From: an uncultured Thermoplasmatales archaeon
GTDB taxonomy: Archaea; Thermoplasmatota; E2; DHVEG-1
Length of the DNA: 64,000 nt
NCBI GenBank assembly: GCA_964467345.1
Contig: CAYXPY010000004.1
Span: 17,358-81,357, forward strand
Reading direction: 5' to 3'
The first letter of the stretch is position 1. Each line of letters opens with the position of its first letter. This document shows, in pieces, positions 1 through 64,000 of the stretch. The position numbers were made by a program, and so were the translations under genes. The notes under the pieces are model-generated. The model did not search any database. It had not been told where the DNA came from and saw only the letters and a list, made by a program, of their open reading frames with translations.

Positions 1-615
1 AGCAACAGTGCGAATTTGCTTGTTCGGATGGGTGTAGGTCGTATTGATATCATCGATTTTGACGTCGTTGACATTACAAATTTGCATCGTACGTCGTTAT
101 TCTCAGAAAATGATATTGGGAAGTTTAAAGCAACAATCCTCCAACAGAGACTTGAAGAGATTAACTCAAATGTTCATGTGAAAGGAATCAACCAGAAAGT
201 ATCCGCAAATAACATAGATTACTTAGTTCACGATGCTGACATTATTATTGATGGAACTGATAGCATCCAGCTTCGGCTACTTATCAATCAAATATCACTC
301 ACTCATAACATCTCCTGGGTGTACGCAGGGGTCAATGAGACCATTGGGATGGTCATGGGCATCCTTCCAAAAAAAACACCATGTTTTCAATGCATCACTC
401 AGAATATACCAGATTCAAATGCGTTGGAAATACCAGTGCTTGGCAGTTTGCCAGTTATGATAGCGGCTATTCAATCTAACGAGGCAATAAAAATGCTTCT
501 GGGGATACAACCGAAAGGATTGCTTATCTACGATGTTTGGAACCAATCCTTTGAAACCATTAACATCGAAAGAAATCCCGACTGTCCCACTTGTTCAACG
601 AAAACAATATATTGA
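1..615 (+). CDS. ThiF/MoeB/UbaA-type E1-like adenylyltransferase (5' partial, continues upstream of window)
   Basis: The reading frame is open to nt 1 with no start codon. It contains 'RMGVGRIDIIDFDVVDITNLHR' and a C-terminal CxxC zinc motif 'CPTCS', both typical of the MoeB/ThiF/UbaA family. Confidence 0.8.
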   Translation, partial: SNSANLLVRMGVGRIDIIDFDVVDITNLHRTSLFSENDIGKFKATILQQRLEEINSNVHVKGINQKVSANNIDYLVHDADIIIDGTDSIQLRLLINQISLTHNISWVYAGVNETIGMVMGILPKKTPCFQCITQNIPDSNALEIPVLGSLPVMIAAIQSNEAIKMLLGIQPKGLLIYDVWNQSFETINIERNPDCPTCSTKTIY

Positions 616-628
616 AAAAGGAAAAACT

Positions 629-877
629 ATGAAAATCACCGTGAAATTAATTGGCCGTTATAAAGACATTACCGGGCAAGAAAGTATCGATTTTGATATC
701 ACAGATGATACAACCATTCGAGACATTATTAACATATTTGTGACAAAATACCCTGCTGTTCAAAAAGATAAAGGTCGTATGATGGTTATTAAAAATAAAT
801 TGTTCACCTCGTATGACGCTACGGTTGGCAAAGAGGATGAGATTGCTTTATCTCCCCCGGTGGTTTCTGGTGGTTAG
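629..877 (+). CDS. ubiquitin-like beta-grasp protein (SAMP / MoaD-ThiS type) ending in Gly-Gly
   Basis: The 82-aa product MKITVKL... ends in ...SPPVVSGG*. The ATG at 629 sits 14 nt after the E1 stop. The longer ORF-track start at 533 overlaps E1 and is rejected. Confidence 0.7.
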   Translation: MKITVKLIGRYKDITGQESIDFDITDDTTIRDIINIFVTKYPAVQKDKGRMMVIKNKLFTSYDATVGKEDEIALSPPVVSGG

Positions 878-882
878 ATAGA

Positions 883-2142
883 ATGAGAAGAACATATGCA
901 GTAGCCGAGTTATTACTTATTTTACTTCTTCTTAGCTCAGCTGTAGTTACCGCGGAAAAACAAGTTATTGTCGATTTTTACTATTCTGAAACATGTGGAT
1001 CTTGCAGACCGGCTATTGAAGTCATAGACAACGTGACTGTTCATTATGAAAAAAATTACTCTGGAAAAGTAATTATTAACAAAAAAGACGTTGGTGCAAA
1101 TGCAACCAATCGTGAGGAAATGCGTACTAGGAAACTATCGTATCCCTCCGTCATTATCAACAATGAAACAAGAATCCCTAAAGCGAATATCACGTTTATT
1201 GATGTGACGCAAAGAATCGATGAGTACATCGCAAATCTTAGGATTACGAAGACATATGATGAAAATATCATACACATCCCATTAATCGGGACTGTGAATA
1301 TAACCACTTTGTCTCTCCCATTATTAACCGTTGTCCTTGCAGGACTAGATAGTTTTAACCCCTGTTCCTTTTTTATACTGATTTTTCTTTTAAATCTACT
1401 TGTCCATCTCCAGTCCAGAAGAAGAATGCTTCTTGTCGGTGGCATTTTTATCTTTTTTTCGGGACTATTTTATTTTCTTTTCATGTTTGTCATGTTCAAT
1501 ACCTTATTGATTACTGCATCATTTGTAAATTACTTCTCCGCTGCAGTTGGACTGGTTGCCGTAGGCATAGGTCTGCTGAACATGAAGGATTTCTTCATAT
1601 TGAAAAAAGGACCAAGCCTCAGTATCCCTCAAGAAAAACGATCACTCATCTTTCAAAGAATACGAAAACTCATAAAATCACCCTCACTTGTAGCAATGCT
1701 TGGTGCGACAATCTTCTTGGCGATAAGTGTTAATTTTTATGAACTGCTCTGCACCCTTGGTTTTCCCCTCATCTATACGACACGATTAACAAGTGTTGAA
1801 GTCCCAATAATAGAATATTATCTCTACATTTTAAGTTACAATATCATCTATGTCATTCCATTAATCATCATTCTTCTAATCTTCAGCTTCACCCTGGGAA
1901 AAATGAAACTGACTGAGTGGCAAATACAGAGATTAAAATTGTTCTCCGGAATCCTTATCTTTTCTTTTGGGTTGTTATTCATCGTTGATTATATGTTACT
2001 TGAAAATATTCTTACCTCGATTAGTTTACTACTCCTGAGTTTATTGCTGACATTATGCATATCGCCACTTTGGAAAAAAATTAGAAACAAGCAAGAAAAC
2101 ATACCCAAAAATAACTCTGAAATATCGAAAAATAAATATTAG
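883..2142 (+). CDS. membrane thiol-disulfide oxidoreductase: N-terminal thioredoxin-like domain (CGSC) fused to a CcdA/DsbD-like multi-TM domain
   Basis: A hydrophobic leader is followed by 'YYSETCGSCRPA' and then about eight hydrophobic helices. Conserved Cys lie in 'LDSFNPCSFF' and 'ELLCTLGFP', the CcdA pattern. Confidence 0.6.
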   Translation: MRRTYAVAELLLILLLLSSAVVTAEKQVIVDFYYSETCGSCRPAIEVIDNVTVHYEKNYSGKVIINKKDVGANATNREEMRTRKLSYPSVIINNETRIPKANITFIDVTQRIDEYIANLRITKTYDENIIHIPLIGTVNITTLSLPLLTVVLAGLDSFNPCSFFILIFLLNLLVHLQSRRRMLLVGGIFIFFSGLFYFLFMFVMFNTLLITASFVNYFSAAVGLVAVGIGLLNMKDFFILKKGPSLSIPQEKRSLIFQRIRKLIKSPSLVAMLGATIFLAISVNFYELLCTLGFPLIYTTRLTSVEVPIIEYYLYILSYNIIYVIPLIIILLIFSFTLGKMKLTEWQIQRLKLFSGILIFSFGLLFIVDYMLLENILTSISLLLLSLLLTLCISPLWKKIRNKQENIPKNNSEISKNKY

Positions 2143-2145
2143 ACG

Positions 2146-2622
2146 TTATTCTCCAGATAGGACCTTTTGAATTTCTTTATTTAACGATTTTTTAATAATC
2201 GGCAGTCGCTTCTTTAGTTGCGCAGACAAACCAATCCCAAAGGAGAGATCATATGGTTGAACACCAAACACATACAGTCTCCGGGGAAGTTCATTAAGCT
2301 GCTTTGAAAATGCAAGGACATTTATGAAATCTGATTCATGCGTTGATAACTGAATAGGTGTTTTTTTTTGTTGAATCTCTGCAAGGGTAAACAATCGATT
2401 TTCACCAGGTTTACCTTTGAAATCCACTGCGTCCACAAGGATAACAACATCAAAATGGGAAAGAAGATGAAGCAGATTCATCCCCCCTGTGCCTGCATCA
2501 ATCAAATCCGCATCTTTGTAGGATAAATTTTTCTGTTTCTGCAAAAAACCAAGTAATTCGATTCCTATGCCATCATCACGGCGGAGGGGATTACCCAACC
2601 CAATGATCCCAATACGGCTCAT
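2146..2622 (-). CDS. [NiFe]-hydrogenase maturation endopeptidase (HycI/HoxW/FrhD family)
   Basis: 'IGIIGLGNPLRRDDGIGIELL' matches the GxGNxxxxDDGxG signature. The product is 158 aa and the gene lies immediately downstream of the large subunit. Confidence 0.85.
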   Translation of the reverse strand: MSRIGIIGLGNPLRRDDGIGIELLGFLQKQKNLSYKDADLIDAGTGGMNLLHLLSHFDVVILVDAVDFKGKPGENRLFTLAEIQQKKTPIQLSTHESDFINVLAFSKQLNELPRRLYVFGVQPYDLSFGIGLSAQLKKRLPIIKKSLNKEIQKVLSGE

Positions 2623-2634
2623 ACGGAAGATAAA

Positions 2635-3936
2635 TCAGAGAAAGGTAACGTCAAGATAATGAGTTGAACAGGAGATACAAGGGTCGTACGCACGTACTAA
2701 CATTTCTAGCATCAACTCAATTTCTTTTGGGTTTTTATCAAGGATCTGTGGAACGAGTTTCTCCATATCTTTCTGAATGTTGGCATGGTTCTGGTTTGTT
2801 GGAATGATGCAGTTGGCTTTCGTACAATACCCTTTTGAGTTCAATGTGTAATCATGGACAAGGATACCTCGTGGTACTTCAACGATCCCGACACCCCTCC
2901 CGGATTTCACCACTGGTTTTACTGGTTTTTCATATTTGAATTTCTGATCCATGAGAGAGTCGATGAGATACAGAGAATCCTGAATGTTGTGGGAAAACTC
3001 AACGAGCTGAGCAATCGTGTTCATATAGGGGTTGTACGAAGGTGCCCGCAAGCCGAACATATGAGCGATTTCCTGAGCAACAGGGTAGAGTTGATTGCTA
3101 TTGAGATTGAACCGAGCCAATGCCCCAACCATGTACGACTCCCGTGCGTGTTTCGCATATTTTGCTGTTGATTGAGGGACGACATATTCTTGCATAACCT
3201 CCTTGTAGTTGCGATACGACGGATGACGCCCTGTGTCGGTTGACCCAATGATCCCGTCGTAGAGTGCATATTCTGAATCCGAGGTAAGTCCGATATATTC
3301 AGTCTCCCTGGAAAACGACGGGAGTTTTTCTGAGACACCATGCAGGATGGATGCAAGTTGAGAGGTAAGGCCCTGAGCCTCGATGAGTCTTTTTTTCAAT
3401 TCAACAAGTTCTTTCTCAGTTGGAATAGCTGAAAAACCACCAACGACCAAGCGGATAGGATGAATCGTACGACCGCAAATAAGGTCGGACATCTCGTTTG
3501 CGAGACGATGTAATTTAACTATCGTTAGGACCGTATCGGTATGTTTTCCAACCAAGGGAAACACGCTGCCGACTCCAAACAAATCTGGTGCCACAAGATA
3601 GCCGATATGCAGGATATGGCTTTGCATATTCTCTGCGTTAATCGCAAGACGACGTAATTGTGCTGTCTGTTTTGTGATGCTTACTCCTAACGCATCTTCC
3701 GTGGCCTTTAAGGATGCCAGGGAATGGCCAATGGAGCAAATCCCACAAATCCTAGATGTAATCGGGCGCAGCTCATTGTAATGTTGTCCTCGCAACATAG
3801 CCTCGAAAAAACGAGGAGCTTCGACGACACTCCATTGGAGTTTGTCGATTTTGCCGTTTTTCACATCAAGGGTGATATTGCCATGACCCTCGACACGAGT
3901 GAGATGCTCGACATGAACTGAAAAATCTTTACTCAT
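2635..3936 (-). CDS. [NiFe]-hydrogenase large subunit, group 3 (sulfhydrogenase alpha-like)
   Basis: It contains 'TRVEGHG', 'RICGICSIGH' (RxCGxCxxxH) and a C-terminal 'DPCISCSTH'. The start is placed at MSKDF (3936). The ORF-track start at 4131 would run through the small-subunit gene. Confidence 0.9.
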   Translation of the reverse strand: MSKDFSVHVEHLTRVEGHGNITLDVKNGKIDKLQWSVVEAPRFFEAMLRGQHYNELRPITSRICGICSIGHSLASLKATEDALGVSITKQTAQLRRLAINAENMQSHILHIGYLVAPDLFGVGSVFPLVGKHTDTVLTIVKLHRLANEMSDLICGRTIHPIRLVVGGFSAIPTEKELVELKKRLIEAQGLTSQLASILHGVSEKLPSFSRETEYIGLTSDSEYALYDGIIGSTDTGRHPSYRNYKEVMQEYVVPQSTAKYAKHARESYMVGALARFNLNSNQLYPVAQEIAHMFGLRAPSYNPYMNTIAQLVEFSHNIQDSLYLIDSLMDQKFKYEKPVKPVVKSGRGVGIVEVPRGILVHDYTLNSKGYCTKANCIIPTNQNHANIQKDMEKLVPQILDKNPKEIELMLEMLVRAYDPCISCSTHYLDVTFL

Positions 3937-4693
3937 CGTAACTACACTCCTTTCTTCCGTAATTATACATCGTACAACGCCGTCGAATATCCTCATAAGA
4001 AAGATTATAACGCTCAAGGACCTCTTTGACACATTCAGTCTCTGCTTTTTTAATAAGACCTCGACATCCTTCACAGGGACTGTTATGAGTCGGACAGATG
4101 GCCTTACACCCAGCCCTTGTGATTGGCCCAAGACAAAAATTACCTAGTTCAAATTGACAGATGTTTTCGTTCTTCTTACATTCAACACACACAGGATAGC
4201 GAGGGATTTCAGGTTTTTTTCCAAGGGCTATCGCAGTGATGACTGATTTAAACTCATCCCGGTCAATTGGACAGCCATGAATGTAATAGTCAACGGGCAC
4301 GACCTCGTTGAGCGCCTTGGTTTGGAAGACATCAAACAGCTTGTTTCCCTTGAGGTTTGCATCACCATAGACTTCTTTCTTTACTTCCTCAGGCATCCAT
4401 TGGTTCCGTATCTTGTTCACACCACCAATCGTCGCACATGCCCCAAGGGCGATGAGGATCTTTGCATGAGTCCGTATCTTCCGTAAACGCTCCTCATCTA
4501 TTGGCCTCATGATTGAGCCTTCGACGATAGCTATGTCGTACTCATCAGAATGTTCCTTCATCACCTCTCGGAATGAGACAACATCAACAAAGGAGATAAG
4601 GTCAAGGATCTCCTCTTCGAGGTTGGCGATCTGCAATTCGCAACCCTCACAGTCAGCAAAATCAAAGACCGCGACCCGTGGTTTTGCCTTCAT
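3929..4693 (-). CDS. [NiFe]-hydrogenase small subunit, group 3 (delta/MvhG-like)
   Basis: 'VAVFDFADCEGCELQ' is the proximal-cluster motif, and the C-terminal half is Cys-rich. It overlaps both flanking genes by 4-8 nt. Confidence 0.85.
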   Translation of the reverse strand: MKAKPRVAVFDFADCEGCELQIANLEEEILDLISFVDVVSFREVMKEHSDEYDIAIVEGSIMRPIDEERLRKIRTHAKILIALGACATIGGVNKIRNQWMPEEVKKEVYGDANLKGNKLFDVFQTKALNEVVPVDYYIHGCPIDRDEFKSVITAIALGKKPEIPRYPVCVECKKNENICQFELGNFCLGPITRAGCKAICPTHNSPCEGCRGLIKKAETECVKEVLERYNLSYEDIRRRCTMYNYGRKECSYDE

Positions 4694-6633
4694 TCAAACG
4701 CCTCCGGTAAATCCTTCAGCTTCCCGTAATTGAAAACCGGACCTTCTTTACACACATAAACCCCGTTGATCTGGCAGTGTCCACATTTAGCCACTCCGCA
4801 TTTCATTCGCCGTTCAAGAGACACATAAATGTTATCATCGGGTATCCCGAGAGTCTGTAGACATTTTATGACGAATTTATACATCACGGGTGGTCCGATA
4901 ACAACAGCGATGGTGTTCTTTGAGTCAAGTTTATCAGCCTGGATTTTTGGAAACAAGGTTGTAATCAGACCTGTACAACCACCCCAGCATTCACTTGGAT
5001 CGCATCGATCAACGGTGAGTTCGCATTGTACGTTTGATATCTTTTTCCATTTGTCAACATCATCCATAAAGGTGATTTCATTTGGGCGTTTAGCCCCATA
5101 AAGGATAATGATGTCCTTGAACTTCTCTCTATAACGAGAATCAAGAACATGGTTGATCAGCGAACGCATTGGAACCATGCCTGTTCCACCGGAGGTGAAA
5201 AGCAATGTTTTACCTTCGAATGATGCAACATCAAATCCGTTTCCCAAAGGTCCTCGAACCCCTACTTTATCTCCGGGTTTCATTAAGCATAATTTTTTTG
5301 TCACGTTGCCAACCTGACGAACCATAATCTCAAAGACCGGGGTATCCCCTGGCGGAGAGGAGATGCCGAACGGTGCCTCGCCATATCCGAATACGGAGAC
5401 TTCCACAAATTGCCCTGGTTTATGACCGAGCGGTTTTTTGTCGTCCATTTCGATTTCAAAAAAGCTGTCGGTTTCATTAAACCGGGTTATTTTCTGGATG
5501 GTCGCACTGCGTGGGACATGAATGATTCCTTTTTCTAAAACCTCCGTTTCTTCCCTTATAAAATATCTCCCAGTATCCTTACTTGATGAGAAATGAGCAA
5601 GTTCATTGATGAGGTTACAGGGATCTGCAATATCAGGTAAACATGCGCTTCCACAACGCCCGCATCCTACACAGGCTACAAATCCATATCGCTCGGGAAG
5701 GTAGTTTCCTTTTCTAAAGAACCGATGTCGATACCGTTCTTTTATGTCCTCTCTGAATACTTCACCACTGCCGACCTTTGTGAATTCCTTAAGCATGCAT
5801 CCATCCCAGGTCCGCACCCGGGTGCCGTCCTTGAGGTTCAATGATACGTTATCTTTGACATCGTAACAAAAACAGGTTGGACAGACCATGGTGCATGAGC
5901 TGCATTCCATGCAGACATCTGCATGTTCTTCCCATATCGCATGTTGATAATTTGCGACAAGAAGGGCGGACCAGTCTTTCTTATCGACCTTTACCTTCTG
6001 TTTATATTTCTTTAGTACTGTCTGACGGATTTTTTCAACCTTTCCTAGGTCCGCTGGTGAAGCATCCTTCACCGTTGCATATTTTTTCAGTAGTTTTGTT
6101 CCTTTTTCAGAGCCGACGGTTACGACATAGGACGTTCCAATGTCTGTGAGAAGCAAATCAAAACCTGTATCGGTGACGTTTGTTTTCATGCTCCCTGCAA
6201 AAGACCGCTCAGAAACATTTTGAATATCGGTTCCAATGATGATGGTGTTTTCCCGACGTTTCTTATAGAAAGTGTCTTGTTGTTCGTCCAGGTAATGACG
6301 GTCTGTTTGTTCTAATGCGATGATATCATAGGGATGAACTCCGATAATGATTCGCGGGGTATCATCAGAGGCGGCTTTTGCTTCAAAGGGTTTTTCTAAT
6401 GAAAAATCCAATAACTGCTCATACTGTGGGAGGAAATATTTCTTCGGAGGAAGAATGGTGACATCGTAATGTAATTGTAATTGATCGGCAGAGGATAACG
6501 TATCAAAGACATAGCGTTTTCCTTTGGCAACAACCCCAACGACATCGTAGCTTCCGTCTTTTATTAAAGAGTTTACAAATGTTGAAAAATCTTTTTTAGA
6601 TATGGTTTTTACAACTTGTTTCATCTCAGACAC
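4690..6633 (-). CDS. fused sulfhydrogenase beta+gamma-like subunit (HydB/AsrA-like FeS domain + HydG/AsrB/PyrK-like FAD/NAD(P) domain)
   Basis: The N-terminal half has 'CMECSSCTMVCPTCFCYD' and 'CVGCGRCGSAC'. The C-terminal half has 'MKPGDKVGVRGPLGNGF' and 'LLFTSGGTGMVPMRS' of the FNR fold, plus a terminal 'CGVAKCGHCQ' 2Fe-2S motif. Confidence 0.7.
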   Translation of the reverse strand: MSEMKQVVKTISKKDFSTFVNSLIKDGSYDVVGVVAKGKRYVFDTLSSADQLQLHYDVTILPPKKYFLPQYEQLLDFSLEKPFEAKAASDDTPRIIIGVHPYDIIALEQTDRHYLDEQQDTFYKKRRENTIIIGTDIQNVSERSFAGSMKTNVTDTGFDLLLTDIGTSYVVTVGSEKGTKLLKKYATVKDASPADLGKVEKIRQTVLKKYKQKVKVDKKDWSALLVANYQHAIWEEHADVCMECSSCTMVCPTCFCYDVKDNVSLNLKDGTRVRTWDGCMLKEFTKVGSGEVFREDIKERYRHRFFRKGNYLPERYGFVACVGCGRCGSACLPDIADPCNLINELAHFSSSKDTGRYFIREETEVLEKGIIHVPRSATIQKITRFNETDSFFEIEMDDKKPLGHKPGQFVEVSVFGYGEAPFGISSPPGDTPVFEIMVRQVGNVTKKLCLMKPGDKVGVRGPLGNGFDVASFEGKTLLFTSGGTGMVPMRSLINHVLDSRYREKFKDIIILYGAKRPNEITFMDDVDKWKKISNVQCELTVDRCDPSECWGGCTGLITTLFPKIQADKLDSKNTIAVVIGPPVMYKFVIKCLQTLGIPDDNIYVSLERRMKCGVAKCGHCQINGVYVCKEGPVFNYGKLKDLPEAFE

Positions 6634-6745
6634 CTTTTTTCGTCTAAGGAGATAACTTTCTGATAATCAGATGACCCCGTGGAGGGTGAATGGATATTCC
6701 AATTTAAGTTTTTTGATTTCCTAAAATAACTCCTTTTAAGGTTGG

Positions 6746-8095
6746 TTATTCTGGCGCTTGGGGGATATACCCATGTGTCATCAGGGTCTGTGTTATATCC
6801 CTGGATTTTTTTATGATTGACAATGCATGTTCATAGAGCTGTTGACGAGATGGTTTGATCCGAGCAATCCCCTGGGATATCGCTTTCATACCCACAGCAA
6901 CAGCCTCTCTGGGGAAGACTTCCCAAGAGTCCATGGTAGGTACTATGGAAGTATCACTCAGTCCTGCGTCCTCTGCTGTTTTTGCTAGCTCATGGGCAGC
7001 TGCGATGCACATTTCATCAGTGATGGTCTCAGCGCGGACGTCAAGAGTGCCGCGGAATATCCCTGGGAAGCCTAATGAGTTGTTGATTTGGTTGGGGAAA
7101 TCTGATCGGCCTGTTGCGATGATACGGGCTCCTGCTTCTTCTGCTTCCCATGGCCAGATCTCTGGTATTGGATTTGCCGTAGCAAAGAGAATTGAGTCCT
7201 GTGCCATGGAGGAGACCCATTCTTTTTTAATTGTACCTGGACCGGGTTTGCTTGCGGCGATACAAATATCGGTATCTCTGAGAGCGTCAGCAAGGCCACC
7301 GGTGCGTCCTTCAGCGTTTGATTGTAAGCACATCGTCCATTTTTCAGGGTTATTTTCTTTTTCTTGTTCCAGGTCCTCTCGAGAGGTATGAAGAATGCCT
7401 TTGCTGTCTGCCATGATGATGTTTTTCTGCTGCACCCCTGCTGCGATAAGCACGCGTGCGATAGCGATGTTTGCTGCACCTGCACCGACCATGCTGACAA
7501 GAGCACTGTCAAGAGGTTTCCCTACGATTTTTAAGGCATTGATCGCCCCTGCGGTGACTATGGTTGCGGTACCTTGTTGATCATCATGCCATACCGGGAT
7601 ATCCATCTCTTTTCTTAAGCGATCTAGGATGTAGAAACATTTTGGTTTTGCAATATCCTCTAGATTGATACCACCGAAGCTTGGTTTGAGCCATTTCACT
7701 GCCTGGATAATCTCCTCAGGTTTTTTAGTGTCAAGACAGATTGGGTATGCATCGACGCCACCAAGGTATTTGAAGAGGAGTGATTTCCCTTCCATGACCG
7801 GAAGTCCTGCCTCAGGTCCGATGTCTCCAAGTCCAAGGACTCGTGTCCCATCACTGATGACAGCGACCGTATTCCACTTATTCGTGTAATCAAAAACCTT
7901 TAACGGATGCTTTTGAATCTCTTTGCAGGGTTCTGCGACACCGGGGGTATACCAGATAGCGAAATCATTGAAGTCTTTTATCCGACATTTTGGCAGCACC
8001 TCTATTTTTCCGCGATAGAAAGGGTGTAACCTCATAGCGTCTTTCGCTGGTTTATTTGCTTTTTCAAGCAGTTGTTTTTCGTTGATTTTTTTCAT
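6746..8095 (-). CDS. malic enzyme (decarboxylating malate dehydrogenase), short archaeal type
   Basis: 'WYTPGVAEPC', 'VAVISDGTRVLGLGDIG' and the Rossmann motif 'GAGAANIAIARVL' are present. The product is 449 aa. Confidence 0.85.
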   Translation of the reverse strand: MKKINEKQLLEKANKPAKDAMRLHPFYRGKIEVLPKCRIKDFNDFAIWYTPGVAEPCKEIQKHPLKVFDYTNKWNTVAVISDGTRVLGLGDIGPEAGLPVMEGKSLLFKYLGGVDAYPICLDTKKPEEIIQAVKWLKPSFGGINLEDIAKPKCFYILDRLRKEMDIPVWHDDQQGTATIVTAGAINALKIVGKPLDSALVSMVGAGAANIAIARVLIAAGVQQKNIIMADSKGILHTSREDLEQEKENNPEKWTMCLQSNAEGRTGGLADALRDTDICIAASKPGPGTIKKEWVSSMAQDSILFATANPIPEIWPWEAEEAGARIIATGRSDFPNQINNSLGFPGIFRGTLDVRAETITDEMCIAAAHELAKTAEDAGLSDTSIVPTMDSWEVFPREAVAVGMKAISQGIARIKPSRQQLYEHALSIIKKSRDITQTLMTHGYIPQAPE

Positions 8096-8221
8096 AATAA
8101 GTTCCCACGTTGGGGATATGATATTTTGCTATATTAATTCGCATGATTCGTATTGTTGGAAAAAATGAAAAATTATTGATAGTTTTAAATATGATAGGTG
8201 GATAAACCTTCTGCAGAGAAG

Positions 8222-8238
8222 TCGGAAAAGTATATATA
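8222..8238 (+). promoter_or_regulatory. BRE/TATA candidate for the hdr operon
   Basis: 'cggaaaag-tatatatag' lies about 40 nt upstream of the hdrC ATG, in the 180-nt divergent intergenic region shared with the malic enzyme gene. Confidence 0.4.
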
Positions 8239-8276
8239 GTTAACAATTGTTAATTAATGAATAGAGAGAGTCTAAA

Positions 8277-8804
8277 ATGAGCATTATCGACTTGACTTCT
8301 ATGGGGGAGCCGCAGTCGGATCAACGAAAAGAACTCAACGACCGACTCAAAAAACTCCAAGACGAAATATCAGACTATTGTTTCCAATGCGGTAGATGCA
8401 CCTCTGGCTGCGAAGCACATAAACTCCTAGAGCTAGAACCACATAAAATCATCGCATTATTAAAACGAGGATTACTCAACGAACTTGTCAACTCCGATGT
8501 CATCTGGACCTGCATGAGCTGTATGAAATGCAGGGAACGCTGCCCCCAACGCGTCGCCCCTGTTGAGGTTTTATTTGCTTTAAAGAACATGGCTGTCGCA
8601 AGCGGCAAACAAATCCCGGGGAAATATACCAGTATGCTGCAGTCAATCCTCTCGATGGGACTTATCCAGGACATCCAGCAAACCACAACCCGTGGTAATA
8701 CAACAGTGAAACGAGACGAGCTTGGACTCCCTTCGCTTTCCAAACCAGTTGATGTTGCCAAGTTTCAAGCAGGGATCATGAAAATCGCGATGGAAAAGGT
8801 ATAA
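8277..8804 (+). CDS. hdrC: heterodisulfide reductase subunit C-like (2x[4Fe-4S])
   Basis: 'CFQCGRCTSGC' and 'CMSCMKCRERCP' give two 4Fe-4S motifs. Confidence 0.8.
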   Translation: MSIIDLTSMGEPQSDQRKELNDRLKKLQDEISDYCFQCGRCTSGCEAHKLLELEPHKIIALLKRGLLNELVNSDVIWTCMSCMKCRERCPQRVAPVEVLFALKNMAVASGKQIPGKYTSMLQSILSMGLIQDIQQTTTRGNTTVKRDELGLPSLSKPVDVAKFQAGIMKIAMEKV

Positions 8805-8809
8805 GGACG

Positions 8810-9688
8810 ATGAAAAAGAAATACGCTCTGTATCCTGGTTGTTTAATGCCAACAGAACAATACGCCTACGAGCTTTCAATCAGAGAAACTCTACCGATAC
8901 TCGGTATTGACCTCGTCGACGTAGAAGGCTTTTCCTGTTGTGGAGAACCAATGAAAAGCGTGAATCAATTCCTCACCTTGTATCTCTCCACACGCAATCT
9001 TGCGATAGCCGAGAAGCATCATCTTGACCTGTTCGTCCCATGTGCAATGTGTCATCTGGCACTTTCCGAATGTCACCATGTTCTAGAGAAGAACCCAGCA
9101 ATGAAAGAACGAATCAACAGCCACCTCGCTGCCGAGGACCTACAATACACCGGGAAAAGCAAGATTGTTCACACCATCGATTTATTATATGATCAAATCG
9201 GGATTGAAAAGATAAAGGAGCATGTCAAAAAACCACTCACCGGTCTGAAAATAGCGGCTCATTATGGGTGTCACCTGATCCGTCCCAGTGAGATCGGTCG
9301 TCCGGATGACTCAGAAAATCCACAGAAAATAGAATCGATCCTCAAAGCCATCGGTGCCGAACCAGTCAACTACCCTCAGAAACTTGATTGTTGCGGTGCG
9401 CCATTACTTGCCAATCTCCCAGAGTCCGCGCTGACAAAAACAGGTCAGAAGCTCCAGGCAATACAAGAACAAGGAATCCAAGCATTGGTGGATGTCTGTC
9501 CTTGGTGCCATAAGATGTTCGACAGCAGACAAACCAAAGCAGCAGAGACCGTCGCAACAAAACTTGATGTCCCGGTATTCTACCTTACTCAATTACTTGG
9601 AATGGCCTTTGGACTATCTGCTGAAAAACTCGGCTTAGCACTCAACCTCAGCCCTGTCGAAAAACTCCAGCAGGAGGCTGCGACGTAA
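8810..9688 (+). CDS. hdrB: heterodisulfide reductase subunit B-like (two CCG domains)
   Basis: 'SCCGEP' and 'DCCGAP' are the two CCG motifs. Its stop overlaps the hdrA ATG (taATG). Confidence 0.85.
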   Translation: MKKKYALYPGCLMPTEQYAYELSIRETLPILGIDLVDVEGFSCCGEPMKSVNQFLTLYLSTRNLAIAEKHHLDLFVPCAMCHLALSECHHVLEKNPAMKERINSHLAAEDLQYTGKSKIVHTIDLLYDQIGIEKIKEHVKKPLTGLKIAAHYGCHLIRPSEIGRPDDSENPQKIESILKAIGAEPVNYPQKLDCCGAPLLANLPESALTKTGQKLQAIQEQGIQALVDVCPWCHKMFDSRQTKAAETVATKLDVPVFYLTQLLGMAFGLSAEKLGLALNLSPVEKLQQEAAT

Positions 9689-11646
9689 TGCGCCGCATCG
9701 GTGTTTTTGTCTGCCATTGCGGGATAAACATCGCACAGAACGTTGATGTCAAAGCACTCACCCAGTACGCAAGTAAACTTAACGGTGTCGTCGTCGCAAA
9801 AGAATACAAATATATGTGCTCAGACGTCGGAGCAACCTTAATTAAGGACACCATCAAAGAGTTCAAACTCGACGGCGTTGTCATCGCATCCTGTTCACCA
9901 CGGATGCACGAACACACCTTCAGACGGGTCGCAAGCGATGGCGGGGTGAACCCGTACCGAGTCGAAATATCCAATATACGCGAACAATGCTCCTGGGCGC
10001 ATACAGACAAAGAACAAGCCACAGAAAAGGCAAAATACTTGGTTCGCAGCGCAGTGTCAAAAGCACGTTCCCTTGAACCCCTGAAACCATCCAAATTCAA
10101 GGTAATACCAGAGGCCCTTGTGATCGGAGCTGGTATCGCAGGGATCCAAGCCTCCCTTGACCTGGCAAATGACGGTTTTAAGGTCCATCTGGTAGAACGA
10201 GACCCAAGCATCGGTGGCCATATGGCGCAGCTTGACAAGACCTTTCCGACACTGGATTGTTCCTCCTGCATCCTCACCCCTAAGATGATGGAAGTAGCAA
10301 ACCATGAGAACATCGAACTGTTCAGTTACTCAGAGGTCGCTAGCGTCGATGGCAGCATCGGGAATTACACCGTGAAAATAAAAAAGAAGCCACGTTACAT
10401 TGATGTTGACAAATGTACAGGATGTGGCGATTGCGCTACCGCTTGTCGCCTCAAAGACAGAATCACCAGTGAATTCAACCAAGGAATGGGAAAACGGGGC
10501 GCTTCCTACATGCCGTTCCCACAGGCAGTACCTCTCAAATACGTCATCGATGACAAAAAATGCCTATTCCTGACTAAAGGGAAATGCGGTGATGAACCGC
10601 TCTGCAAGAAAGCCTGTGCTCAAGACGCCATAGATTTTGATCAGAAGGAAGAAATCGTCGAACGCAAGGTCGGTGCCATCATCGTTGCCACCGGCTATGA
10701 CCTCATGGACCCTGCATCGGTGTACGAATATGGGTACGACCAGTCCCCTGATGTGATCACCACCTTAGAAATGGAACGATTGATCAGCTCCTCAGGACCA
10801 ACCAAAGGAGAGATCCTGCGTCCTTCCAATCAACAGAAACCAAAAAGCATCACCTTCATCCTCTGCGTCGGCTCCCGAGACGAGACCCAATGCACCTGGT
10901 GCTGCCGCATCGGATGTATGACTGCATTAAAACAAGTCTACCTCCTCAGAGAAAAACTCGGAGAGGACGTCGAAATCAACCTCTGCTACCACGACCTGCG
11001 CTCATATGGGAAAGGCTATGAGGAATTCTACCGCAAAGTACGAGGCCTTCACACGAACCTGTTCCGTGGTCGCCCTTCCGAAGTACGCACGATGGCAGAT
11101 ACACTAAAGATGGATATTTTTGATACGACCACAAACAAACTATTTGAAATAAAAACAGACATGGTGGTCCTTGTCCCTGCGATGAAGCCACGAAACGATG
11201 CCACTGAGTTTTCACGTCTCCTTCATCTAACATTAAGTGGTGATGGATTCTTCCTAGAGGCCCATCCCAAACTCCGCCCAGTTGATACATTCGTCAACGG
11301 CATCTTCATCGCTGGATGTTGCCAAGCACCAAAAGACATCCAGGACACCGTATCCCAAGCAAGTGCTGCAGCATCAAGAGCCGCAACCATCCTCTCACAG
11401 GATGAACTGGAGATAGACCCACTTGTTGCGATGGTCGATGAGGACGCCTGCACCGGGTGTGGGATCTGCATCGAAGTCTGCCCCTATGAAGCACGGACAC
11501 TGAATGAACGGAAAAGGATCGCAGAGGTCAACGAGGCGTTATGCGCAGGTTGCGGGGGATGCATCGCTGCTTGCCCAAGCAACGCGTCCATCCATAAGAA
11601 TTTCACAAAAAAACAACTGCTCGACATGGTTGACGACATCATGTAA
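9688..11646 (+). CDS. hdrA: heterodisulfide reductase subunit A, canonical (652 aa)
   Basis: It has the N-domain 'RIGVFVCHCGINI' and the FAD motif 'ALVIGAGIAGIQASLDLANDGFKVHLVE..GGHMAQLDKTFPTLDCSSCIL'. Inserted and C-terminal ferredoxin motifs 'CTGCGDCATAC' and 'CTGCGICIEVCP..CAGCGGCIAACP' follow. Confidence 0.9.
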   Translation: MRRIGVFVCHCGINIAQNVDVKALTQYASKLNGVVVAKEYKYMCSDVGATLIKDTIKEFKLDGVVIASCSPRMHEHTFRRVASDGGVNPYRVEISNIREQCSWAHTDKEQATEKAKYLVRSAVSKARSLEPLKPSKFKVIPEALVIGAGIAGIQASLDLANDGFKVHLVERDPSIGGHMAQLDKTFPTLDCSSCILTPKMMEVANHENIELFSYSEVASVDGSIGNYTVKIKKKPRYIDVDKCTGCGDCATACRLKDRITSEFNQGMGKRGASYMPFPQAVPLKYVIDDKKCLFLTKGKCGDEPLCKKACAQDAIDFDQKEEIVERKVGAIIVATGYDLMDPASVYEYGYDQSPDVITTLEMERLISSSGPTKGEILRPSNQQKPKSITFILCVGSRDETQCTWCCRIGCMTALKQVYLLREKLGEDVEINLCYHDLRSYGKGYEEFYRKVRGLHTNLFRGRPSEVRTMADTLKMDIFDTTTNKLFEIKTDMVVLVPAMKPRNDATEFSRLLHLTLSGDGFFLEAHPKLRPVDTFVNGIFIAGCCQAPKDIQDTVSQASAAASRAATILSQDELEIDPLVAMVDEDACTGCGICIEVCPYEARTLNERKRIAEVNEALCAGCGGCIAACPSNASIHKNFTKKQLLDMVDDIM

Positions 11647-11657
11647 GTGTAACGATT

Positions 11658-14600
11658 ATGACAAAAGAAAAAAAACAAAAGATCACTGCTGCACATAAAC
11701 AGGGCTCAGTCCTTGTCATCGGTGGTGGTATCTCAGGGATTCAATCATCGCTTGACTTAGCGGATGCAGGATTCAAAGTCTATCTTGTCGACCGTGGTCT
11801 TTCCATCGGCGGGACCATGACACAACTAGACAAAACATTTCCGACAAACGATTGTGCCATGTGCATCCTTGCACCAAAACTCGTCTACACAGGACGACAC
11901 GAGAATATAAACATCATCACAAACGCTGAGGTCACCGATGTCGCCGGAGAGGTTGGGAACTTCCAGGTCACCCTTAAGAAACACCCCCGTTACGTCGATC
12001 TCACAAAATGCAACGGATGCGGTGATTGCGTGGAACACTGTCCGGTTTCTATGCGATCTGAATTCGATGAGGGACTTGCGACACATAAAGCAATCTATCA
12101 ACCGTTCCCACAAGCGATTCCAAATGTCTTCGCTATAAGAAAAAACGAAGGTACCTCCCCCTGTAGAATCTCCTGCCCAGCAGGATTGAACGCCCATGGG
12201 TTCGTCGCCTTAGCAGCTCAAGAGAAATTCGCAGAAGCCTTTGAGCTTATCAAAGAAACCATCCCCTTCCCAGGATCATTGGGCCGTATATGCTATCATC
12301 CCTGTGAAACAGATTGCAACAGGAAAGACATCGATGAACCCGTCTCCATTTGTCGCATCAGACGATTCATTGCCGATTACATCTATGACCATCCAGAAGC
12401 TCTTGCCGAGTATAAGAAAATACAAGCAGAAAAACAACAAAACATAGAAATCAACAAGACAAAGAAAGGAAACAACCAAAAAGTCGCAATCATCGGAGCA
12501 GGACCTACTGGAATAACCGCTGCATACGACCTTTCTCGTAAGGGGTATAAACCAGTAGTTTTCGAAGCAGAGAAATTCAGCGGAGGCATGCTGCATTACG
12601 GGGTACCTGACTACCGACTCCCAAAAGAGTATCTCCATAAAGAACTCGATCCTCTCTGCGAACAAGAACAAATCGAACTGAAGAACAACCAGAAGCTCGG
12701 GAGAGATTTCACGCTGGCAGACCTCAAGAAACAAGGGTTCAAAGCCATCCTTGTCGCGATCGGTGCTCATAAGACACGGGCAGCAGGGATTGAATGCTGT
12801 ACTGGAACAGATACCTGCATCTTAGAAGGTGTCGAGTATCTCAAGCAGCTCAATAGGAACATGATCGCAGCGGAATATTTCAAGGGAAAAACCATCTTGG
12901 TTATCGGCGGTGGAAACGTCGCGATGGATTCCGCACGTACCGCACGGCGTCTCGGGGGAAACGTGACTGTCTTGTATCGAAGATCTCTGAAAGAGATGCC
13001 AGCGCACAAAGAGGAGATTCAACAAGCAGAAGAGGAAGGCATCACCTTTAGCTTTTTGACCGCCCCGACGAAACTGCATAAAAACGAGAAACACACCTGT
13101 CTCCAATGCGTGAAAATGCAGCTAGGGGAACCAGATGCATCAGGGAGACGACGACCGATCATTGTGCCTAATTCCGAATATGACGTCCCCTGTGACTATG
13201 TTATCTTTGCAATAGGCCAAGAACTGGATATACAATTGATGGAAGAAAACAACATCGCTCTTTCGCCCTCAGGTTTTATCCAGGTGGACTCTATCACGTT
13301 ACAAACACCCCAAGAGGGGGTTTTTGCCGGCGGTGATGCAGTCTCCGGTCCTGCGTCTGCTGTCGAGGCGATTGCCGCAGGTCATCGTGTGGCAGAATCA
13401 ATCGATCGATTCCTCAACAATGAAGATCTAATAAAAGGAAGAGAAACCACAGAGCCAGTAAAAGCACAGATCCCAAAGGAAACCCTCAGAATCCCACAAG
13501 AGCGGGAACAGCCACCGTTACTGCCCCTTGATGAACGAGTAATGACATTCACTGAAGTCGACCAAGGTTTCACCAAAGAACAGGTTGTCCGTGAGGCACA
13601 ACGGTGCCTGAATTGCGCAGGATGCTGTGATTGCCAACAATGTGTCCTTTACTGTGGACCTCACGCTATTGACCATCAGATGAAGGAAACAACGCAGACT
13701 ATTGATGTCGGAGCTGTTATCGTCTCACCAGGTTTTGCGGAGTACACCCCACCAAAAGCAGATAGTTACGGATATCAAGTCTATCCGAATGTACTGACCA
13801 GCATCGAATTCGAACGGATGCTCTCTGCATCAGGACCATATAAAGGCCATATCAAACGGATCTCTGATGGGAAGCCATTGAAAAAAATCGCATGGCTCCA
13901 ATGCATCGGTTCACGTGACGAAAGCTGCGATCGGAAATACTGCTCCTCGGTGTGTTGCATGTACGCAACCAAGGAAGCAGTCATCGCAAAGGAGCACGAA
14001 CCCGGGGTGGATACACATATCTATTATATGGATATGCGGTCGTTCGGTAAGGATTTTGATAAGTATTTTGAACGAGCGCAAAACGAGTATGGCGTCGTCT
14101 ATAGACGATGCCGTATCGCAAAGATAGAACAGGACCGGAAAACAAAACAGCTCACAATCCGCTCTGTTGATGAGAAAGGCGCCTTACAAAACGAGATATA
14201 CGACATGGTAGTACTTTCCGTAGGGTTACAACCCTGCGCAACCCTTGGCCATCTCAGCAAAGCATTGGAGATTAATTTAAATGAATACGGGTTCGTCGAG
14301 ACAGACACATTCACCCCAGTCTCCACCTCACGTGAAGGCATCTATGCCTCAGGAACGGTCACAGAACCAAAGGACATCCCTGAGAGCGTGACCCAGGCGT
14401 CTGCAGCCGCCGCAGAAGCGGCAAGGACTATCGCAGAGGTGAGAGGAACCGAGGTCGCTGAGAAGACATACCCAGTGGAACGGGATATAAAAACAGAGGT
14501 TCCCCGGATAGGTGTATTCGTCTGCCATTGTGGGATCAATATCGCTGGCATCGTTGATGTGAAAAAAGTTGTTGAAGTCTCAAAGACACTCCCCTACGTC

Positions 14601-16175
14601 GTCTACTCAGATGATACCTTATTTACCTGCTCACAGGATTCACAGGAAAAAATAAAAGAGAAGATAAAGGCTTTAAATCTCAACCGGGTTGTCATCGCTT
14701 CATGCACCCCCCGGACACATGAGCCATTATTCCAAGATACGCTTCGACAGGCTGGGTTAAACCCCCATCTGTTTGAAATGGCAAACCTTCGTGACCAGAA
14801 CTCCTGGGTCCATAAAAGTGATTCTAGCAGTGCCACGGAAAAAGCTATCGATTCGGTGAAAATGGCAGTTGCGAAATCCTCCGATTTATACCCCGTGCGT
14901 CATCTGCAGATCCCGGTCATTTCCAGCGCTCTTGTGATTGGTGGCGGTATCGCAGGGATGACTGCCGCACTCTCCATTGCAGATCAAGGGTACCAGGTCT
15001 ACCTCGTCGAAAGGGAACCAGACCTTGGGGGTCATCTCAAGGAAATCTACCTTGGGGTACAGGGGGAGAAACCACAGGACCTCTTGAAACAGACTATTGA
15101 ACAAGTCACCAGTCATCCTTTGATACAGGTATTCACCCAGACGACCGTCGGGCAGATCTCCGGATACGTCGGGAACTTCTCCACAACAGTGCAGAAGGAT
15201 AAAAAGGAGAAGACACCAACCGTGATTCAACATGGTGTCATCATCGTCGCAACCGGTGGAGTCCCATACGAACCCAAGGAATATCAATACAAGAAACACG
15301 ATGATGTGCTGACCCAGACACAGTTCGAAAAAGACCTCTTTGATGAAAAAAAATATCTCAAGGACCTAAAGGAGGTCGTGATGATCCAATGTGTCGGATC
15401 ACGAAACGAAGACCAGCCGTATTGCAGCAGGGTGTGTTGCTCTGAGGCGTTGAAGAATGCCTTGCGGTTCAAGGAGCAGAATTCCGATGCAACAGTCTAT
15501 GTCCTGTATCGTGATATCAGGACCTATGGATTCAGGGAGGATGTCCTCTACCAAAAGGCCCGAAAGAAAGGGATTCTTTTCATACGATATGATGAAAAAG
15601 ATGAACCAAAAGTAACCATCGATGATGGAAAACTGCTGGTAAGAACAAAGGACCCCATCCTGCAACGAGAACTCCGTTTACACCCGGATAAATTGATATT
15701 AAGCACTGGCGTTATCCCACAGGACAATAAACCACTCGCACAACTGCTCAAAGTCCCCTTAAACGAAGATGGGTTTTATGCCGAAGCGCATGTGAAGCTT
15801 CGCCCGATTGATTTTTCTGCAGACGGTATTTTCCTCTGCGGTCTTGCCCATTCACCTCGGTTCATCGAAGAATCAATCGTACAGGCAAAGGCCACAAGCG
15901 CCAGGGCGGCAACAATCCTTTCAAAAAAATATCTTGAAACAATCGGCAACATCGCAAGGGTAGTTTCGCGGAATTGCGCTGGATGCCAACTGTGTATCGA
16001 GGCATGTCCCTATGATGCGATTAGCTACGACGAAGAAAAGAAAATCGTAATCGTCAATGAAATCCTCTGTCAGGGCTGTGGTGCCTGCTCCGTGGTCTGT
16101 CCAAGTGGCACGTCACAACAGAACACGTTTACGAAACGTCAGATTATCTCTATGATTGATGCATGTTTGGAGTAA
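11658..16175 (+). CDS. 1505-aa HdrA-like flavoprotein: HdrA FAD domain interrupted by a GltD/NfnB-like NAD(P)H module, followed by a second complete HdrA unit
   Basis: aa 1-160 carry 'VLVIGGGISGIQSSLDLADAGFKVYLVD..QLDKTFPTNDCAMCIL' and 'CNGCGDCVEHCP'. aa ~170-600 carry 'CRISCPAG..ICYHPCETDC', 'KVAIIGAGPTGITAAYDL', 'ILVIGGGNVAMDSARTA' and 'VFAGGDAVSGPASAVEAIAAG' (GltD/NfnB/SudA-like). The HdrA domain then continues through 'CLNCAGCCDCQQCVLYCGP..'. aa ~1050-1505 form a second unit with 'RIGVFVCHCGINIAG', 'ALVIGGGIAGMTAALSIADQGYQVYLVE' and C-terminal 2x4Fe-4S motifs. Confidence 0.8.
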   Translation: MTKEKKQKITAAHKQGSVLVIGGGISGIQSSLDLADAGFKVYLVDRGLSIGGTMTQLDKTFPTNDCAMCILAPKLVYTGRHENINIITNAEVTDVAGEVGNFQVTLKKHPRYVDLTKCNGCGDCVEHCPVSMRSEFDEGLATHKAIYQPFPQAIPNVFAIRKNEGTSPCRISCPAGLNAHGFVALAAQEKFAEAFELIKETIPFPGSLGRICYHPCETDCNRKDIDEPVSICRIRRFIADYIYDHPEALAEYKKIQAEKQQNIEINKTKKGNNQKVAIIGAGPTGITAAYDLSRKGYKPVVFEAEKFSGGMLHYGVPDYRLPKEYLHKELDPLCEQEQIELKNNQKLGRDFTLADLKKQGFKAILVAIGAHKTRAAGIECCTGTDTCILEGVEYLKQLNRNMIAAEYFKGKTILVIGGGNVAMDSARTARRLGGNVTVLYRRSLKEMPAHKEEIQQAEEEGITFSFLTAPTKLHKNEKHTCLQCVKMQLGEPDASGRRRPIIVPNSEYDVPCDYVIFAIGQELDIQLMEENNIALSPSGFIQVDSITLQTPQEGVFAGGDAVSGPASAVEAIAAGHRVAESIDRFLNNEDLIKGRETTEPVKAQIPKETLRIPQEREQPPLLPLDERVMTFTEVDQGFTKEQVVREAQRCLNCAGCCDCQQCVLYCGPHAIDHQMKETTQTIDVGAVIVSPGFAEYTPPKADSYGYQVYPNVLTSIEFERMLSASGPYKGHIKRISDGKPLKKIAWLQCIGSRDESCDRKYCSSVCCMYATKEAVIAKEHEPGVDTHIYYMDMRSFGKDFDKYFERAQNEYGVVYRRCRIAKIEQDRKTKQLTIRSVDEKGALQNEIYDMVVLSVGLQPCATLGHLSKALEINLNEYGFVETDTFTPVSTSREGIYASGTVTEPKDIPESVTQASAAAAEAARTIAEVRGTEVAEKTYPVERDIKTEVPRIGVFVCHCGINIAGIVDVKKVVEVSKTLPYVVYSDDTLFTCSQDSQEKIKEKIKALNLNRVVIASCTPRTHEPLFQDTLRQAGLNPHLFEMANLRDQNSWVHKSDSSSATEKAIDSVKMAVAKSSDLYPVRHLQIPVISSALVIGGGIAGMTAALSIADQGYQVYLVEREPDLGGHLKEIYLGVQGEKPQDLLKQTIEQVTSHPLIQVFTQTTVGQISGYVGNFSTTVQKDKKEKTPTVIQHGVIIVATGGVPYEPKEYQYKKHDDVLTQTQFEKDLFDEKKYLKDLKEVVMIQCVGSRNEDQPYCSRVCCSEALKNALRFKEQNSDATVYVLYRDIRTYGFREDVLYQKARKKGILFIRYDEKDEPKVTIDDGKLLVRTKDPILQRELRLHPDKLILSTGVIPQDNKPLAQLLKVPLNEDGFYAEAHVKLRPIDFSADGIFLCGLAHSPRFIEESIVQAKATSARAATILSKKYLETIGNIARVVSRNCAGCQLCIEACPYDAISYDEEKKIVIVNEILCQGCGACSVVCPSGTSQQNTFTKRQIISMIDACLE

Positions 16176-16181
16176 GAGAAA

Positions 16182-16631
16182 ATGAATGAAGAAAAAAAGG
16201 ACCATACGAAGGAAACCTTTGAACCAAAGATCGTCGGGTTCCTCTGCAACTGGTGTAGTTACGCAGGCGCTGACCTTGCAGGCACCAGCCGTATTCAATA
16301 CCCGCCGAACGTACGAATCATCCGAGTCATGTGCTCAGGGTCTGTTGATTCTATGTATATCCTCCGAGCGTTGCTAGAAGGGGCTGATGGTGTGTTTGTC
16401 GGGGGATGCCACCCGGGTGATTGTCATTACATCGATGGGAACTACAAAGCGCGACGACGCATGGTCCTCCTTCAAAATATCCTTGATACCCTGGGTCTTG
16501 AGAAGGAGCGAGTCTGGTTACGATGGATCTCTGCTTCAGAGGGGCAGAAGTTCGCTGATACGATGAAAGAGATGACTGAGGCGATCCGAAAACTAGGCCC
16601 CAATCCAATCGCAAAACACTGGAATCTGTAA
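16182..16631 (+). CDS. mvhD: MvhD-like 2Fe-2S electron-transfer subunit
   Basis: '[18 protein letters not shown]', 'MCSGSVD' and '[10 protein letters not shown]' are present. The product is 149 aa. Confidence 0.85.
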
Positions 16632-16647
16632 TGGAGGATGAAGAAAC

Positions 16648-17769
16648 ATGACACAAAAAGTGTTGAAAATAAAGGACAATGACATGGAAGAATCAATCAA
16701 TGATTTCCTACGTCTTCTACTGTCATCAGGGAAAATACAAGCCTTGCTGGTTCCACAGAGTACTCCTTCAAAGAAAATTGCATTCCCTGTCCTGCTCTCA
16801 GACCCAAAGAAACTCCATGCTGATGTTATCGCCCCGGTTCTCCCAACTGCTACCGCTGCAATCATATCGAAGATGACCAAGGTGCAGCCCCCCTCACAAC
16901 CAATTGGTGTTGTGATGCGAGCTTGTCAAATACGCGCTCTTATTGAACTAGTCAAACTGAACCAGGCGAACCTTACCAATATTATCATTATTGGAATAGA
17001 CTGCCCAGGGACATTTCCCATCAACACCTATTCATCGTTCCCTGAAAAGCATACCCCAACACAGTTCCTTCTCGAATCATTAAAAAAGAACTCTGACGAC
17101 TCAGAGAAATATCTCCGCTCCGCCTGCAAAATCTGCAAAGACCCAATCCCGACACACGCAGATATCATCGTTGGGTTCTACGGCGTTGACCTTGAAAAGG
17201 AACTCTTCATAGAGGCTGCCTCAGAGGCGGGTAAAAACATCCTGCAAGGGATACCTCTTGAGGAGTATAAAGAAGGGAAAGTCAGGGAAAAAGCAGTCAA
17301 GCAGGTACGTGAGGAAAAAACACAGAAACGGGCTGCGTTCCTCAAAGAGAAAGAAGGATTGAAAGGCATCAAGAAGATTGCTGAGTTTTTCGACACCTGT
17401 GTCAATTGCCATAATTGTCGACAGGCTTGTCCCATCTGCTATTGTAAAGAATGTTTGTTCGACTCTTCAGTGTTTGACGCTGAAGCCTATAAGTTCGTCC
17501 GTAAAGCAGAGGTGAAAGGCTTGTTTAAAATGCCGACCGATGCATTGCTCTTCCAGCTTGGACGGATGAACCATATGATTCTTTCCTGCGTGGAGTGTGG
17601 ATTATGCGAACAAGCCTGTCCCAACGAAATCCCCCTCATGGATGTGTTTATCCCGGTTGCAGAGAACGCTCAGAAGGAGTTCGACTACGCCCCCGGTAAA
17701 GATGAAAAAGAGAAAATCCCGATGATCGTCTACCGAGAAAATGAGTTCTTGGAGGTAGGAGAAAAATAG
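16648..17769 (+). CDS. HydB/AsrA-like iron-sulfur protein (sulfhydrogenase-beta-like), without FAD/NAD module
   Basis: 'CVNCHNCRQACPICYCKEC' and 'CVECGLCEQACP' repeat the Cys spacing seen in the N-terminal half of the 4690..6633 product within this same window. Confidence 0.5.
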   Translation: MTQKVLKIKDNDMEESINDFLRLLLSSGKIQALLVPQSTPSKKIAFPVLLSDPKKLHADVIAPVLPTATAAIISKMTKVQPPSQPIGVVMRACQIRALIELVKLNQANLTNIIIIGIDCPGTFPINTYSSFPEKHTPTQFLLESLKKNSDDSEKYLRSACKICKDPIPTHADIIVGFYGVDLEKELFIEAASEAGKNILQGIPLEEYKEGKVREKAVKQVREEKTQKRAAFLKEKEGLKGIKKIAEFFDTCVNCHNCRQACPICYCKECLFDSSVFDAEAYKFVRKAEVKGLFKMPTDALLFQLGRMNHMILSCVECGLCEQACPNEIPLMDVFIPVAENAQKEFDYAPGKDEKEKIPMIVYRENEFLEVGEK

Positions 17770-17770
17770 C

Positions 17771-18439
17771 ATGGATGTCATTGACTCCCGCAAGGTTGAT
17801 CCCCAGTTCAAGTTTCAAATAGCAAACGAACACGGTGGCGAAGGCATCCTGAAATGCTTCGCCTGCGGTGCCTGCACAGCACGATGCCCTGAGATGGATG
17901 TCAAACCTGAATGGAACGCCCGTGTCATCATCCGGAAAGCCTTGCTTGGTTTGAAAGAAGAAGTCTTAAGCAGTGAGTTTGTGTGGATATGCAGTGCGCA
18001 TTACCGCTGCCTGGAAAAATGCCCTCAAAAAGTAAACGTCAAGGAAGTCATGAACGCTGTACGGGACGCCCGTCTAATCGAAGAGCAAACCGAGGATGTC
18101 ACCGGAAAGAAATCGAAAAAATACCTTGATTTAGGGTTCAAATACAAAATATCTGAAACAGAAGCAGGAAAAGGCCTTTATGAATGTTTCTCCTGTGGGA
18201 CCTGTACGGCAGGGTGTCCAGAACGAGAGCTTGACCCGCTGTACTCCCCGCGGAAAGTGATAAAGAATGTGCTTCTTGGGATGAAGGAACCGGTCTACTC
18301 AAACAAGTTTGTTGAGATCTGTTCCTCACATCATCGGTGTCTCACCCAATGCCCGCAAGGGGTGGAGATCCCAAAGCTCATGAATGCGATTCAGAACATT
18401 GCGATAAAAGAAGGATATCATCGAACAAAAAAAGAGTAA
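17771..18439 (+). CDS. tandem-duplicated HdrC-like ferredoxin
   Basis: Two ~100-aa repeats each carry a full motif ('CFACGACTARCPE' / 'CFSCGTCTAGCPE') and a second motif ('WICSAHYRCLEKCPQKV' / 'EICSSHHRCLTQCPQGV'). Confidence 0.6.
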   Translation: MDVIDSRKVDPQFKFQIANEHGGEGILKCFACGACTARCPEMDVKPEWNARVIIRKALLGLKEEVLSSEFVWICSAHYRCLEKCPQKVNVKEVMNAVRDARLIEEQTEDVTGKKSKKYLDLGFKYKISETEAGKGLYECFSCGTCTAGCPERELDPLYSPRKVIKNVLLGMKEPVYSNKFVEICSSHHRCLTQCPQGVEIPKLMNAIQNIAIKEGYHRTKKE

Positions 18440-18445
18440 GTCACT

Positions 18446-21400
18446 ATGACGAAAAAAAAGGAAGGTATCGGAGCAGTCGCTGTAATCGGTGGTGGCATCG
18501 CCGGTGTTCAGGCTGCTCTTGACCTCGCGGACATGGGATACAAAGTCTATGTCCTTGAGAAATCACCGACCATCGGTGGCGTGATGGCTCAGCTTGACAA
18601 GACGTTCCCAACAAATGATTGTTCCATGTGCATCCTGTCCCCAAAGCTTGTGGACTGCGCACGTCATCAGAATATAGAGATTCTTACGAATGCATACGTC
18701 GAGGGTGTCGAGGGGACCGCAGGAAATTTTACCGTCAAGGTTCTGAAAAAACCCAGATACATCGACATAGAGAAATGCACCTCGTGTGGGAGCTGTGAGG
18801 ACGTCTGCCCAGTTTCCCTTCCAAATGCATTTGAATACGGGTTGGTGAAACGCAAGGCAATCTACAAACCGTTTCCACAGGCAATCCCCAATGCCTATGT
18901 CATCGACAAGGAAGGCGACGGGAAGCATCGCGGCTGTGTCGATTGTATGCGCTGTGTCAAAGAATGTAAGTCTGGTGCAATTAACCATGACCAAAAACCA
19001 GAGCACGTGCGCTTTCAGGTCGGTGCGGTCATCATCGCTGCAGGTTCACCTCCCTTTGACCCGGTGATAAAACCGGAGTTCGGGTACAAGAAATTTAAAA
19101 ATGTGCTTACTAGCGTTGAGTTCGAACGAGTCCTGTCTGCCTCCGGACCCACACAGGGCAAGATCCTCCGACCAAGTGACCAGAAACACCCGATACGCGT
19201 CGCCTGGGTTCATTGTGTCGGATCCCGTGATGCATCAGTCGGTCATGAATACTGCTCCGCGATGTGCTGTATGTACACCGCAAAGGAAGCAATCATCGCC
19301 AAAGAGCATGCATATGATATCGAGCCGACCGTGTTCTATATAGATATCCGTTCCTATGGCAAGGATTTTGACAAATACATAGAGCGGGCGAAAAAAGACC
19401 ATGGACTCCGCTACGTCCGATCCAGGATCTCAGAGATAACTGAGGATCCAAAAACAAAAGACTTAATCATAAAATATGAGGATGATGCAGGGAACTTCAA
19501 AGAGGAGACATACAACCTTGTGGTCCTATCAGTAGGATTATGTGGTGCTGGTGAACGTCGTAACGAGCTACTGGACATCCTTGGTTTTGATGCTAATGAA
19601 TTTTTGTTTGTCCGAACAAGCCCCGAGGATCCTGTCGTAATCAAACCAGGGATTTTCGTGGCCGGTTCTTTCCTGGAGCCACAGGCAATCCCGGAGTCAG
19701 TGATGCAAGCTTCTGCTGCGGCTGCCAATGCAGCAGCTTTGCTTAAGGACTCACGAGGGACACTTGTTAAAGAAAAGGTGTACCCCGTGGAAAAGAACGT
19801 ATCAGCCGAGAAACCCAGAATAGGCGTATTCCTTTGTAACTGCGGCATTAACATAGGTGGGTACGTCGACGTAACCGCGGTCGCTGAGTATGTGAAATCA
19901 TTACCCGATGTCGCATTCGTCGAGACGAACGTCTACACCTGCTCAGAAGATACACAGAAGAAAATCGTTGACGCGATACAGAAACATGATCTGAACCGCA
20001 TCTTGGTTGCCGCCTGCACTCCCCGGACACATGAACCTTTGTTTCAGAAAAGTCTCCGGGACGCGGGTCTGAACCCCTATTTACTTGAGATGACGAACAT
20101 CCGGGAGCAATGCTCATGGGTTCATATGGATGAACCCGCCAAAGCTACCGAGAAGGCAAAACAACTGATCGCGATGACCGTTGCCAAGACCCGGTTTTTA
20201 CAGCCCATTCAGGAAGCAGAGATCCCAGTGATCCAAAAAGCACTTGTGATCGGCGGGGGTATCGCCGGGATGACTGCAGCCTTATCTCTTGCGGAGCAGG
20301 GATATGAGACGGTCCTAGTGGAAAAAGAACCAAGACTGGGTGGGTACCTCCATAAGGTGTACTACACCGTTGATGGTATGGACATCCCACGACTGCTCAA
20401 AGACACGACCGGGAAGGTCATGAGCCATCCGCTCATCAAGGTGCATCTCAGCTCACAGGTCAAATCGTTAAAAGGCTATGTCGGGAGTTATGACTCAACC
20501 ATCCAGACCCCGACAGACGAGGTATCGTTTTCCCATGGCGTCATCATCGTTGCCCTTGGTGCTGATGAATACAAACCACACACCTATCATTATAACAAGG
20601 ACCCGCGGGTATTAACCCAGTCAGAGCTAGAAAAAGACCTCAGTGTCCTAAAAAAAGAGGACATCCGGGATGGCGAGACGTTCGTCATGATCCAGTGCGT
20701 GGAGTGTCGTGATGAGAAACGACCATACTGCAGTAGAATCTGCTGTATGCAGGCAGTGAAAAACGCACTGAAAATCAAGGAGTTAAATCCACGTGCCGAG
20801 GTATTTGTCTTATACCGGGATCTGATGACCTACGGTTTTAAAGAAAAGTTTTACAAGGATGCCCGTGAGAAGGGTGTCATGTTTCTCCAGTACGACCCGG
20901 AGAAGAAACCAGAGCTTGAGGCAAAGAACGGTCTTGTGGTAAAGGTCCATGAACCGATGCTTGGAGAGCTGTTGAAGATTCCTACAGACCATCTCATCCT
21001 TTCAACAGGGTTACAACCGAACCCTGATAACCCGGTTATCGGAAAACTATTGAAGGTCCCTGTAAACGATGATGGGTTCTTCCTTGAGGCCCATGTCAAG
21101 CTCCGTCCGGTTGATTTTTCAACCCGTGGGGTGTTTGTCGCCGGGAACTGCCATGTCCCTAAGTTTATCAGCGAGTCCATTTATCAGGCGCAGGCTGCTG
21201 CTGCGCGTGCCGCGACAATCCTGTGCAAACCAACGCTGAAAGCAGAGCCAAATGTCGCCTGTGTTGACGATGATCTCTGCAGTGGCTGTGGTATCTGTAT
21301 CTCTGTTTGTCCCTATAACGCCATCGAACGGGTCGAGGAAGAAATCGATGGTAAAAAAATGATTCATGCGAGGATAAATGAGGGGCTCTGCCAGGGATGC

Positions 21401-21499
21401 GGCACATGCGTGAGTGCATGCCCCAGCAGCGCGATTCAGCAGCGGGGGTTCAAAGACGCACAACTTCTTCCGATGATTGATCAAATAACATCAGAATAA
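18446..21499 (+). CDS. 1017-aa double HdrA-like flavoprotein (N-domain-less HdrA unit + complete HdrA unit)
   Basis: Unit 1 has 'VAVIGGGIAGVQAALDLADMGYKVYVLE..QLDKTFPTNDCSMCIL' and 'CTSCGSCEDVCP'. Unit 2 begins with 'RIGVFLCNCGINIGG' and has 'ALVIGGGIAGMTAALSLAEQGYETVLVE' and C-terminal 'CSGCGICISVCP..CQGCGTCVSACP'. Confidence 0.8.
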   Translation: MTKKKEGIGAVAVIGGGIAGVQAALDLADMGYKVYVLEKSPTIGGVMAQLDKTFPTNDCSMCILSPKLVDCARHQNIEILTNAYVEGVEGTAGNFTVKVLKKPRYIDIEKCTSCGSCEDVCPVSLPNAFEYGLVKRKAIYKPFPQAIPNAYVIDKEGDGKHRGCVDCMRCVKECKSGAINHDQKPEHVRFQVGAVIIAAGSPPFDPVIKPEFGYKKFKNVLTSVEFERVLSASGPTQGKILRPSDQKHPIRVAWVHCVGSRDASVGHEYCSAMCCMYTAKEAIIAKEHAYDIEPTVFYIDIRSYGKDFDKYIERAKKDHGLRYVRSRISEITEDPKTKDLIIKYEDDAGNFKEETYNLVVLSVGLCGAGERRNELLDILGFDANEFLFVRTSPEDPVVIKPGIFVAGSFLEPQAIPESVMQASAAAANAAALLKDSRGTLVKEKVYPVEKNVSAEKPRIGVFLCNCGINIGGYVDVTAVAEYVKSLPDVAFVETNVYTCSEDTQKKIVDAIQKHDLNRILVAACTPRTHEPLFQKSLRDAGLNPYLLEMTNIREQCSWVHMDEPAKATEKAKQLIAMTVAKTRFLQPIQEAEIPVIQKALVIGGGIAGMTAALSLAEQGYETVLVEKEPRLGGYLHKVYYTVDGMDIPRLLKDTTGKVMSHPLIKVHLSSQVKSLKGYVGSYDSTIQTPTDEVSFSHGVIIVALGADEYKPHTYHYNKDPRVLTQSELEKDLSVLKKEDIRDGETFVMIQCVECRDEKRPYCSRICCMQAVKNALKIKELNPRAEVFVLYRDLMTYGFKEKFYKDAREKGVMFLQYDPEKKPELEAKNGLVVKVHEPMLGELLKIPTDHLILSTGLQPNPDNPVIGKLLKVPVNDDGFFLEAHVKLRPVDFSTRGVFVAGNCHVPKFISESIYQAQAAAARAATILCKPTLKAEPNVACVDDDLCSGCGICISVCPYNAIERVEEEIDGKKMIHARINEGLCQGCGTCVSACPSSAIQQRGFKDAQLLPMIDQITSE

Positions 21500-21526
21500 A
21501 AAAACAATGGAGAAGGAGCGTAGGAC

Positions 21527-21925
21527 ATGAATATGGAGATTTCATTTCCAGGCGGGAAGAAAGTGGATGCAACCTATGAGGGTTTTCGTGTGCAGACGGA
21601 CCAGCCAGTCGTTGAGGGCGGATCAGGGTTTGCCCCGTCGCCCTTTGATTTGTTCCTTGTTTCGATTGGCACGTGCACTGGTTTTTATGTACTTAGTTTC
21701 TGCCAGAGGAACAACATTCCCACGGACTCTCTACGGCTGAGTGTAAGTTTTCAGAGGAATCCGGAGACGCATCTCATCGAAAACGTGCATATCGACATTC
21801 ATGTCCCAAAGGAGTTTCCTGAGAAATACAAAAACGCGGTGGTGAAAGCAGCCGGGCTTTGTACTGTAAAACGGAATCTGAAGAATCCACCGGAGATTGA
21901 GATTCAACTCATCACTAGTTCGTAG
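21527..21925 (+). CDS. OsmC/Ohr-family protein
   Basis: It is 132 aa and contains 'EGGSGFAPSPFDLFLVSIGTCTG', the OsmC Cys pattern. Confidence 0.7.
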   Translation: MNMEISFPGGKKVDATYEGFRVQTDQPVVEGGSGFAPSPFDLFLVSIGTCTGFYVLSFCQRNNIPTDSLRLSVSFQRNPETHLIENVHIDIHVPKEFPEKYKNAVVKAAGLCTVKRNLKNPPEIEIQLITSS

Positions 21926-21973
21926 TCAGTATCTTTATGTATTTGATTTCCATTGCCAGCAGAGGAGAGTATC

Positions 21974-23239
21974 ATGCCAGTAACGTTAGTGATAGGGACA
22001 CAATGGGGCGATGAAGGAAAAGGAAAGGTCGTTGACTATTATTCGAAGAACGCTGATTATGTCGTACGGTTCCAGGGTGGGAACAACGCAGGTCATACGA
22101 TCAAGGTAGGAGATGAAGTCTATAAACTCCATGTGGTTCCCTCAGGGGTTATCCAGGGAAAAACAGGGATCATCGGCAACGGTGTCGTCATCGACCCGGA
22201 AATTTTACTACAGGAAATAGATGAATTAATCCAACGAGGACTAAAACCGAAGATTTTTATCAGTGACCGTGCGAATATCATCATGCCGTATCATAAGCTA
22301 CTTGATGGTGCTGAGGAAGCCTCCCTGGGTGATAAGAAAATCGGCACGACAAAACGAGGCATTGGACCTTGTTACAGTGATAAGGTCGCCCGCAATGGTA
22401 TCAGAGCTATTGATCTGACCCAGAAAGAAACCTTACGTGACCTTCTTGCTCGCCTTGTACCCATGAAACAGAAAATGATAGATCTCCATGGAATGAAGAT
22501 AAAGCTTGATGAGAAAGAAATCCTAGAAACCTACAGCATGTATGGAAAACGGTTAAAGGGATATATCACCACGACTCATATTGAGCTGAACAATGCGATT
22601 CAGAAAAAGAAAAACATCCTTTTAGAGGGGGCGCAGGGGACAATGCTTGACGTGGAGTTCGGCACGTATCCGTATACGACGTCGTCTCATACAATCGCTG
22701 GAGGCTCAACTATCGGCGTTGGCATCGGACCACGTGTTATCAATGAGATAATAGGGATTGTAAAAGCATACACCACCAGAGTTGGTGAAGGGCCTCTTCC
22801 AACTGAGCTTCTTAACAAAACTGGTGAACATCTCCAGCAGGTTGGCCATGAGTTTGGCACCACCACAAGCAGACCCCGTCGTTGCGGATGGCTTGACCTT
22901 GTCGTCGTGAGGCATTCCTGTATGATTTCGGGTGTTTCAAAACTAGCGATAACCAAACTTGATGTGCTCAGTGGTTTACCAGAAATCAACGTGTGTACAG
23001 AGTATACTCTGAATGGCAAAAAAATCGATTTCTTCCCAGCAAACATCCAGGATGTATCAGCCTGCAAACCTGTATATACAACCTTCAAAGGGTGGAAGGT
23101 GATGAACCCTGCTACCCAGAGCCTCTCAGACCTACCAAAAGAGGCACAGGCCTATCTGCGTTTCATTGAAAAAGAAACAGAGGTCCCAATCGGACTTGTC
23201 TCGATTGGACCGGGAAGATCTGAGACCATCGAGGTTTAG
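21974..23239 (+). CDS. purA: adenylosuccinate synthetase
   Basis: 'GTQWGDEGKGK', 'GNNAGHT' and 'TTKRGIGP' are present. The start is set at MPVTLVIG, which has ggagag 6 nt upstream. Confidence 0.9.
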   Translation: MPVTLVIGTQWGDEGKGKVVDYYSKNADYVVRFQGGNNAGHTIKVGDEVYKLHVVPSGVIQGKTGIIGNGVVIDPEILLQEIDELIQRGLKPKIFISDRANIIMPYHKLLDGAEEASLGDKKIGTTKRGIGPCYSDKVARNGIRAIDLTQKETLRDLLARLVPMKQKMIDLHGMKIKLDEKEILETYSMYGKRLKGYITTTHIELNNAIQKKKNILLEGAQGTMLDVEFGTYPYTTSSHTIAGGSTIGVGIGPRVINEIIGIVKAYTTRVGEGPLPTELLNKTGEHLQQVGHEFGTTTSRPRRCGWLDLVVVRHSCMISGVSKLAITKLDVLSGLPEINVCTEYTLNGKKIDFFPANIQDVSACKPVYTTFKGWKVMNPATQSLSDLPKEAQAYLRFIEKETEVPIGLVSIGPGRSETIEV

Positions 23240-23475
23240 ATCAGTTGTTTAACGGAGAGGGCGGTCTGAACCCAACGAAGATATGAGTTGCACGCCGCTC
23301 TCAGAGAGCTGACATCCTCAGATTCTATCTGTACTGTAAGGGTTTTTTTATCTACAGAAAATGTAACAGAAGACTTTGGGATCTTATGTTTAATCTCAGG
23401 GGATAGCGATTGCTCTACCACAGCGGCATCTGATGAAGACGAAAAGAAAAAAAGAAATGTCGCTTTATGGGTCAT
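23236..23475 (-). CDS. pcc1: KEOPS subunit Pcc1-like
   Basis: It is 79 aa and 'SLRAACNSYLRWVQTA' matches the Pcc1 signature. Its ATG overlaps the rpoP stop (ATGA), and it sits in the exosome superoperon context. Confidence 0.55.
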   Translation of the reverse strand: MTHKATFLFFFSSSSDAAVVEQSLSPEIKHKIPKSSVTFSVDKKTLTVQIESEDVSSLRAACNSYLRWVQTALSVKQLI

Positions 23476-23612
23476 AGGCTTTTAATTCGCTTTGCGACCG
23501 TTGGACGTTCTTTATAGAAGACCTTGCTTCCGCAGTACGGACATTGCATCCCGATGTTCTTGACATCGAACTGGACCGCTTTCTTACACAACCCACATTT
23601 ATACCTGGTCAC
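23472..23612 (-). CDS. rpoP: RNA polymerase subunit P (Rpb12-like zinc ribbon), 46 aa, GTG start; absent from the ORF track
   Basis: The minus-strand translation is VTRYKCGLCKKAVQFDVKNIGMQCPYCGSKVFYKERPTVAKRIKSL*. GGAGG lies 7 nt upstream, and there are 4-nt overlaps with rpl37ae and pcc1. Confidence 0.8.
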   Translation of the reverse strand: MTRYKCGLCKKAVQFDVKNIGMQCPYCGSKVFYKERPTVAKRIKSL

Positions 23613-23902
23613 TTGGATTCCTCCTCAACAGGGGTCTCGACAGGGAGTCCTTTGAGGATTCGTTCAGCGGTGATCCCAGATGGCGTCGTAGGAAGGTATG
23701 CCCCACCAGCAAAGACATTGCCGCATTTTGAGCATTCCCAGATGCTGGTGCTTGTACGTTGGACTGTTTTCTGACCGCATTGGGGACAGGCATGGCGGAG
23801 TCGTTGTTGGTTTTCTACTTCTCGGACCATGGTCCTTGATTTCACACCATATCTGGATGCGTATCGGCCAGAGGTGCCAACTTTCTTGGTTCGTTTTGAC
23901 AT
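23609..23902 (-). CDS. rpl37ae: 50S ribosomal protein L37Ae (eL43)
   Basis: It carries the C4 zinc ribbon 'CPQCGQ..CSKCG' and a basic N-terminus. Confidence 0.9.
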   Translation of the reverse strand: MSKRTKKVGTSGRYASRYGVKSRTMVREVENQQRLRHACPQCGQKTVQRTSTSIWECSKCGNVFAGGAYLPTTPSGITAERILKGLPVETPVEEESK

Positions 23903-23903
23903 G

Positions 23904-24707
23904 TTATTTCCCTATACTTTGATAAAGTCTCTTTCGTATTTCTTGCCCGTTATCAAGAGCTCCTTTTATAACTTTTTGTATCTCATCCCTGGTAAAGCTG
24001 CCTGCAAGCCCTTTTTGCATCGCTCGGATATCACCTTTATGATCTGTTGCTACCGTAAGTCTGGCGTCTGCGATAATTTCTTCATCAAAACAGGGGTCAA
24101 AGAGGACAAAATCATTTATTTTGACGGCTGTGCATGAAATGGGTGGCTCTGACATAGGTAATGGAAAATCCTCTTTTTGATATTCTTCCGGGAGTTGTTC
24201 ACTGAATCGTTTTGCAGGGATAACGGTCGTTGACAATGCAGCAAGAGCTCCAAGGGACGCCGCATCGAAGAGGTTCCCATCATAGTCAAGTATATGGATA
24301 TCGATGAACACGATCCACACCTGCTCACCAGGGGTGATTACAAGCTTCTCGACATCAACAACTTGGGATTCACGCACACCTCGATCCACAACCCGAGCAA
24401 GTTCGATAGCATCCTCCCTTGGAGGACCAGACTCAAAATCAGGTGACGCAAGAGGAATCAGCTCAGCAGCTGTACTTAAAACACCCATGTTCGGGGAATC
24501 CGCGAAAGGCTCACCAAGGTCAATCTTGATTCCGACAAGAACCTGCGTATTACCAATCTTCACCCGAGCGGAGCCTTCCGCCTTATTGACGACCTTTGTC
24601 TCAATCTCTATGTTCCGATACGTATCAAACGTTCGTCCGTCGATGCGTTTCCCTTGTTCAGCAAGCTTTGTGATATAATCATGTTTTATTGCAGGAACTA
24701 TAGTCAT
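23904..24707 (-). CDS. rrp42: exosome complex component Rrp42 (inactive RNase PH subunit)
   Basis: It has an RNase PH fold with '[14 protein letters not shown]' and '[15 protein letters not shown]'. Confidence 0.85.
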
Positions 24708-25438
24708 TCTTGCACCTCCGCGGCAACAGACTGATACTTTTCCATGATTGCCTTCTTTTGAAGTTCAGAGACGGTATGACACCCTTTCAAAGCAAGGTCA
24801 AATGCCTGATTGAACTCATCAAAGGTGAGATGACCATCCATCTGCAACAACAGCACTTCTCCGGTTCTAGGCGATATCGCTATCGGGAGGTCTGCATCAC
24901 CATAATTATCCTCCTCTTTCCCAAGGTCAAGGACGACCTGCCCACCGATTTTTCCTGCTGCACATGCGACCGGGATGTCACGCATGGGAATACCTGCATC
25001 AACCAATGCAACACCCGCCGCAGTAAGCCCCGCACAACGGGTCCCTGCCTCAGCATCCAGTACCTCGATGTTCACGTCAATGCTAGCCCGTGGGAATTGC
25101 TCGGTCAGAACGACTCTCTCCAATGCCTCAGAGATGACCTTTGAGATTTCCACACTCCGTCGGTCTGGACCAGGGCGCTTACGGTCCTCAACACTAAACG
25201 CGGCCATATTATACCGTGCTTGAACAATTGCTCTCAGGGGATTTTGGGTGTGTCTTGGGACAGCTTCCCGGGGCCCGTAGACCGCAGCAATAACCTTATT
25301 GCCACCCCATTCGAGGTAACAAGAGCCGTCTGCTCGATGTAGCACACCGGCTTGGATTTTTATTTTGCGTAAATCATGTGGACCCCGTCCATCTGATCGC
25401 TTTCCTTCACTGTTTATTAACTCTATGTCTGATTTCAT
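24704..25438 (-). CDS. rrp41: exosome complex exonuclease Rrp41 (RNase PH)
   Basis: '[45 protein letters not shown]' is present. Confidence 0.9.
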
Positions 25439-26127
25439 TATCTTACATCCTTTGCATCTTTTTTCAAGAATTCTTCTATCCTATCGGTGAGCCCAAAGCT
25501 GATGGCTTCACGTTCGATCATTGAGATTGCAGCCAACACCCTTTCGATGCCATCAGTATCTCCATCGATCCAGATGCGCCCGTTTTTCCCAACCTTTATC
25601 CGACAACGGGTATATTTCTGAATAATCTCAATCATCGAATATTTCTTACCCATAATCCGGCGGTACACCGAGGGCTCAAATTCTATCAGATGACCCCCTT
25701 TAAGTTTGAACAGATTACGGTCATTAAGCGTGATCTGAAGTTTCTTCGATTCATCAACCGAGAGAACCTTCGCCAGTATGGTATCACCAGTGTTTAAATA
25801 CTTTTCCGTATCAGCAAATTCGATCTCCCAGGGAACCTCATGGACATGCAAGAGCGCAGGGTATGGTGCGTTGATATCAACCATCCAATTCGAGGTTGAT
25901 GCTTCCTCGACGACACCAATGACAAAATCACCTACAATCGGATCATATCGTCCCTTCAAGGAGATAATATGAATGAATTTGTCTTGTATGTTGAGCACCC
26001 CAAGCCGCTCGGCAAATATCTTTTTGTTTTCCACAAACGTTCCCCGACCAGGTCTGAATGCTGGTATTTCACCTAACACCTGTCCCGGAATGACTACTTG
26101 ACGTCCTTCATTTGACATAAAATTCAA
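25438..26127 (-). CDS. rrp4: exosome RNA-binding subunit Rrp4 (S1+KH)
   Basis: It has an N-terminal region followed by S1 and KH domains, with 'VIPGQVLG' and 'GDFVIGVV'. Confidence 0.85.
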
Positions 26128-26144
26128 TATCCTTCTTCATAAAC

Positions 26145-26840
26145 CTATTTTAGAATTCTTGTTTCAATGTTCCCTTTTGTAAGGGTGTTAAGCCTGTCAT
26201 AAAAATCCGTTTGCATACCTGCAGGTAACTTTACGATACCAATCCATGTACCATCTGACTGCCATTCCTCCCGTTCCAACGTGCCAAAACTCCGTACAGC
26301 ACCATATGCCTTCCCTACGTATTCAGGCGGAATCTTCACGGAGATGCGTGACTGTTCCATCGAGATAGGTAAAATAGGCCGAAGGTGCTCAAGGATGGTT
26401 TTCATCTGCTGATTCACTGACTTAAACGGATCGATATGAACTTTTATCTCATCCAAAGCAAGCTCGATACGGGTCCGGGGATGTGGCATCTTTGTCTGCG
26501 GGTCCATCGCGTTCTTCACAATAAGATCAACAATTCGTTTCCTTTTTTTCTCCTGCATCTCGCGACGCTGCTCGGTGGTAAGCTGGATTTCTCCTTTCTG
26601 GATAATCTCTTTGGCGATTGTTGGGACATCAGTAGTGTTGAAATGCTTCTGCAATGATTCGACAGGTGCATGAGTTCCCTTCTTAGAATCGCTAAACACT
26701 GCATCAATCGCAAGAGCAGAGAGGATGTTTTCTGTTTTTCCTTCTATGATATGCTCTGCCTCGTGAGGATCCACGAGTATCTCGAAGCGATCTGCCCCTT
26801 TATGTAACCGTGCTATCACTGCGTTTTCTAAACTAACCAA
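26145..26840 (-). CDS. sdo1: ribosome maturation protein SDO1/SBDS
   Basis: It is 231 aa with an SBDS N-terminus 'ARLHKGADRFEILVDP', in superoperon context. Confidence 0.8.
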   Translation of the reverse strand: MVSLENAVIARLHKGADRFEILVDPHEAEHIIEGKTENILSALAIDAVFSDSKKGTHAPVESLQKHFNTTDVPTIAKEIIQKGEIQLTTEQRREMQEKKRKRIVDLIVKNAMDPQTKMPHPRTRIELALDEIKVHIDPFKSVNQQMKTILEHLRPILPISMEQSRISVKIPPEYVGKAYGAVRSFGTLEREEWQSDGTWIGIVKLPAGMQTDFYDRLNTLTKGNIETRILK

Positions 26841-26842
26841 CC

Positions 26843-27565
26843 TTACTTTCCTCCAATCGCCTTCGTCACATAAGTTTTTGTTTCTGAGACGGAAAGAATA
26901 TGGAATTTGACACCTTTTTTCACGACACCGATTTCAATCGCGTCAGGATTCAACTTCCCCTCTGTGCCCTTATGTAATGCTTTTATCCCAAGATCGATTG
27001 CCTCTTCCATGGAGACATTCTCTTTATAGTGTTCCTCGAAATACGCCATCGCACCAGTGCGCCCTGCTCCTTCACTTGCAGCTTTATACTCCATCAACGC
27101 CCCGGAGGGGTCAGTGGAAAACAATCGAGCACCCGTCTGATCCACACCAGCGATTAACAATGCAGTCCCAAAGGGTCGAACACCACCATATTGAGTATAG
27201 GTCTGCTTGAAGTCGCAAATGCGTTTTACCAGCGTCTGAACCTGGATTTTCTCACTGTAGGTGATTTCGTTAATCTGTGCGTCCAACCGGGCTCGATCAA
27301 TCAAGGAACGCGCATCAGCGACTAGACCAGATGTGGCACATCCAATATGGTCATCGATGACGAAAATCTTCTCAATAGAATCTGGTTCAATAAGTCGAGA
27401 TGTAATCCGTTTATCAACAATTAAAATCGCACCATCCCGGAATTTCACCCCAACAGTCGTTGTCCCGCGTTTAACTGCTTCTCGAGCATATTCTACCTGG
27501 AATAACCGTCCATCCGGGGAAAATACGGTAATCGCTCTATCGTACGCCATATTTGATGGTTGCAT
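26843..27565 (-). CDS. psmA: proteasome subunit alpha
   Basis: '[29 protein letters not shown]' is present. From memory, the N-terminus closely resembles Thermoplasma-type PsmA. Confidence 0.9.
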
Positions 27566-27698
27566 TTTTTATTTCACCTCATCTTTTCTTCTGTTTTTCT
27601 CACTACTGTCTCTTAATTTTAACCATGAATGCGCTTTTCATGTATATAGTTTGTGTTTAGCATTCCATATACAAAAAATAAGAGTTGAGAAAACCAGG

Positions 27699-28328
27699 TT
27701 AAACCCCTTTTTTTGTCCCCCAAATCAGCTTGTGAATCTGCAATGAAAGTCGGACTGATAAGCCATCCTTAAGAATCCATGAGGCAAGCTTTTCAGGGTT
27801 CGTCCCCCAGACCGGTTGGAAGAAGACCATACACACAGGGTGATAGTCCATCAGTATTTGTTTTGCGTACTCGTAATCCTTCCTGTTTTTTATGATGAAT
27901 TTGAGCTGGTCTTTTTTTGTAAGAGCACCTACGTTTCCCATATTCATCTTTCCATGAGAACCTGAGGAGGGACATTTAATATCAAGGGAAAGCACCACTT
28001 TTTTTTTATCTGCATATCTCCTGATGTCCCTGGTTCCATTCGTTTCAAGGCACACGGTGTATCTCTTTTTCAACAGAGTATCGATTAATCGCGGTGTGTC
28101 TTTTTGAAGGAGTGGTTCACCACCAGTGAGACACACATTCGAACAAGGGAATTTTTTTATTTCACCAAGGATCTCTGGTATTGTCATCGTTGTGCCTTTT
28201 TCGTATGCATAGGTGGTGTCACAATAGGTGCAGCGAAGATTACAACCTGAGACCCTCACAAAAACACTTGGGGCGCCGACCAACACTCCTTCACCTTGGA
28301 GCGAATAGAATATTTCATTGATTTTCAT
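27699..28328 (-). CDS. queE: 7-carboxy-7-deazaguanine synthase QueE (radical SAM)
   Basis: 'VFVRVSGCNLRCTYCDT' gives the CxxxCxxC radical-SAM motif. The start is set at MKINEIF rather than the upstream ORF-track start. Confidence 0.85.
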   Translation of the reverse strand: MKINEIFYSLQGEGVLVGAPSVFVRVSGCNLRCTYCDTTYAYEKGTTMTIPEILGEIKKFPCSNVCLTGGEPLLQKDTPRLIDTLLKKRYTVCLETNGTRDIRRYADKKKVVLSLDIKCPSSGSHGKMNMGNVGALTKKDQLKFIIKNRKDYEYAKQILMDYHPVCMVFFQPVWGTNPEKLASWILKDGLSVRLSLQIHKLIWGTKKGV

Positions 28329-28470
28329 TTCCAGGATGTATTTGGATAGCTGATTAAAATTTTTGGGAAGGCAGAAAAAAGGGTCAAACACTCATCCTGA
28401 TAAGATGTAAAAATATTTATAGGGGAAATTGTATTACGGGTAAGCCGTCCCAACGTTACTTGATATAGAG

Positions 28471-28480
28471 TATAGTATAT
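28471..28480 (+). promoter_or_regulatory. TATA-like box for tRNA-Lys
   Basis: 'tatagtatat' lies about 30 nt upstream of the mature tRNA 5' end. Confidence 0.35.
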
Positions 28481-28508
28481 CAAAACAGTAAAACTGTGGC
28501 CCATCTTT

Positions 28509-28582
28509 GGGCCTGTAGCTCAGCTAGGTAGAGCATCTGGCTTTTAACCAGGTGGCCAAGGGTTCGAATCCCTTCAGGCCCG
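28509..28582 (+). tRNA. tRNA-Lys (anticodon TTT)
   Basis: Folded by hand. The acceptor pairs gggcctg/caggccc, the D stem gctc/gagc, the anticodon stem tctgg/ccagg around loop cttttaa, and the T arm aaggg-ttcgaat-ccctt. The discriminator is g and no CCA is encoded. Confidence 0.85.
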
Positions 28583-28616
28583 CCTTTCCTCACAAGGAAC
28601 GTAGGAGGAATGTAAT

Positions 28617-28937
28617 ATCGCAGCCCCGCCAAAAAAATATTACGACATCTTAGGACATAAGCTGGTCCCAGAACATACTATTTTAACTGATAAAGAGAAA
28701 AAGGAGCTGTTGGAGACATACAATATTAAAACCGATCAACTCCCACGTATACTTGCAAATGATCCAGCAGTGATTTCCACAGGGGCGAAACCTGGTCAGA
28801 TTGTGAAAATAACACGGAAAAGCCCGACAGCCAAATATGCAATCGCATATCGATTGGTTGTTGAGAGCGATACCTCTGAGAGTTTTGTCTTCGCTGAACC
28901 GACTGAGGAATTCAGTAGCTCAAGCGAAGAGATGTAA
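28617..28937 (+). CDS. rpoH: RNA polymerase subunit H (Rpb5-like); start codon uncertain (no in-frame ATG)
   Basis: 'KLVPEHTILTDKEKKELLETYNIKTDQLPRILANDPAVISTGAKPGQIVKITRKSPTAKYAIAYRLVV' is present. The frame is open from 28605. Candidate starts are ATC at 28617 (AGGAGG 9 nt upstream) or TTG at 28710. Confidence 0.75.
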   Translation: MAAPPKKYYDILGHKLVPEHTILTDKEKKELLETYNIKTDQLPRILANDPAVISTGAKPGQIVKITRKSPTAKYAIAYRLVVESDTSESFVFAEPTEEFSSSSEEM

Positions 28938-28959
28938 CAGGGGATTATGAGGAGTATTT

Positions 28960-31900
28960 ATGAGAGAGCTTGTTGATGCGTTTTATAAAGAGCGAAGTAT
29001 TGTCAACCATCAGATCGCCTCCTATGATGATTTTTTACGACATCGTCTTCAGCGGATCGTCGATGGGACAATCATCGGTCAAGAAGAAGAAGGAATGAAA
29101 CGAGGGTACATCTACCCCGAGATTGAAGGCTACAAGATTAAATTCGGGAAAATCAAAGTAGGTCTCCCCCAGGTCAAAGAGGCAGACGGTACTGAACGTC
29201 CATTGACCCCCATGGAAGCGCGACTCAGGGATTTAACCTATGAGGCTCCGATTGAGCTGGAATTCATCCCGGTGAAAAACGAAGTCGAATATGAACCTGA
29301 GACGGTGCGTGTCGGAGAGCTACCCATCATGGTAAAGTCCCTCCGATGCAATATCTCCCATCGGGTTTTAGAAGAAAAAATGGACCGACCCCTCACCGAG
29401 GAAGAGTACCGCAAGGAACTGCAGCAGATGCAGGAGGACCCCTTGGACCCTGGCGGGTATTTTATCAGTAACGGTACTGAACGTGTATTGATCACCGTAG
29501 AAGATCTCGCCCCAAACAGGGTTCTTGTCGAACGATCAAGTCGGTACGGAACCGACGTTGAAGTCGCTAAAGTGTTCTCCCAGAGGGAGGGATACCGGGC
29601 GTTAACCGTGGTTGAAAAACGAAAAGACGGTATGCTCATGGTTAGTCTCCCCACCACCTATGGTCAAATCCCACTGATTGTGTTGTTACGCGCATTAGGG
29701 ATGGAAAACGACAAAGAAATCGTCGATGTCATCTGCGTGGACCCGAAGATGGAACCCTACGTTCTGGCTAACATCGAGGAATGCGCAAAGGAATACAGCA
29801 TCGCAACAAAAGAGGAGGCAGTCGCATATCTTGGGAAGAAATTCGCAGGTGGTCAGGCTAAGGAATACCGGGTGAAACGTGTCGAGACCATCATGGACCG
29901 ACATCTCCTTGCCCATCTCGGTAATGACCCTGAAGACCGATTGAAAAAAGCGATTTTCGTCGCTCGTATGGGAATGGCAGTCCTGGAGCTTGCATTAGGA
30001 AAGCGAGAGCAGGACGACAAGGACCATTATGCGAATAAGCGTCTGAAGCTTGCCGGGGATCTCATGGAGGACCTCTTCCGGGTCGCATTTACCGCATTAT
30101 GCAAGGACCTCAAATATCAAATTGAACGGATCCATGCGAAAGGAAAAGAAATCAAGATAGCATCATCATTACGTTCCGATGTGCTCAGCCAACGAATACA
30201 CCACGCGCTTGCCACAGGAAACTGGGTCGGCGGTCGTGCAGGTGTCTCACAGCTTCTGGATCGAACCAGCAATCTTGCGGTTCTGAGTCATTTACGACGA
30301 GTCACATCTCCCTTAACAAGGTCACAGCCACATTTCGAAGCTCGTGATCTGCATTCAACACAATGGGGACGTCTCTGCCCCAATGAAACACCCGAAGGAC
30401 CAAACTGCGGCCTTGTCAAAAACCTTGCATTAACCGTCGAAATCTCAGAGGGATTCGGAGAAAAAGAAGTCGAAGCAGTCCTACGGGAACTCGGGATCAA
30501 AGAGTTAACAAAACATGTCACTGGAGCCCGTGTGTATCTCAATGGAGACCTCATCGGGATGCATCAGAACGGCGCTGACCTTGTCAAAAAACTCCGGGAA
30601 AGACGACGACGAGGGATGCTGAGCAATGAAATCAATGTCACCTACGACATCGAAGGAAACGATGTTATTGTCAACTGTGACTGCGGTCGATTAAGACGAC
30701 CACTGCTTGTTGCTGAAAACGGAAAACCTCTGTTAAACCAAAAGATACTCATTGACCTAAAGGAATCAAAGAAAAAATGGACTGACCTTATCAACGATGG
30801 AATCGTCGAGTACATCGATGCAGAAGAAGAGGAAAACGCGCTCATTGCATTACGCGAAGAGGACCTCACATCAGATCATACCCACATGGAGCTTGACCCA
30901 ATGTGCATCCTTGGGATCGGTGCATCACTTGTTCCCTACCCAGAGCATAACTCCTCACCGAGGATTACCATGGGCGCAGGTATGGGAAAACAATCACTTG
31001 GTTTTGGGGCATCAAACTACCGTATCAGACCAGACACCCGAGGTCATCTCCTTCATTACCCACAGATGCCTCTGGTTCAGACACATCCCATCCGCTATAT
31101 CAAATTCAGGGAGCGACCCGCAGGGCAGAACTACATTGTCGCAGTCGCCTCGTTTCAGGGATATAACATGGAAGATGCATTGATTATGAGCAAGTCAGCG
31201 ATTGAACGCGGACTTGGTCGTAGTACATTTGTCCGGACCTACAGCAGCGAGGAGAAACGATACCCCGGTGGTCAGGAGGATCATTTTGAGATCCCCAACC
31301 CGGATTGCCGAGGCGTCCGTAGCGAAGAAGCATACAACAACCTTGGCGAAGACGGGTTGATTTCCCCCGAATGCACTGCAAATGGTGGAGACGTACTGAT
31401 AGGCAAGACATCACCACCTCGATTTCTTGAGGAACCAACAGATTTTCTGACACCACAGAAACGCAGGGAAACCTCAGTCACCGTCCAACATGGAGAAGGC
31501 GGTGTTGTCGACAAGGTCATGCTGTCAGAGTCAGTTAACGGGTCCCGAATGGTGAAAATAAAAGTCCGGGAGCAACGCATTCCTGAGCTTGGTGATAAAT
31601 TTGCTTCAAAACATGGTCAGAAAGGGGTCGTCGGATACGTGGTATCCGCAGAAAACATGCCCTTCACCGAAGATGGTATGTCCCCTGATTTAATCATCAA
31701 CCCTCATGCCATCCCCTCAAGGATGACTGTTGCCCATGTGCTTGAGATGATCGGCGGTAAAGTCGGCTCACTTGAAGGACGAATCGTCGATGGGACTGCT
31801 TTTAGCGGCGAACCAGAAGACCAGCTGCGATCCGCTCTGATACGGAATGGATTCAACCATGCAGGAAAAGAAATCTTCTATGACGGCCTTACAGGACGAC

Positions 31901-32325
31901 CATTGGAATGTGAAGTGTTCGTCGGATGCATCTATTATCAGAAACTCCATCACATGGTCGCCGGTAAAATCCATGCACGATCACGAGGACCCGTGCAGAT
32001 CCTTACCAGACAACCCACTGAAGGACGAGCCAGGGAGGGTGGTCTACGGTTCGGAGAAATGGAACGAGACTGCCTCATTGGTCATGGTGCATCGATGGTG
32101 ATCAAAGACCGTCTCCTGGATGAATCAGATATCACGATGAAATACGTCTGTAACACCTGTGGTCATATCGCGATGATTGATCGTCATGGGCGGTTACATT
32201 GCTCTATCTGCGGTGACAAGGCAGATATCCACCCGGTGGAGATGAGTTACGCATTCAAACTATTAATCGATGAGTTGAAATCACTTGTGGTGGTGCCACG
32301 GATTAAGCTGGAGTCATTGGTGTAG
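28960..32325 (+). CDS. rpoB: RNA polymerase subunit B, unsplit (1121 aa)
   Basis: It is full length with conserved blocks 'GQKGVVG', '[10 protein letters not shown]' and the C-terminal Zn motif 'CNTCGH..CSICG'. There is no B''/B' split. Confidence 0.95.
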
Positions 32326-32337
32326 GGGGTTAGAAAA

Positions 32338-35004
32338 ATGGCGGGACGAAGTATCACAAAAAAAATTGGGGCGCTTGAATTTTCAGTATTATCACCAAAT
32401 GAGATTCGCAAGATGAGTGCGACAAAGGTGATTACCGCTGATACATATGATGATGATGGGTTTCCAATCACGATGGGGCTGATGGATCAACGTCTCAGTG
32501 TGATTGAACCTGGTCTGCGGTGTAAAACCTGCGGGCTTAAGGTAGGAAAAGACAAATGCCCAGGGCATTTCGGGCATATCGACCTTGCAATGCCCGTCAT
32601 CCATGTCGGGTTTGTCAAGACCATCCGGAACTGTTTACGAGCGACTTGTCGGAAATGCGGACGAATCATGCTTTCTGAAAAAGAATTAGAAGAACATCGA
32701 AAGACCATCATAAAAAACAACAACGAGGGACGCGACAACGCCTATATCTTCAAGATGATCATCAGCACCGCGACAAAGACAGAAGCATGTCCACGATGCG
32801 CAGCGATGAGCGGGAAGATCGATCTGGATAAACCAACCTCTTTCCGCGAAAACGGTAAAAAACTCACCCCAACGGAGATCCGGGAGTGGCTTGAGAAAAT
32901 CCCTGATGAGGACCTCCCGTTACTTGATATTAATGTTCAGTCAGCACGACCGGAATGGATGGTTCTTACCGTGTTGCCAGTACCACCGGTCACTGTTCGA
33001 CCATCGGTCACCCTTGAGTCTGGTGAACGATCAGAGGACGATCTGACCCATAAACTTGTTGATGTGATAAGAATCAACCAGCGGCTTCAGGAGAACCGTG
33101 ACGCGGGAGCACCACAGTTAATCGTCGAGGACCTCTGGGAGTTGCTGCAGTATCATGTGACGACCTACCTGGACAATCAAACCTCAGGTATCCCACCTGC
33201 AAGACATCGTTCGGGTAGACCCCTGAAGACACTAGCTCAACGGTTAAAAGGAAAAGAGGGCCGATTCCGTAGCAATCTATCTGGGAAACGAGTGAATTTC
33301 TCCGCACGAACGGTGATTTCCCCAGATCCAAACCTCAGCATCAACGAAATCGGTGTCCCCGCAGAGATAGCACGGGAGCTGACCATCCCGGTACGGGTCA
33401 CGACACAGAACCTGGAATGGTGCAAAAATCTTATCAAACAAACTGCACAACCAGGAAAACCCGGGGAACACTACCGGCCGCATGTGAATTATGTAAAACG
33501 ATACCGTGAGGGGGTAGAACAACGCATGAAGGTCACAGAGAAAAACGCTGATGACATCGCTGAGAAACTGGAGCTTGGTTTTATCATCGAACGGCAGTTG
33601 ATGAACGGGGATATCGCCTTGTTCAATCGTCAACCATCGCTGCATCGGATGTCGATGATGGCCCATCGTATCAAAGTGATGCCGAACCGGTCCTTCCGAT
33701 TCAACCTTTCTGTCTGTCCCCCGTATAACGCTGATTTCGATGGCGATGAGATGAACCTGCATCTCCTCCAGGGAGAAGAGGCGAAAGCTGAGGCTGAGAT
33801 CCTGATGAAAGTCCAGGAGAACCTGATGTCACCACGTTTCGGTGGGGTCATCATCGGGGGCCTGCATGACCATATCTCTGGCTGTTTCCTTCTCACCTAT
33901 AAAGACAAGACATTCTCAAAAGAGAAAACCTCTGAGATCCTCTCGACGTTCAAATACAAAGGGAAGTTCCCTGAGGTCCATGAGCTCAACGGACAGAGCG
34001 TGGTGTACGGGAGAGACATCTTCAGCGTGTTGCTTCCAAAAGACCTTACGCTTGAATATAAGGCTAAGGCCTGTTACCACTGTGAAGTCTGCAAAGCCGC
34101 AGAATGCCCCTATGGCGCGTATGTTGTTGTGAAGAACGGGAAGTTGAAACAAGGAATTGTCGATGAGAACAGCATCGGGTCGTTCAAAGGTAGGATTGTC
34201 GAAAGAATCATCCGGGACCATGGGACGGCTGCCGGCAGGATATTCATCGATGATGTCACCAGACTAGGTATCGCGGTGGTGACCGTGATCGGGTTTACCA
34301 CAAGCATTGACGATGAGGACATCCCTACCGAAGCGAAACGTCAGATCGGGGAAGGACTGCAGAAAGCACAGAACAAGATCAACACTCTAGTCACTGCCTA
34401 TGAGCATGGTGAGCTGGAATCACTCCCGGGTCGAAGTCTGGAAGAAACCTTGGAGATGGAGATCATGCGAGTCACCGGGCGAGCCAGAGACATGGCTGGT
34501 GAGATAGCAAGTAAATACCTCGGATTGAACAACAGCGCCGTCATTATGGCGAAATCTGGTGCCAGGGGGTCCATGCTGAACCTCTCGCAGATGTCCGGAT
34601 GTGTCGGGCAGCAGGCGGTCAGAGGAGAACGAATCTCCCGTGGGTATAAATATCGGACGTTACCGCATTTCAAAAAAGGGGACCTGGGGGCCAGTGCAAA
34701 AGGCTTTGTTGCAAATAGTTACAAAAGTGGGTTAAACCCCACCGAGTACTTCTTCCATTCAATGGGAGGAAGAGAAGGTCTGGTCGACACCGCAGTCCGT
34801 ACATCCCGTTCAGGATACATGCAACGTCGTCTCGTCAACGCCCTTGAAGACCTCAAGGTCGAAAACGACGGGACCGTGCGACACACCGGTGGTGAGATCA
34901 TCCAGTTCCGATATGGTGATGATGGAGTCGACCCGACACGGAGCACAACCGGTAAAGCAGTAGACCTCGACCGTATCATCTATGATGTAAAGCAGGAGGG
35001 ATAA
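32338..35004 (+). CDS. rpoA1: RNA polymerase subunit A'
   Basis: It has the Zn motifs '[15 protein letters not shown]' and the catalytic '[12 protein letters not shown]'. Confidence 0.95.
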
Positions 35005-35008
35005 GCCG

Positions 35009-36451
35009 ATGGCAAAACTGTTCTCAAAAAAGAAACCTGCACCTAAGAAACCTCTAAAGAAGCCTGCCGCGTCAAAAACAAAAAAACCAAGCGAAAAGCC
35101 GACGGTGAAAAGTAAAACCGCGCAACCTAAGAAACAACTCATAAAAACAAAAACTACTGTGGAAAAGAAAAAACCAAAAGAGACAAAGAAAAAGATTGTT
35201 GAGGTCGAGAAAAAAATAGAAAAAAAGAAAGAGCCGGAACGGACATTTCTCCCTCCACCAAAAAAATTAGACGAAGAACCAAAGGAATATAAACCGATAC
35301 GAGCAGACATTCAGAAGCTGCTGAAAAATCACTTCCTCCCTGTTTCTGTTATCGATGGAATCGTCGAACGAACAGCAAAGGATAAAGCCCTGCAGGGAAA
35401 ACTGAAAAGTATCGTCGAAAAAGCCCTCGAGGAGTACGCAAAAAACCGAATCGACCCCACCGAAGCCTGTGGTATGATCAGCGCACAAAGCATCGGTGAG
35501 CCAGGAACCCAGATGACGATGCGTACCTTCCACTACGCGGGTGTCGCAGAAATCAATGTCACCCTGGGGTTACCGCGGTTAATCGAGATCGTGGATGCAC
35601 GGTCTACCCCCTCGACACCAATGATGAACATCTACCTGCGGGATGAATATCGAATCAACCCGGATCTTGCAAAAGAGATCGCAAACAAAATAGAGATAAC
35701 AAGGCTTACCGATGTCGCCGACATCGAGATGGACCTGATTAACATCATCATCTTTATCAAACCAAACAAAAAGACGATGGAGAAGAAAGGAATCACTATT
35801 GATGATCTCTTGGAGCGCATCCAATCGCTTCGGAAGCTATCTGCTAAAGTTGAGAAAGAATCTATCAAAGTGACCTTGGATGAACCGGGGTACAAAGTGC
35901 TGCAGAACACCAACGAGACTCTGAAGAACCTGAAGATAAAAGGGATCGATGGGATCAAACGTGTCATCATACGAAAGGAGCCAAACGAAGGCTACGTGAT
36001 TTATAGCGAAGGCAGCAACCTTAAGGAAGTCTTAGATATCGAAGGTGTTGATCCGTACCGAACCACCACAAACGACATCCATGCGATCGCACGGGAGCTT
36101 GGGATTGAAGCAGCGCGCAACATGATCATCCAAGAGGCATATGCCACGCTTTCAGAACAGGGGTTAAACGTTGATATGAGACATATCATGCTCGTGGCTG
36201 ATGTGATGACTGCTGATGGGACGGTCCGGGCAATCGGTCGTCATGGGGTGAGTGGGGAGAAAAGCAGTGTACTGTCACGTGCAGCCTTTGAAATCACCGT
36301 CAATCATCTGCTGCTGGCCAGCCAGCGGGGTGAATCCGATGAGCTGAACGGTGTGGCAGAGAACATCATCGTTGGTCAACCAGTAAACCTAGGCACAGGT
36401 GCCATTGAACTTGTGATGAATCCAAAAAAACCAAAACAGAAGGGAAAGTAA
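35009..36451 (+). CDS. rpoA2: RNA polymerase subunit A'' carrying a ~95-aa lysine-rich N-terminal extension
   Basis: The conserved core runs from '[11 protein letters not shown]' through '[17 protein letters not shown]'. It is preceded in frame by '[43 protein letters not shown]...KKKEPER'. It starts 5 nt after the A' stop. Confidence 0.9.
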
Positions 36452-36754
36452 ATGGTAGACGTAAACAAAGTATTAAAGGATGTATCGAAGAAAGGAAAAA
36501 TCATGATCGGAGAGAAACAGACGAAAACCGCAATTCAGAAAGGGACTGCAAAACTGGTGGTTGTAGCAGCGAACTGCCCAGACAAAAAAACCATCACAAC
36601 CCTCGCAAACGACCAGAAGATACCGCTGTTCAGCTATCAATCCACTGGCGTCGACCTTGGGTATTCCTGTGGGAAGAACTATTCAGTCTCCTGCCTTGCC
36701 GTGCTTGAAGAAGGAGAATCAAATATCCTGCAGCTTGTCAAGAAAAGGAACTAA
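36452..36754 (+). CDS. rpl30e: 50S ribosomal protein L30e
   Basis: It is 100 aa with 'GKIMIGEKQTKTAIQKGTAKLVVVAANCP'. Confidence 0.85.
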   Translation: MVDVNKVLKDVSKKGKIMIGEKQTKTAIQKGTAKLVVVAANCPDKKTITTLANDQKIPLFSYQSTGVDLGYSCGKNYSVSCLAVLEEGESNILQLVKKRN

Positions 36755-36759
36755 CTACA

Positions 36760-37185
36760 ATGGCAGAGATAATTCTTTCAAACGAGACGGTCCAGTGTAT
36801 TAATCTTGCTTCGAAGTATTCCGGGGCAGGCATCAGAGACTGTATCGTTGAGGATGACCGTGTTGTCTTCATCGTCGAGAAAGGGCAACTAGGGATAGCG
36901 ATAGGGAGCAAAGCTAAGAACCTGGAGAAACTGCGATTGCTTTTTAAGAAAAACGTCAAATTCGTCGAGTTCGATGACGATAAAACAAGGTTTGTCATGA
37001 ACCTCTGTAAACCCTATGATATCAAGAAGGTCAGTTTCGAGGGAAACGACGAGGCAAGCGTCGCTCGGGTAGAGGTCAACCCGAAAGACAAGTCAAAATT
37101 AATCGGAAAAGGTGGACGAAACATCAACTTGATTCGGAAGATGGCTCAACGCCATCATCAGATAAAAGATGTCCAGATAGTCTAA
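36760..37185 (+). CDS. nusA: archaeal NusA homolog (two KH domains)
   Basis: It is 141 aa with 'IGSKAKNLEKL' and 'IGKGGRNINLIRKM' GxxG KH motifs, and follows rpl30e as in the canonical operon. Confidence 0.8.
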   Translation: MAEIILSNETVQCINLASKYSGAGIRDCIVEDDRVVFIVEKGQLGIAIGSKAKNLEKLRLLFKKNVKFVEFDDDKTRFVMNLCKPYDIKKVSFEGNDEASVARVEVNPKDKSKLIGKGGRNINLIRKMAQRHHQIKDVQIV

Positions 37186-37228
37186 AAAAAAAACCTTGTA
37201 AGGAGTTACTCTTTTAAAGGGTGGTCTG

Positions 37229-38707
37229 TTGCAGGATGATAGGGGGCTAAGTGTGCGCATACGAGCTCATCCTATTATTGATTTTCAGAAACGAAAAAAA
37301 CTTCCGTTCTACTTCCAGAAAAAAAAGGTCATAGGTGAGCAGGGGGACACCATTGCCTCGGCGTTACACGCGGCGGGAGTCCGAACCCTTACCACGAGCC
37401 TTAAATACGAAAGCCCTCGAGGGTTTTTCTGCGGGATCGGGAAATGCTCCTCCTGTCTGATGCGCGTAAACGGCATCCCGAATGTCCGGACGTGCATCGC
37501 ACCGTTACAAGAAGGTATTTTCGTCGAAATGCAAGAGAAACTCGCGGAGTTGCCAAATGTAGCCTTTTCAGGAGAGCCAACAAAAACAGTAGATATCGAT
37601 GTCCTGATCGTTGGTGCAGGCCCCGCTGGTCTTTGCGCGGCAATCGAGAGTGCGACACAAGGGGCTTCGGTGTTACTTGTTGATGAAAACCAATGTGTCG
37701 GAGGTCAATTGGTCAAACAAACCCATAAATTCTTCGGCTCGAAACAAGAACGTGCTGGAACACGTGGGATTCACATAGCAAAAGAACTAGAACAGGAGCT
37801 ACAAAACCTGCAACAGCAGGGGAAAATCCAGCTGATGACCGATGCGACAGTCATCGGGTATTACGAAAGTGAACGAAAACATCGATTCGGTGTCGTGAAA
37901 CGCTGCGAGTACCAAAGCACGTTGTATGATGTCCGTTGTGACGCGGTGGTCCTAGCCTGTGGCGCGATGGAGAACATGCTGCTGTTCCCAGGAAACGACC
38001 TCCCTGGTGTGTATGGTGCTGGCGCGGTGCAGACGTTGATGAATGTCTATGGAGTCAAACCAGGGAACCGAGTTCTGATGGTAGGAGCAGGCAATGTCGG
38101 CCTTATTGTCTCCTATCAGCTTTTACAAGCTGGAATCGCTGTGGACCGGGTCGTAGAAGCAGCACCCACCATCGGAGGATACAACGTACATGCCGCTAAA
38201 CTACGTCGATGCGGAGTACCTATCTATACATCCCATTCCATTAAGGAAGTCTATGGAGACAAAAAGGTAGAAGGAGCCGTTGTCGTAAGACTTGATGAAC
38301 ACTGGAGGCCTATTACGGGAAGCGAAGAGAACGTTGCATGCGACACGATCTGTCTTGCTGTAGGATTAACCCCCTCGACACGGTTGCTCTCTCAGATAGG
38401 AGCGACCTTAGAATTCATCCCGGAGGCAGGTGGGTATGTCGCAGTCCATGATGCATCGATGCAGACCTCAGTCAAAGGAGTCTATGTCGCAGGCGATGCA
38501 TCCGGTATCGAGGAAGCATCAACCGCGATGATCGAAGGTAAAATCGCTGGTCTCGCAGCAGCAATCCAGCTGGGTCGGTCTAAGAACAAAAAACTGCTTG
38601 AAGCGTATCGAGAAGAACTTTCACAGCTGCGGGCAGGTCCGTTTGGCGAGAAACCACGGATAGCGAAAGAAAAAATAGCAAAGCACGCAGAGGTGCACCA
38701 TGCGTGA
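37229..38707 (+). CDS. dye-linked proline dehydrogenase / opine-oxidase alpha-like subunit (2Fe-2S domain + FAD/NAD(P) oxidoreductase; PdhA/HcnB/SoxA-like)
   Basis: 'GDTIASALHAAGV..FFCGIGKCSSCLMRVNG..RTCIAP' is a 2Fe-2S domain, followed by 'VLIVGAGPAGLCAAIESA' and 'VLMVGAGNVGLIVSYQL' Rossmann motifs. Confidence 0.65.
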   Translation: MQDDRGLSVRIRAHPIIDFQKRKKLPFYFQKKKVIGEQGDTIASALHAAGVRTLTTSLKYESPRGFFCGIGKCSSCLMRVNGIPNVRTCIAPLQEGIFVEMQEKLAELPNVAFSGEPTKTVDIDVLIVGAGPAGLCAAIESATQGASVLLVDENQCVGGQLVKQTHKFFGSKQERAGTRGIHIAKELEQELQNLQQQGKIQLMTDATVIGYYESERKHRFGVVKRCEYQSTLYDVRCDAVVLACGAMENMLLFPGNDLPGVYGAGAVQTLMNVYGVKPGNRVLMVGAGNVGLIVSYQLLQAGIAVDRVVEAAPTIGGYNVHAAKLRRCGVPIYTSHSIKEVYGDKKVEGAVVVRLDEHWRPITGSEENVACDTICLAVGLTPSTRLLSQIGATLEFIPEAGGYVAVHDASMQTSVKGVYVAGDASGIEEASTAMIEGKIAGLAAAIQLGRSKNKKLLEAYREELSQLRAGPFGEKPRIAKEKIAKHAEVHHA

Positions 38708-39167
38708 ATATGAGAAAACCGGTATCCTGTCCTTAAAAGATCTTCAGATACCGACAAAGAAACAACTCGAGAAAGGCGTCGCAATCCTTGAATGTGTCCA
38801 AGAGATACCCTGCAACCCTTGTGTGGACTCCTGCCCGGTTCATGCGATTTCCATGAAAGACATCAACGCCCCCCCGGTGAATGATTTTGACAAATGCATC
38901 GGGTGTACGAAATGCGTTGGGGTATGCCCGGGGTTGGCGATTTTCGTTGTGAAGGTAAAAGGTGACAAAGCATGGGTGACGCTTCCCTACGAATTTGTCC
39001 CAGAACCGAAAAAAGGAACCATAGTTAAAGCATTAGACAGGACCGGGAACGTCCGGGGAAACGCACTTGTCACAAAGGTGATAAAACAGGGAAAAACACA
39101 TGTGGTGACCATTGAACTTGAAAGTGGCTTAGCCATGGATATCAGGAACATAAGGGTTGAGGTATGA
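38700..39167 (+). CDS. 4Fe-4S dicluster ferredoxin-like subunit (PdhF-like)
   Basis: 'CNPCVDSCPVHAI' and 'CIGCTKCVGVCPGLAI' are present. Confidence 0.55.
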   Translation: MREYEKTGILSLKDLQIPTKKQLEKGVAILECVQEIPCNPCVDSCPVHAISMKDINAPPVNDFDKCIGCTKCVGVCPGLAIFVVKVKGDKAWVTLPYEFVPEPKKGTIVKALDRTGNVRGNALVTKVIKQGKTHVVTIELESGLAMDIRNIRVEV

Positions 39168-39436
39168 AGCGAAGCATTGTATGCCGATGTGAGGATATCA
39201 GTGAAGAGGATGTCATTCAAGCGATTGATGAGGGATACATCGATATCGAGGAGCTGCGAAAGAAACTCCGGATAGGCATGGGTCCGTGTCAAGGACGTGT
39301 CTGCATCCAGTTGGTCGCCCGTATCCTTGAACGAAAAACCGGTAAGAAAATAAGCAAAATCCCGCTTCCAACCGTACGACCACCGCTGGTTCCTGTCTCC
39401 CTTGGAACACTGGCTAGTGAGAAAGATGAAAAGTAA
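39164..39436 (+). CDS. BFD-like [2Fe-2S]-binding small subunit (PdhX/HcnA-like)
   Basis: 'CRCEDISEEDV..MGPCQGRVC' is present in a 90-aa product. Confidence 0.5.
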   Translation: MKRSIVCRCEDISEEDVIQAIDEGYIDIEELRKKLRIGMGPCQGRVCIQLVARILERKTGKKISKIPLPTVRPPLVPVSLGTLASEKDEK

Positions 39437-40574
39437 GGCAGATGTCGTCATCATAGGAGGCGGAGTGAATGGCTGCTCTCTTGCATATCATCTGGCTAAA
39501 AAAGGCCTAGAGGTCGTTCTCGTCGAGAAAAACTATCTGTCCTCGGGTGCCACCGGAGCGTGCGGTGCAGGAATCCGCCAACAATGGTCCACTCGGGAGA
39601 ACGCGTCCCTTGCGATTCAAAGTGTGAAGATTTTTGAGGGGTTAAACAAGGAACTTGGTCAGGATATCGAGTTTCGCCAAGGTGGCTATCTCATCGCAGT
39701 CCATGATAAAGCAGAGATGAAACAAGCCGAAAAGAACGTCGCGATGCAGAGATCCCTTGGCTTGAAGGTTGATATCTTACAGCCTGATGAGATTACCAAG
39801 ATAGTCCCCATCCTTGACGTGAAAGGAATGAAGGCTATTGGTGCGACGTTTTGCCCAACCGATGGCCATGCCAACCCGTTCAAGACCACGTTTGCGTACG
39901 CGGATGCGGCACGAAGGAATGGCGCTGAGATATATACCCATACGAAAGTCATCAGTCTGAAGGCAACGAAAAAATCGATTCGTTCTGTCGTAACAGATCA
40001 GGGAACGATCCAAGCAGATGCCGTGGTAAATGCTGCTGGAATCGACTCAAAAGCAATCGCAGAATTGGTAAAGATAAAACTACCTCTTGCCGCGTATCGA
40101 AAAGAAATAATGGCTACTGAGCGATTAGAACCCCTTTTTGAGGCTATGGTGATTTCCTTTAAAGATGGGATTTACTTCAGTCAGCAGAAGGAAGGTCAAA
40201 TCGTTGGTGGCATCCCGATTCCTGAAGAAAAAGAAGGATATAAGACGACTCCAACATTTGTCTTTTTGCAGCATATGGCGCACACATTAACAAGATATGC
40301 TCCTGTTCTCAAACACGTGAACCTTTTGCGGCATTGGACCGGGTTTTATGATGTCACCCCCGATGCTCGTCCCATTCTTGGCGAGGCAAAAGACGTAAAA
40401 GGATTTATTCAATGCAACGGCTTCAGCGGCCATGGATTTATGATATCACCGATGGTATCAAAACTGCTTACCGATCTGATCGTCGAAGGGAAAACCACTG
40501 ATGTCCTTGAAAGCCTCAATCTTGATCGTTTCAAAGGCAAGAAAATCGAAAAGGAACTCTCCGTGGTCGGGTGA
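39426..40574 (+). CDS. FAD-dependent proline/amino-acid dehydrogenase beta subunit (sarcosine oxidase beta / ThiO / DadA family)
   Basis: 'DVVIIGGGVNGCSLAYHLAKKGLEVVLVEK' is a GxGxxG FAD motif. The start is set at the ATG at 39426. The ORF-track start at 39402 is a TTG. Confidence 0.7.
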   Translation: MKSKADVVIIGGGVNGCSLAYHLAKKGLEVVLVEKNYLSSGATGACGAGIRQQWSTRENASLAIQSVKIFEGLNKELGQDIEFRQGGYLIAVHDKAEMKQAEKNVAMQRSLGLKVDILQPDEITKIVPILDVKGMKAIGATFCPTDGHANPFKTTFAYADAARRNGAEIYTHTKVISLKATKKSIRSVVTDQGTIQADAVVNAAGIDSKAIAELVKIKLPLAAYRKEIMATERLEPLFEAMVISFKDGIYFSQQKEGQIVGGIPIPEEKEGYKTTPTFVFLQHMAHTLTRYAPVLKHVNLLRHWTGFYDVTPDARPILGEAKDVKGFIQCNGFSGHGFMISPMVSKLLTDLIVEGKTTDVLESLNLDRFKGKKIEKELSVVG

Positions 40575-40619
40575 GGCAGGAATCATAATATACGGTTCTT
40601 TTGTTTCGTATCGATAGAC

Positions 40620-42485
40620 ATGGATTATACGGAGATTGGTTTTAAAGCAGGTCTTGAGATACATCAACAGCTGGATACCTATAAATTATTTTGTCACTGC
40701 GGATCAAAGATAACAGAACAGGAGGTATATCGGTTTGAACGGACCTTACGACCGACGCAAAGCGAGCTTGGTGATGTCGACAGGGCAGCTCTTGAGGAGG
40801 CAGCACGGAAGAGACGATTCTTATATACTGCATCAAGGACTTCGACTTGCTTGGTAGAAGCAGACGAAGAACCACCTCATGCAGCCAACAGCCAAGCAGT
40901 CGATATCTGTCTTACCATGGTGTTACTTCTAAATGCACACCAAGTCGATGAAATCCAGTTCATGCGGAAAATCGTCATCGACGGGTCTAATACCTCTGGA
41001 TTCCAACGGACCGCTCTCATCGCGATGGGGGGCTCTATTGAGAATGTTCGTATATCCACCCTTGCCTTGGAGGAAGATGCTGCACGAAAGCTCAGTCAGA
41101 AAGATAAACTCGTAAACTATGGTCTTGACCGATTAGGAATTCCTCTTATCGAGATTACCACCGAGCCGGACATAACATCCCCTGAACATGCAGAACACAT
41201 CGCTGGACAACTTGGGCTGCTCCTGCAGGCGACAAAAAAGGTGAAACGAGGGTTAGGGACCATTAGACAGGATCTGAACATCTCAATTGCCCAGGGTGCA
41301 CGGGTCGAAGTAAAAGGAATTCAATCCCTCAGTTCGATATCAAAGGTGGCGGAAAATGAATCCCTCAGACAGATGGGTATTATCGAAATCGCAGAAATAC
41401 TAAATAGTCGAGCAAAGAAAAACGATTTGAAGGAAACACCAAGCAAAGATCTGACTGCAGTTTTTTTAAAAACAAAATCTAACCTCATCAAAGACAAGCA
41501 AAAAGACAACGCATGCATCAAGGGGATCAGACTACCGGGGTATCAAGGGTTACTTACAAAAAAGCAGACAGGGTTAGGCAAAGATTTCGCTGTCTACACG
41601 GGTCTTACTTCAGGCATTGATAGCATCATCCATAGCGATGAGATGCAAATGCATGGAATCTCAGACCAGGAAGTAGAACAAACAAGACAGTCCCTGGAAT
41701 TAGAAAACCATGATGCCTTCGTTCTTGCACTGGGGGATGAAACCATGGTGGATGCTGCCGTAGAAGCAATTCGAAACAGAGCTATGATGTATTTCGATGG
41801 CGTCCCAGAAGAGGTCCGGCGCAGCCTTCCAGATAACACGACTGAATATATGCGGCCGCTCCCTGGTGCTGCACGGATGTACCCTGAGACTGATGTGCCC
41901 CCTATACGCATCACACAAGAACATCTACAAGAACTACTTATTCCTGAGAAACCATCTGAGAAACGACAACGCCTCGCCAAGCAATACCACTTAAACGAGG
42001 AACAGATCCATCAATTGCTCTCCAGTGGATACGAAGAGGACTTTGAAAAATACGTTTCCCGCTACCCGGGATTGGAGAATGTGATTCTACGAACATATAT
42101 CAATACCATTGCTGAGCTTCAAAAAGAAGGAATCGATATACAAACCATCGATGAGACAACGCTCATAACAGTATTATCAGCCTTGCAGGAAGGTAAATTT
42201 GCAAAAGAAGCAGCCCCTCAAATCATACAATACCTCTGTGTCCATCCAACGGCATCTCTAGAAGAAGCAATCCTGAGTTGTGGATTCACACCTGCAAGTC
42301 AGGAAGAAATCATTCAAGTAATTCATACAATAATAACAGAAAGAAAAGACTTTGTCAAACAGAGAGGAACCAACGCCGTAGGACCCCTCATGGGTGTGGT
42401 AATGAAACAGCTACGAGGAAAAGCAGACGGTCAGCTCATCAGTAAAATACTTCAGCAGGAAATAGAAAAGGTTATTTCGTCATAA
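40620..42485 (+). CDS. gatE: Glu-tRNA(Gln) amidotransferase subunit E
   Basis: It is 621 aa with an N-terminus 'GFKAGLEIHQQL' and a GatB/E-like C-terminal domain. gatD is not adjacent. Confidence 0.9.
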   Translation: MDYTEIGFKAGLEIHQQLDTYKLFCHCGSKITEQEVYRFERTLRPTQSELGDVDRAALEEAARKRRFLYTASRTSTCLVEADEEPPHAANSQAVDICLTMVLLLNAHQVDEIQFMRKIVIDGSNTSGFQRTALIAMGGSIENVRISTLALEEDAARKLSQKDKLVNYGLDRLGIPLIEITTEPDITSPEHAEHIAGQLGLLLQATKKVKRGLGTIRQDLNISIAQGARVEVKGIQSLSSISKVAENESLRQMGIIEIAEILNSRAKKNDLKETPSKDLTAVFLKTKSNLIKDKQKDNACIKGIRLPGYQGLLTKKQTGLGKDFAVYTGLTSGIDSIIHSDEMQMHGISDQEVEQTRQSLELENHDAFVLALGDETMVDAAVEAIRNRAMMYFDGVPEEVRRSLPDNTTEYMRPLPGAARMYPETDVPPIRITQEHLQELLIPEKPSEKRQRLAKQYHLNEEQIHQLLSSGYEEDFEKYVSRYPGLENVILRTYINTIAELQKEGIDIQTIDETTLITVLSALQEGKFAKEAAPQIIQYLCVHPTASLEEAILSCGFTPASQEEIIQVIHTIITERKDFVKQRGTNAVGPLMGVVMKQLRGKADGQLISKILQQEIEKVISS

Positions 42486-42816
42486 ACTCAAACCAACTCA
42501 CGCTTCCCGCCTCTAGAAGTTTTTTTATTCTCTCTTGCCCAATGGTTAAAGACACGTTCTCATTTTTAAACACAACAAACAAAATCTGGTCTTCCTCAAA
42601 CTGTATCCCATCTATAGGTGATCCGATAAAACGGAAATTCTCATGATGAAAAGGATAGTACCTCATGGTCTCCTGAAAATTCTCTAATTGTGAACTGGTT
42701 GTATCAAGTTTCCTCTGCAGCGGAGCGACAGCACTCCGATGTGAAAGACCAACACCAATGATGATTCCAATACTGGCTCCAATGAAAAACACCCAGAGGC
42801 TCATTAAGGGATCCAT
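42472..42816 (-). CDS. hypothetical membrane-anchored protein (N-terminal TM helix)
   Basis: It is 114 aa with a hydrophobic N-terminus. 'IGSPIDGIQFEEDQILFVVFKNE' is weakly PD-(D/E)xK-like. It is convergent with gatE with a 14-nt overlap. Confidence 0.3.
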   Translation of the reverse strand: MDPLMSLWVFFIGASIGIIIGVGLSHRSAVAPLQRKLDTTSSQLENFQETMRYYPFHHENFRFIGSPIDGIQFEEDQILFVVFKNENVSLTIGQERIKKLLEAGSVSWFEFMTK

Positions 42817-42869
42817 TCGTTCATCCTCGAAGAAGAAGCAACGTATGAACGGTTGAATATCTTTTCCGT

Positions 42870-43577
42870 TCAGGTCTTCTTCGAAGGGGTTACACGTTTT
42901 TTAAAAAGGAATCTAAAGTTTTTTATCCCGTCTTTGAAGCTTTCAAGCTTCACCTGACCTTCCCGGGCAAACAAGGTTGATGGGATCTCCTTTGCTTTGA
43001 TGTGTTTGTTCGTGAACATTTCAATTTTGATTTCCTCGGAGAACGGCATGCCGCTGTTGAATTCTTCCAACGGCTGTATCTTTGATAGTGCGTCACGTTT
43101 GAAGATCCACATGCCTGATTGCGAGTCTCTGATGTTTATCAAAAAAAGAATCCGAAGGGTCCAAGCCAGGGTCATGTTCCCAAAACGATGTTTCAGCGAC
43201 ATCGATTTATGCTTCAGGTCAGCAAAACGATCTGTGTTCATGAAATCCAGTTTCTGATCAAGAAGCATCTGGATGTATTCATGGATTTGGTTAAAGGGAT
43301 AGGTTGCATCTGCATCACCGGTGACGATGATATCACCCGTGGCAGCGGCTAGCCCTGTTTTATAGGCTCGCCCGTATCCTTTGCGATCTTCAAGAATCAC
43401 CTTTGCGCCTTTGCTTGCTGCTATTTCCCGCGTCCTGTCCTTTGAGTTACCATCCACGATGATGATTTCAAGATCCCAGTCATGCTCCCTGAAATACGCG
43501 GTGTTAACGGAATCGATTGTTTTGCCTATGCCTCGTTCCTCATTGATAGCGGGGATGACAATACTGACCTTCAGAAT
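42870..43577 (-). CDS. family-2 glycosyltransferase (Dpm1/GtrB-like)
   Basis: 'KVSIVIPAINEERGIGKTIDSV...IIIVDGNSKDRT...TGDADATYP' is present. The frame is open back to 43580 with no ATG. Candidate starts are CTG or ATT, so the start is uncertain. Confidence 0.7.
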   Translation of the reverse strand: MLKVSIVIPAINEERGIGKTIDSVNTAYFREHDWDLEIIIVDGNSKDRTREIAASKGAKVILEDRKGYGRAYKTGLAAATGDIIVTGDADATYPFNQIHEYIQMLLDQKLDFMNTDRFADLKHKSMSLKHRFGNMTLAWTLRILFLINIRDSQSGMWIFKRDALSKIQPLEEFNSGMPFSEEIKIEMFTNKHIKAKEIPSTLFAREGQVKLESFKDGIKNFRFLFKKRVTPSKKT

Positions 43578-43655
43578 CGCTCACTCCAGGAAAGAGTATA
43601 AAAACAAGGAGGTTAAAAGGGTTTTGAAAAAAAAATAGTAAAAAAAAGAGAGAAA

Positions 43656-43674
43656 AAGGGGGATTCTACCCCTT
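43656..43674 (-). terminator. hairpin followed by oligo-T (minus strand) after the PGF-CTERM protein gene
   Basis: Plus-strand 'aaggggg-attcta-cccctt' lies immediately 3' of the stop at 43685. It is preceded on the plus strand by an A-rich run at 43621-43650, which is a T-run on the transcribed strand. Confidence 0.4.
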
Positions 43675-43684
43675 CTGTGTGTGT

Positions 43685-46600
43685 CTATTTCCGTCTGCGT
43701 CTGAGGAGCAGGAACGCTACTCCGATTGCTGCGATGAGCGTAAGTAGCTCAAAGCCAGGTATGCCACCGCCTTCTGCGATTGTGACAGTGCCGGACACCG
43801 GATCATATCCGGGGAAAGTGGCGGTCACTGGATAGCTGCCTGCTTTGCTTGGCGCAGTAATCGTGACAGATCCACCTGCACCAGTCGTGTAGGTCTTACC
43901 TTCGAAGGTGACGGTTGCACCAATGACGGCACTACCCGTGTCATCAGCGACGGTTAAGGTAAACGTCTGTCCTGCTTTTACTTCACCAGCGACTGCGACA
44001 ATCAGCTTGGGTATGTTTAATACCGTGATGATCGCACCTGTGGCTGTGACGTATCCCTCAGCACTTGCTGTGATTGGATAAGCCATGGAAGTTGCTATAG
44101 TTGGAGCGGTGATGGTGGCGACACCAGTGTTGGTAGGCCAGGTTTGTCCGTCGAAGGTAAAGGTGACGGTCGCATCTGTGATGAGCACACCATTGGATTT
44201 TGCCTCAACAGTGAAGGTTTTTCCTTCATCAACAGAGGGGTTCAGGTGGATGCTCATTGGTTTACGAGCAGTTGCAACGATGACGAACTCATTGTCAGGA
44301 TCAGATTCATTCTCGATGTAGATGACAACCTCGCCACTTGCTTGAGCGGTGATTGAGAACTGCACTTTACCCGCTGCATCAGTGGATGCATTGTCCGGTA
44401 TTTTTGCGAGAATCGAATCTGAAAGTGTCGCGTTCCATGCCTCAAGCCGTACGTCAACATCTTCGAGAGGAGCACCGGTTGCTGGATGGGTGATTGTAAT
44501 AGTAACCAAGGTTGCTTCACCGTTGTAGATGGTCGCAGGGCTCGGTGTTGCTGTTGCAGTGGTCACACGCAGTAAGCCATCTGCAGGTCGATCCTCACCG
44601 CCATCAGGTCGATAGCTGAAGGTGACGTTTCCTAGTGTTGATGCTTCGACTTCTTCAAGAGTACCCACTCCGTTCTCAATGGCGATTTCTGTGGTTTCTC
44701 CTTCAATTGAAGCTTCAGGTGCACCAGTCATATTATTAATTGTCAATGTCCCGTTTCCCGCTGGTGTCAACTGGAAGGTCATATTGACCTCATCTATCTT
44801 CCAGGCAAGGGTTGATGGTGACGAAGTGACAACATAACTGGTAATGACCAAGGTTGCGTTATTGCCTCTGCTGTCGCAGGTGTCATTCATTGCAGCGATA
44901 TAGTAGGTTCCTCCGGATAGAGGAATCAGTTCATCTTGGATATCATATACGCCATCGATGTACCATTCATCCACACCTGTTACATACTCTCCAGTTTCGT
45001 TAAATAATGCGACAGATAAGCCAGTCGTATCTGGGTTTCCACCGCCGACAAGGGTGACCATGATATCATATTCAACGGCATCACCAGCGAATGCAGTGGT
45101 TGGGGTGACAGTGACGATCATGTTATGGTTTCGTTCCATGATGACTTTTGTGTATCCCCAGAATCCCTCATACCAGCGAGCTGCTACGGTGATGTTCTGC
45201 GGGGCAACATCAGGAGTGGTAGCATCTTTCTTATGTGGTTCTATCCAGAACGTATATTGACCATTGAATCCTCGACCAGGTTGGTTGTTCCCAACGGTGG
45301 AGTTGAATTCAACGGCACCGTCTTCCCACATAAGATAGACCTGCGCGTTTTTCACAGGAGCTCCATCCATGTCTGTAACGGTCACGGTTAAATTGAAATC
45401 CATTCCAACAGTGAATGAATCAACCGCTGATGTGACAAAGGTTCCGTTGACTATTTCAATGGTTTGTGTCGCGGTTCCGTTTTCATCTCCGGGCCAGTTG
45501 ATGGTCAAGGTGATCGTCCCATCGGGTTTAGTCGGTGTTACTGTAGCAGTCCATCTTCCTTTTGAACCAGAATACACAAGGTCTGCCTCTGTAACGGGGT
45601 AAAGAATATCTCCTTCGATGGTAAGATTATCCATGACGCCATCTTCTTCATCAGAGTCATCACCATAGTATGCATTTCTGTACTCATCGGTGATACTTCG
45701 ACCAAAGATATCAAAGACGATATCAATAGTTTCTGCTTGGCCATTTGGAGATATATACTCAGGAACATTGACTTTTTTATCCGTCGCTGATCCACTGCCA
45801 TCGTTCACAATCACGAGCTGTACTGGTGGGTTTGCACTTCGGATGGTAAAGCTTGCAGTATTGTTCCATTCATAGGTGTCATCAGCGTTCGCGTCGTATC
45901 CAAAGACGATCCTCCAGGTTCCGTTCACATTGTCATCTCCAAGAGCGGTGACAAGGTCTGCCCATTCAGTGCCCTCATCGAATCTTGCAAATTTAAGTGA
46001 ATAATTACCATCACCCTCATTGGTTATGGCAGCACTAAAATCTACGTATTTTGAACCATATTTTAGCATTATTGGATTAGGAATAAAATCAAGTCCAGCT
46101 CCGGTGCTGTTTGTTACATTAATGTCAATCCGTGCTTCGAATCCCCAGAAAATTGATGTGTTCGTCAATACGACATTTGGTTTTCCGGTTCCAACGGTGA
46201 ATGTTTTCTCAGTAGCGTTCTTCTCAGGTGGATCCCAAGGACCTACAACAGAGTAGTCATATCCTTCACCGACGCCAATGGGGAACATCCCACTGTAATC
46301 GCTTCCATACAAGGGATCGTAAGCGTTCTCATCTTCATCACCATAGTAATAGTACACTCCATATCTATCAAGATCTCGATAAGCTCTGATGGTGTATTTC
46401 CCTGCATAGTCAAAGTAGCTTTGATCTAAGGTCGCTGTCCCCTGACTGTATTCATGATAGACGGTGTTGTTATCGGGATCAAGAACAGCAATCATACATG
46501 CTGCATTGTTTCCACCTTCGGTAACAGTTATCTCAAGTTCTGCATCTGATCCATAGGAGAATGTTGAAGTGGAACTTATACTCAGAACAGTTGAGGTGTT

Positions 46601-47062
46601 AACCCAGAGGTATCCAGCAGGGGTCACACCACCGTCATCCGAAAAGATCCACATACCTGCTCGGAGAAACGTAATTGAGTTTCCTCCTGTGTTCAGAGTA
46701 TCAAAGATTTTACTCCCTGCAACACCTGCCTGTGTTGCTGCAACTCGAACCGGATATTCGTCAGTCCCGACTTTATATGGTCCGTCCCATGAAAAATTTG
46801 TTGCAACACCTGGAGACAAAGCCCAATAGTTCGGGTAGTATAGATAGTATGTCCCATTTGCAGCCCACTCCGAGGTATTGATCTTAATCTGACCACTAGT
46901 ATATGTCGTATCATAGACCAATTTTATTGTTGCATCTCCCCAGTCATCAGCACCAGGTTGCGCACTCGCTTCTTTTATAACATTTAATTGATTAAATACT
47001 ACCAGCGTTGATAGTAACATCGTTAGTACTACCAAGGTAGCAATTATTTTGTTTGCTTTCAT
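43685..47062 (-). CDS. giant secreted surface (S-layer-like) protein with a C-terminal PGF-CTERM archaeosortase sorting signal
   Basis: It starts at MKANKIIATLVVL (a signal peptide) with aggagg 6 nt upstream. The body is rich in T/G/V/D and Ig-like repeats. The C-terminus is 'GGIPGFELLTLIAAIGVAFLLLRRRRK'. Confidence 0.6.
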   Translation of the reverse strand: MKANKIIATLVVLTMLLSTLVVFNQLNVIKEASAQPGADDWGDATIKLVYDTTYTSGQIKINTSEWAANGTYYLYYPNYWALSPGVATNFSWDGPYKVGTDEYPVRVAATQAGVAGSKIFDTLNTGGNSITFLRAGMWIFSDDGGVTPAGYLWVNTSTVLSISSTSTFSYGSDAELEITVTEGGNNAACMIAVLDPDNNTVYHEYSQGTATLDQSYFDYAGKYTIRAYRDLDRYGVYYYYGDEDENAYDPLYGSDYSGMFPIGVGEGYDYSVVGPWDPPEKNATEKTFTVGTGKPNVVLTNTSIFWGFEARIDINVTNSTGAGLDFIPNPIMLKYGSKYVDFSAAITNEGDGNYSLKFARFDEGTEWADLVTALGDDNVNGTWRIVFGYDANADDTYEWNNTASFTIRSANPPVQLVIVNDGSGSATDKKVNVPEYISPNGQAETIDIVFDIFGRSITDEYRNAYYGDDSDEEDGVMDNLTIEGDILYPVTEADLVYSGSKGRWTATVTPTKPDGTITLTINWPGDENGTATQTIEIVNGTFVTSAVDSFTVGMDFNLTVTVTDMDGAPVKNAQVYLMWEDGAVEFNSTVGNNQPGRGFNGQYTFWIEPHKKDATTPDVAPQNITVAARWYEGFWGYTKVIMERNHNMIVTVTPTTAFAGDAVEYDIMVTLVGGGNPDTTGLSVALFNETGEYVTGVDEWYIDGVYDIQDELIPLSGGTYYIAAMNDTCDSRGNNATLVITSYVVTSSPSTLAWKIDEVNMTFQLTPAGNGTLTINNMTGAPEASIEGETTEIAIENGVGTLEEVEASTLGNVTFSYRPDGGEDRPADGLLRVTTATATPSPATIYNGEATLVTITITHPATGAPLEDVDVRLEAWNATLSDSILAKIPDNASTDAAGKVQFSITAQASGEVVIYIENESDPDNEFVIVATARKPMSIHLNPSVDEGKTFTVEAKSNGVLITDATVTFTFDGQTWPTNTGVATITAPTIATSMAYPITASAEGYVTATGAIITVLNIPKLIVAVAGEVKAGQTFTLTVADDTGSAVIGATVTFEGKTYTTGAGGSVTITAPSKAGSYPVTATFPGYDPVSGTVTIAEGGGIPGFELLTLIAAIGVAFLLLRRRRK

Positions 47063-47323
47063 TTTTTCATGTCCTCCTAAATTCATCTTGCATATTGCTT
47101 CATAATGGTCAGGTAAAACACGTTGGTTCACACCGTGAACCACCATATAAGTCCCTCTCTAGTGTAGATGTAGGTAACTTATATCTGTGTCCTCACCGGA
47201 CCTCAGGTGACGTAAATAACTACCTTGTTTATATACATTACGATTTTCCTTCCTTATCTTATAAACAACTATTGGTATAAAATTCAGATTAATCGTATAA
47301 ATTGTTTTCGTTTCATTTTGTTT

Positions 47324-47551
47324 TTAATCATTCAAAATCTTTGAAAATCCATCACGTTTTTTTTTATCCAGCTTCGCATTCAGCAACCCGACCGCTTGTC
47401 GTAGCTGCTGCAAAGAATCCGTCTCATAGAAAATCTTTAAGCTTTTCAGCTGCAGGGTTTTCCCACAATGGGTACATTTTGTTGTCTTCGACGATACGTC
47501 TACTCCCTTCGCCTGTCTGCATTGGGGGCAGGCTATCACACCATATCTCAT
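47324..47551 (-). CDS. small zinc-ribbon protein
   Basis: It is 75 aa with 'CPQCRQ..(16)..CTHCGK' forming a C4 ribbon. Confidence 0.4.
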   Translation of the reverse strand: MRYGVIACPQCRQAKGVDVSSKTTKCTHCGKTLQLKSLKIFYETDSLQQLRQAVGLLNAKLDKKKRDGFSKILND

Positions 47552-47584
47552 AGAAGATCGCCCAATGAAACAAACCTTAACTAA

Positions 47585-47592
47585 TAAATATA
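47585..47592 (+). promoter_or_regulatory. TATA box for tRNA-Tyr
   Basis: 'taaatata' is centred about 33 nt upstream of the mature 5' end. Confidence 0.4.
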
Positions 47593-47621
47593 CCTATTAT
47601 TATGCAGGCTAGAACAGAGTC

Positions 47622-47710
47622 CCCGCCTTAGCTCAGTCTGGCTGGAGCGGCCGGCTGTAGACTCTATGGCCGTTACCGGCAGGTCCCCGGTTCAAATCCG
47701 GGAGGCGGGA
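47622..47710 (+). tRNA. tRNA-Tyr (anticodon GTA) with a 14-nt intron after position 37
   Basis: Folded by hand. The acceptor pairs cccgcct/aggcggg, the D stem gctc/gagc, and the anticodon stem gccgg/ccggc. The loop is ctGTAg followed by the intron 'actctatggccgtt' and then a. The T arm is cccgg-ttcaaat-ccggg. Confidence 0.75.
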
Positions 47711-47776
47711 CTTCCTTCTTTTTTTTTAAAACATCCATAATATTTATTCATATAGTGAGTATACAACGTTTATATA

Positions 47777-48820
47777 ATGACTCGAAAAAGAACTAAGGCA
47801 ATTCGTGTACCCCTCAGTCAAGCCGAACCGGTACGAAGACACCTACGGGAACGAAATCTACTCCGAGATGATGTCAAGATAGCAAAGGAAAAACCATATA
47901 TCTATTTTCCTATCAAAGATCCTATAGAGGACGTTCCACCTTATCAAATTACCACAAAATCATTTGAAATACGAATAAAGAGACCTCGGTCGTATAAGGA
48001 TCTTCTTCTGCTTCCAAAAAAACATCTGGAAAATCTTCCCACTTCGTACGATATTGTAGGAGGAATAGTCCTAATAAAACTACCAAAAACACTTCTCAAC
48101 TATCAAGATAAAATCGGAAAAGCCCTATTACAGGCACATACGAACATCCATACGGTCTGTGTCATCGATGCGGTAATTGGAGAGCTCCGCACACGCAATG
48201 TCTCCATTGTTGCTGGAAAAAAACAAACCCTGACCACGCATAAGGAATATGGGTTGACCTATGATGTGGACGTGGCAAAAGCATATTTTTCCCCGAGACT
48301 TGCATCAGAAAGAAAACGAATAGCTGGGCTTGTGCAGCCCGGTGAAATCATCGTAGATCTCTTCACCGGAGTAGCCCCGTTCGCTATCACGATAGCCCGG
48401 TATGCACAACCAAAGGTTGTCTATGCCATTGACAAAAACCCCGAGGCAATCCGTCTTGCAGAGAAGAATGTGAAACAGAACCATGTGCTGCAGACTGTTG
48501 AGATCATCCATGCCGATGCCACAGATGCTCCAAAACTTATCCCTGGAAAAGTAGACCGGATCATCATGAATCTACCTTTCTCCGCATTTGAGTTCTTTTC
48601 TGTTGCACTGTCCATCTCTGCGGAAACAAGCAAAATACATTATTACGACATCATCAGAGAAGAAAATATCGAAGCAAGGATCTCGGCATTGAAACAAATC
48701 GCTAAAGAACACGGTTATCGCATCATCGATGCATCAGTTCATAAAATCAAATCATACGCACCAAGAGAATTTTATATAGGAGTAGATATTACGGCTACGA
48801 AACACGCCGACGTAGCTTAG
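47777..48820 (+). CDS. trm5: Trm5/TYW2-family class-I tRNA methyltransferase (m1G37-type)
   Basis: 'VDLFTGVAPFAI' is a SAM-binding motif and 'DRIIMNLP' is the NLP catalytic motif. The product is 347 aa and its 3' end overlaps the tRNA-Thr 5' end by 15 nt. Confidence 0.7.
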   Translation: MTRKRTKAIRVPLSQAEPVRRHLRERNLLRDDVKIAKEKPYIYFPIKDPIEDVPPYQITTKSFEIRIKRPRSYKDLLLLPKKHLENLPTSYDIVGGIVLIKLPKTLLNYQDKIGKALLQAHTNIHTVCVIDAVIGELRTRNVSIVAGKKQTLTTHKEYGLTYDVDVAKAYFSPRLASERKRIAGLVQPGEIIVDLFTGVAPFAITIARYAQPKVVYAIDKNPEAIRLAEKNVKQNHVLQTVEIIHADATDAPKLIPGKVDRIIMNLPFSAFEFFSVALSISAETSKIHYYDIIREENIEARISALKQIAKEHGYRIIDASVHKIKSYAPREFYIGVDITATKHADVA

Positions 48821-48882
48821 CCCGGTTGAGCGGCTGACTTGTAATCAGCAGGTCGGGGGTCCAAATCCCTCCGTCGGCTCCA
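48806..48882 (+). tRNA. tRNA-Thr (anticodon TGT), CCA encoded
   Basis: The acceptor pairs gccgacg/cgtcggc. The D stem is gctt/gagc (with a GU pair). The anticodon stem gctga/tcagc closes loop cttgtaa. The T arm is ggggg-tccaaat-ccctc, the discriminator is t, and CCA follows. Confidence 0.85.
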
Positions 48883-49104
48883 TTTCCTATTTTTTCTCCT
48901 GTTGAACACGTTGAAAAACCCTATTTCAGAAATCGGCTTTTGACCCCTTAAACCCGTTTTAGCAGGATTATTCATCATTCGAATTAAACAACTATTAATC
49001 ATCTTTGGAAACCGTATCACTGCTTTCTCTTAATCCAAATTATAATGATATTCTTTTTATAGGAGAACATTGTTATAAAATGTTAATTAAGGGGCAGGAA
49101 ATAG

Positions 49105-49590
49105 ATGAAAAACACTCGTATACTACGAAAAGATCTGATTGTTGGTCTTCTTTGCCTTTTCATTTGTATGACTACTATTCCACTTATAATAGCACAATCA
49201 AATGATGATGTTACCATATGTATCACCGCTGGTTTTCTCTTTAATATGAATTATGATGAACCAAATAACAGAAGTATCGGAAGAGGAATAACCATATATG
49301 TTGTTAATAACTTAAGTGAACGAATCTGGATTTTCTATCAAGTTGATTACTCAACGCTGTCTGGTGAAACTCTTGAAACTTTAGGATTTGCTGGAGAATA
49401 TGGTTATGCACTACCACCAGACAATGATACTTTAATTGCTTTCTCAAATTTTGTTCAAATCCCCTGTCAGCTAACAGTATCGGTGCAAATCGGCTCTTAT
49501 AACACAGGTGCCATTAAGACAGTTTCAAGATCCGGGTATCAATTTCATCGATGGGTGTTTTTTCCAAAGGTGACGGAGCAGGTGAGATAA
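49105..49590 (+). CDS. hypothetical secreted protein (signal peptide), translationally coupled to the downstream beta-helix gene
   Basis: It is 161 aa with a hydrophobic N-terminus 'LIVGLLCLFICMTTIPLIIAQS'. Its stop lies 1 nt before the next ATG. Confidence 0.4.
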   Translation: MKNTRILRKDLIVGLLCLFICMTTIPLIIAQSNDDVTICITAGFLFNMNYDEPNNRSIGRGITIYVVNNLSERIWIFYQVDYSTLSGETLETLGFAGEYGYALPPDNDTLIAFSNFVQIPCQLTVSVQIGSYNTGAIKTVSRSGYQFHRWVFFPKVTEQVR

Positions 49591-49591
49591 A

Positions 49592-50971
49592 ATGAGATAT
49601 AACAGAGTAGAAAAAACATTGTTGATTGTATTGCTTCTTCTATTCAGTGGGGTTAGTGTGAGTCCTGCGCAGTCAACACAGATGAAAAACAGTGCACAAA
49701 ACCGGGAAGGTTTTCTGCTCTATGTTGGTGGTTCTGGCCCGGGTAATTATAGCAAGATTCAGGATGCGATTGATAATGCATCAGATGGTGACACCGTTTT
49801 TGTGTATGATGACTCATCACCCTATCATGAGAATATCGTAATTAGAAAATCAATTTACCTAATGGGGGAAGAAAGGCAAACAACAATAATTGATGGAAAA
49901 AAAAGTTGTAAGGTAATGACAGTGTTTGCTAACAATGTGACCATCACGGGATTTACGCTTCGTAATAGCGGAGTGTTGGTCATCGATTGTGCCATTGAAT
50001 GTCGTTCAAGTCATAACAAAATCTCAGGCAATATTATATCGAATAATTCCCAAGGTATCTGCTTCTACACCATCGGTTCATATGTTGCCAACAACAATAA
50101 CATCACTGGAAATATGATAACATCCAATAAGGGACCAGGCGTCTACCTATATCAATCTCAAAATAACATTATCTCTGGGAATACCTTTTCTTCGAATGAA
50201 GGTTTAATCCTTGATCAATCGTATGATAACACTATCTCAAATAATGAGTTTAGCAATGATGGCATCGTGTTAAACAGCTATCCGAACAATATTCTTCCAG
50301 ACAATTACGTCAACGGAAAACCCCTCATTTATATGGTGAGTGAATCAAATAAGATACTCGATACCGCAGGACAAATCATTCTCATTGATTGTTATAACAT
50401 TACCATTCGACAGCAAGACCTCTCAAACACCACCACGGGTCTGACTCTTCTTAGGACAAACAATTGTCATATCGAACGAAACAAGATGACGAATAACTGT
50501 AACTTTGGAATTAATCTTTTTGAATCAAATGAGAATAATATCTCATTGAATCGTATTGCAGATAATGATGCAGGGCTACAGGTTACCTCCTCAGAGAAAA
50601 ATACCATTATATGGAACATTATTCGTTTGAATCCATACTGGGGTATTGAACTTCGCGGGTCAAATAATAATGTCATCTCGACAAATATCATAGAAAAGAA
50701 CGGTGGGAGAAAGTTAGTAGAATATGGGTTGGGACTCTTCCTTGCGTCTTCATCGAATAACAGTATTATTCACAACAATTTCCTCAAAAATGCACGGGAT
50801 GCCTATTTCTATGAAGCATATTCAACTGAGTGGAATAGTAACTATTGGAGTAGACCAAGAATATTTCCAAAAATAATTCCTGGTGAAATAAAGGGAACTC
50901 TTTTTGATAGGCGCATTAACATCGATTGGCGTCCTTCTAAAACACCCTATGAGTTACCCGAGATGATTTGA
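49592..50971 (+). CDS. secreted right-handed parallel beta-helix (PbH1/NosD-like) repeat protein, paralog 1
   Basis: It has a signal peptide and the conserved 'LYVGGSGPGNYSKIQDAIDNASDGDTVFVYDDSSPYHENIVI' block. Many 'N-x-I-S-x-N' turns follow, and the C-terminus is 'NYWSRPRIFPK..DWRPSKTPYELP'. Confidence 0.65.
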   Translation: MRYNRVEKTLLIVLLLLFSGVSVSPAQSTQMKNSAQNREGFLLYVGGSGPGNYSKIQDAIDNASDGDTVFVYDDSSPYHENIVIRKSIYLMGEERQTTIIDGKKSCKVMTVFANNVTITGFTLRNSGVLVIDCAIECRSSHNKISGNIISNNSQGICFYTIGSYVANNNNITGNMITSNKGPGVYLYQSQNNIISGNTFSSNEGLILDQSYDNTISNNEFSNDGIVLNSYPNNILPDNYVNGKPLIYMVSESNKILDTAGQIILIDCYNITIRQQDLSNTTTGLTLLRTNNCHIERNKMTNNCNFGINLFESNENNISLNRIADNDAGLQVTSSEKNTIIWNIIRLNPYWGIELRGSNNNVISTNIIEKNGGRKLVEYGLGLFLASSSNNSIIHNNFLKNARDAYFYEAYSTEWNSNYWSRPRIFPKIIPGEIKGTLFDRRINIDWRPSKTPYELPEMI

Positions 50972-51213
50972 AACAAGAATAAAATCAGAACACACACGGA
51001 TTTTATTTATTACAATATTCCTAAATAATTTCAATATAAACTAATGTACTCAAAATAACTATTATCCCCAGAGATATATTTCGTTCCCCGACATATCAAA
51101 TAAAATACTATCTATATTCAAGGATTAACACAAAAGTTGAGGTAAATTTATCTATAAGAAAAATCATGTTATTTCGTAACAGGATTTTGGCGGTTTTTAC
51201 CTTTCTAAATACA

Positions 51214-51410
51214 ACCTTTCGTTGCAGTCCCTCCGTCGGCTCCATTTCCTATTTTTTCTCCTGTTAAACACCGTTAAAACCACGATATCAGAAATCGGCT
51301 TTTGACCCCTTTAATCATAAAATCGTGATTTACTATTTACACGAAAAATTTTGTTATAAATCGTGTTACAGCTTTCCTTCATGTGGAGGGGAACGAATTT
51401 GAACTCGTGT
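51214..51410 (+). repeat. att-like repeat copy A1 (hairpin 'aacctttcgtt' + tRNA-Thr 3'-end core 51229-51244 + ~165-nt conserved leader ending in T-arm-like motif at 51395)
   Basis: It aligns by eye to the copies at 48864, 52854, 54693, 55365 and 57416. The conserved block is 'tttcctattttttctcctgtt..cagaaatcggcttttgacccctttaatc..acgaaaaattttgtta'. Confidence 0.7.
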
Positions 51411-51477
51411 TTACCGGTTAAATTCTAAATAGGAGATAATAATTACTCATGTAAGAGCCTACAATTTCAGATGGTTT

Positions 51478-52629
51478 TCAGGTTATCCCTGGGAAGTCAT
51501 AGGGTTCTTGTGCAGGATGCCAATCAAATTGTATGAAGTCAGGAAAAACTTGATAAAAATTCTCTATTCCAAAGATTAGTTTCGGTAGAATCCGTGGTCT
51601 GCCCCAATAGTTCTGATCCCAAATGGTCTGTGAACTGTCTTCGTTGTTGAATCGTGCATGAACTTTATTGTTCATGAATGTATTCATAGAGATTTTTGAA
51701 AAATAGGAATCCTCAATGATGATGCCGCATCGATAATTGCTAATGATATTTTTTTCAATGCGAGTATCACGATTTCCGTCTGTGAGATGTATCCCTATCA
51801 CTTTCTGAATATTTTCAAAACTTGTCCCTGGAGGATTATCAATGACATTTGATATAATAGAATTATTTAATGTAAAACCTTCCATATAGATAGCCCTTGA
51901 ATTGTTAAAAAAATAATTATTCGATATGGTATTGTAACTTGATTGTATAATTCTCAATCCATCACGTTGAGAATTAATTGTATTGTTCGATATTCTGCTA
52001 TATGAAGCATGGTATAGAATAATACTTGAACCACTGCGTTCAACAGATTTTATTTGATTATCAGAAAAAGTACAATAGGACGTCCAATCCAGATTAATAT
52101 TCGAAGAATAATATGTATCAAAAGTATTTTGAGTAATGGTACAGAAATCACATTCATAAAATTCAATTAAAATGCTGATAGTTCCCTTGAATATATTATC
52201 AGAAACTGTCACATTTTGTATCGGTAGATAGTTGTTTGAGATAAGTGTACTGTAATTCCTTTCTGAAAATATTGTGAACCCTGAAATAGTTATATTATTG
52301 CTTTGGATGGAGATTTGGGTCTCATATTCTGAAGTCAAACCTTCTATAATCGTAGTGTTTTTTGATTCTCCAATGAGTCGGATGGCTGTTGGAATAACAA
52401 TTGCTTCAGTGTACAATCCGCTGTAGACAAATACAGTATCCTCATCATGAGAATCATTTATTGCATCCTGAATCCTTGTATAGTTACTTGGACCTGAACC
52501 ACCGACATAGAGCCAATTGCCTTTTGATGTTGGTAACGTTGGTTTTTCAATATCCTGTGCAATCACCGGAATGATACAGGTTGTAATGAAAAGAAGACTG
52601 ATTTCGACCGCCAAATATTTCCTTTTCAA
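51478..52629 (-). CDS. secreted parallel beta-helix repeat protein, paralog 2
   Basis: 'WLYVGGSGPSNYTRIQDAINDSHDEDTVFVYSGLY' is present, with a C-terminal 'NYWGRPRILPK..DWHPAQEPYDFP'. Confidence 0.65.
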   Translation of the reverse strand: MKRKYLAVEISLLFITTCIIPVIAQDIEKPTLPTSKGNWLYVGGSGPSNYTRIQDAINDSHDEDTVFVYSGLYTEAIVIPTAIRLIGESKNTTIIEGLTSEYETQISIQSNNITISGFTIFSERNYSTLISNNYLPIQNVTVSDNIFKGTISILIEFYECDFCTITQNTFDTYYSSNINLDWTSYCTFSDNQIKSVERSGSSIILYHASYSRISNNTINSQRDGLRIIQSSYNTISNNYFFNNSRAIYMEGFTLNNSIISNVIDNPPGTSFENIQKVIGIHLTDGNRDTRIEKNIISNYRCGIIIEDSYFSKISMNTFMNNKVHARFNNEDSSQTIWDQNYWGRPRILPKLIFGIENFYQVFPDFIQFDWHPAQEPYDFPGIT

Positions 52630-52699
52630 TTGATTCCTTCCTTATAGAATAACAATGAATCCCTCGTTATTTAAACCTTTGTGATAGGAAAAAAGGGCA

Positions 52700-53055
52700 G
52701 GGGAAAGGATCTGAACCCTTGGATTTCTTCGCATAAAAAACCATTATCCTAATATATTAAAACCGTATCAAAGTTTGATCGATAGAATATAAATATAACT
52801 TTTTCTGTATTTATAGCACGATTTTAGCTGGTTTTTTTACGGTAGTAAATATAACCTTTCGTTGCATTCCCTCCGTCGGCTCCTTTAATCATTTTTTCTC
52901 TTGTTAAACACAGTGAAAACGACGAAATCAGAAATCGGCTTTTGACCCTTTTAATCATAAAATCAATATCGATTATCTACACAAAAAATTTTGTTAGAAA
53001 CCGTATCACTGCATTCTTTCATGAACAGGGAAGGGATTTGAACCCTTGGGCACCT
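52700..53055 (+). repeat. complete composite element B2-A2-B3 (T-arm-like motif 52707-52718, ~160-nt conserved arm, core 52869-52883, ~165-nt leader, T-arm-like motif 53032-53044)
   Basis: Its left arm is about 85% identical to 58890-59066 and similar to 54545-54707. Its right arm is similar to the leaders after the other cores. Confidence 0.7.
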
Positions 53056-53338
53056 TAAGCAAGGATGTCATCGATTCGAACAAAAACTCAGGTTCTACAA
53101 CAAAGACGATAAATCATTCATTACCACTGAATCTTCGGATAATCTTCCTTGATATTTTTAGCAATCAAATCAAGATACACAACAGTAGTTGCTAAATCAT
53201 CGTGCCAGAGAATCATCTGTTGATTCCTGATTTTCAAAAGGCGGTAAAATCCTTATGATATATTTGTTTGGTCGAGAAACGAGGATACAATAGATGCCGT
53301 CCCAAACTTTAGTGTGGATGTGTATTTGGAGAGTGACA

Positions 53339-53977
53339 TTACTGATAAATGTGAGGACCACATGAAAAGCACGTGGTTATAGCTTCTGTTGTTGGGAAAA
53401 TAATAATATATATAATTTTGAGGATAGCGATTAAAATGTGAGCAAGGATGCAACCTGGAGACCATAGATTAATAGTTGACGTACATACATCGATTACTGA
53501 AGGTGGGCAAGATCTTGTTACATGGGTATTATCCTGTGTCTTACTATATTGTAGTGTTTTATAACAGTCGGGATTATTTTTTATTAGGGTTAATCCTTGT
53601 TTTATCTGCGATATTGTTTGTTTATTCGCTCCTTGTTGAGAAAATTTATTGAAAATCAGGTTAGCAAATGTCATTAGCTCATTATCTTGTAGTTGAACAA
53701 TATAGTCAACCATTAATTTACCTTGGTAAGTATCTGTTGAATATCGAGGAATTTGTAGAGATGTTATCCCCTGCCCTAGATAATTAACCGTTATGATACG
53801 TTCATTCTCTGGATTGATTTCCTTCTGTGTTCTGATATCAAACAATGGAGAGGGATTAATAGAACTGATTTTTTTTGATTGTACACTAATTACATTTATA
53901 AACGAGGTAAAAATCAGAATTGCAACAACTCCAATACTAACTACGATAATTCTCTTTTTTTTATTCATATATTCCAT
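53339..53977 (-). CDS. small secreted Cys-rich protein with hydrophobic C-terminal segment (family A)
   Basis: It is 212 aa with a signal peptide. 'SPLFDIRTQ' and 'WSPGCILAHILIAIL' match the paralog at 55643..56158. Confidence 0.35.
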   Translation of the reverse strand: MEYMNKKKRIIVVSIGVVAILIFTSFINVISVQSKKISSINPSPLFDIRTQKEINPENERIITVNYLGQGITSLQIPRYSTDTYQGKLMVDYIVQLQDNELMTFANLIFNKFSQQGANKQTISQIKQGLTLIKNNPDCYKTLQYSKTQDNTHVTRSCPPSVIDVCTSTINLWSPGCILAHILIAILKIIYIIIFPTTEAITTCFSCGPHIYQ

Positions 53978-54062
53978 TCCTCCATTCTAACAAAGAACCT
54001 CCACCAACTTATTTTCATGTTCTATTTTAAGGTCAGATAGTATTGTAGATAAATCAACATGT

Positions 54063-54482
54063 TTACCGATGAAGACGATCACGAGCTATCCGTGTGATAC
54101 TCATCGACTCCACAAAACCAGACTGTAACAAGGATTGTTTAATCTCATTCGCTGAACATGGACTTTTCGATAGATCAGCGATGATATTCCACCGGGCAGT
54201 CTTCCCACGTTGAGAACTTTTTGACTCGGTCATCACTAAATCGATTTTCATATCAGCTATTTTTTGTGCAATCTGAGCAAGACAACCCAGGGTATCACCG
54301 AATTCGATTTCCATTTTAACAATATCCTGTGGTTTACCGTAAATCGGGCTAATCGTTATGGTGTCTGTCTTCTGATCTAAACTCAGTAAGACCTCATCTC
54401 CTTCTTTCAGGTTGAGAGGTTCTCGGAATTCATTGGGGATTACTAATCGTCCCCGTGTGTCCAGTCGTACAATTGAGTTCAT
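54063..54482 (-). CDS. AbrB/MazE(SpoVT)-type DNA-binding domain fused to an ACT-like domain (putative regulator)
   Basis: 'MNSIVRLDTRGRLVIPNEFREPLNLKEGDEV' is a swapped-hairpin AbrB motif. The C-terminal ~70 aa are ACT-like ('IEFGDTLGCLAQIAQKIADMKIDL'). Confidence 0.5.
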   Translation of the reverse strand: MNSIVRLDTRGRLVIPNEFREPLNLKEGDEVLLSLDQKTDTITISPIYGKPQDIVKMEIEFGDTLGCLAQIAQKIADMKIDLVMTESKSSQRGKTARWNIIADLSKSPCSANEIKQSLLQSGFVESMSITRIARDRLHR

Positions 54483-54544
54483 TATTCACCTATGTGGGAA
54501 TATTGTGGGACGTAATTGGAGAGGCGGTATATAATTTTTGCTTT

Positions 54545-54880
54545 GAAGGGGAAGGGATTTGAAACCTTGGATTTCTTCGCTTAAAAAAAATCCTTCCACG
54601 ATATCAACGCTTGGCCGCTACGCTTATATAAAAATTATTATTTATAGTTTTTAAACACGATTTTAATTGGTTTTTTTACGTGAGTAAATGCAACCTTTCG
54701 TTGCAATCCCTCCGTCGGCTCCATTTACTATTTTTTCTCCTGTAAAAACATCATTTTTTATGAAAAATAGCAGAGGGCTTTTAACCCCTTTAATTCAACA
54801 ATCAAGATTGATTATCTATACAATAATTATTATTAGAAATCGTGTCACTGCTCCTCCACCCAATCCCTGTTTATTGAGGT
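54545..54880 (+). repeat. composite element B4-A3 (T-arm-like motif 54554-54565, core 54708-54723, leader)
   Basis: 'tttttacgtgagtaaatgcaacctttcgttgcaatccctccgtcggctcca' is identical to the copy at 59030-59077 up to the core. Confidence 0.7.
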
Positions 54881-55018
54881 TATTGTTTATAGAGGAGGAC
54901 AATATTAAAAAGCACTATAACGGGGGAAAGAAAATGAAAAGGAAATGGAATATGATAGTTTATGAATGTTTATCGATTGCAGGTTTCTTTCTTCTCATGC
55001 TTTTCTTGTGGTAGAACT

Positions 55019-55216
55019 TTACTTAGAGCGCCGAGCGAGCCATAAACCCAATATTATAAAAATAATGCCAAGACCACAGAGTAGAAGTGCAATTGGTAAC
55101 CCTCCACCGATAAGATAGCTATAAGGAGCATAATTATTATAGGGGGTCATAGCGATGATACCAAGCACAAGTCCTACCAATCCTATTATTATTGATAAAA
55201 TTGCGCCCTTTTTCAT
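55019..55216 (-). CDS. small membrane protein (two predicted TM helices)
   Basis: It is 65 aa with G/L/I-rich helices. This is a weak call. Confidence 0.3.
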   Translation of the reverse strand: MKKGAILSIIIGLVGLVLGIIAMTPYNNYAPYSYLIGGGLPIALLLCGLGIIFIILGLWLARRSK

Positions 55217-55364
55217 AATAGTAATAGTACCAAGTTTTAACTATTTAATCTATTCGATTTGATAAACTATTTCTGTGTCACTGCTTGTCCTCTCATAGTA
55301 TATAAAACTATCATTTTCTACGTTTTATGCATATTTTTAGCTGATTTTTACGTTAGCAAATGCA

Positions 55365-55560
55365 ACCTTTCGTTGAAATCCCTCCGTCGGCTCCATTTCC
55401 TATTTTTTCTCCTGTTAAACACACTGAAAACCACGATAACAGAAATCGGCTTTTGACCCCTTTAATCCAAAAATCAGGTTTACTATTTAAACGAAAAATT
55501 TTGTTAGAAACAGTATCAATGCTTCCCCCCCCCAACCCAGTTTATTAAGGATATTCTTTT
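55365..55560 (+). repeat. att-like repeat copy A4 (core 55380-55395 + leader; contains a C9 homopolymer at ~55526)
   Basis: The leader is nearly identical to the leader of copy A1 over about 120 nt. Confidence 0.7.
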
Positions 55561-55642
55561 ATAGAGGAACAATGATGTAAAATATGGATAAGGGGGAAAG
55601 TGTACGTATAAGAAACCTCCGATTGGAGTAAGTATCTGTACT

Positions 55643-56158
55643 GTGATTCTTCTTGTTATGGCTTCATTGAGTAATGTAGTTGGGTATCAATCGGTGAAAT
55701 CAACAGTCAATGATTCACCGTTATTTAAAACAAGGACGCAGAGAGCAACCAATCAACAACAGAGCAGTATAACTTCTCAGTATCTTGGAATGGGAAACAG
55801 AGTGGTTTTCAACTTCCCAATCCAAGGGAATAGGAATGAAATGGTCAATACGTTACTTGAGATAATTCATAGATTGGATAAGAAAACCTTGGAACGATTG
55901 ACTGAACTGTGTGTCCAGAAAATGACGAAGGACGGATTGTTTCATCAGATCATTTTTGTCTCAGGAAATACTTCGCAAACCGAGTCTCAGATTTTACCAA
56001 CCTGTTCACCTGTCACAGTCTGTGGTAACTGGGCTCCAGGATGTATTTTAAAGGCTATTCTAACTAGAATCGTTTATTTTCTTATAGAGATTTTTCAAAG
56101 ACCAACAGTGGCATGGCTTTGTTGGCATAGTGGTCAAGTTCCTTGTAACATACTCTAA
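55643..56158 (+). pseudogene. N-terminally truncated paralog of the small secreted Cys-rich protein (family A)
   Basis: It shares 'SPLFKTRTQ' and 'WAPGCILKAILTRI' with 53339..53977. It lacks an ATG and a signal peptide, and the frame opens right after a stop at 55607. Confidence 0.3.
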
Positions 56159-56186
56159 AATTGTGATGTAATAAAAGGAAGGAAAA

Positions 56187-57287
56187 ATGAACACAAACCT
56201 ATTGAAGAAATGGTTGACAATTGGAATCATTCTCTTGGTGGTTGGGACGACTGTCATTCCATCTATCGCACAGGATACAGAGAAACTATCTCAATCAATA
56301 TCAAGAGGTAACTGGCTCTATGTCGGTGGGAGTGGACCAGGGAACTACAGTAAAATTCAGGGTGCGATTGATAATGCGAGTGAGGGAGATACCATATTTG
56401 TTTATGATGATTTATCACCGTATTATGAGAATCTTTTGATAGAAAAATCCATAAAATTACAAGGAGAGAACAGAACAACAACAGTTCTAGTTGGCAGTGC
56501 AATTACAGAAAAAATTATCGTAAACATTTCTGCAGATAATGTCAGTTTTCGTAACTTTACCATTCAACCAATTTTAGGAAATCCTACGGGTATTACTGTC
56601 TATAAAAATTATACAAACCCTGATTGTTGGAAAACGGAAATTATTCAGAATGTATCTATTTCTGATACTATTATTAGAAACACCTCAATGGGAATCTTAG
56701 CTATTCGACTAAACAAAGGGATGATTAATGGGAATATTGTTGAAAATTGTAGTGGTGATGCTGGGATGTTATTCCTTGTTTCATCAGATAATATCATTAC
56801 AAATAATTTTGTTGCTCATTGTTCAGGTATTGGGATTTTAATTGATGGTTTATGGAGCATCTTTAATATCAATAATTATCGTCAACCTTGCCCAAAAAAT
56901 AATTTTCTTTCTCGGAATACGGTCATATCGAATCGATGGGGAATTGAAGTGAATAGCGGCCCGTTTCACACCATAATAAGTGAAAATAACATTTCGCATA
57001 ACCATGAATTAGGTATACAGATTGTCCATGCTTATAAGACTGAAATCACACGAAATAATTTTATGAACAATACTGAAAACGCTTATTTCTATAACATTCG
57101 GTTTCCTCAATTTGTGATATTGAAAAATTCATGGGAGAACAACTATTGGGATGAACCAAAGAAACTTCCTGTAACAATCCATGGGGTATATTATTCCCTT
57201 TTATCATTATTTATTTCATTACCTTCTATAGCATTTGATTGGCACCCTGCACAAGAACCCTATGACATTCTAAGAATAGCAAACTAA
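56187..57287 (+). CDS. secreted parallel beta-helix repeat protein, paralog 3
   Basis: 'NWLYVGGSGPGNYSKIQGAIDNASEGDTIFVYDDLSPYYENLLI' is present, with a C-terminal 'NYWDEPKKLP..FDWHPAQEPYDIL'. Confidence 0.65.
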   Translation: MNTNLLKKWLTIGIILLVVGTTVIPSIAQDTEKLSQSISRGNWLYVGGSGPGNYSKIQGAIDNASEGDTIFVYDDLSPYYENLLIEKSIKLQGENRTTTVLVGSAITEKIIVNISADNVSFRNFTIQPILGNPTGITVYKNYTNPDCWKTEIIQNVSISDTIIRNTSMGILAIRLNKGMINGNIVENCSGDAGMLFLVSSDNIITNNFVAHCSGIGILIDGLWSIFNINNYRQPCPKNNFLSRNTVISNRWGIEVNSGPFHTIISENNISHNHELGIQIVHAYKTEITRNNFMNNTENAYFYNIRFPQFVILKNSWENNYWDEPKKLPVTIHGVYYSLLSLFISLPSIAFDWHPAQEPYDILRIAN

Positions 57288-57415
57288 TCTTCCATATCCT
57301 CTTTTTCATTATTTGTATAAAAACCGAGTCAATGCTTTTTAGTCACACTTATATATAGATTTAAATTTTTGTATTTTAATTACGATTATACTTGTTTTTT
57401 ATGTTCCTAAATATA

Positions 57416-57600
57416 ACCTTTCGTTGTGTGCCCTCCGTCGGCTCCTTTAATCATTTTTTCTCCTGTTGAACTGCCTAAAAATCAGAAAATCATAAGAGGG
57501 CTTTTGACCCCTTTGACCGTAAAATCAAAATCGATCATCTACACAAAAAATTCTGTTAAAAATCGTGTCATTGCTTTCTTTCATATGCAGGAGAAGAGAT
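57416..57600 (+). repeat. att-like repeat copy A5 (core 57431-57445 + leader)
   Basis: Past the core the sequence reads 'ggctcctttaatcattttttctcctgtt...gggcttttgacccctttgacc', the same variant as copy A2. Confidence 0.65.
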
Positions 57601-57726
57601 GTGATTCTATAATTACCAGTTAAAATCTGAGTAAAGATTAATAATTACTCCTGTTAAACCCTTCTTTTTTCATTGATTTTTTTAGATATCATTTGGTAAT
57701 TTTAGACGTTCTTTTTCTTAACTCTT

Positions 57727-58806
57727 TCAGGGTATGTCATAGGGTTCTTGTGCTGGAAACCAATCAAATTGATACCATGGAATAGATCCTTGAAAAAGCG
57801 GAAATGGCCATAAATCTCTCCATTCTATTACTCCAGGGATTTTCCTTGGTGAAATCGATTGGTGGTCATCCCAGTAATTCCTATTCCAATTGTTTCGATA
57901 AATAATTCGGGGGAAATTACAATGAAAATAAGCACTTTTATTATTGTTTATGAAATTGTTAAAATGGATTTCATTTTTTCTACCTTCATAATTCGAAATG
58001 CCGCAGTAGCGACATCCATTAAATTCATTCCATTGGATCACATGTTTGTGTCCTGCGAGGCTGATGGCTGTTGAGCAGTTGAGGAAGGTATTGTAATCTA
58101 TCGTGTTTTCGTTGGTCGTTGAAAAAAGATGAATTCCCGTGCCCCCGTTCTGTATCGTATTATTAGTGATCGTATTGTAAGAGTTGAAGGTTTCAATTCC
58201 GATGATTGTATGGTCTATGATATTGTCTTTTATATGGCTATAACAATCACTTACCCATATCGCTCTCAGTACATCGCTAATCCTATTCTCTTTGATTGTG
58301 ATCCCTGTGTTGATTGGAGAGACTCCGGTTTGAACGACGCAAATTCCGTCTGCTATTATTTCTTCTGCAGTGAGAATATTTCTCTGAATCGTGACGTTAT
58401 TACAGTTGATTATTCTGATTAGGTAACTGATTTCCCCGCAATTTCGAATCGTAAAATTTGAGATGGTTACAGTGTCATGGAGTATTCGGATGGTATCACC
58501 GGTATTGCTTGCATCTATGATTGTATTTTGCGAGTTGTTACCTGCGAGGTGTATTGATGTGTTGATGATAAGATTTTCATAGTATGGTAAACTTTGGTCG
58601 TAGACAAAGATCGTATCACCGTTGCTCGCGTTATCGATCGCATCCTGAATGGTTGAATAGTTATTTGGTCCGCTTCCCCCAACATATAACCATTTATCTT
58701 TTAATAAAGGGTAGAATGTTTTCTCTGTATCTTCTGCAGTAGATGGAATGATGCTAATCCCAACAATCATGAAAACAATTCCAAATGCTAAACTTTTCTT
58801 TTTCAT
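57727..58806 (-). CDS. secreted parallel beta-helix repeat protein, paralog 4
   Basis: It starts at MKKKSLAFGIVF and contains 'KWLYVGGSGPNNYSTIQDAIDNASNGDTIFVYDQSLPYYENLII', with a C-terminal 'QFDWFPAQEPYDIP'. Confidence 0.65.
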   Translation of the reverse strand: MKKKSLAFGIVFMIVGISIIPSTAEDTEKTFYPLLKDKWLYVGGSGPNNYSTIQDAIDNASNGDTIFVYDQSLPYYENLIINTSIHLAGNNSQNTIIDASNTGDTIRILHDTVTISNFTIRNCGEISYLIRIINCNNVTIQRNILTAEEIIADGICVVQTGVSPINTGITIKENRISDVLRAIWVSDCYSHIKDNIIDHTIIGIETFNSYNTITNNTIQNGGTGIHLFSTTNENTIDYNTFLNCSTAISLAGHKHVIQWNEFNGCRYCGISNYEGRKNEIHFNNFINNNKSAYFHCNFPRIIYRNNWNRNYWDDHQSISPRKIPGVIEWRDLWPFPLFQGSIPWYQFDWFPAQEPYDIP

Positions 58807-58889
58807 CGATTTACCTCTTTGTGCTATGCTAATACATAGCACATAATACATATATAATATTTAAATCTTTTTCAAAATAAAAAGTATGC

Positions 58890-59077
58890 AGGTGAATGGA
58901 TTTGAGTTCTTGGATTTCGTCACATAAAAAAACCATTATCATAGTATGTTAAAACCGTGTCAAAGATTGACCGATACTATTATATAAAAAAATAACTTTT
59001 CCTGTATTTATAGCACGATTTTAGCTGGTTTTTTTTACGTGAGTAAATGCAACCTTTCGTTGCAATCCCTCCGTCGG
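58890..59077 (+). repeat. terminal element B5-A6 (T-arm-like motif 58898-58909, conserved arm, degenerate core 59067-59077)
   Basis: The core reads 'ccctccgtcgg' and then diverges ('tttccaacg'). This is the last copy before the PKD/PGF-CTERM gene. Confidence 0.6.
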
Positions 59078-59270
59078 TTTCCAACGTATTTCCCTAATTT
59101 AAGTTACCATAAAACCATGGATGGTTCATTTTAATCGAGTAGAGCCATTTCACAAAAAATCATTACGATTTCCATCAGTGGCGTTTTACAAAGAAGGATA
59201 ATTTTTGGATATGTTTTTAAAGAAAGAGCTCATACGATACATAACTTGAAATGAGCAGGAGTGGAGATAA

Positions 59271-60251
59271 ATGAGGAGAGTAAAAAAACTAATAGTATTG
59301 TATTTGTTAGTAATTATAAGCATTCTTCAAATAACATATTTTGTTGGAGCCACAACCACCGTTGTATTTCATCCTATCGATGATACGATGATAAAGAATG
59401 AATCCCCCTTTACGCCCTATGGAAACTTGTGGAATATCGCAGTGAGGAACGTCTATGGAGAAAGTAACAAAAATTTTTATGAAATTGATACATTGATAAA
59501 TTTTGATATATCCTCCATACCCTCAACAGCTACCGTATTATCAGCGTCTCTTAATTTATATTATTCTAATTGGTCTGGGTCAAATCCTGCGGGAAGGAAC
59601 CTTACGATCTATCTCATAACAAGTAGCTGGAGTGAACAATATGTGTATTGGAACACTCAACCATCGTATGCAACAACCCCTTCAAGCAGTTCTTTTGTGC
59701 CACAGTCAAAAGAACAATGGATGAGCTGGGATGTCACCGATGATGTCCAATACCTTGTCAAGGAGCGAGCCTACTACGGATGGAAAATTGCTGATGAAAC
59801 CAACTGGGAAAAGCCAAATGTTCCTCTGACGAATTTCTGGGCGAAAGAATATGGCAATTATATCCCTTATCTAGAAGTTGTATACACCTTTTCAGAAGTA
59901 ACTACAGGACCTGTTGCTGGATTTTCCCTCTCACCGCTCAACCCAACAACAAAGGATTCGATACAGTTCACCGACACCTCATATGACCCGGAGGAGACGA
60001 TCACCGAATGGTTCTGGATTTTTGGTGACGGCAACAGTGCGGCAACAAAAAACCCTACCCATACCTACACAACAAGCGGACAATATACAGTTACTCTTCA
60101 AGTCACTGATTCCAAAGGTTTAACAGATTCATTAACGACAGTTTTGGTGATAGCAGAAGCAAAATCCACACCAGGCTTTGAATTTCTCATCATCGCCTGT
60201 GCGATTACCGTTCTATTACTTATTAAACATCAAGGGAAAAAACATAACTAA
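59271..60251 (+). CDS. secreted protein with PKD domain and PGF-CTERM sorting signal
   Basis: It has a signal peptide, the PKD block 'FTDTSYDPEETITEWFWIFGDGNSAATKNPTHTYTTSGQYTVTLQVTDSKG' and the C-terminus 'TPGFEFLIIACAITVLLLIKHQGKKHN'. Confidence 0.6.
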   Translation: MRRVKKLIVLYLLVIISILQITYFVGATTTVVFHPIDDTMIKNESPFTPYGNLWNIAVRNVYGESNKNFYEIDTLINFDISSIPSTATVLSASLNLYYSNWSGSNPAGRNLTIYLITSSWSEQYVYWNTQPSYATTPSSSSFVPQSKEQWMSWDVTDDVQYLVKERAYYGWKIADETNWEKPNVPLTNFWAKEYGNYIPYLEVVYTFSEVTTGPVAGFSLSPLNPTTKDSIQFTDTSYDPEETITEWFWIFGDGNSAATKNPTHTYTTSGQYTVTLQVTDSKGLTDSLTTVLVIAEAKSTPGFEFLIIACAITVLLLIKHQGKKHN

Positions 60252-60391
60252 AAACAAATCATCAGTGTAACACTTTCCCGGTTATCAAAGAAAGGTAATT
60301 CCGGTTCTAAGAAAAAAATTACCGAAGGTTTCAACAATAGTTCGAGTGATTTTTTCCTGATTAAATTTGGTATAATCTATTTATTGTTACT

Positions 60392-63300
60392 TTATTGTAT
60401 CGAGCTGGATTTAAAGAAAAACATTTGTGATTGAATCTGATAAAGATTGCTTTCTTGATGAAACACATAGGGAGCGGCCATTGTCTGACTCTGTTTGTTT
60501 CCTGCGTTATCATAGACCGTCGCAGTAACACTGTACTCACCAAATCCGGTCCAGGTCCATTCGTAGGGGGCTTGCGTATCATTGATCTGTAATTGTCCGT
60601 CAAGGTAGAATTCGACGGAAGCAACACCGCTTGTTGCATCACTTGCCTGTGCGGTGAATTTTATGGTGAATAGATCCAGTTGTTGTTTGATGAGGTTAAG
60701 TTCTGGTGGGCTGTGATCGAGCTGGAAGCTAAAGGGACCTTGAACAGCCTCACTGTTACCTGCCATATCAATGGAGTAATATGAAAGGGAATGGACTCCA
60801 TCTGTACTGATGACGACTGGTGTGGTATACAGCATCCAGTCTGCCTCATCAATCTTGAAGAAGGTGCTGCTCACCCCTGAGGTGCTATCAACAGCGTTTA
60901 AGAGGAAATCAATGGTGAGATACCAACCATTAAGACCGACGTCACCTGAGAACACATGGGTCGTGAGAGGGGGGGTCTGATCGATCGGGAGACGAGCAGA
61001 TTTCGTTGTCTCGGTGTTTCCCAGTACATCAACAGAATAATATTCGATTGTATGGTCACCATCAGCGGTGACTGTGAATGGGTCTTGATACAGATTCCAG
61101 CTGCCTTCATCCAGCTGATACATCGTATAATCGACCCCTGTGAGGTCATCTGTTGCAGTCAAGGTCACAAGAACAGGGCTGACGAACCATGAGTTATCCC
61201 CGATAGTACCATCGAAGGATATGGTAGTAACCGGAGCGGTTACATCCGTGGCTGTTGCAAAGGTGTACCATCTCCTGGTGTAGATACCACTCCCGGATGG
61301 GTCAGTGGCATTGACCCAGACCGTATATGTCATACCATAGGAAAGACCAGTAAGCAGAAGTGATTTTGTTCCATTGGTCGCAGCTGTTCCACTGTTCGAT
61401 TGTCCATTGCTGCACTGGATCGTCCAGGAGAACGTATTTCCATCAGGATCCGATATTGGGATGCTCCAGGTGAGACTTAAGGGATTCCCCGTCGAACCGT
61501 TGGCAGGGGAGGGAGCACCAAAGATCGGTGGGCTATTCGCTTTTGTCGTAAACGACCATATGAGACCAGCAGTATGTTCCCCGTAACTATCCCATGCGAC
61601 AATTTTCCAGTAATAGGTAGTCAGATAATTCAACATACCTGGATCGTAGAGGAGCGCTGATTGGTTCCCAACCACTTTCGATGGATTTGCATTTGTTCCA
61701 AAATACACATCATAGGTGACGGTGTCCCCGGGGTTTGGATCCCCACCGGTCCAACTCAGGTCAGTGGAAATAGAGATTCCAGTTGCGCTATTTGCAGGGT
61801 TGGGTAAACTAGGTTGATAAGGAGGAAGATTGCTTTCAATGACCCCAGCGGATGTTTCCTCAGGTAAATAGTTTTGTTTTGTGACGGTAACTAAAACGCT
61901 TCCACCAGTTTGAGGAACAATAGTAAAGGTCACATCGCCTGCTGAATTCGTCATACCCCGCTCATATACCTCCTCATCTTTCCAAACACAGACATACGCA
62001 TTTTGCACATTTGATCCACCCGTTGTCTGAACATGAACGGTAAATGAGGAAGAACCAACGGGGACTGCTGAGGGATGGCTTGTGACGAGGGTTCCGGGGT
62101 TCTCTTTCCAGACCGGTAGTTCAGGGTCACCAAGCAGAGTCAGCTCTGTATAAATGTATTGATAAATATCCTCACCAGCGTATAACTGGTAGACGTCGTT
62201 TTTATGATCCGAGAACGCCGCACCTAAGTGGTAGAGATTCTCTTGGAAGAGTGATTTAAAGAAATAGACGTCAAATAACATTGATAGACTATCATATGTG
62301 CCGTAATTATACCAACCATACCGTGAGTTCCCGATAAAAGCGATGCCACCGCCATTGCTGTTTTGTACGAAATGTTCAGCGATACAATCTGAGACATCAA
62401 AGGCAGCAGGGTCACATCCCATAGAATACAGAATCGTTTGTTTATTTCCATTTGATAAAGCATCCATATCAGAAGAATATAGGAGCAAATCGTGTTTGAC
62501 ATAGCCGGTCCCCATGCAATCCGTGTTTGAATGATCTGCATGATTCGCAAGATTCTGTCCTGCGTTGAGAGCAGCGATGACATTCGTCTTATGGTTCCCA
62601 CTATGGCTGTCATAGACGTTCGTCATAGTCCAGTCTGATGGGATGTACGCGTTATCAATGTTTATTTTACATTGCTCTGCATGTGTCCACCAATTGTCAA
62701 GATCAAAGCCAAATAACCCTGCTTTTTTCGCATAATCGGTCAACGGAGGATTTCTCTCATAGGTCAATATCTTGTTGATAAAATTCCCAATCTGTCCTGT
62801 TCCGCTACCCGGACCGTTGACTGATGCACGACCGATGTGTACTTCACAGATCCAGTCGTCATCGAAATCCGCATAATACGCGTCGTTTGGAATCGGATCA
62901 GGATCGACACCGGAATACGTCCTGTAATGACAGGGCACCACATCGATATCACCACCGAGGAGTACGTAGGTGGTTCCCCAGTTGGTATAGACATCCTGGA
63001 CGAACGCCCTGATTTTTTGAACATTTGTCCCGGTATACCCGCCAGAGTTGTAAATCCAGCTTGTGGTGACAATAGCTGTCGGGACTCCTTTCTGGGTTTT
63101 CCAATCAGCAAGAGTCTGGAAAGCACTCACCCAGCTGTCTTGAGTGACGATCACATAATCGTAATCACCTGGCTCGACCCCAAGTGGTTGTGGACCAGAT
63201 GAAGAAACCAGGGTGACGTCTTCTGGATTAAGGACCATGTCTTTGATTATTTGCTCATACATGATTCTTTGGTCCTCAGAAAAGGATTCAGGAAGATAAT

Positions 63301-63982
63301 CGTGACAGCTATAATCAGCAACGCCTTCAAGAACAAGTTCCACAGAACTCAGCAGAATTAGTCTTTTTTGGAGTGGTAAATAGCGGAGTGGATAGACGCT
63401 GAGGTCTACCATAGCTTGACCAGCAAGATCGGTCATTGATCCTAAGGAGACAAACAAGGAAGGATAGGGCATCAAGGAAAGATATGTTGATTTTTCCTGG
63501 GACGGGGAGATGATTGTCTCTTGTGAGGTTCCAAGCCGGAGTGGTTGCTGTGCAGGAAGTATCGTGTAGGTTCCAGGCAATAACTGCAGTGTAGTGGAAA
63601 CCACCCGTACATTTGTTGCTCGTAACCCAGCCGGTAAAGCAACCCGTAGCCTTTTAACGGGGAGCAGTGGTTTTCCGATTTCAGACATATACGAGCAATC
63701 TTTGATTGAAACAAAATCAAACCCAAACCGTTTCTCAAGATAGATGTCGTCTGGTGAAAAACAGATGGTATAGCTGAGAGAATCAAGATCCCCTAAACTA
63801 TTTATCTCTTCGGTTGTTTCATCACTCTTATTGATTTCATTTATCACAGGCAGTTCTTTTGTTGCGATCAATGGTGTAGTTTGATAAGAGAGACCAGTCG
63901 TATTAACTGTTGTAGAAAGAAAGCTTATTACGATAATTCCAAGCAGTAGTTTTTTCATATTTTTTCGTAGGTGTCCTTTCAT
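60392..63982 (-). CDS. giant secreted multidomain protein, gingipain/C25-like cysteine peptidase architecture with FN3 and Ig-like repeats (tentative)
   Basis: It has a signal peptide (MKKLLLGIIVISFL), a central G/D/H/C-rich region ('LLGGDIDVVPCHY', 'ANHADHSNTDCMG'), two FN3-like segments ('YDVYFGTN..YYWKIVAWD') and two ~100-aa repeats ('TTISFDG..HTIEYYSVD' / 'THVFSGD..HSLSYYSID'). The start codon is uncertain (TTG at 63991, ATG at 63982 or 63958). Confidence 0.45.
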   Translation of the reverse strand: MKGHLRKNMKKLLLGIIVISFLSTTVNTTGLSYQTTPLIATKELPVINEINKSDETTEEINSLGDLDSLSYTICFSPDDIYLEKRFGFDFVSIKDCSYMSEIGKPLLPVKRLRVALPAGLRATNVRVVSTTLQLLPGTYTILPAQQPLRLGTSQETIISPSQEKSTYLSLMPYPSLFVSLGSMTDLAGQAMVDLSVYPLRYLPLQKRLILLSSVELVLEGVADYSCHDYLPESFSEDQRIMYEQIIKDMVLNPEDVTLVSSSGPQPLGVEPGDYDYVIVTQDSWVSAFQTLADWKTQKGVPTAIVTTSWIYNSGGYTGTNVQKIRAFVQDVYTNWGTTYVLLGGDIDVVPCHYRTYSGVDPDPIPNDAYYADFDDDWICEVHIGRASVNGPGSGTGQIGNFINKILTYERNPPLTDYAKKAGLFGFDLDNWWTHAEQCKINIDNAYIPSDWTMTNVYDSHSGNHKTNVIAALNAGQNLANHADHSNTDCMGTGYVKHDLLLYSSDMDALSNGNKQTILYSMGCDPAAFDVSDCIAEHFVQNSNGGGIAFIGNSRYGWYNYGTYDSLSMLFDVYFFKSLFQENLYHLGAAFSDHKNDVYQLYAGEDIYQYIYTELTLLGDPELPVWKENPGTLVTSHPSAVPVGSSSFTVHVQTTGGSNVQNAYVCVWKDEEVYERGMTNSAGDVTFTIVPQTGGSVLVTVTKQNYLPEETSAGVIESNLPPYQPSLPNPANSATGISISTDLSWTGGDPNPGDTVTYDVYFGTNANPSKVVGNQSALLYDPGMLNYLTTYYWKIVAWDSYGEHTAGLIWSFTTKANSPPIFGAPSPANGSTGNPLSLTWSIPISDPDGNTFSWTIQCSNGQSNSGTAATNGTKSLLLTGLSYGMTYTVWVNATDPSGSGIYTRRWYTFATATDVTAPVTTISFDGTIGDNSWFVSPVLVTLTATDDLTGVDYTMYQLDEGSWNLYQDPFTVTADGDHTIEYYSVDVLGNTETTKSARLPIDQTPPLTTHVFSGDVGLNGWYLTIDFLLNAVDSTSGVSSTFFKIDEADWMLYTTPVVISTDGVHSLSYYSIDMAGNSEAVQGPFSFQLDHSPPELNLIKQQLDLFTIKFTAQASDATSGVASVEFYLDGQLQINDTQAPYEWTWTGFGEYSVTATVYDNAGNKQSQTMAAPYVFHQESNLYQIQSQMFFFKSSSIQ

Positions 63983-64000
63983 AATGTTCAATCCCCTTAA

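Follow-up and report, generated by a model that had tools for sequence, protein, structure and literature searches.

In the 64,000-nt stretch of DNA analysed here (the window), a tRNA-Thr(UGU) gene with Trm5, DUF5817 and housekeeping genes in its flanks ends in a 16-nt sequence (48866-48881) that is also the core common to a series of repeats downstream. Six further occurrences of the tRNA-Thr 3′ end extend to 59077: the exact 3′ 16-mer TCCCTCCGTCGGCTCC was found again at 51228, 52868, 54707 and 55379, the copy at 57431 has its first base altered, and of the copy at 59066 just TCCCTCCGTCGG (59066-59077) is left. Similarity to the tRNA locus begins at the core and extends more than 140 nt past the tRNA, and at the far junction homology stops at GGCT, with the terminal core of the window lacking the CT of this GGCT. 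The array between these limits (Table 1) has a GC content of 35.0%, compared with 46.2% upstream and 43.3% downstream, and its cassettes measure 0.67-2.4 kb, the maximum in one relative being 7.8 kb. At the left junction, the arm fused to the tRNA supplies the CCA, an oligo-T run and a distal arm motif (49009-49025), and relatives with an empty site have an unrelated trailer in this position. The right junction contains an arm motif at 58952-58968 and the truncated core, and the trailer that follows it is orthologous to those of the relatives L029 and L024. As in tRNA-targeting elements, the tRNA-Thr gene is restored by the insertion, and the tRNA fragment that was displaced recurs at the distal end.

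Table 1 Features of the tRNA-Thr locus and of the inserted array (window coordinates)
Feature	Position	Strand	Remarks
tRNA-Thr(UGU) gene, attachment target	48806..48882	+	ARAGORN; Rfam tRNA 64.1 bits
Entire inserted array, six cassettes, 10.2 kb	48883..59077	.	Absent in L024; single 3.5-kb element in L029, same flanking genes
Left junction (attL side), downstream (P′) arm fused directly to tRNA	48883..49025	+	Aligns with P′ arms of all internal copies
Cassette 1 cargo	49105..50971	+	161-aa protein and 459-aa NosD/beta-helix protein
Module, cassettes 1/2	51148..51374	+	Divergent P arm, hairpin, core 51228-51243, P′ arm, arm motif 51358-51374
B motif, degenerate, right end of module 1	51388..51410	+	Reverse complement of tRNA-like T-arm and acceptor 3′ end
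Cassette 2 cargo	51478..52629	-	383-aa NosD/beta-helix protein
B motif GGGGAAAGGATCTGAACCCTTGG, left of studied module	52700..52722	+	2 mismatches to consensus, 0 expected
P arm, module under study	52757..52838	+	Arm motif 52760-52776; AT-rich TATA-like boxes 52787-52799, 52810-52817
Core-proximal block, almost invariant between genomes	52839..52867	+	Alignment of 21 copies; pair counts
Core TCCCTCCGTCGGCTCC, inferred crossover region	52868..52883	+	Homology to tRNA starts here
P′ arm, module under study	52884..53014	+	T-run 52892-52897, conserved block ATCAGAAATCGGCTTTTGACCC, distal arm motif 52998-53014
B motif AGGGAAGGGATTTGAACCCTTGG, right of studied module	53027..53049	+	1 mismatch
Cassette 3 cargo	53339..54482	-	212-aa protein and 139-aa AbrB/MazE-type protein
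Module, cassettes 3/4	54548..54853	+	B motif 54548-54570, P arm, core 54707-54722, P′ arm, arm motif 54837-54853
Cassette 4 cargo	55019..55216	-	Sole ORF, 65 aa, in 672-bp cassette
Module, cassettes 4/5	55275..55524	+	Core 55379-55394; without B motifs
Cassette 5 cargo	55643..57287	+	171-aa protein and 366-aa NosD/beta-helix protein
Module, cassettes 5/6	57321..57607	+	Arm motifs 57321, 57560; core 57431-57445; degenerate B ~57585-57607
Cassette 6 cargo	57727..58851	-	374-aa NosD/beta-helix protein
Right junction (attR)	58891..59077	+	B motif 58891-58913, P arm, hairpin, truncated core, then native trailer
Native tRNA trailer (B′) and native CBM96-PKD gene (59271-60251)	59078..60251	+	Directly after tRNA-Thr in L024

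NosD/beta-helix paralogues are present in four of the six window cassettes, and the cargo proteins are 27-44% identical among themselves and to the cargo of the loci fetched from other genomes. A recent transfer of cassettes was rejected, since the closest homologue database-wide of the cargo protein at 57727-58851 is merely 57% identical. Another homologue of this protein, 48% identical, sits in a low-GC element that bears an integrase and a resolvase and has no modules. The promoter-like motif GGATATGTTTTTAWAG is common to the cargo on the plus strand and to the native neighbours.

Structure of the junction modules

The internal modules are non-coding, 250-350 nt long, and consist of an upstream (P) arm, a 6-bp hairpin, the core, a T-run and a downstream (P′) arm. 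All the elements that an earlier note had listed for the module at 52700-53055 were found in their places. Its P arm contains the TATA-like box TTTATAGC at 52810-52817, a T7 run (52832-52838) and, at ~52817, the arm motif in inverted form (CACGATTT), the core-proximal block is made up of ACGGTAGTAAAT and the hairpin TATAAC-CTTTC-GTTGCA (52850-52866), and the core matches tRNA-Thr positions ~59-74 plus CC. Some details required adjustment. The tRNA-Thr mimic had been given as 19 nt long, which holds for the copies at 54705 and 55377, where 19-20 nt match, whereas the studied copy is exact over 16 nt; the TATA-like box, which had been placed about 30 nt upstream, lies ~26 nt before the start of the conserved block and ~55 nt before the core. 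The parts of the proposed B-A-B unit are likewise present, but the unit is better read as an A-type junction, that is, arms plus tRNA-Thr core, between two B-bracketed cargo segments. A split integrase or other coding sequence across the module was rejected, as there is no conserved ORF or start codon: the single possible start, the ATG in AAATGCAACC, is missing in three of the six window copies, some copies have an ORF of at least 50 aa across the P′ arm and others do not, and the copies differ by 1-nt indels. A riboswitch or other structured leader was rejected for the P′ arm, whose consensus fold reached −0.79 kcal/mol with no covarying pairs, and so was a known RNA family, as all Rfam matches were true tRNAs, whether gathering thresholds or E ≤10 were applied.

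The arm motif AAAYYGTRTCAMNGYTT had 10 matches against 1.04 expected, all of them on the plus strand and within the array. As an 8-nt motif, AAAWYGTG, it occurs at about −112, −52 (inverted) and +129 relative to the core, with 5-8-fold enrichment in the array and fixed positions in both arms, while its distance to the cargo promoter is not constant. This spacing resembles that of arm-type binding sites, and we infer a role for the arm motifs in recombination; the strong conservation of the arms could alternatively be regulatory.

The B consensus gave three matches at ≤3 mismatches, compared with 0.00 expected. The motif at 52700-52722 lies, on the minus strand, immediately 5′ of the promoter of the gene at 51478-52629, and with that at 53027-53049 the next cargo segment on the minus strand begins; B motifs are always found just 5′ of a cargo promoter and usually 3′ of the cargo too. 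The copy near 57585 is badly degenerate. The description of the B motif as the reverse complement of a tRNA 3′ end stands as far as a tRNA-like T-arm and acceptor are concerned, although the source differs from tRNA-Thr: the second-tRNA 3′ end implied by these motifs reads ...AAGGGTTCAAATCCCTTCCCCTGCA, and no cognate tRNA was present in any fetched locus. The B motifs are degenerate 3′ ends of a second tRNA-like sequence that bracket the cargo, and they look like the att scars of a further cassette system nested within the array. One simple att system does not account for the two orientations of the cargo or for the interleaving of the B motifs.

Empty and occupied sites in related genomes

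The tRNA-Thr gene is 100% identical in relatives with occupied and with empty sites. Unoccupied attB sites were found in two relatives, L024 and L025, in which the native downstream gene adjoins the tRNA. In L024, whose Trm5 is 78% identical, the tRNA ends in GGCT followed by TGTAATCC, and the orthologue of the window gene at 59271-60251 comes directly afterwards; in L025, the GGCT is followed by TCTTTAATAAAAAAACTATGGTGAGCAC, and this same trailer comes after the terminal P arm and core in L004 and L011. With the same flank, occupancy ranges from no cassettes in L024 through one 3.5-kb element in L029 and L030 to six cassettes in the window. In L029, the closest relative, the insert lies between tRNA-core-P′ and P-core-trailer junctions and its genes are all metabolic (amine oxidase, flavodoxin and radical-SAM genes, as in L030), a cargo unrelated to that of the window. 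The sister lineage contains no cassettes in L025, one plus a Kdp operon in L026, two in L011, three plus one more in L010 and at least four in L012, and one gene is the first after the tRNA in L012 and the last in the array in L010. L003 and L010, which represent the same species in two samples, are collinear. Several genomes reproduce both junctions, with tRNA, core and P′ arm at the left end and P arm, core and native trailer at the right. The empty sites, together with the junctions shared by relatives, show that 48883-59077 is a 10.2-kb low-GC insertion of six cassettes.

The possibility that the repeats are recombination sites, raised in the earlier note, is well supported by the empty attB, the junction types, the boundaries and the fixed position of the arm motif. 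The boundaries of the copies coincide with those of the cassettes in every genome examined, a search of other genomes recovered the arm/core junction pattern in 12 independent contigs from other samples, which together with the B- and arm-motif counts excludes a chance origin of the repeats, and in a multiple alignment of the copies, the core and the hairpin block were invariant in 19-21 of them. Modules are 72-89% identical in nucleotide sequence between genomes, while flanking orthologues are 64-72% identical in amino acid sequence. The nearest relative of a module usually comes from another genome, and gene conversion is not evident, since module similarity within a genome is not above that between genomes.

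No Phage_integrase, resolvase or transposase domain was detected in the cassette proteins of the window or in its Pfam-scanned ORFs, a set from which the longest were left out (11658-16175, 18446-21499, 28960-35004, 43685-47146 and 60392-63991); from their position, their size and the domains of neighbours or orthologues, these five appear to encode redox-complex, RNA polymerase and surface proteins. There was no recombinase among the Pfam families precomputed for called genes of L024-L027, L029-L030, L032 and L033, the ORFs of L002-L012 were checked for recombinases by eye only, and no integrase remnants were found in the 20-odd to ~25 cassettes from at least eight genomes. In a more distant relative, L028, an N-terminal fragment of a ~400-aa tyrosine integrase lies 48 nt after the tRNA-Thr, showing that tRNA-Thr is an integrase target in this group. 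This fragment was assigned to a family by exhaustive search and, as the query of a word-indexed search, matched itself alone. No autonomous element with the same att site was found in a viral contig collection (four scans) or in the fetched loci. Among the viral contigs, the junction pattern gave nothing relevant, a 17-mer of the tRNA core matched only bacterial or phage tRNA-Thr genes and chance sequences, the P′ block gave chance-level matches without extended similarity, and the hairpin block gave one chance match; genomes and metagenomes were scanned with the junction pattern only. None of 12 contigs had the overlapping ends of a circular cassette, and neither an excised or empty variant inside one population nor a near-identical cassette at two places was found. 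Given these results and the collinearity of L003 and L010, any mobility of the cassettes at present is putative.

Origin of the array and comparison with known systems

The stretch at 52700-53055 is probably an attP-like junction between two adjacent cassettes of a tRNA-Thr(UGU) array built by site-specific recombination. In the mechanism that we propose, a circular cassette would carry one ~250-nt site, consisting of P arm, hairpin block, core and P′ arm, along with promoter-bearing cargo in either orientation and no recombinase gene, and its core of 13-16 nt would be identical to tRNA-Thr positions ~59-73. The cassette would be inserted when the core of this circle recombined with that of the tRNA or of any junction already in place, after which the P′ arm would restore the tRNA 3′ end with an encoded CCA and an oligo-T terminator and the P arm would move to the far side. 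Repeated insertion would then generate the order tRNA-core-P′, any number of P-core-P′ units, and P-core-native trailer. The recombinase responsible for strand exchange would act in trans, its gene lying at another place in the genome or on a helper element; it would most likely be a tyrosine integrase and would bind the core region and AAAWYGTG at its three positions (~−112, −52 inverted, +129), with cleavage predicted within CCCTCCGTCGGCT. Because the attB, attL, attR and attP-like sequences all come from natural genomes, this system is directly testable, and the conserved arm motif provides a handle for tracing the recombinase.

A further-reaching possibility, which we put forward tentatively and regard as rather doubtful, is that the locus is a functioning integron-like gene-capture platform, unrelated to integrons, that combines nested exchange of cargo at B motifs with diversification of surface proteins and capture of operons such as Kdp. 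Here a chromosomal or helper recombinase would use the ~250-nt attP and its arm-type sites to add, remove and reorder mini-cassettes with promoters of their own at the 3′ end of tRNA-Thr. At its boldest, this scenario would have the promoter-hairpin-core-T-run segment also yield a short RNA that mimics the tRNA-Thr 3′ end and makes recombination or expression depend on the state of the tRNA. Mobile cassettes, if that is what these are, would represent archaeal gene capture without an integrase in the mobile unit, distinct from integrons. Their mobility would explain the varied secreted beta-helix and PKD surface proteins of this uncultured, widespread sediment and wetland lineage, as well as the uptake of operons such as Kdp at one chromosomal hotspot.

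The modules might instead be fossil scars, left by integrase-bearing proviruses or plasmids that entered the tRNA-Thr gene repeatedly and then decayed to att ends and a gene or two with no present function. Islands at tRNA genes commonly end up as tandem accretions that contain partial tRNAs and degraded elements (bioRxiv 10.1101/2020.12.28.424599), and the visibly degenerate B motifs, the integrase fragment beside tRNA-Thr in L028 and the fact that mobility was never directly observed are all consistent with this explanation. Scars, however, should diverge faster than genes, whereas the modules have remained more similar than either the flanking proteins or the cargo (72-89% compared with 64-72% and 27-44%), and the invariant core and hairpin block, the lack of any integrase remnant in the ~25 cassettes and the retention of both whole arms even in 672-bp cassettes, such as the fourth in the window, likewise make this origin unlikely.

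The earlier note had also suggested an independently transcribed small RNA, which could exist alone or within the module, and this we judge to be quite improbable. Such a gene would start at the A of ACGGTAG (52839) and stop at the oligo-T at 52892-52897, and its product of ~55-60 nt would combine a hairpin with the tRNA-Thr 3′ end in single-stranded form and could be a decoy or a regulator. It gained no positive support, nor was it refuted: the TATA-like box, at a promoter-like distance from the start of the invariant block, and the T-run that had suggested it are present. The box TTTATAGC is centred ~26 nt before the invariant block in the commonest arm type, but L005, L007, L008 and L012_7960, which have another P-arm type, keep the block without a TATA at that distance; almost every internal copy has a T-run after its core, but this is already accounted for as the terminator given to the tRNA. 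The hairpin is conserved and most of its variants are G·U-compatible on the plus strand only (14 cells compared with 2), yet no measure of pairing or covariation was above the shuffle controls, of which 201 of 500 had as high a percentage of paired cells and 271 of 500 as high a covariation score, with one compensatory cell in the alignment. A two-helix fold (ACG..AG / hairpin / CU.CGU) was possible in 92.6% of cells, against at most 48% in slid controls, but was no better than shuffles (227/500 and 310/500), and the consensus fold energy was merely −3.7 kcal/mol. Three of the six putative RNAs folded with z-scores of −2.4 to −2.8, and the other three with z-scores of −0.02 to −0.8. A small RNA also leaves the empty-site and junction data unexplained. 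Finally, the genes of the paralogous family of secreted beta-helix proteins might share a regulatory intergenic unit (terminator, insulator, upstream activating sites and promoter) that multiplied through tandem duplication and in which selection or gene conversion maintained the similarity, the tRNA-like core being incidental. This would fit the four cassettes with NosD/beta-helix paralogues, the T-runs and AT-rich boxes within modules, the promoter-like motif GGATATGTTTTTAWAG and an arm motif that could be a transcription-factor site, but is very improbable given that it does not explain the exact start within the tRNA, the exact end at GGCT or the clean empty sites, that the cargo of relatives (Kdp operon, amine oxidase, flavodoxin, radical SAM) is unrelated to that of the window, that modules within a genome are no more alike than between genomes, and that the arm motif is at no constant distance from cargo promoters.

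An array built by site-specific recombination at tRNA-Thr has counterparts among tRNA-targeting elements and islands (Islander, PMC4383910), including the tandem accretion of Prochlorococcus tycheposons (bioRxiv 10.1101/2020.12.28.424599). As in these, the array enters the 3′ part of a tRNA gene that is regenerated, with a tRNA fragment at the far end, newer insertions displace older ones outward, and a hypervariable island beside the tRNA is matched by empty sites in relatives. Such islands encode a tyrosine integrase or still show remnants of it, in contrast to the ~25 cassettes here, which have none; the units here are also far smaller (0.7-3.5 kb), the non-coding arms are their best-conserved part, and the host is an archaeon (Thermoplasmatota). 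The CIMEs, cis-mobilizable elements of Streptococcus and other bacteria (defined in PMC6323972), similarly have intact attL and attR sites and no genes for integration or transfer, accrete in tandem at one site and, as the cassettes would, need a recombinase from another element. CIMEs, however, are regarded as decayed ICEs or IMEs and are mobilised in cis by a cognate ICE, whereas no cognate autonomous element was found here in the viral contigs or the fetched loci, the arrays of up to six units are archaeal, and conjugation is not implied. An element of the SSV type ('suicidal' archaeal integrase), in which the att core lies inside the integrase ORF and integration leaves int(N) and int(C) (PMC7253208), was rejected, as no conserved ORF spans the module and no integrase domain was found.

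The putative sites resemble the lambda-type attP in being ~250 bp long, in sharing a short core with the target, and in having a second motif in both arms, direct and inverted, at ~−112, −52 and +129. To our knowledge, no arm-binding integrase has been characterised in the Thermoplasmatota. With integrons, including archaeal integrons and CALINs (PMC9668308), the array shares small cassettes bounded by a conserved recombination site, variable and fast-evolving cargo and a recombinase outside the cassettes, and as with the many integron arrays that lack an adjacent integrase, none was found in the scanned ORFs of the window. The site itself is different, as it consists of ~250 nt of arms plus a tRNA-derived core without the 57-141-nt imperfect palindrome (R″-L″...L′-R′) of attC; an identification as attC was rejected since the sole conserved pairing is the 6-bp hairpin with its 5-nt loop, and the whole module, folded as single-stranded DNA, had a z-score of −2.0 without a long hairpin. 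An integron platform was rejected as well, with no intI or attI and no Phage_integrase domain in the window ORFs scanned: the platform here is a tRNA gene rather than an attI beside intI, and the cassettes have their own promoters and occur in both orientations. As far as we found, no integron-like arrangement of integrase-less cassettes at tRNA-Thr has been described before for archaea, and arrays of this kind would be missed both by island finders that need an integrase gene and by integron finders that need attC.

Integration at the 3′ end of tRNA-Thr

The last 16 nt of the tRNA-Thr gene, TCCCTCCGTCGGCTCC, recur downstream as the core of a non-coding module, which spans 250–350 nt around each internal copy and consists of an upstream P arm, a near-invariant block ACGKTAGTAAAT with the hairpin TGCAAC-CTTTC-GTTGCA, the core, a T-run and a downstream P′ arm of ~140 nt. 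The same P′ arm directly follows the genuine tRNA-Thr, and the last copy comprises a P arm and core only. The order in the window, tRNA-core-P′, five P-core-P′ junctions and finally P-core and unrelated DNA, is that of tandem integration, with core-to-core segments of 2363, 1640, 1839, 672, 2051 and 1636 bp that each hold one or two small genes. Only the core and the 30 nt next to it are invariant across both P-arm families. An 8-nt arm motif, AAA[ATC][CT]GT[GA], occupies fixed spots relative to the core, at about −112 (direct), −52 (inverted) and +129 (direct), and is enriched in the array 8-fold in direct and 5-fold in inverted orientation. All elements listed in the earlier note were recovered in place. 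The arm motif occurs 10 times against 1.04 expected by chance and the B consensus, a further repeat, 3 times against 0.00. Lambda-type attP carries arm-type sites, which the arm motif, fixed in position in both module arms, resembles.

A search with the junction pattern AACCTTTCGTTGNNNNCCCTCCGTCGG matched one Thermoplasmatota MAG and 11 metagenome contigs, and no viral contigs. In three of these metagenome contigs (L010–L012), arrays of these modules come after an identical tRNA-Thr and lie between the genes that flank the array in the window, at a flank nucleotide identity of only ~75%. Further loci were chosen from contigs encoding orthologues of the upstream Trm5 gene. One of them (L024, Trm5 78% identical) has an empty site, ...CCGTCGGCT/TGTAATCC..., with the CBM96-PKD gene immediately downstream; in the window this gene lies after the last repeat, and the promoter region AATTTTTGGATATGTTTTTAAAGAAA is common to both. 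The locus L025 is likewise empty, ...GGCT/TCTTTAATAAAAAAACTATGGTGAGCAC..., and continues into a zinc-ribbon gene; its trailer also follows a terminal P arm and core in two other contigs (L004 and L011). In the closest relative (L029/L030, Trm5 86%), a single 3.5-kb insert lies between tRNA-Thr and the CBM96-PKD gene, bounded by tRNA-core-P′ on one side and P-core-trailer on the other, and its cargo is nothing like that of the window. In another relative (L026), one small cassette precedes a Kdp potassium-transport operon of 7.8 kb, which is complete and lies between two cores sharing ~50 nt; the hotspot thus also captures an adaptive operon of that size. Empty attB, attL, attR and internal attP-like junctions are thus all documented, which supports the earlier note's reading of the repeats as recombination sites.

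Alignment of the junctions put the homology breakpoints at TCCC on the left and GGCT on the right, which would place the crossover in tRNA positions ~59–73. No CCA is encoded at the empty sites, whereas occupied sites have GGCTCCA or GGCTCCT and then an oligo-T run, indicating that the incoming arm supplies the tRNA 3′ trailer and terminator.

Small-RNA reading, module conservation and B motifs

The module had also been read as an independently transcribed small RNA, a proposal that is unsupported, though the data neither require nor refute it. In the commonest arm type, a TATA-like box is centred ~26 nt ahead of the invariant block's first base; copies with other P-arm types have no TATA box so placed. 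A T-run comes after the core. Of the cells, 92.6% allow a two-helix fold versus at most 48% in slid controls, and most hairpin variants are G·U-compatible on the plus strand only, yet no measure of pairing or covariation rose above shuffle controls. The observed percentage of cells paired and the covariation score were reached by 201 and 271 of 500 shuffles for the hairpin, and by 227 and 310 of 500 for the two-helix fold. One cell was compensatory, the consensus fold reached only −3.7 kcal/mol, single-sequence z-scores ran from −0.02 to −2.8, the P′ arm had no conserved structure, and there was no Rfam match.

Between genomes, the non-coding modules are 72–89% identical at the nucleotide level and the flanking orthologues 64–72% at the amino acid level, whereas the cargo proteins of the fetched genomes share 27–44% of their residues, whether compared inside one genome or across genomes, and the best database-wide match of one cargo protein reaches 57%. 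The nearest relative of most module copies lies in another genome, and arm subtypes are common to several genomes, in mosaic combinations joined at the core. The tRNA-proximal P′ arm of the window differs in subtype from those of L010 and L011, and one gene is in the tRNA-proximal first position in L012 and last of the array in L010. Judged from these comparisons, conserved modules with variable cargo are the pattern expected if working recombination sites are joined to cargo that can be exchanged, and not the pattern expected of decaying scars or of a gene family duplicated recently.

Both parts of the composite B-A-B element described previously are present, but the unit is an A-type junction between two B-bracketed cargo segments. 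Read as its reverse complement, the B consensus GCAGGGGAAGGGATTTGAACCCTTGG gives a tRNA-like T-arm and acceptor 3′ end, CCAAGGGTTCAAATCCCTTCCCCTGC. This end is not that of tRNA-Thr and may resemble a class-II, Leu-type tRNA end. In cargo-gene orientation, B always lies just 5′ of a T-run and the cargo promoter; minus-strand cassettes have a second copy 3′ of the cargo, and in L012 one copy is inverted, on the 5′ side of a cargo encoded on the plus strand. B copies are far more degenerate than the A core, and we infer that they may be att scars from a nested second system of cassettes. No cognate tRNA was present in any fetched locus.

Cargo, recombinases and other features of the window

The cargo of the array comprises four NosD/right-handed beta-helix proteins, one AbrB/MazE-type protein and several proteins without a Pfam match. 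The array has a GC content of 35.0% versus 46.2% and 43.3% in the flanks (array genes 32–39% versus 43–46%). The long repeats I2, I3 and I5 (inverted) and D16 (direct) were rejected as regulatory elements, their source being a conserved C-terminal coding motif, ..FDWHPAQEPYDI.., common to the NosD/beta-helix cassette proteins on both strands and found also in L010 and L012 proteins; this motif may be a sorting or anchoring signal. A hydrophobic N-terminal segment that closes with ..SL(S/T)NV(V/I)GYQSV.. is common to small cargo proteins or N-terminal parts of cargo proteins; proteins with this segment have no Pfam match and are often encoded immediately 5′ of a beta-helix gene. The promoter-like motif GGATAT(G/T)TTTTTA(A/T)AG lies upstream of plus-strand cassette genes and of both native tRNA-adjoining genes (CBM96-PKD and zinc-ribbon protein), which points to shared regulation or to a strong promoter consensus specific to the lineage.

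Features of the window and of fetched contigs of relatives (L numbers); bare coordinates refer to the window
Feature	Location	Remarks
ORF, 1505 aa	11658-16175	in redox cluster
Redox gene cluster	1-23000	
Third tRNA gene	47622-47710	89 nt, room for intron; Rfam only, 51.7 bits
tRNA-Thr(UGU) gene	48806-48882	ARAGORN and Rfam
Array	48883-59077	six cassettes
Core copies	51228, 52868, 54707, 55379, 57431, 59066	first base differs at 57431; cut to 12 nt at 59066
Last module copy	59030-59077	
B pairs	51388/52700, 53027/54548, ~57585/58891	
B motifs, L029	3312, 5463, 6497	also divide cargo into two sub-units
Repeats I2, I3, I5, D16	50924-50973, 51476-51534, 57228-57278, 57734-57769	
SL(S/T)NV(V/I)GYQSV segment carriers	55643-56158, 53339-53977; L012 4348-4950; L010 2910-4694; L027 end	
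GGATAT(G/T)TTTTTA(A/T)AG	59205-59225, 49045-49060, 55545-55560; L004, L025, L026, L027	
CBM96-PKD gene	59271-60251	
L029/L030 insert	L029 3190-6662	amine-oxidase, flavodoxin, radical-SAM genes
Kdp operon	L026 11948-19749	KdpD, KdpB, KdpA/C, KdpF and Usp-DUF4118 sensor
97-aa ORF	L028 11147-11438	48 nt after tRNA-Thr

Recombinase domains were absent from every cargo protein of the array and from the remaining window ORFs scanned, all of them ordinary genes of the chromosome, and no integrase turned up in those ORFs, in the cassettes or in any viral contig bearing part of the module. The complete, more distant genome CP070798 (L028, Trm5 54% identical) has a slightly different tRNA-Thr 3′ end and no module. 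At this locus, which is interrupted by a masking N-run, the 97-aa ORF beside tRNA-Thr was identified by exhaustive search as the N-terminus of a ~400-aa tyrosine integrase family, with a C-terminal zinc ribbon in three of eight scanned members. tRNA-Thr is therefore an integrase target in the group; the finding shows such targeting only and does not link the integrase family to the modules. Many family members in the library searched are only 100–190 aa long and could be split or truncated integrases. Elsewhere, the C-terminal part of a putative IS110-type transposase, recognized by eye, lies directly after a module P′ arm at a contig end (oriented L009, 1268-1609, minus strand). A 48%-identical homologue of the cargo protein at 57727-58851 is found in a 34% GC stretch (L086 1260-9165, ERZ23498683) that adjoins a TGT gene, also holds a 462-aa tyrosine integrase and a serine resolvase, and contains no module or tRNA; it seems that other mobile elements also carry beta-helix surface proteins.

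Archaeal markers in the window include exosome, proteasome, GatE and Trm5 genes, a split RNA polymerase subunit and a candidate intron-holding tRNA, so the organism is an archaeon. This tRNA, missed by ARAGORN in bacterial mode, is probably tRNA-Tyr because its anticodon region reads ggctGTAgac. The large redox gene cluster encodes NiFe hydrogenase subunits and a maturation protease along with HdrB/CCG, HdrA-like, MvhD/FlpD, FrhB-like and polyferredoxin proteins; it is characteristic of energy metabolism in anaerobic Thermoplasmatota and has no relation to the array.

Comparison with known systems

We rate the array as tRNA-targeted, site-specific integration in Thermoplasmatota, in which the inserted units are mini-cassettes that bring their own promoters and a long conserved attP and encode no integrase. 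The literature searched, the coverage of which was incomplete, contained no account of such integrase-less arrays at a tRNA gene in archaea. Integrons, which include archaeal ones and integrase-less CALINs (PMC9668308), follow the same logic of small cassettes with a conserved site; attC structure and an intI/attI platform were tested for, and the array has neither. In bacteria, CIMEs keep attL and attR while integration genes are absent (PMC6323972), as is the case here. Site-specific insertion into a tRNA 3′ end with tandem accretion, as seen in the array, is classical for tRNA islands (Islander, PMC4383910; tycheposon islands).
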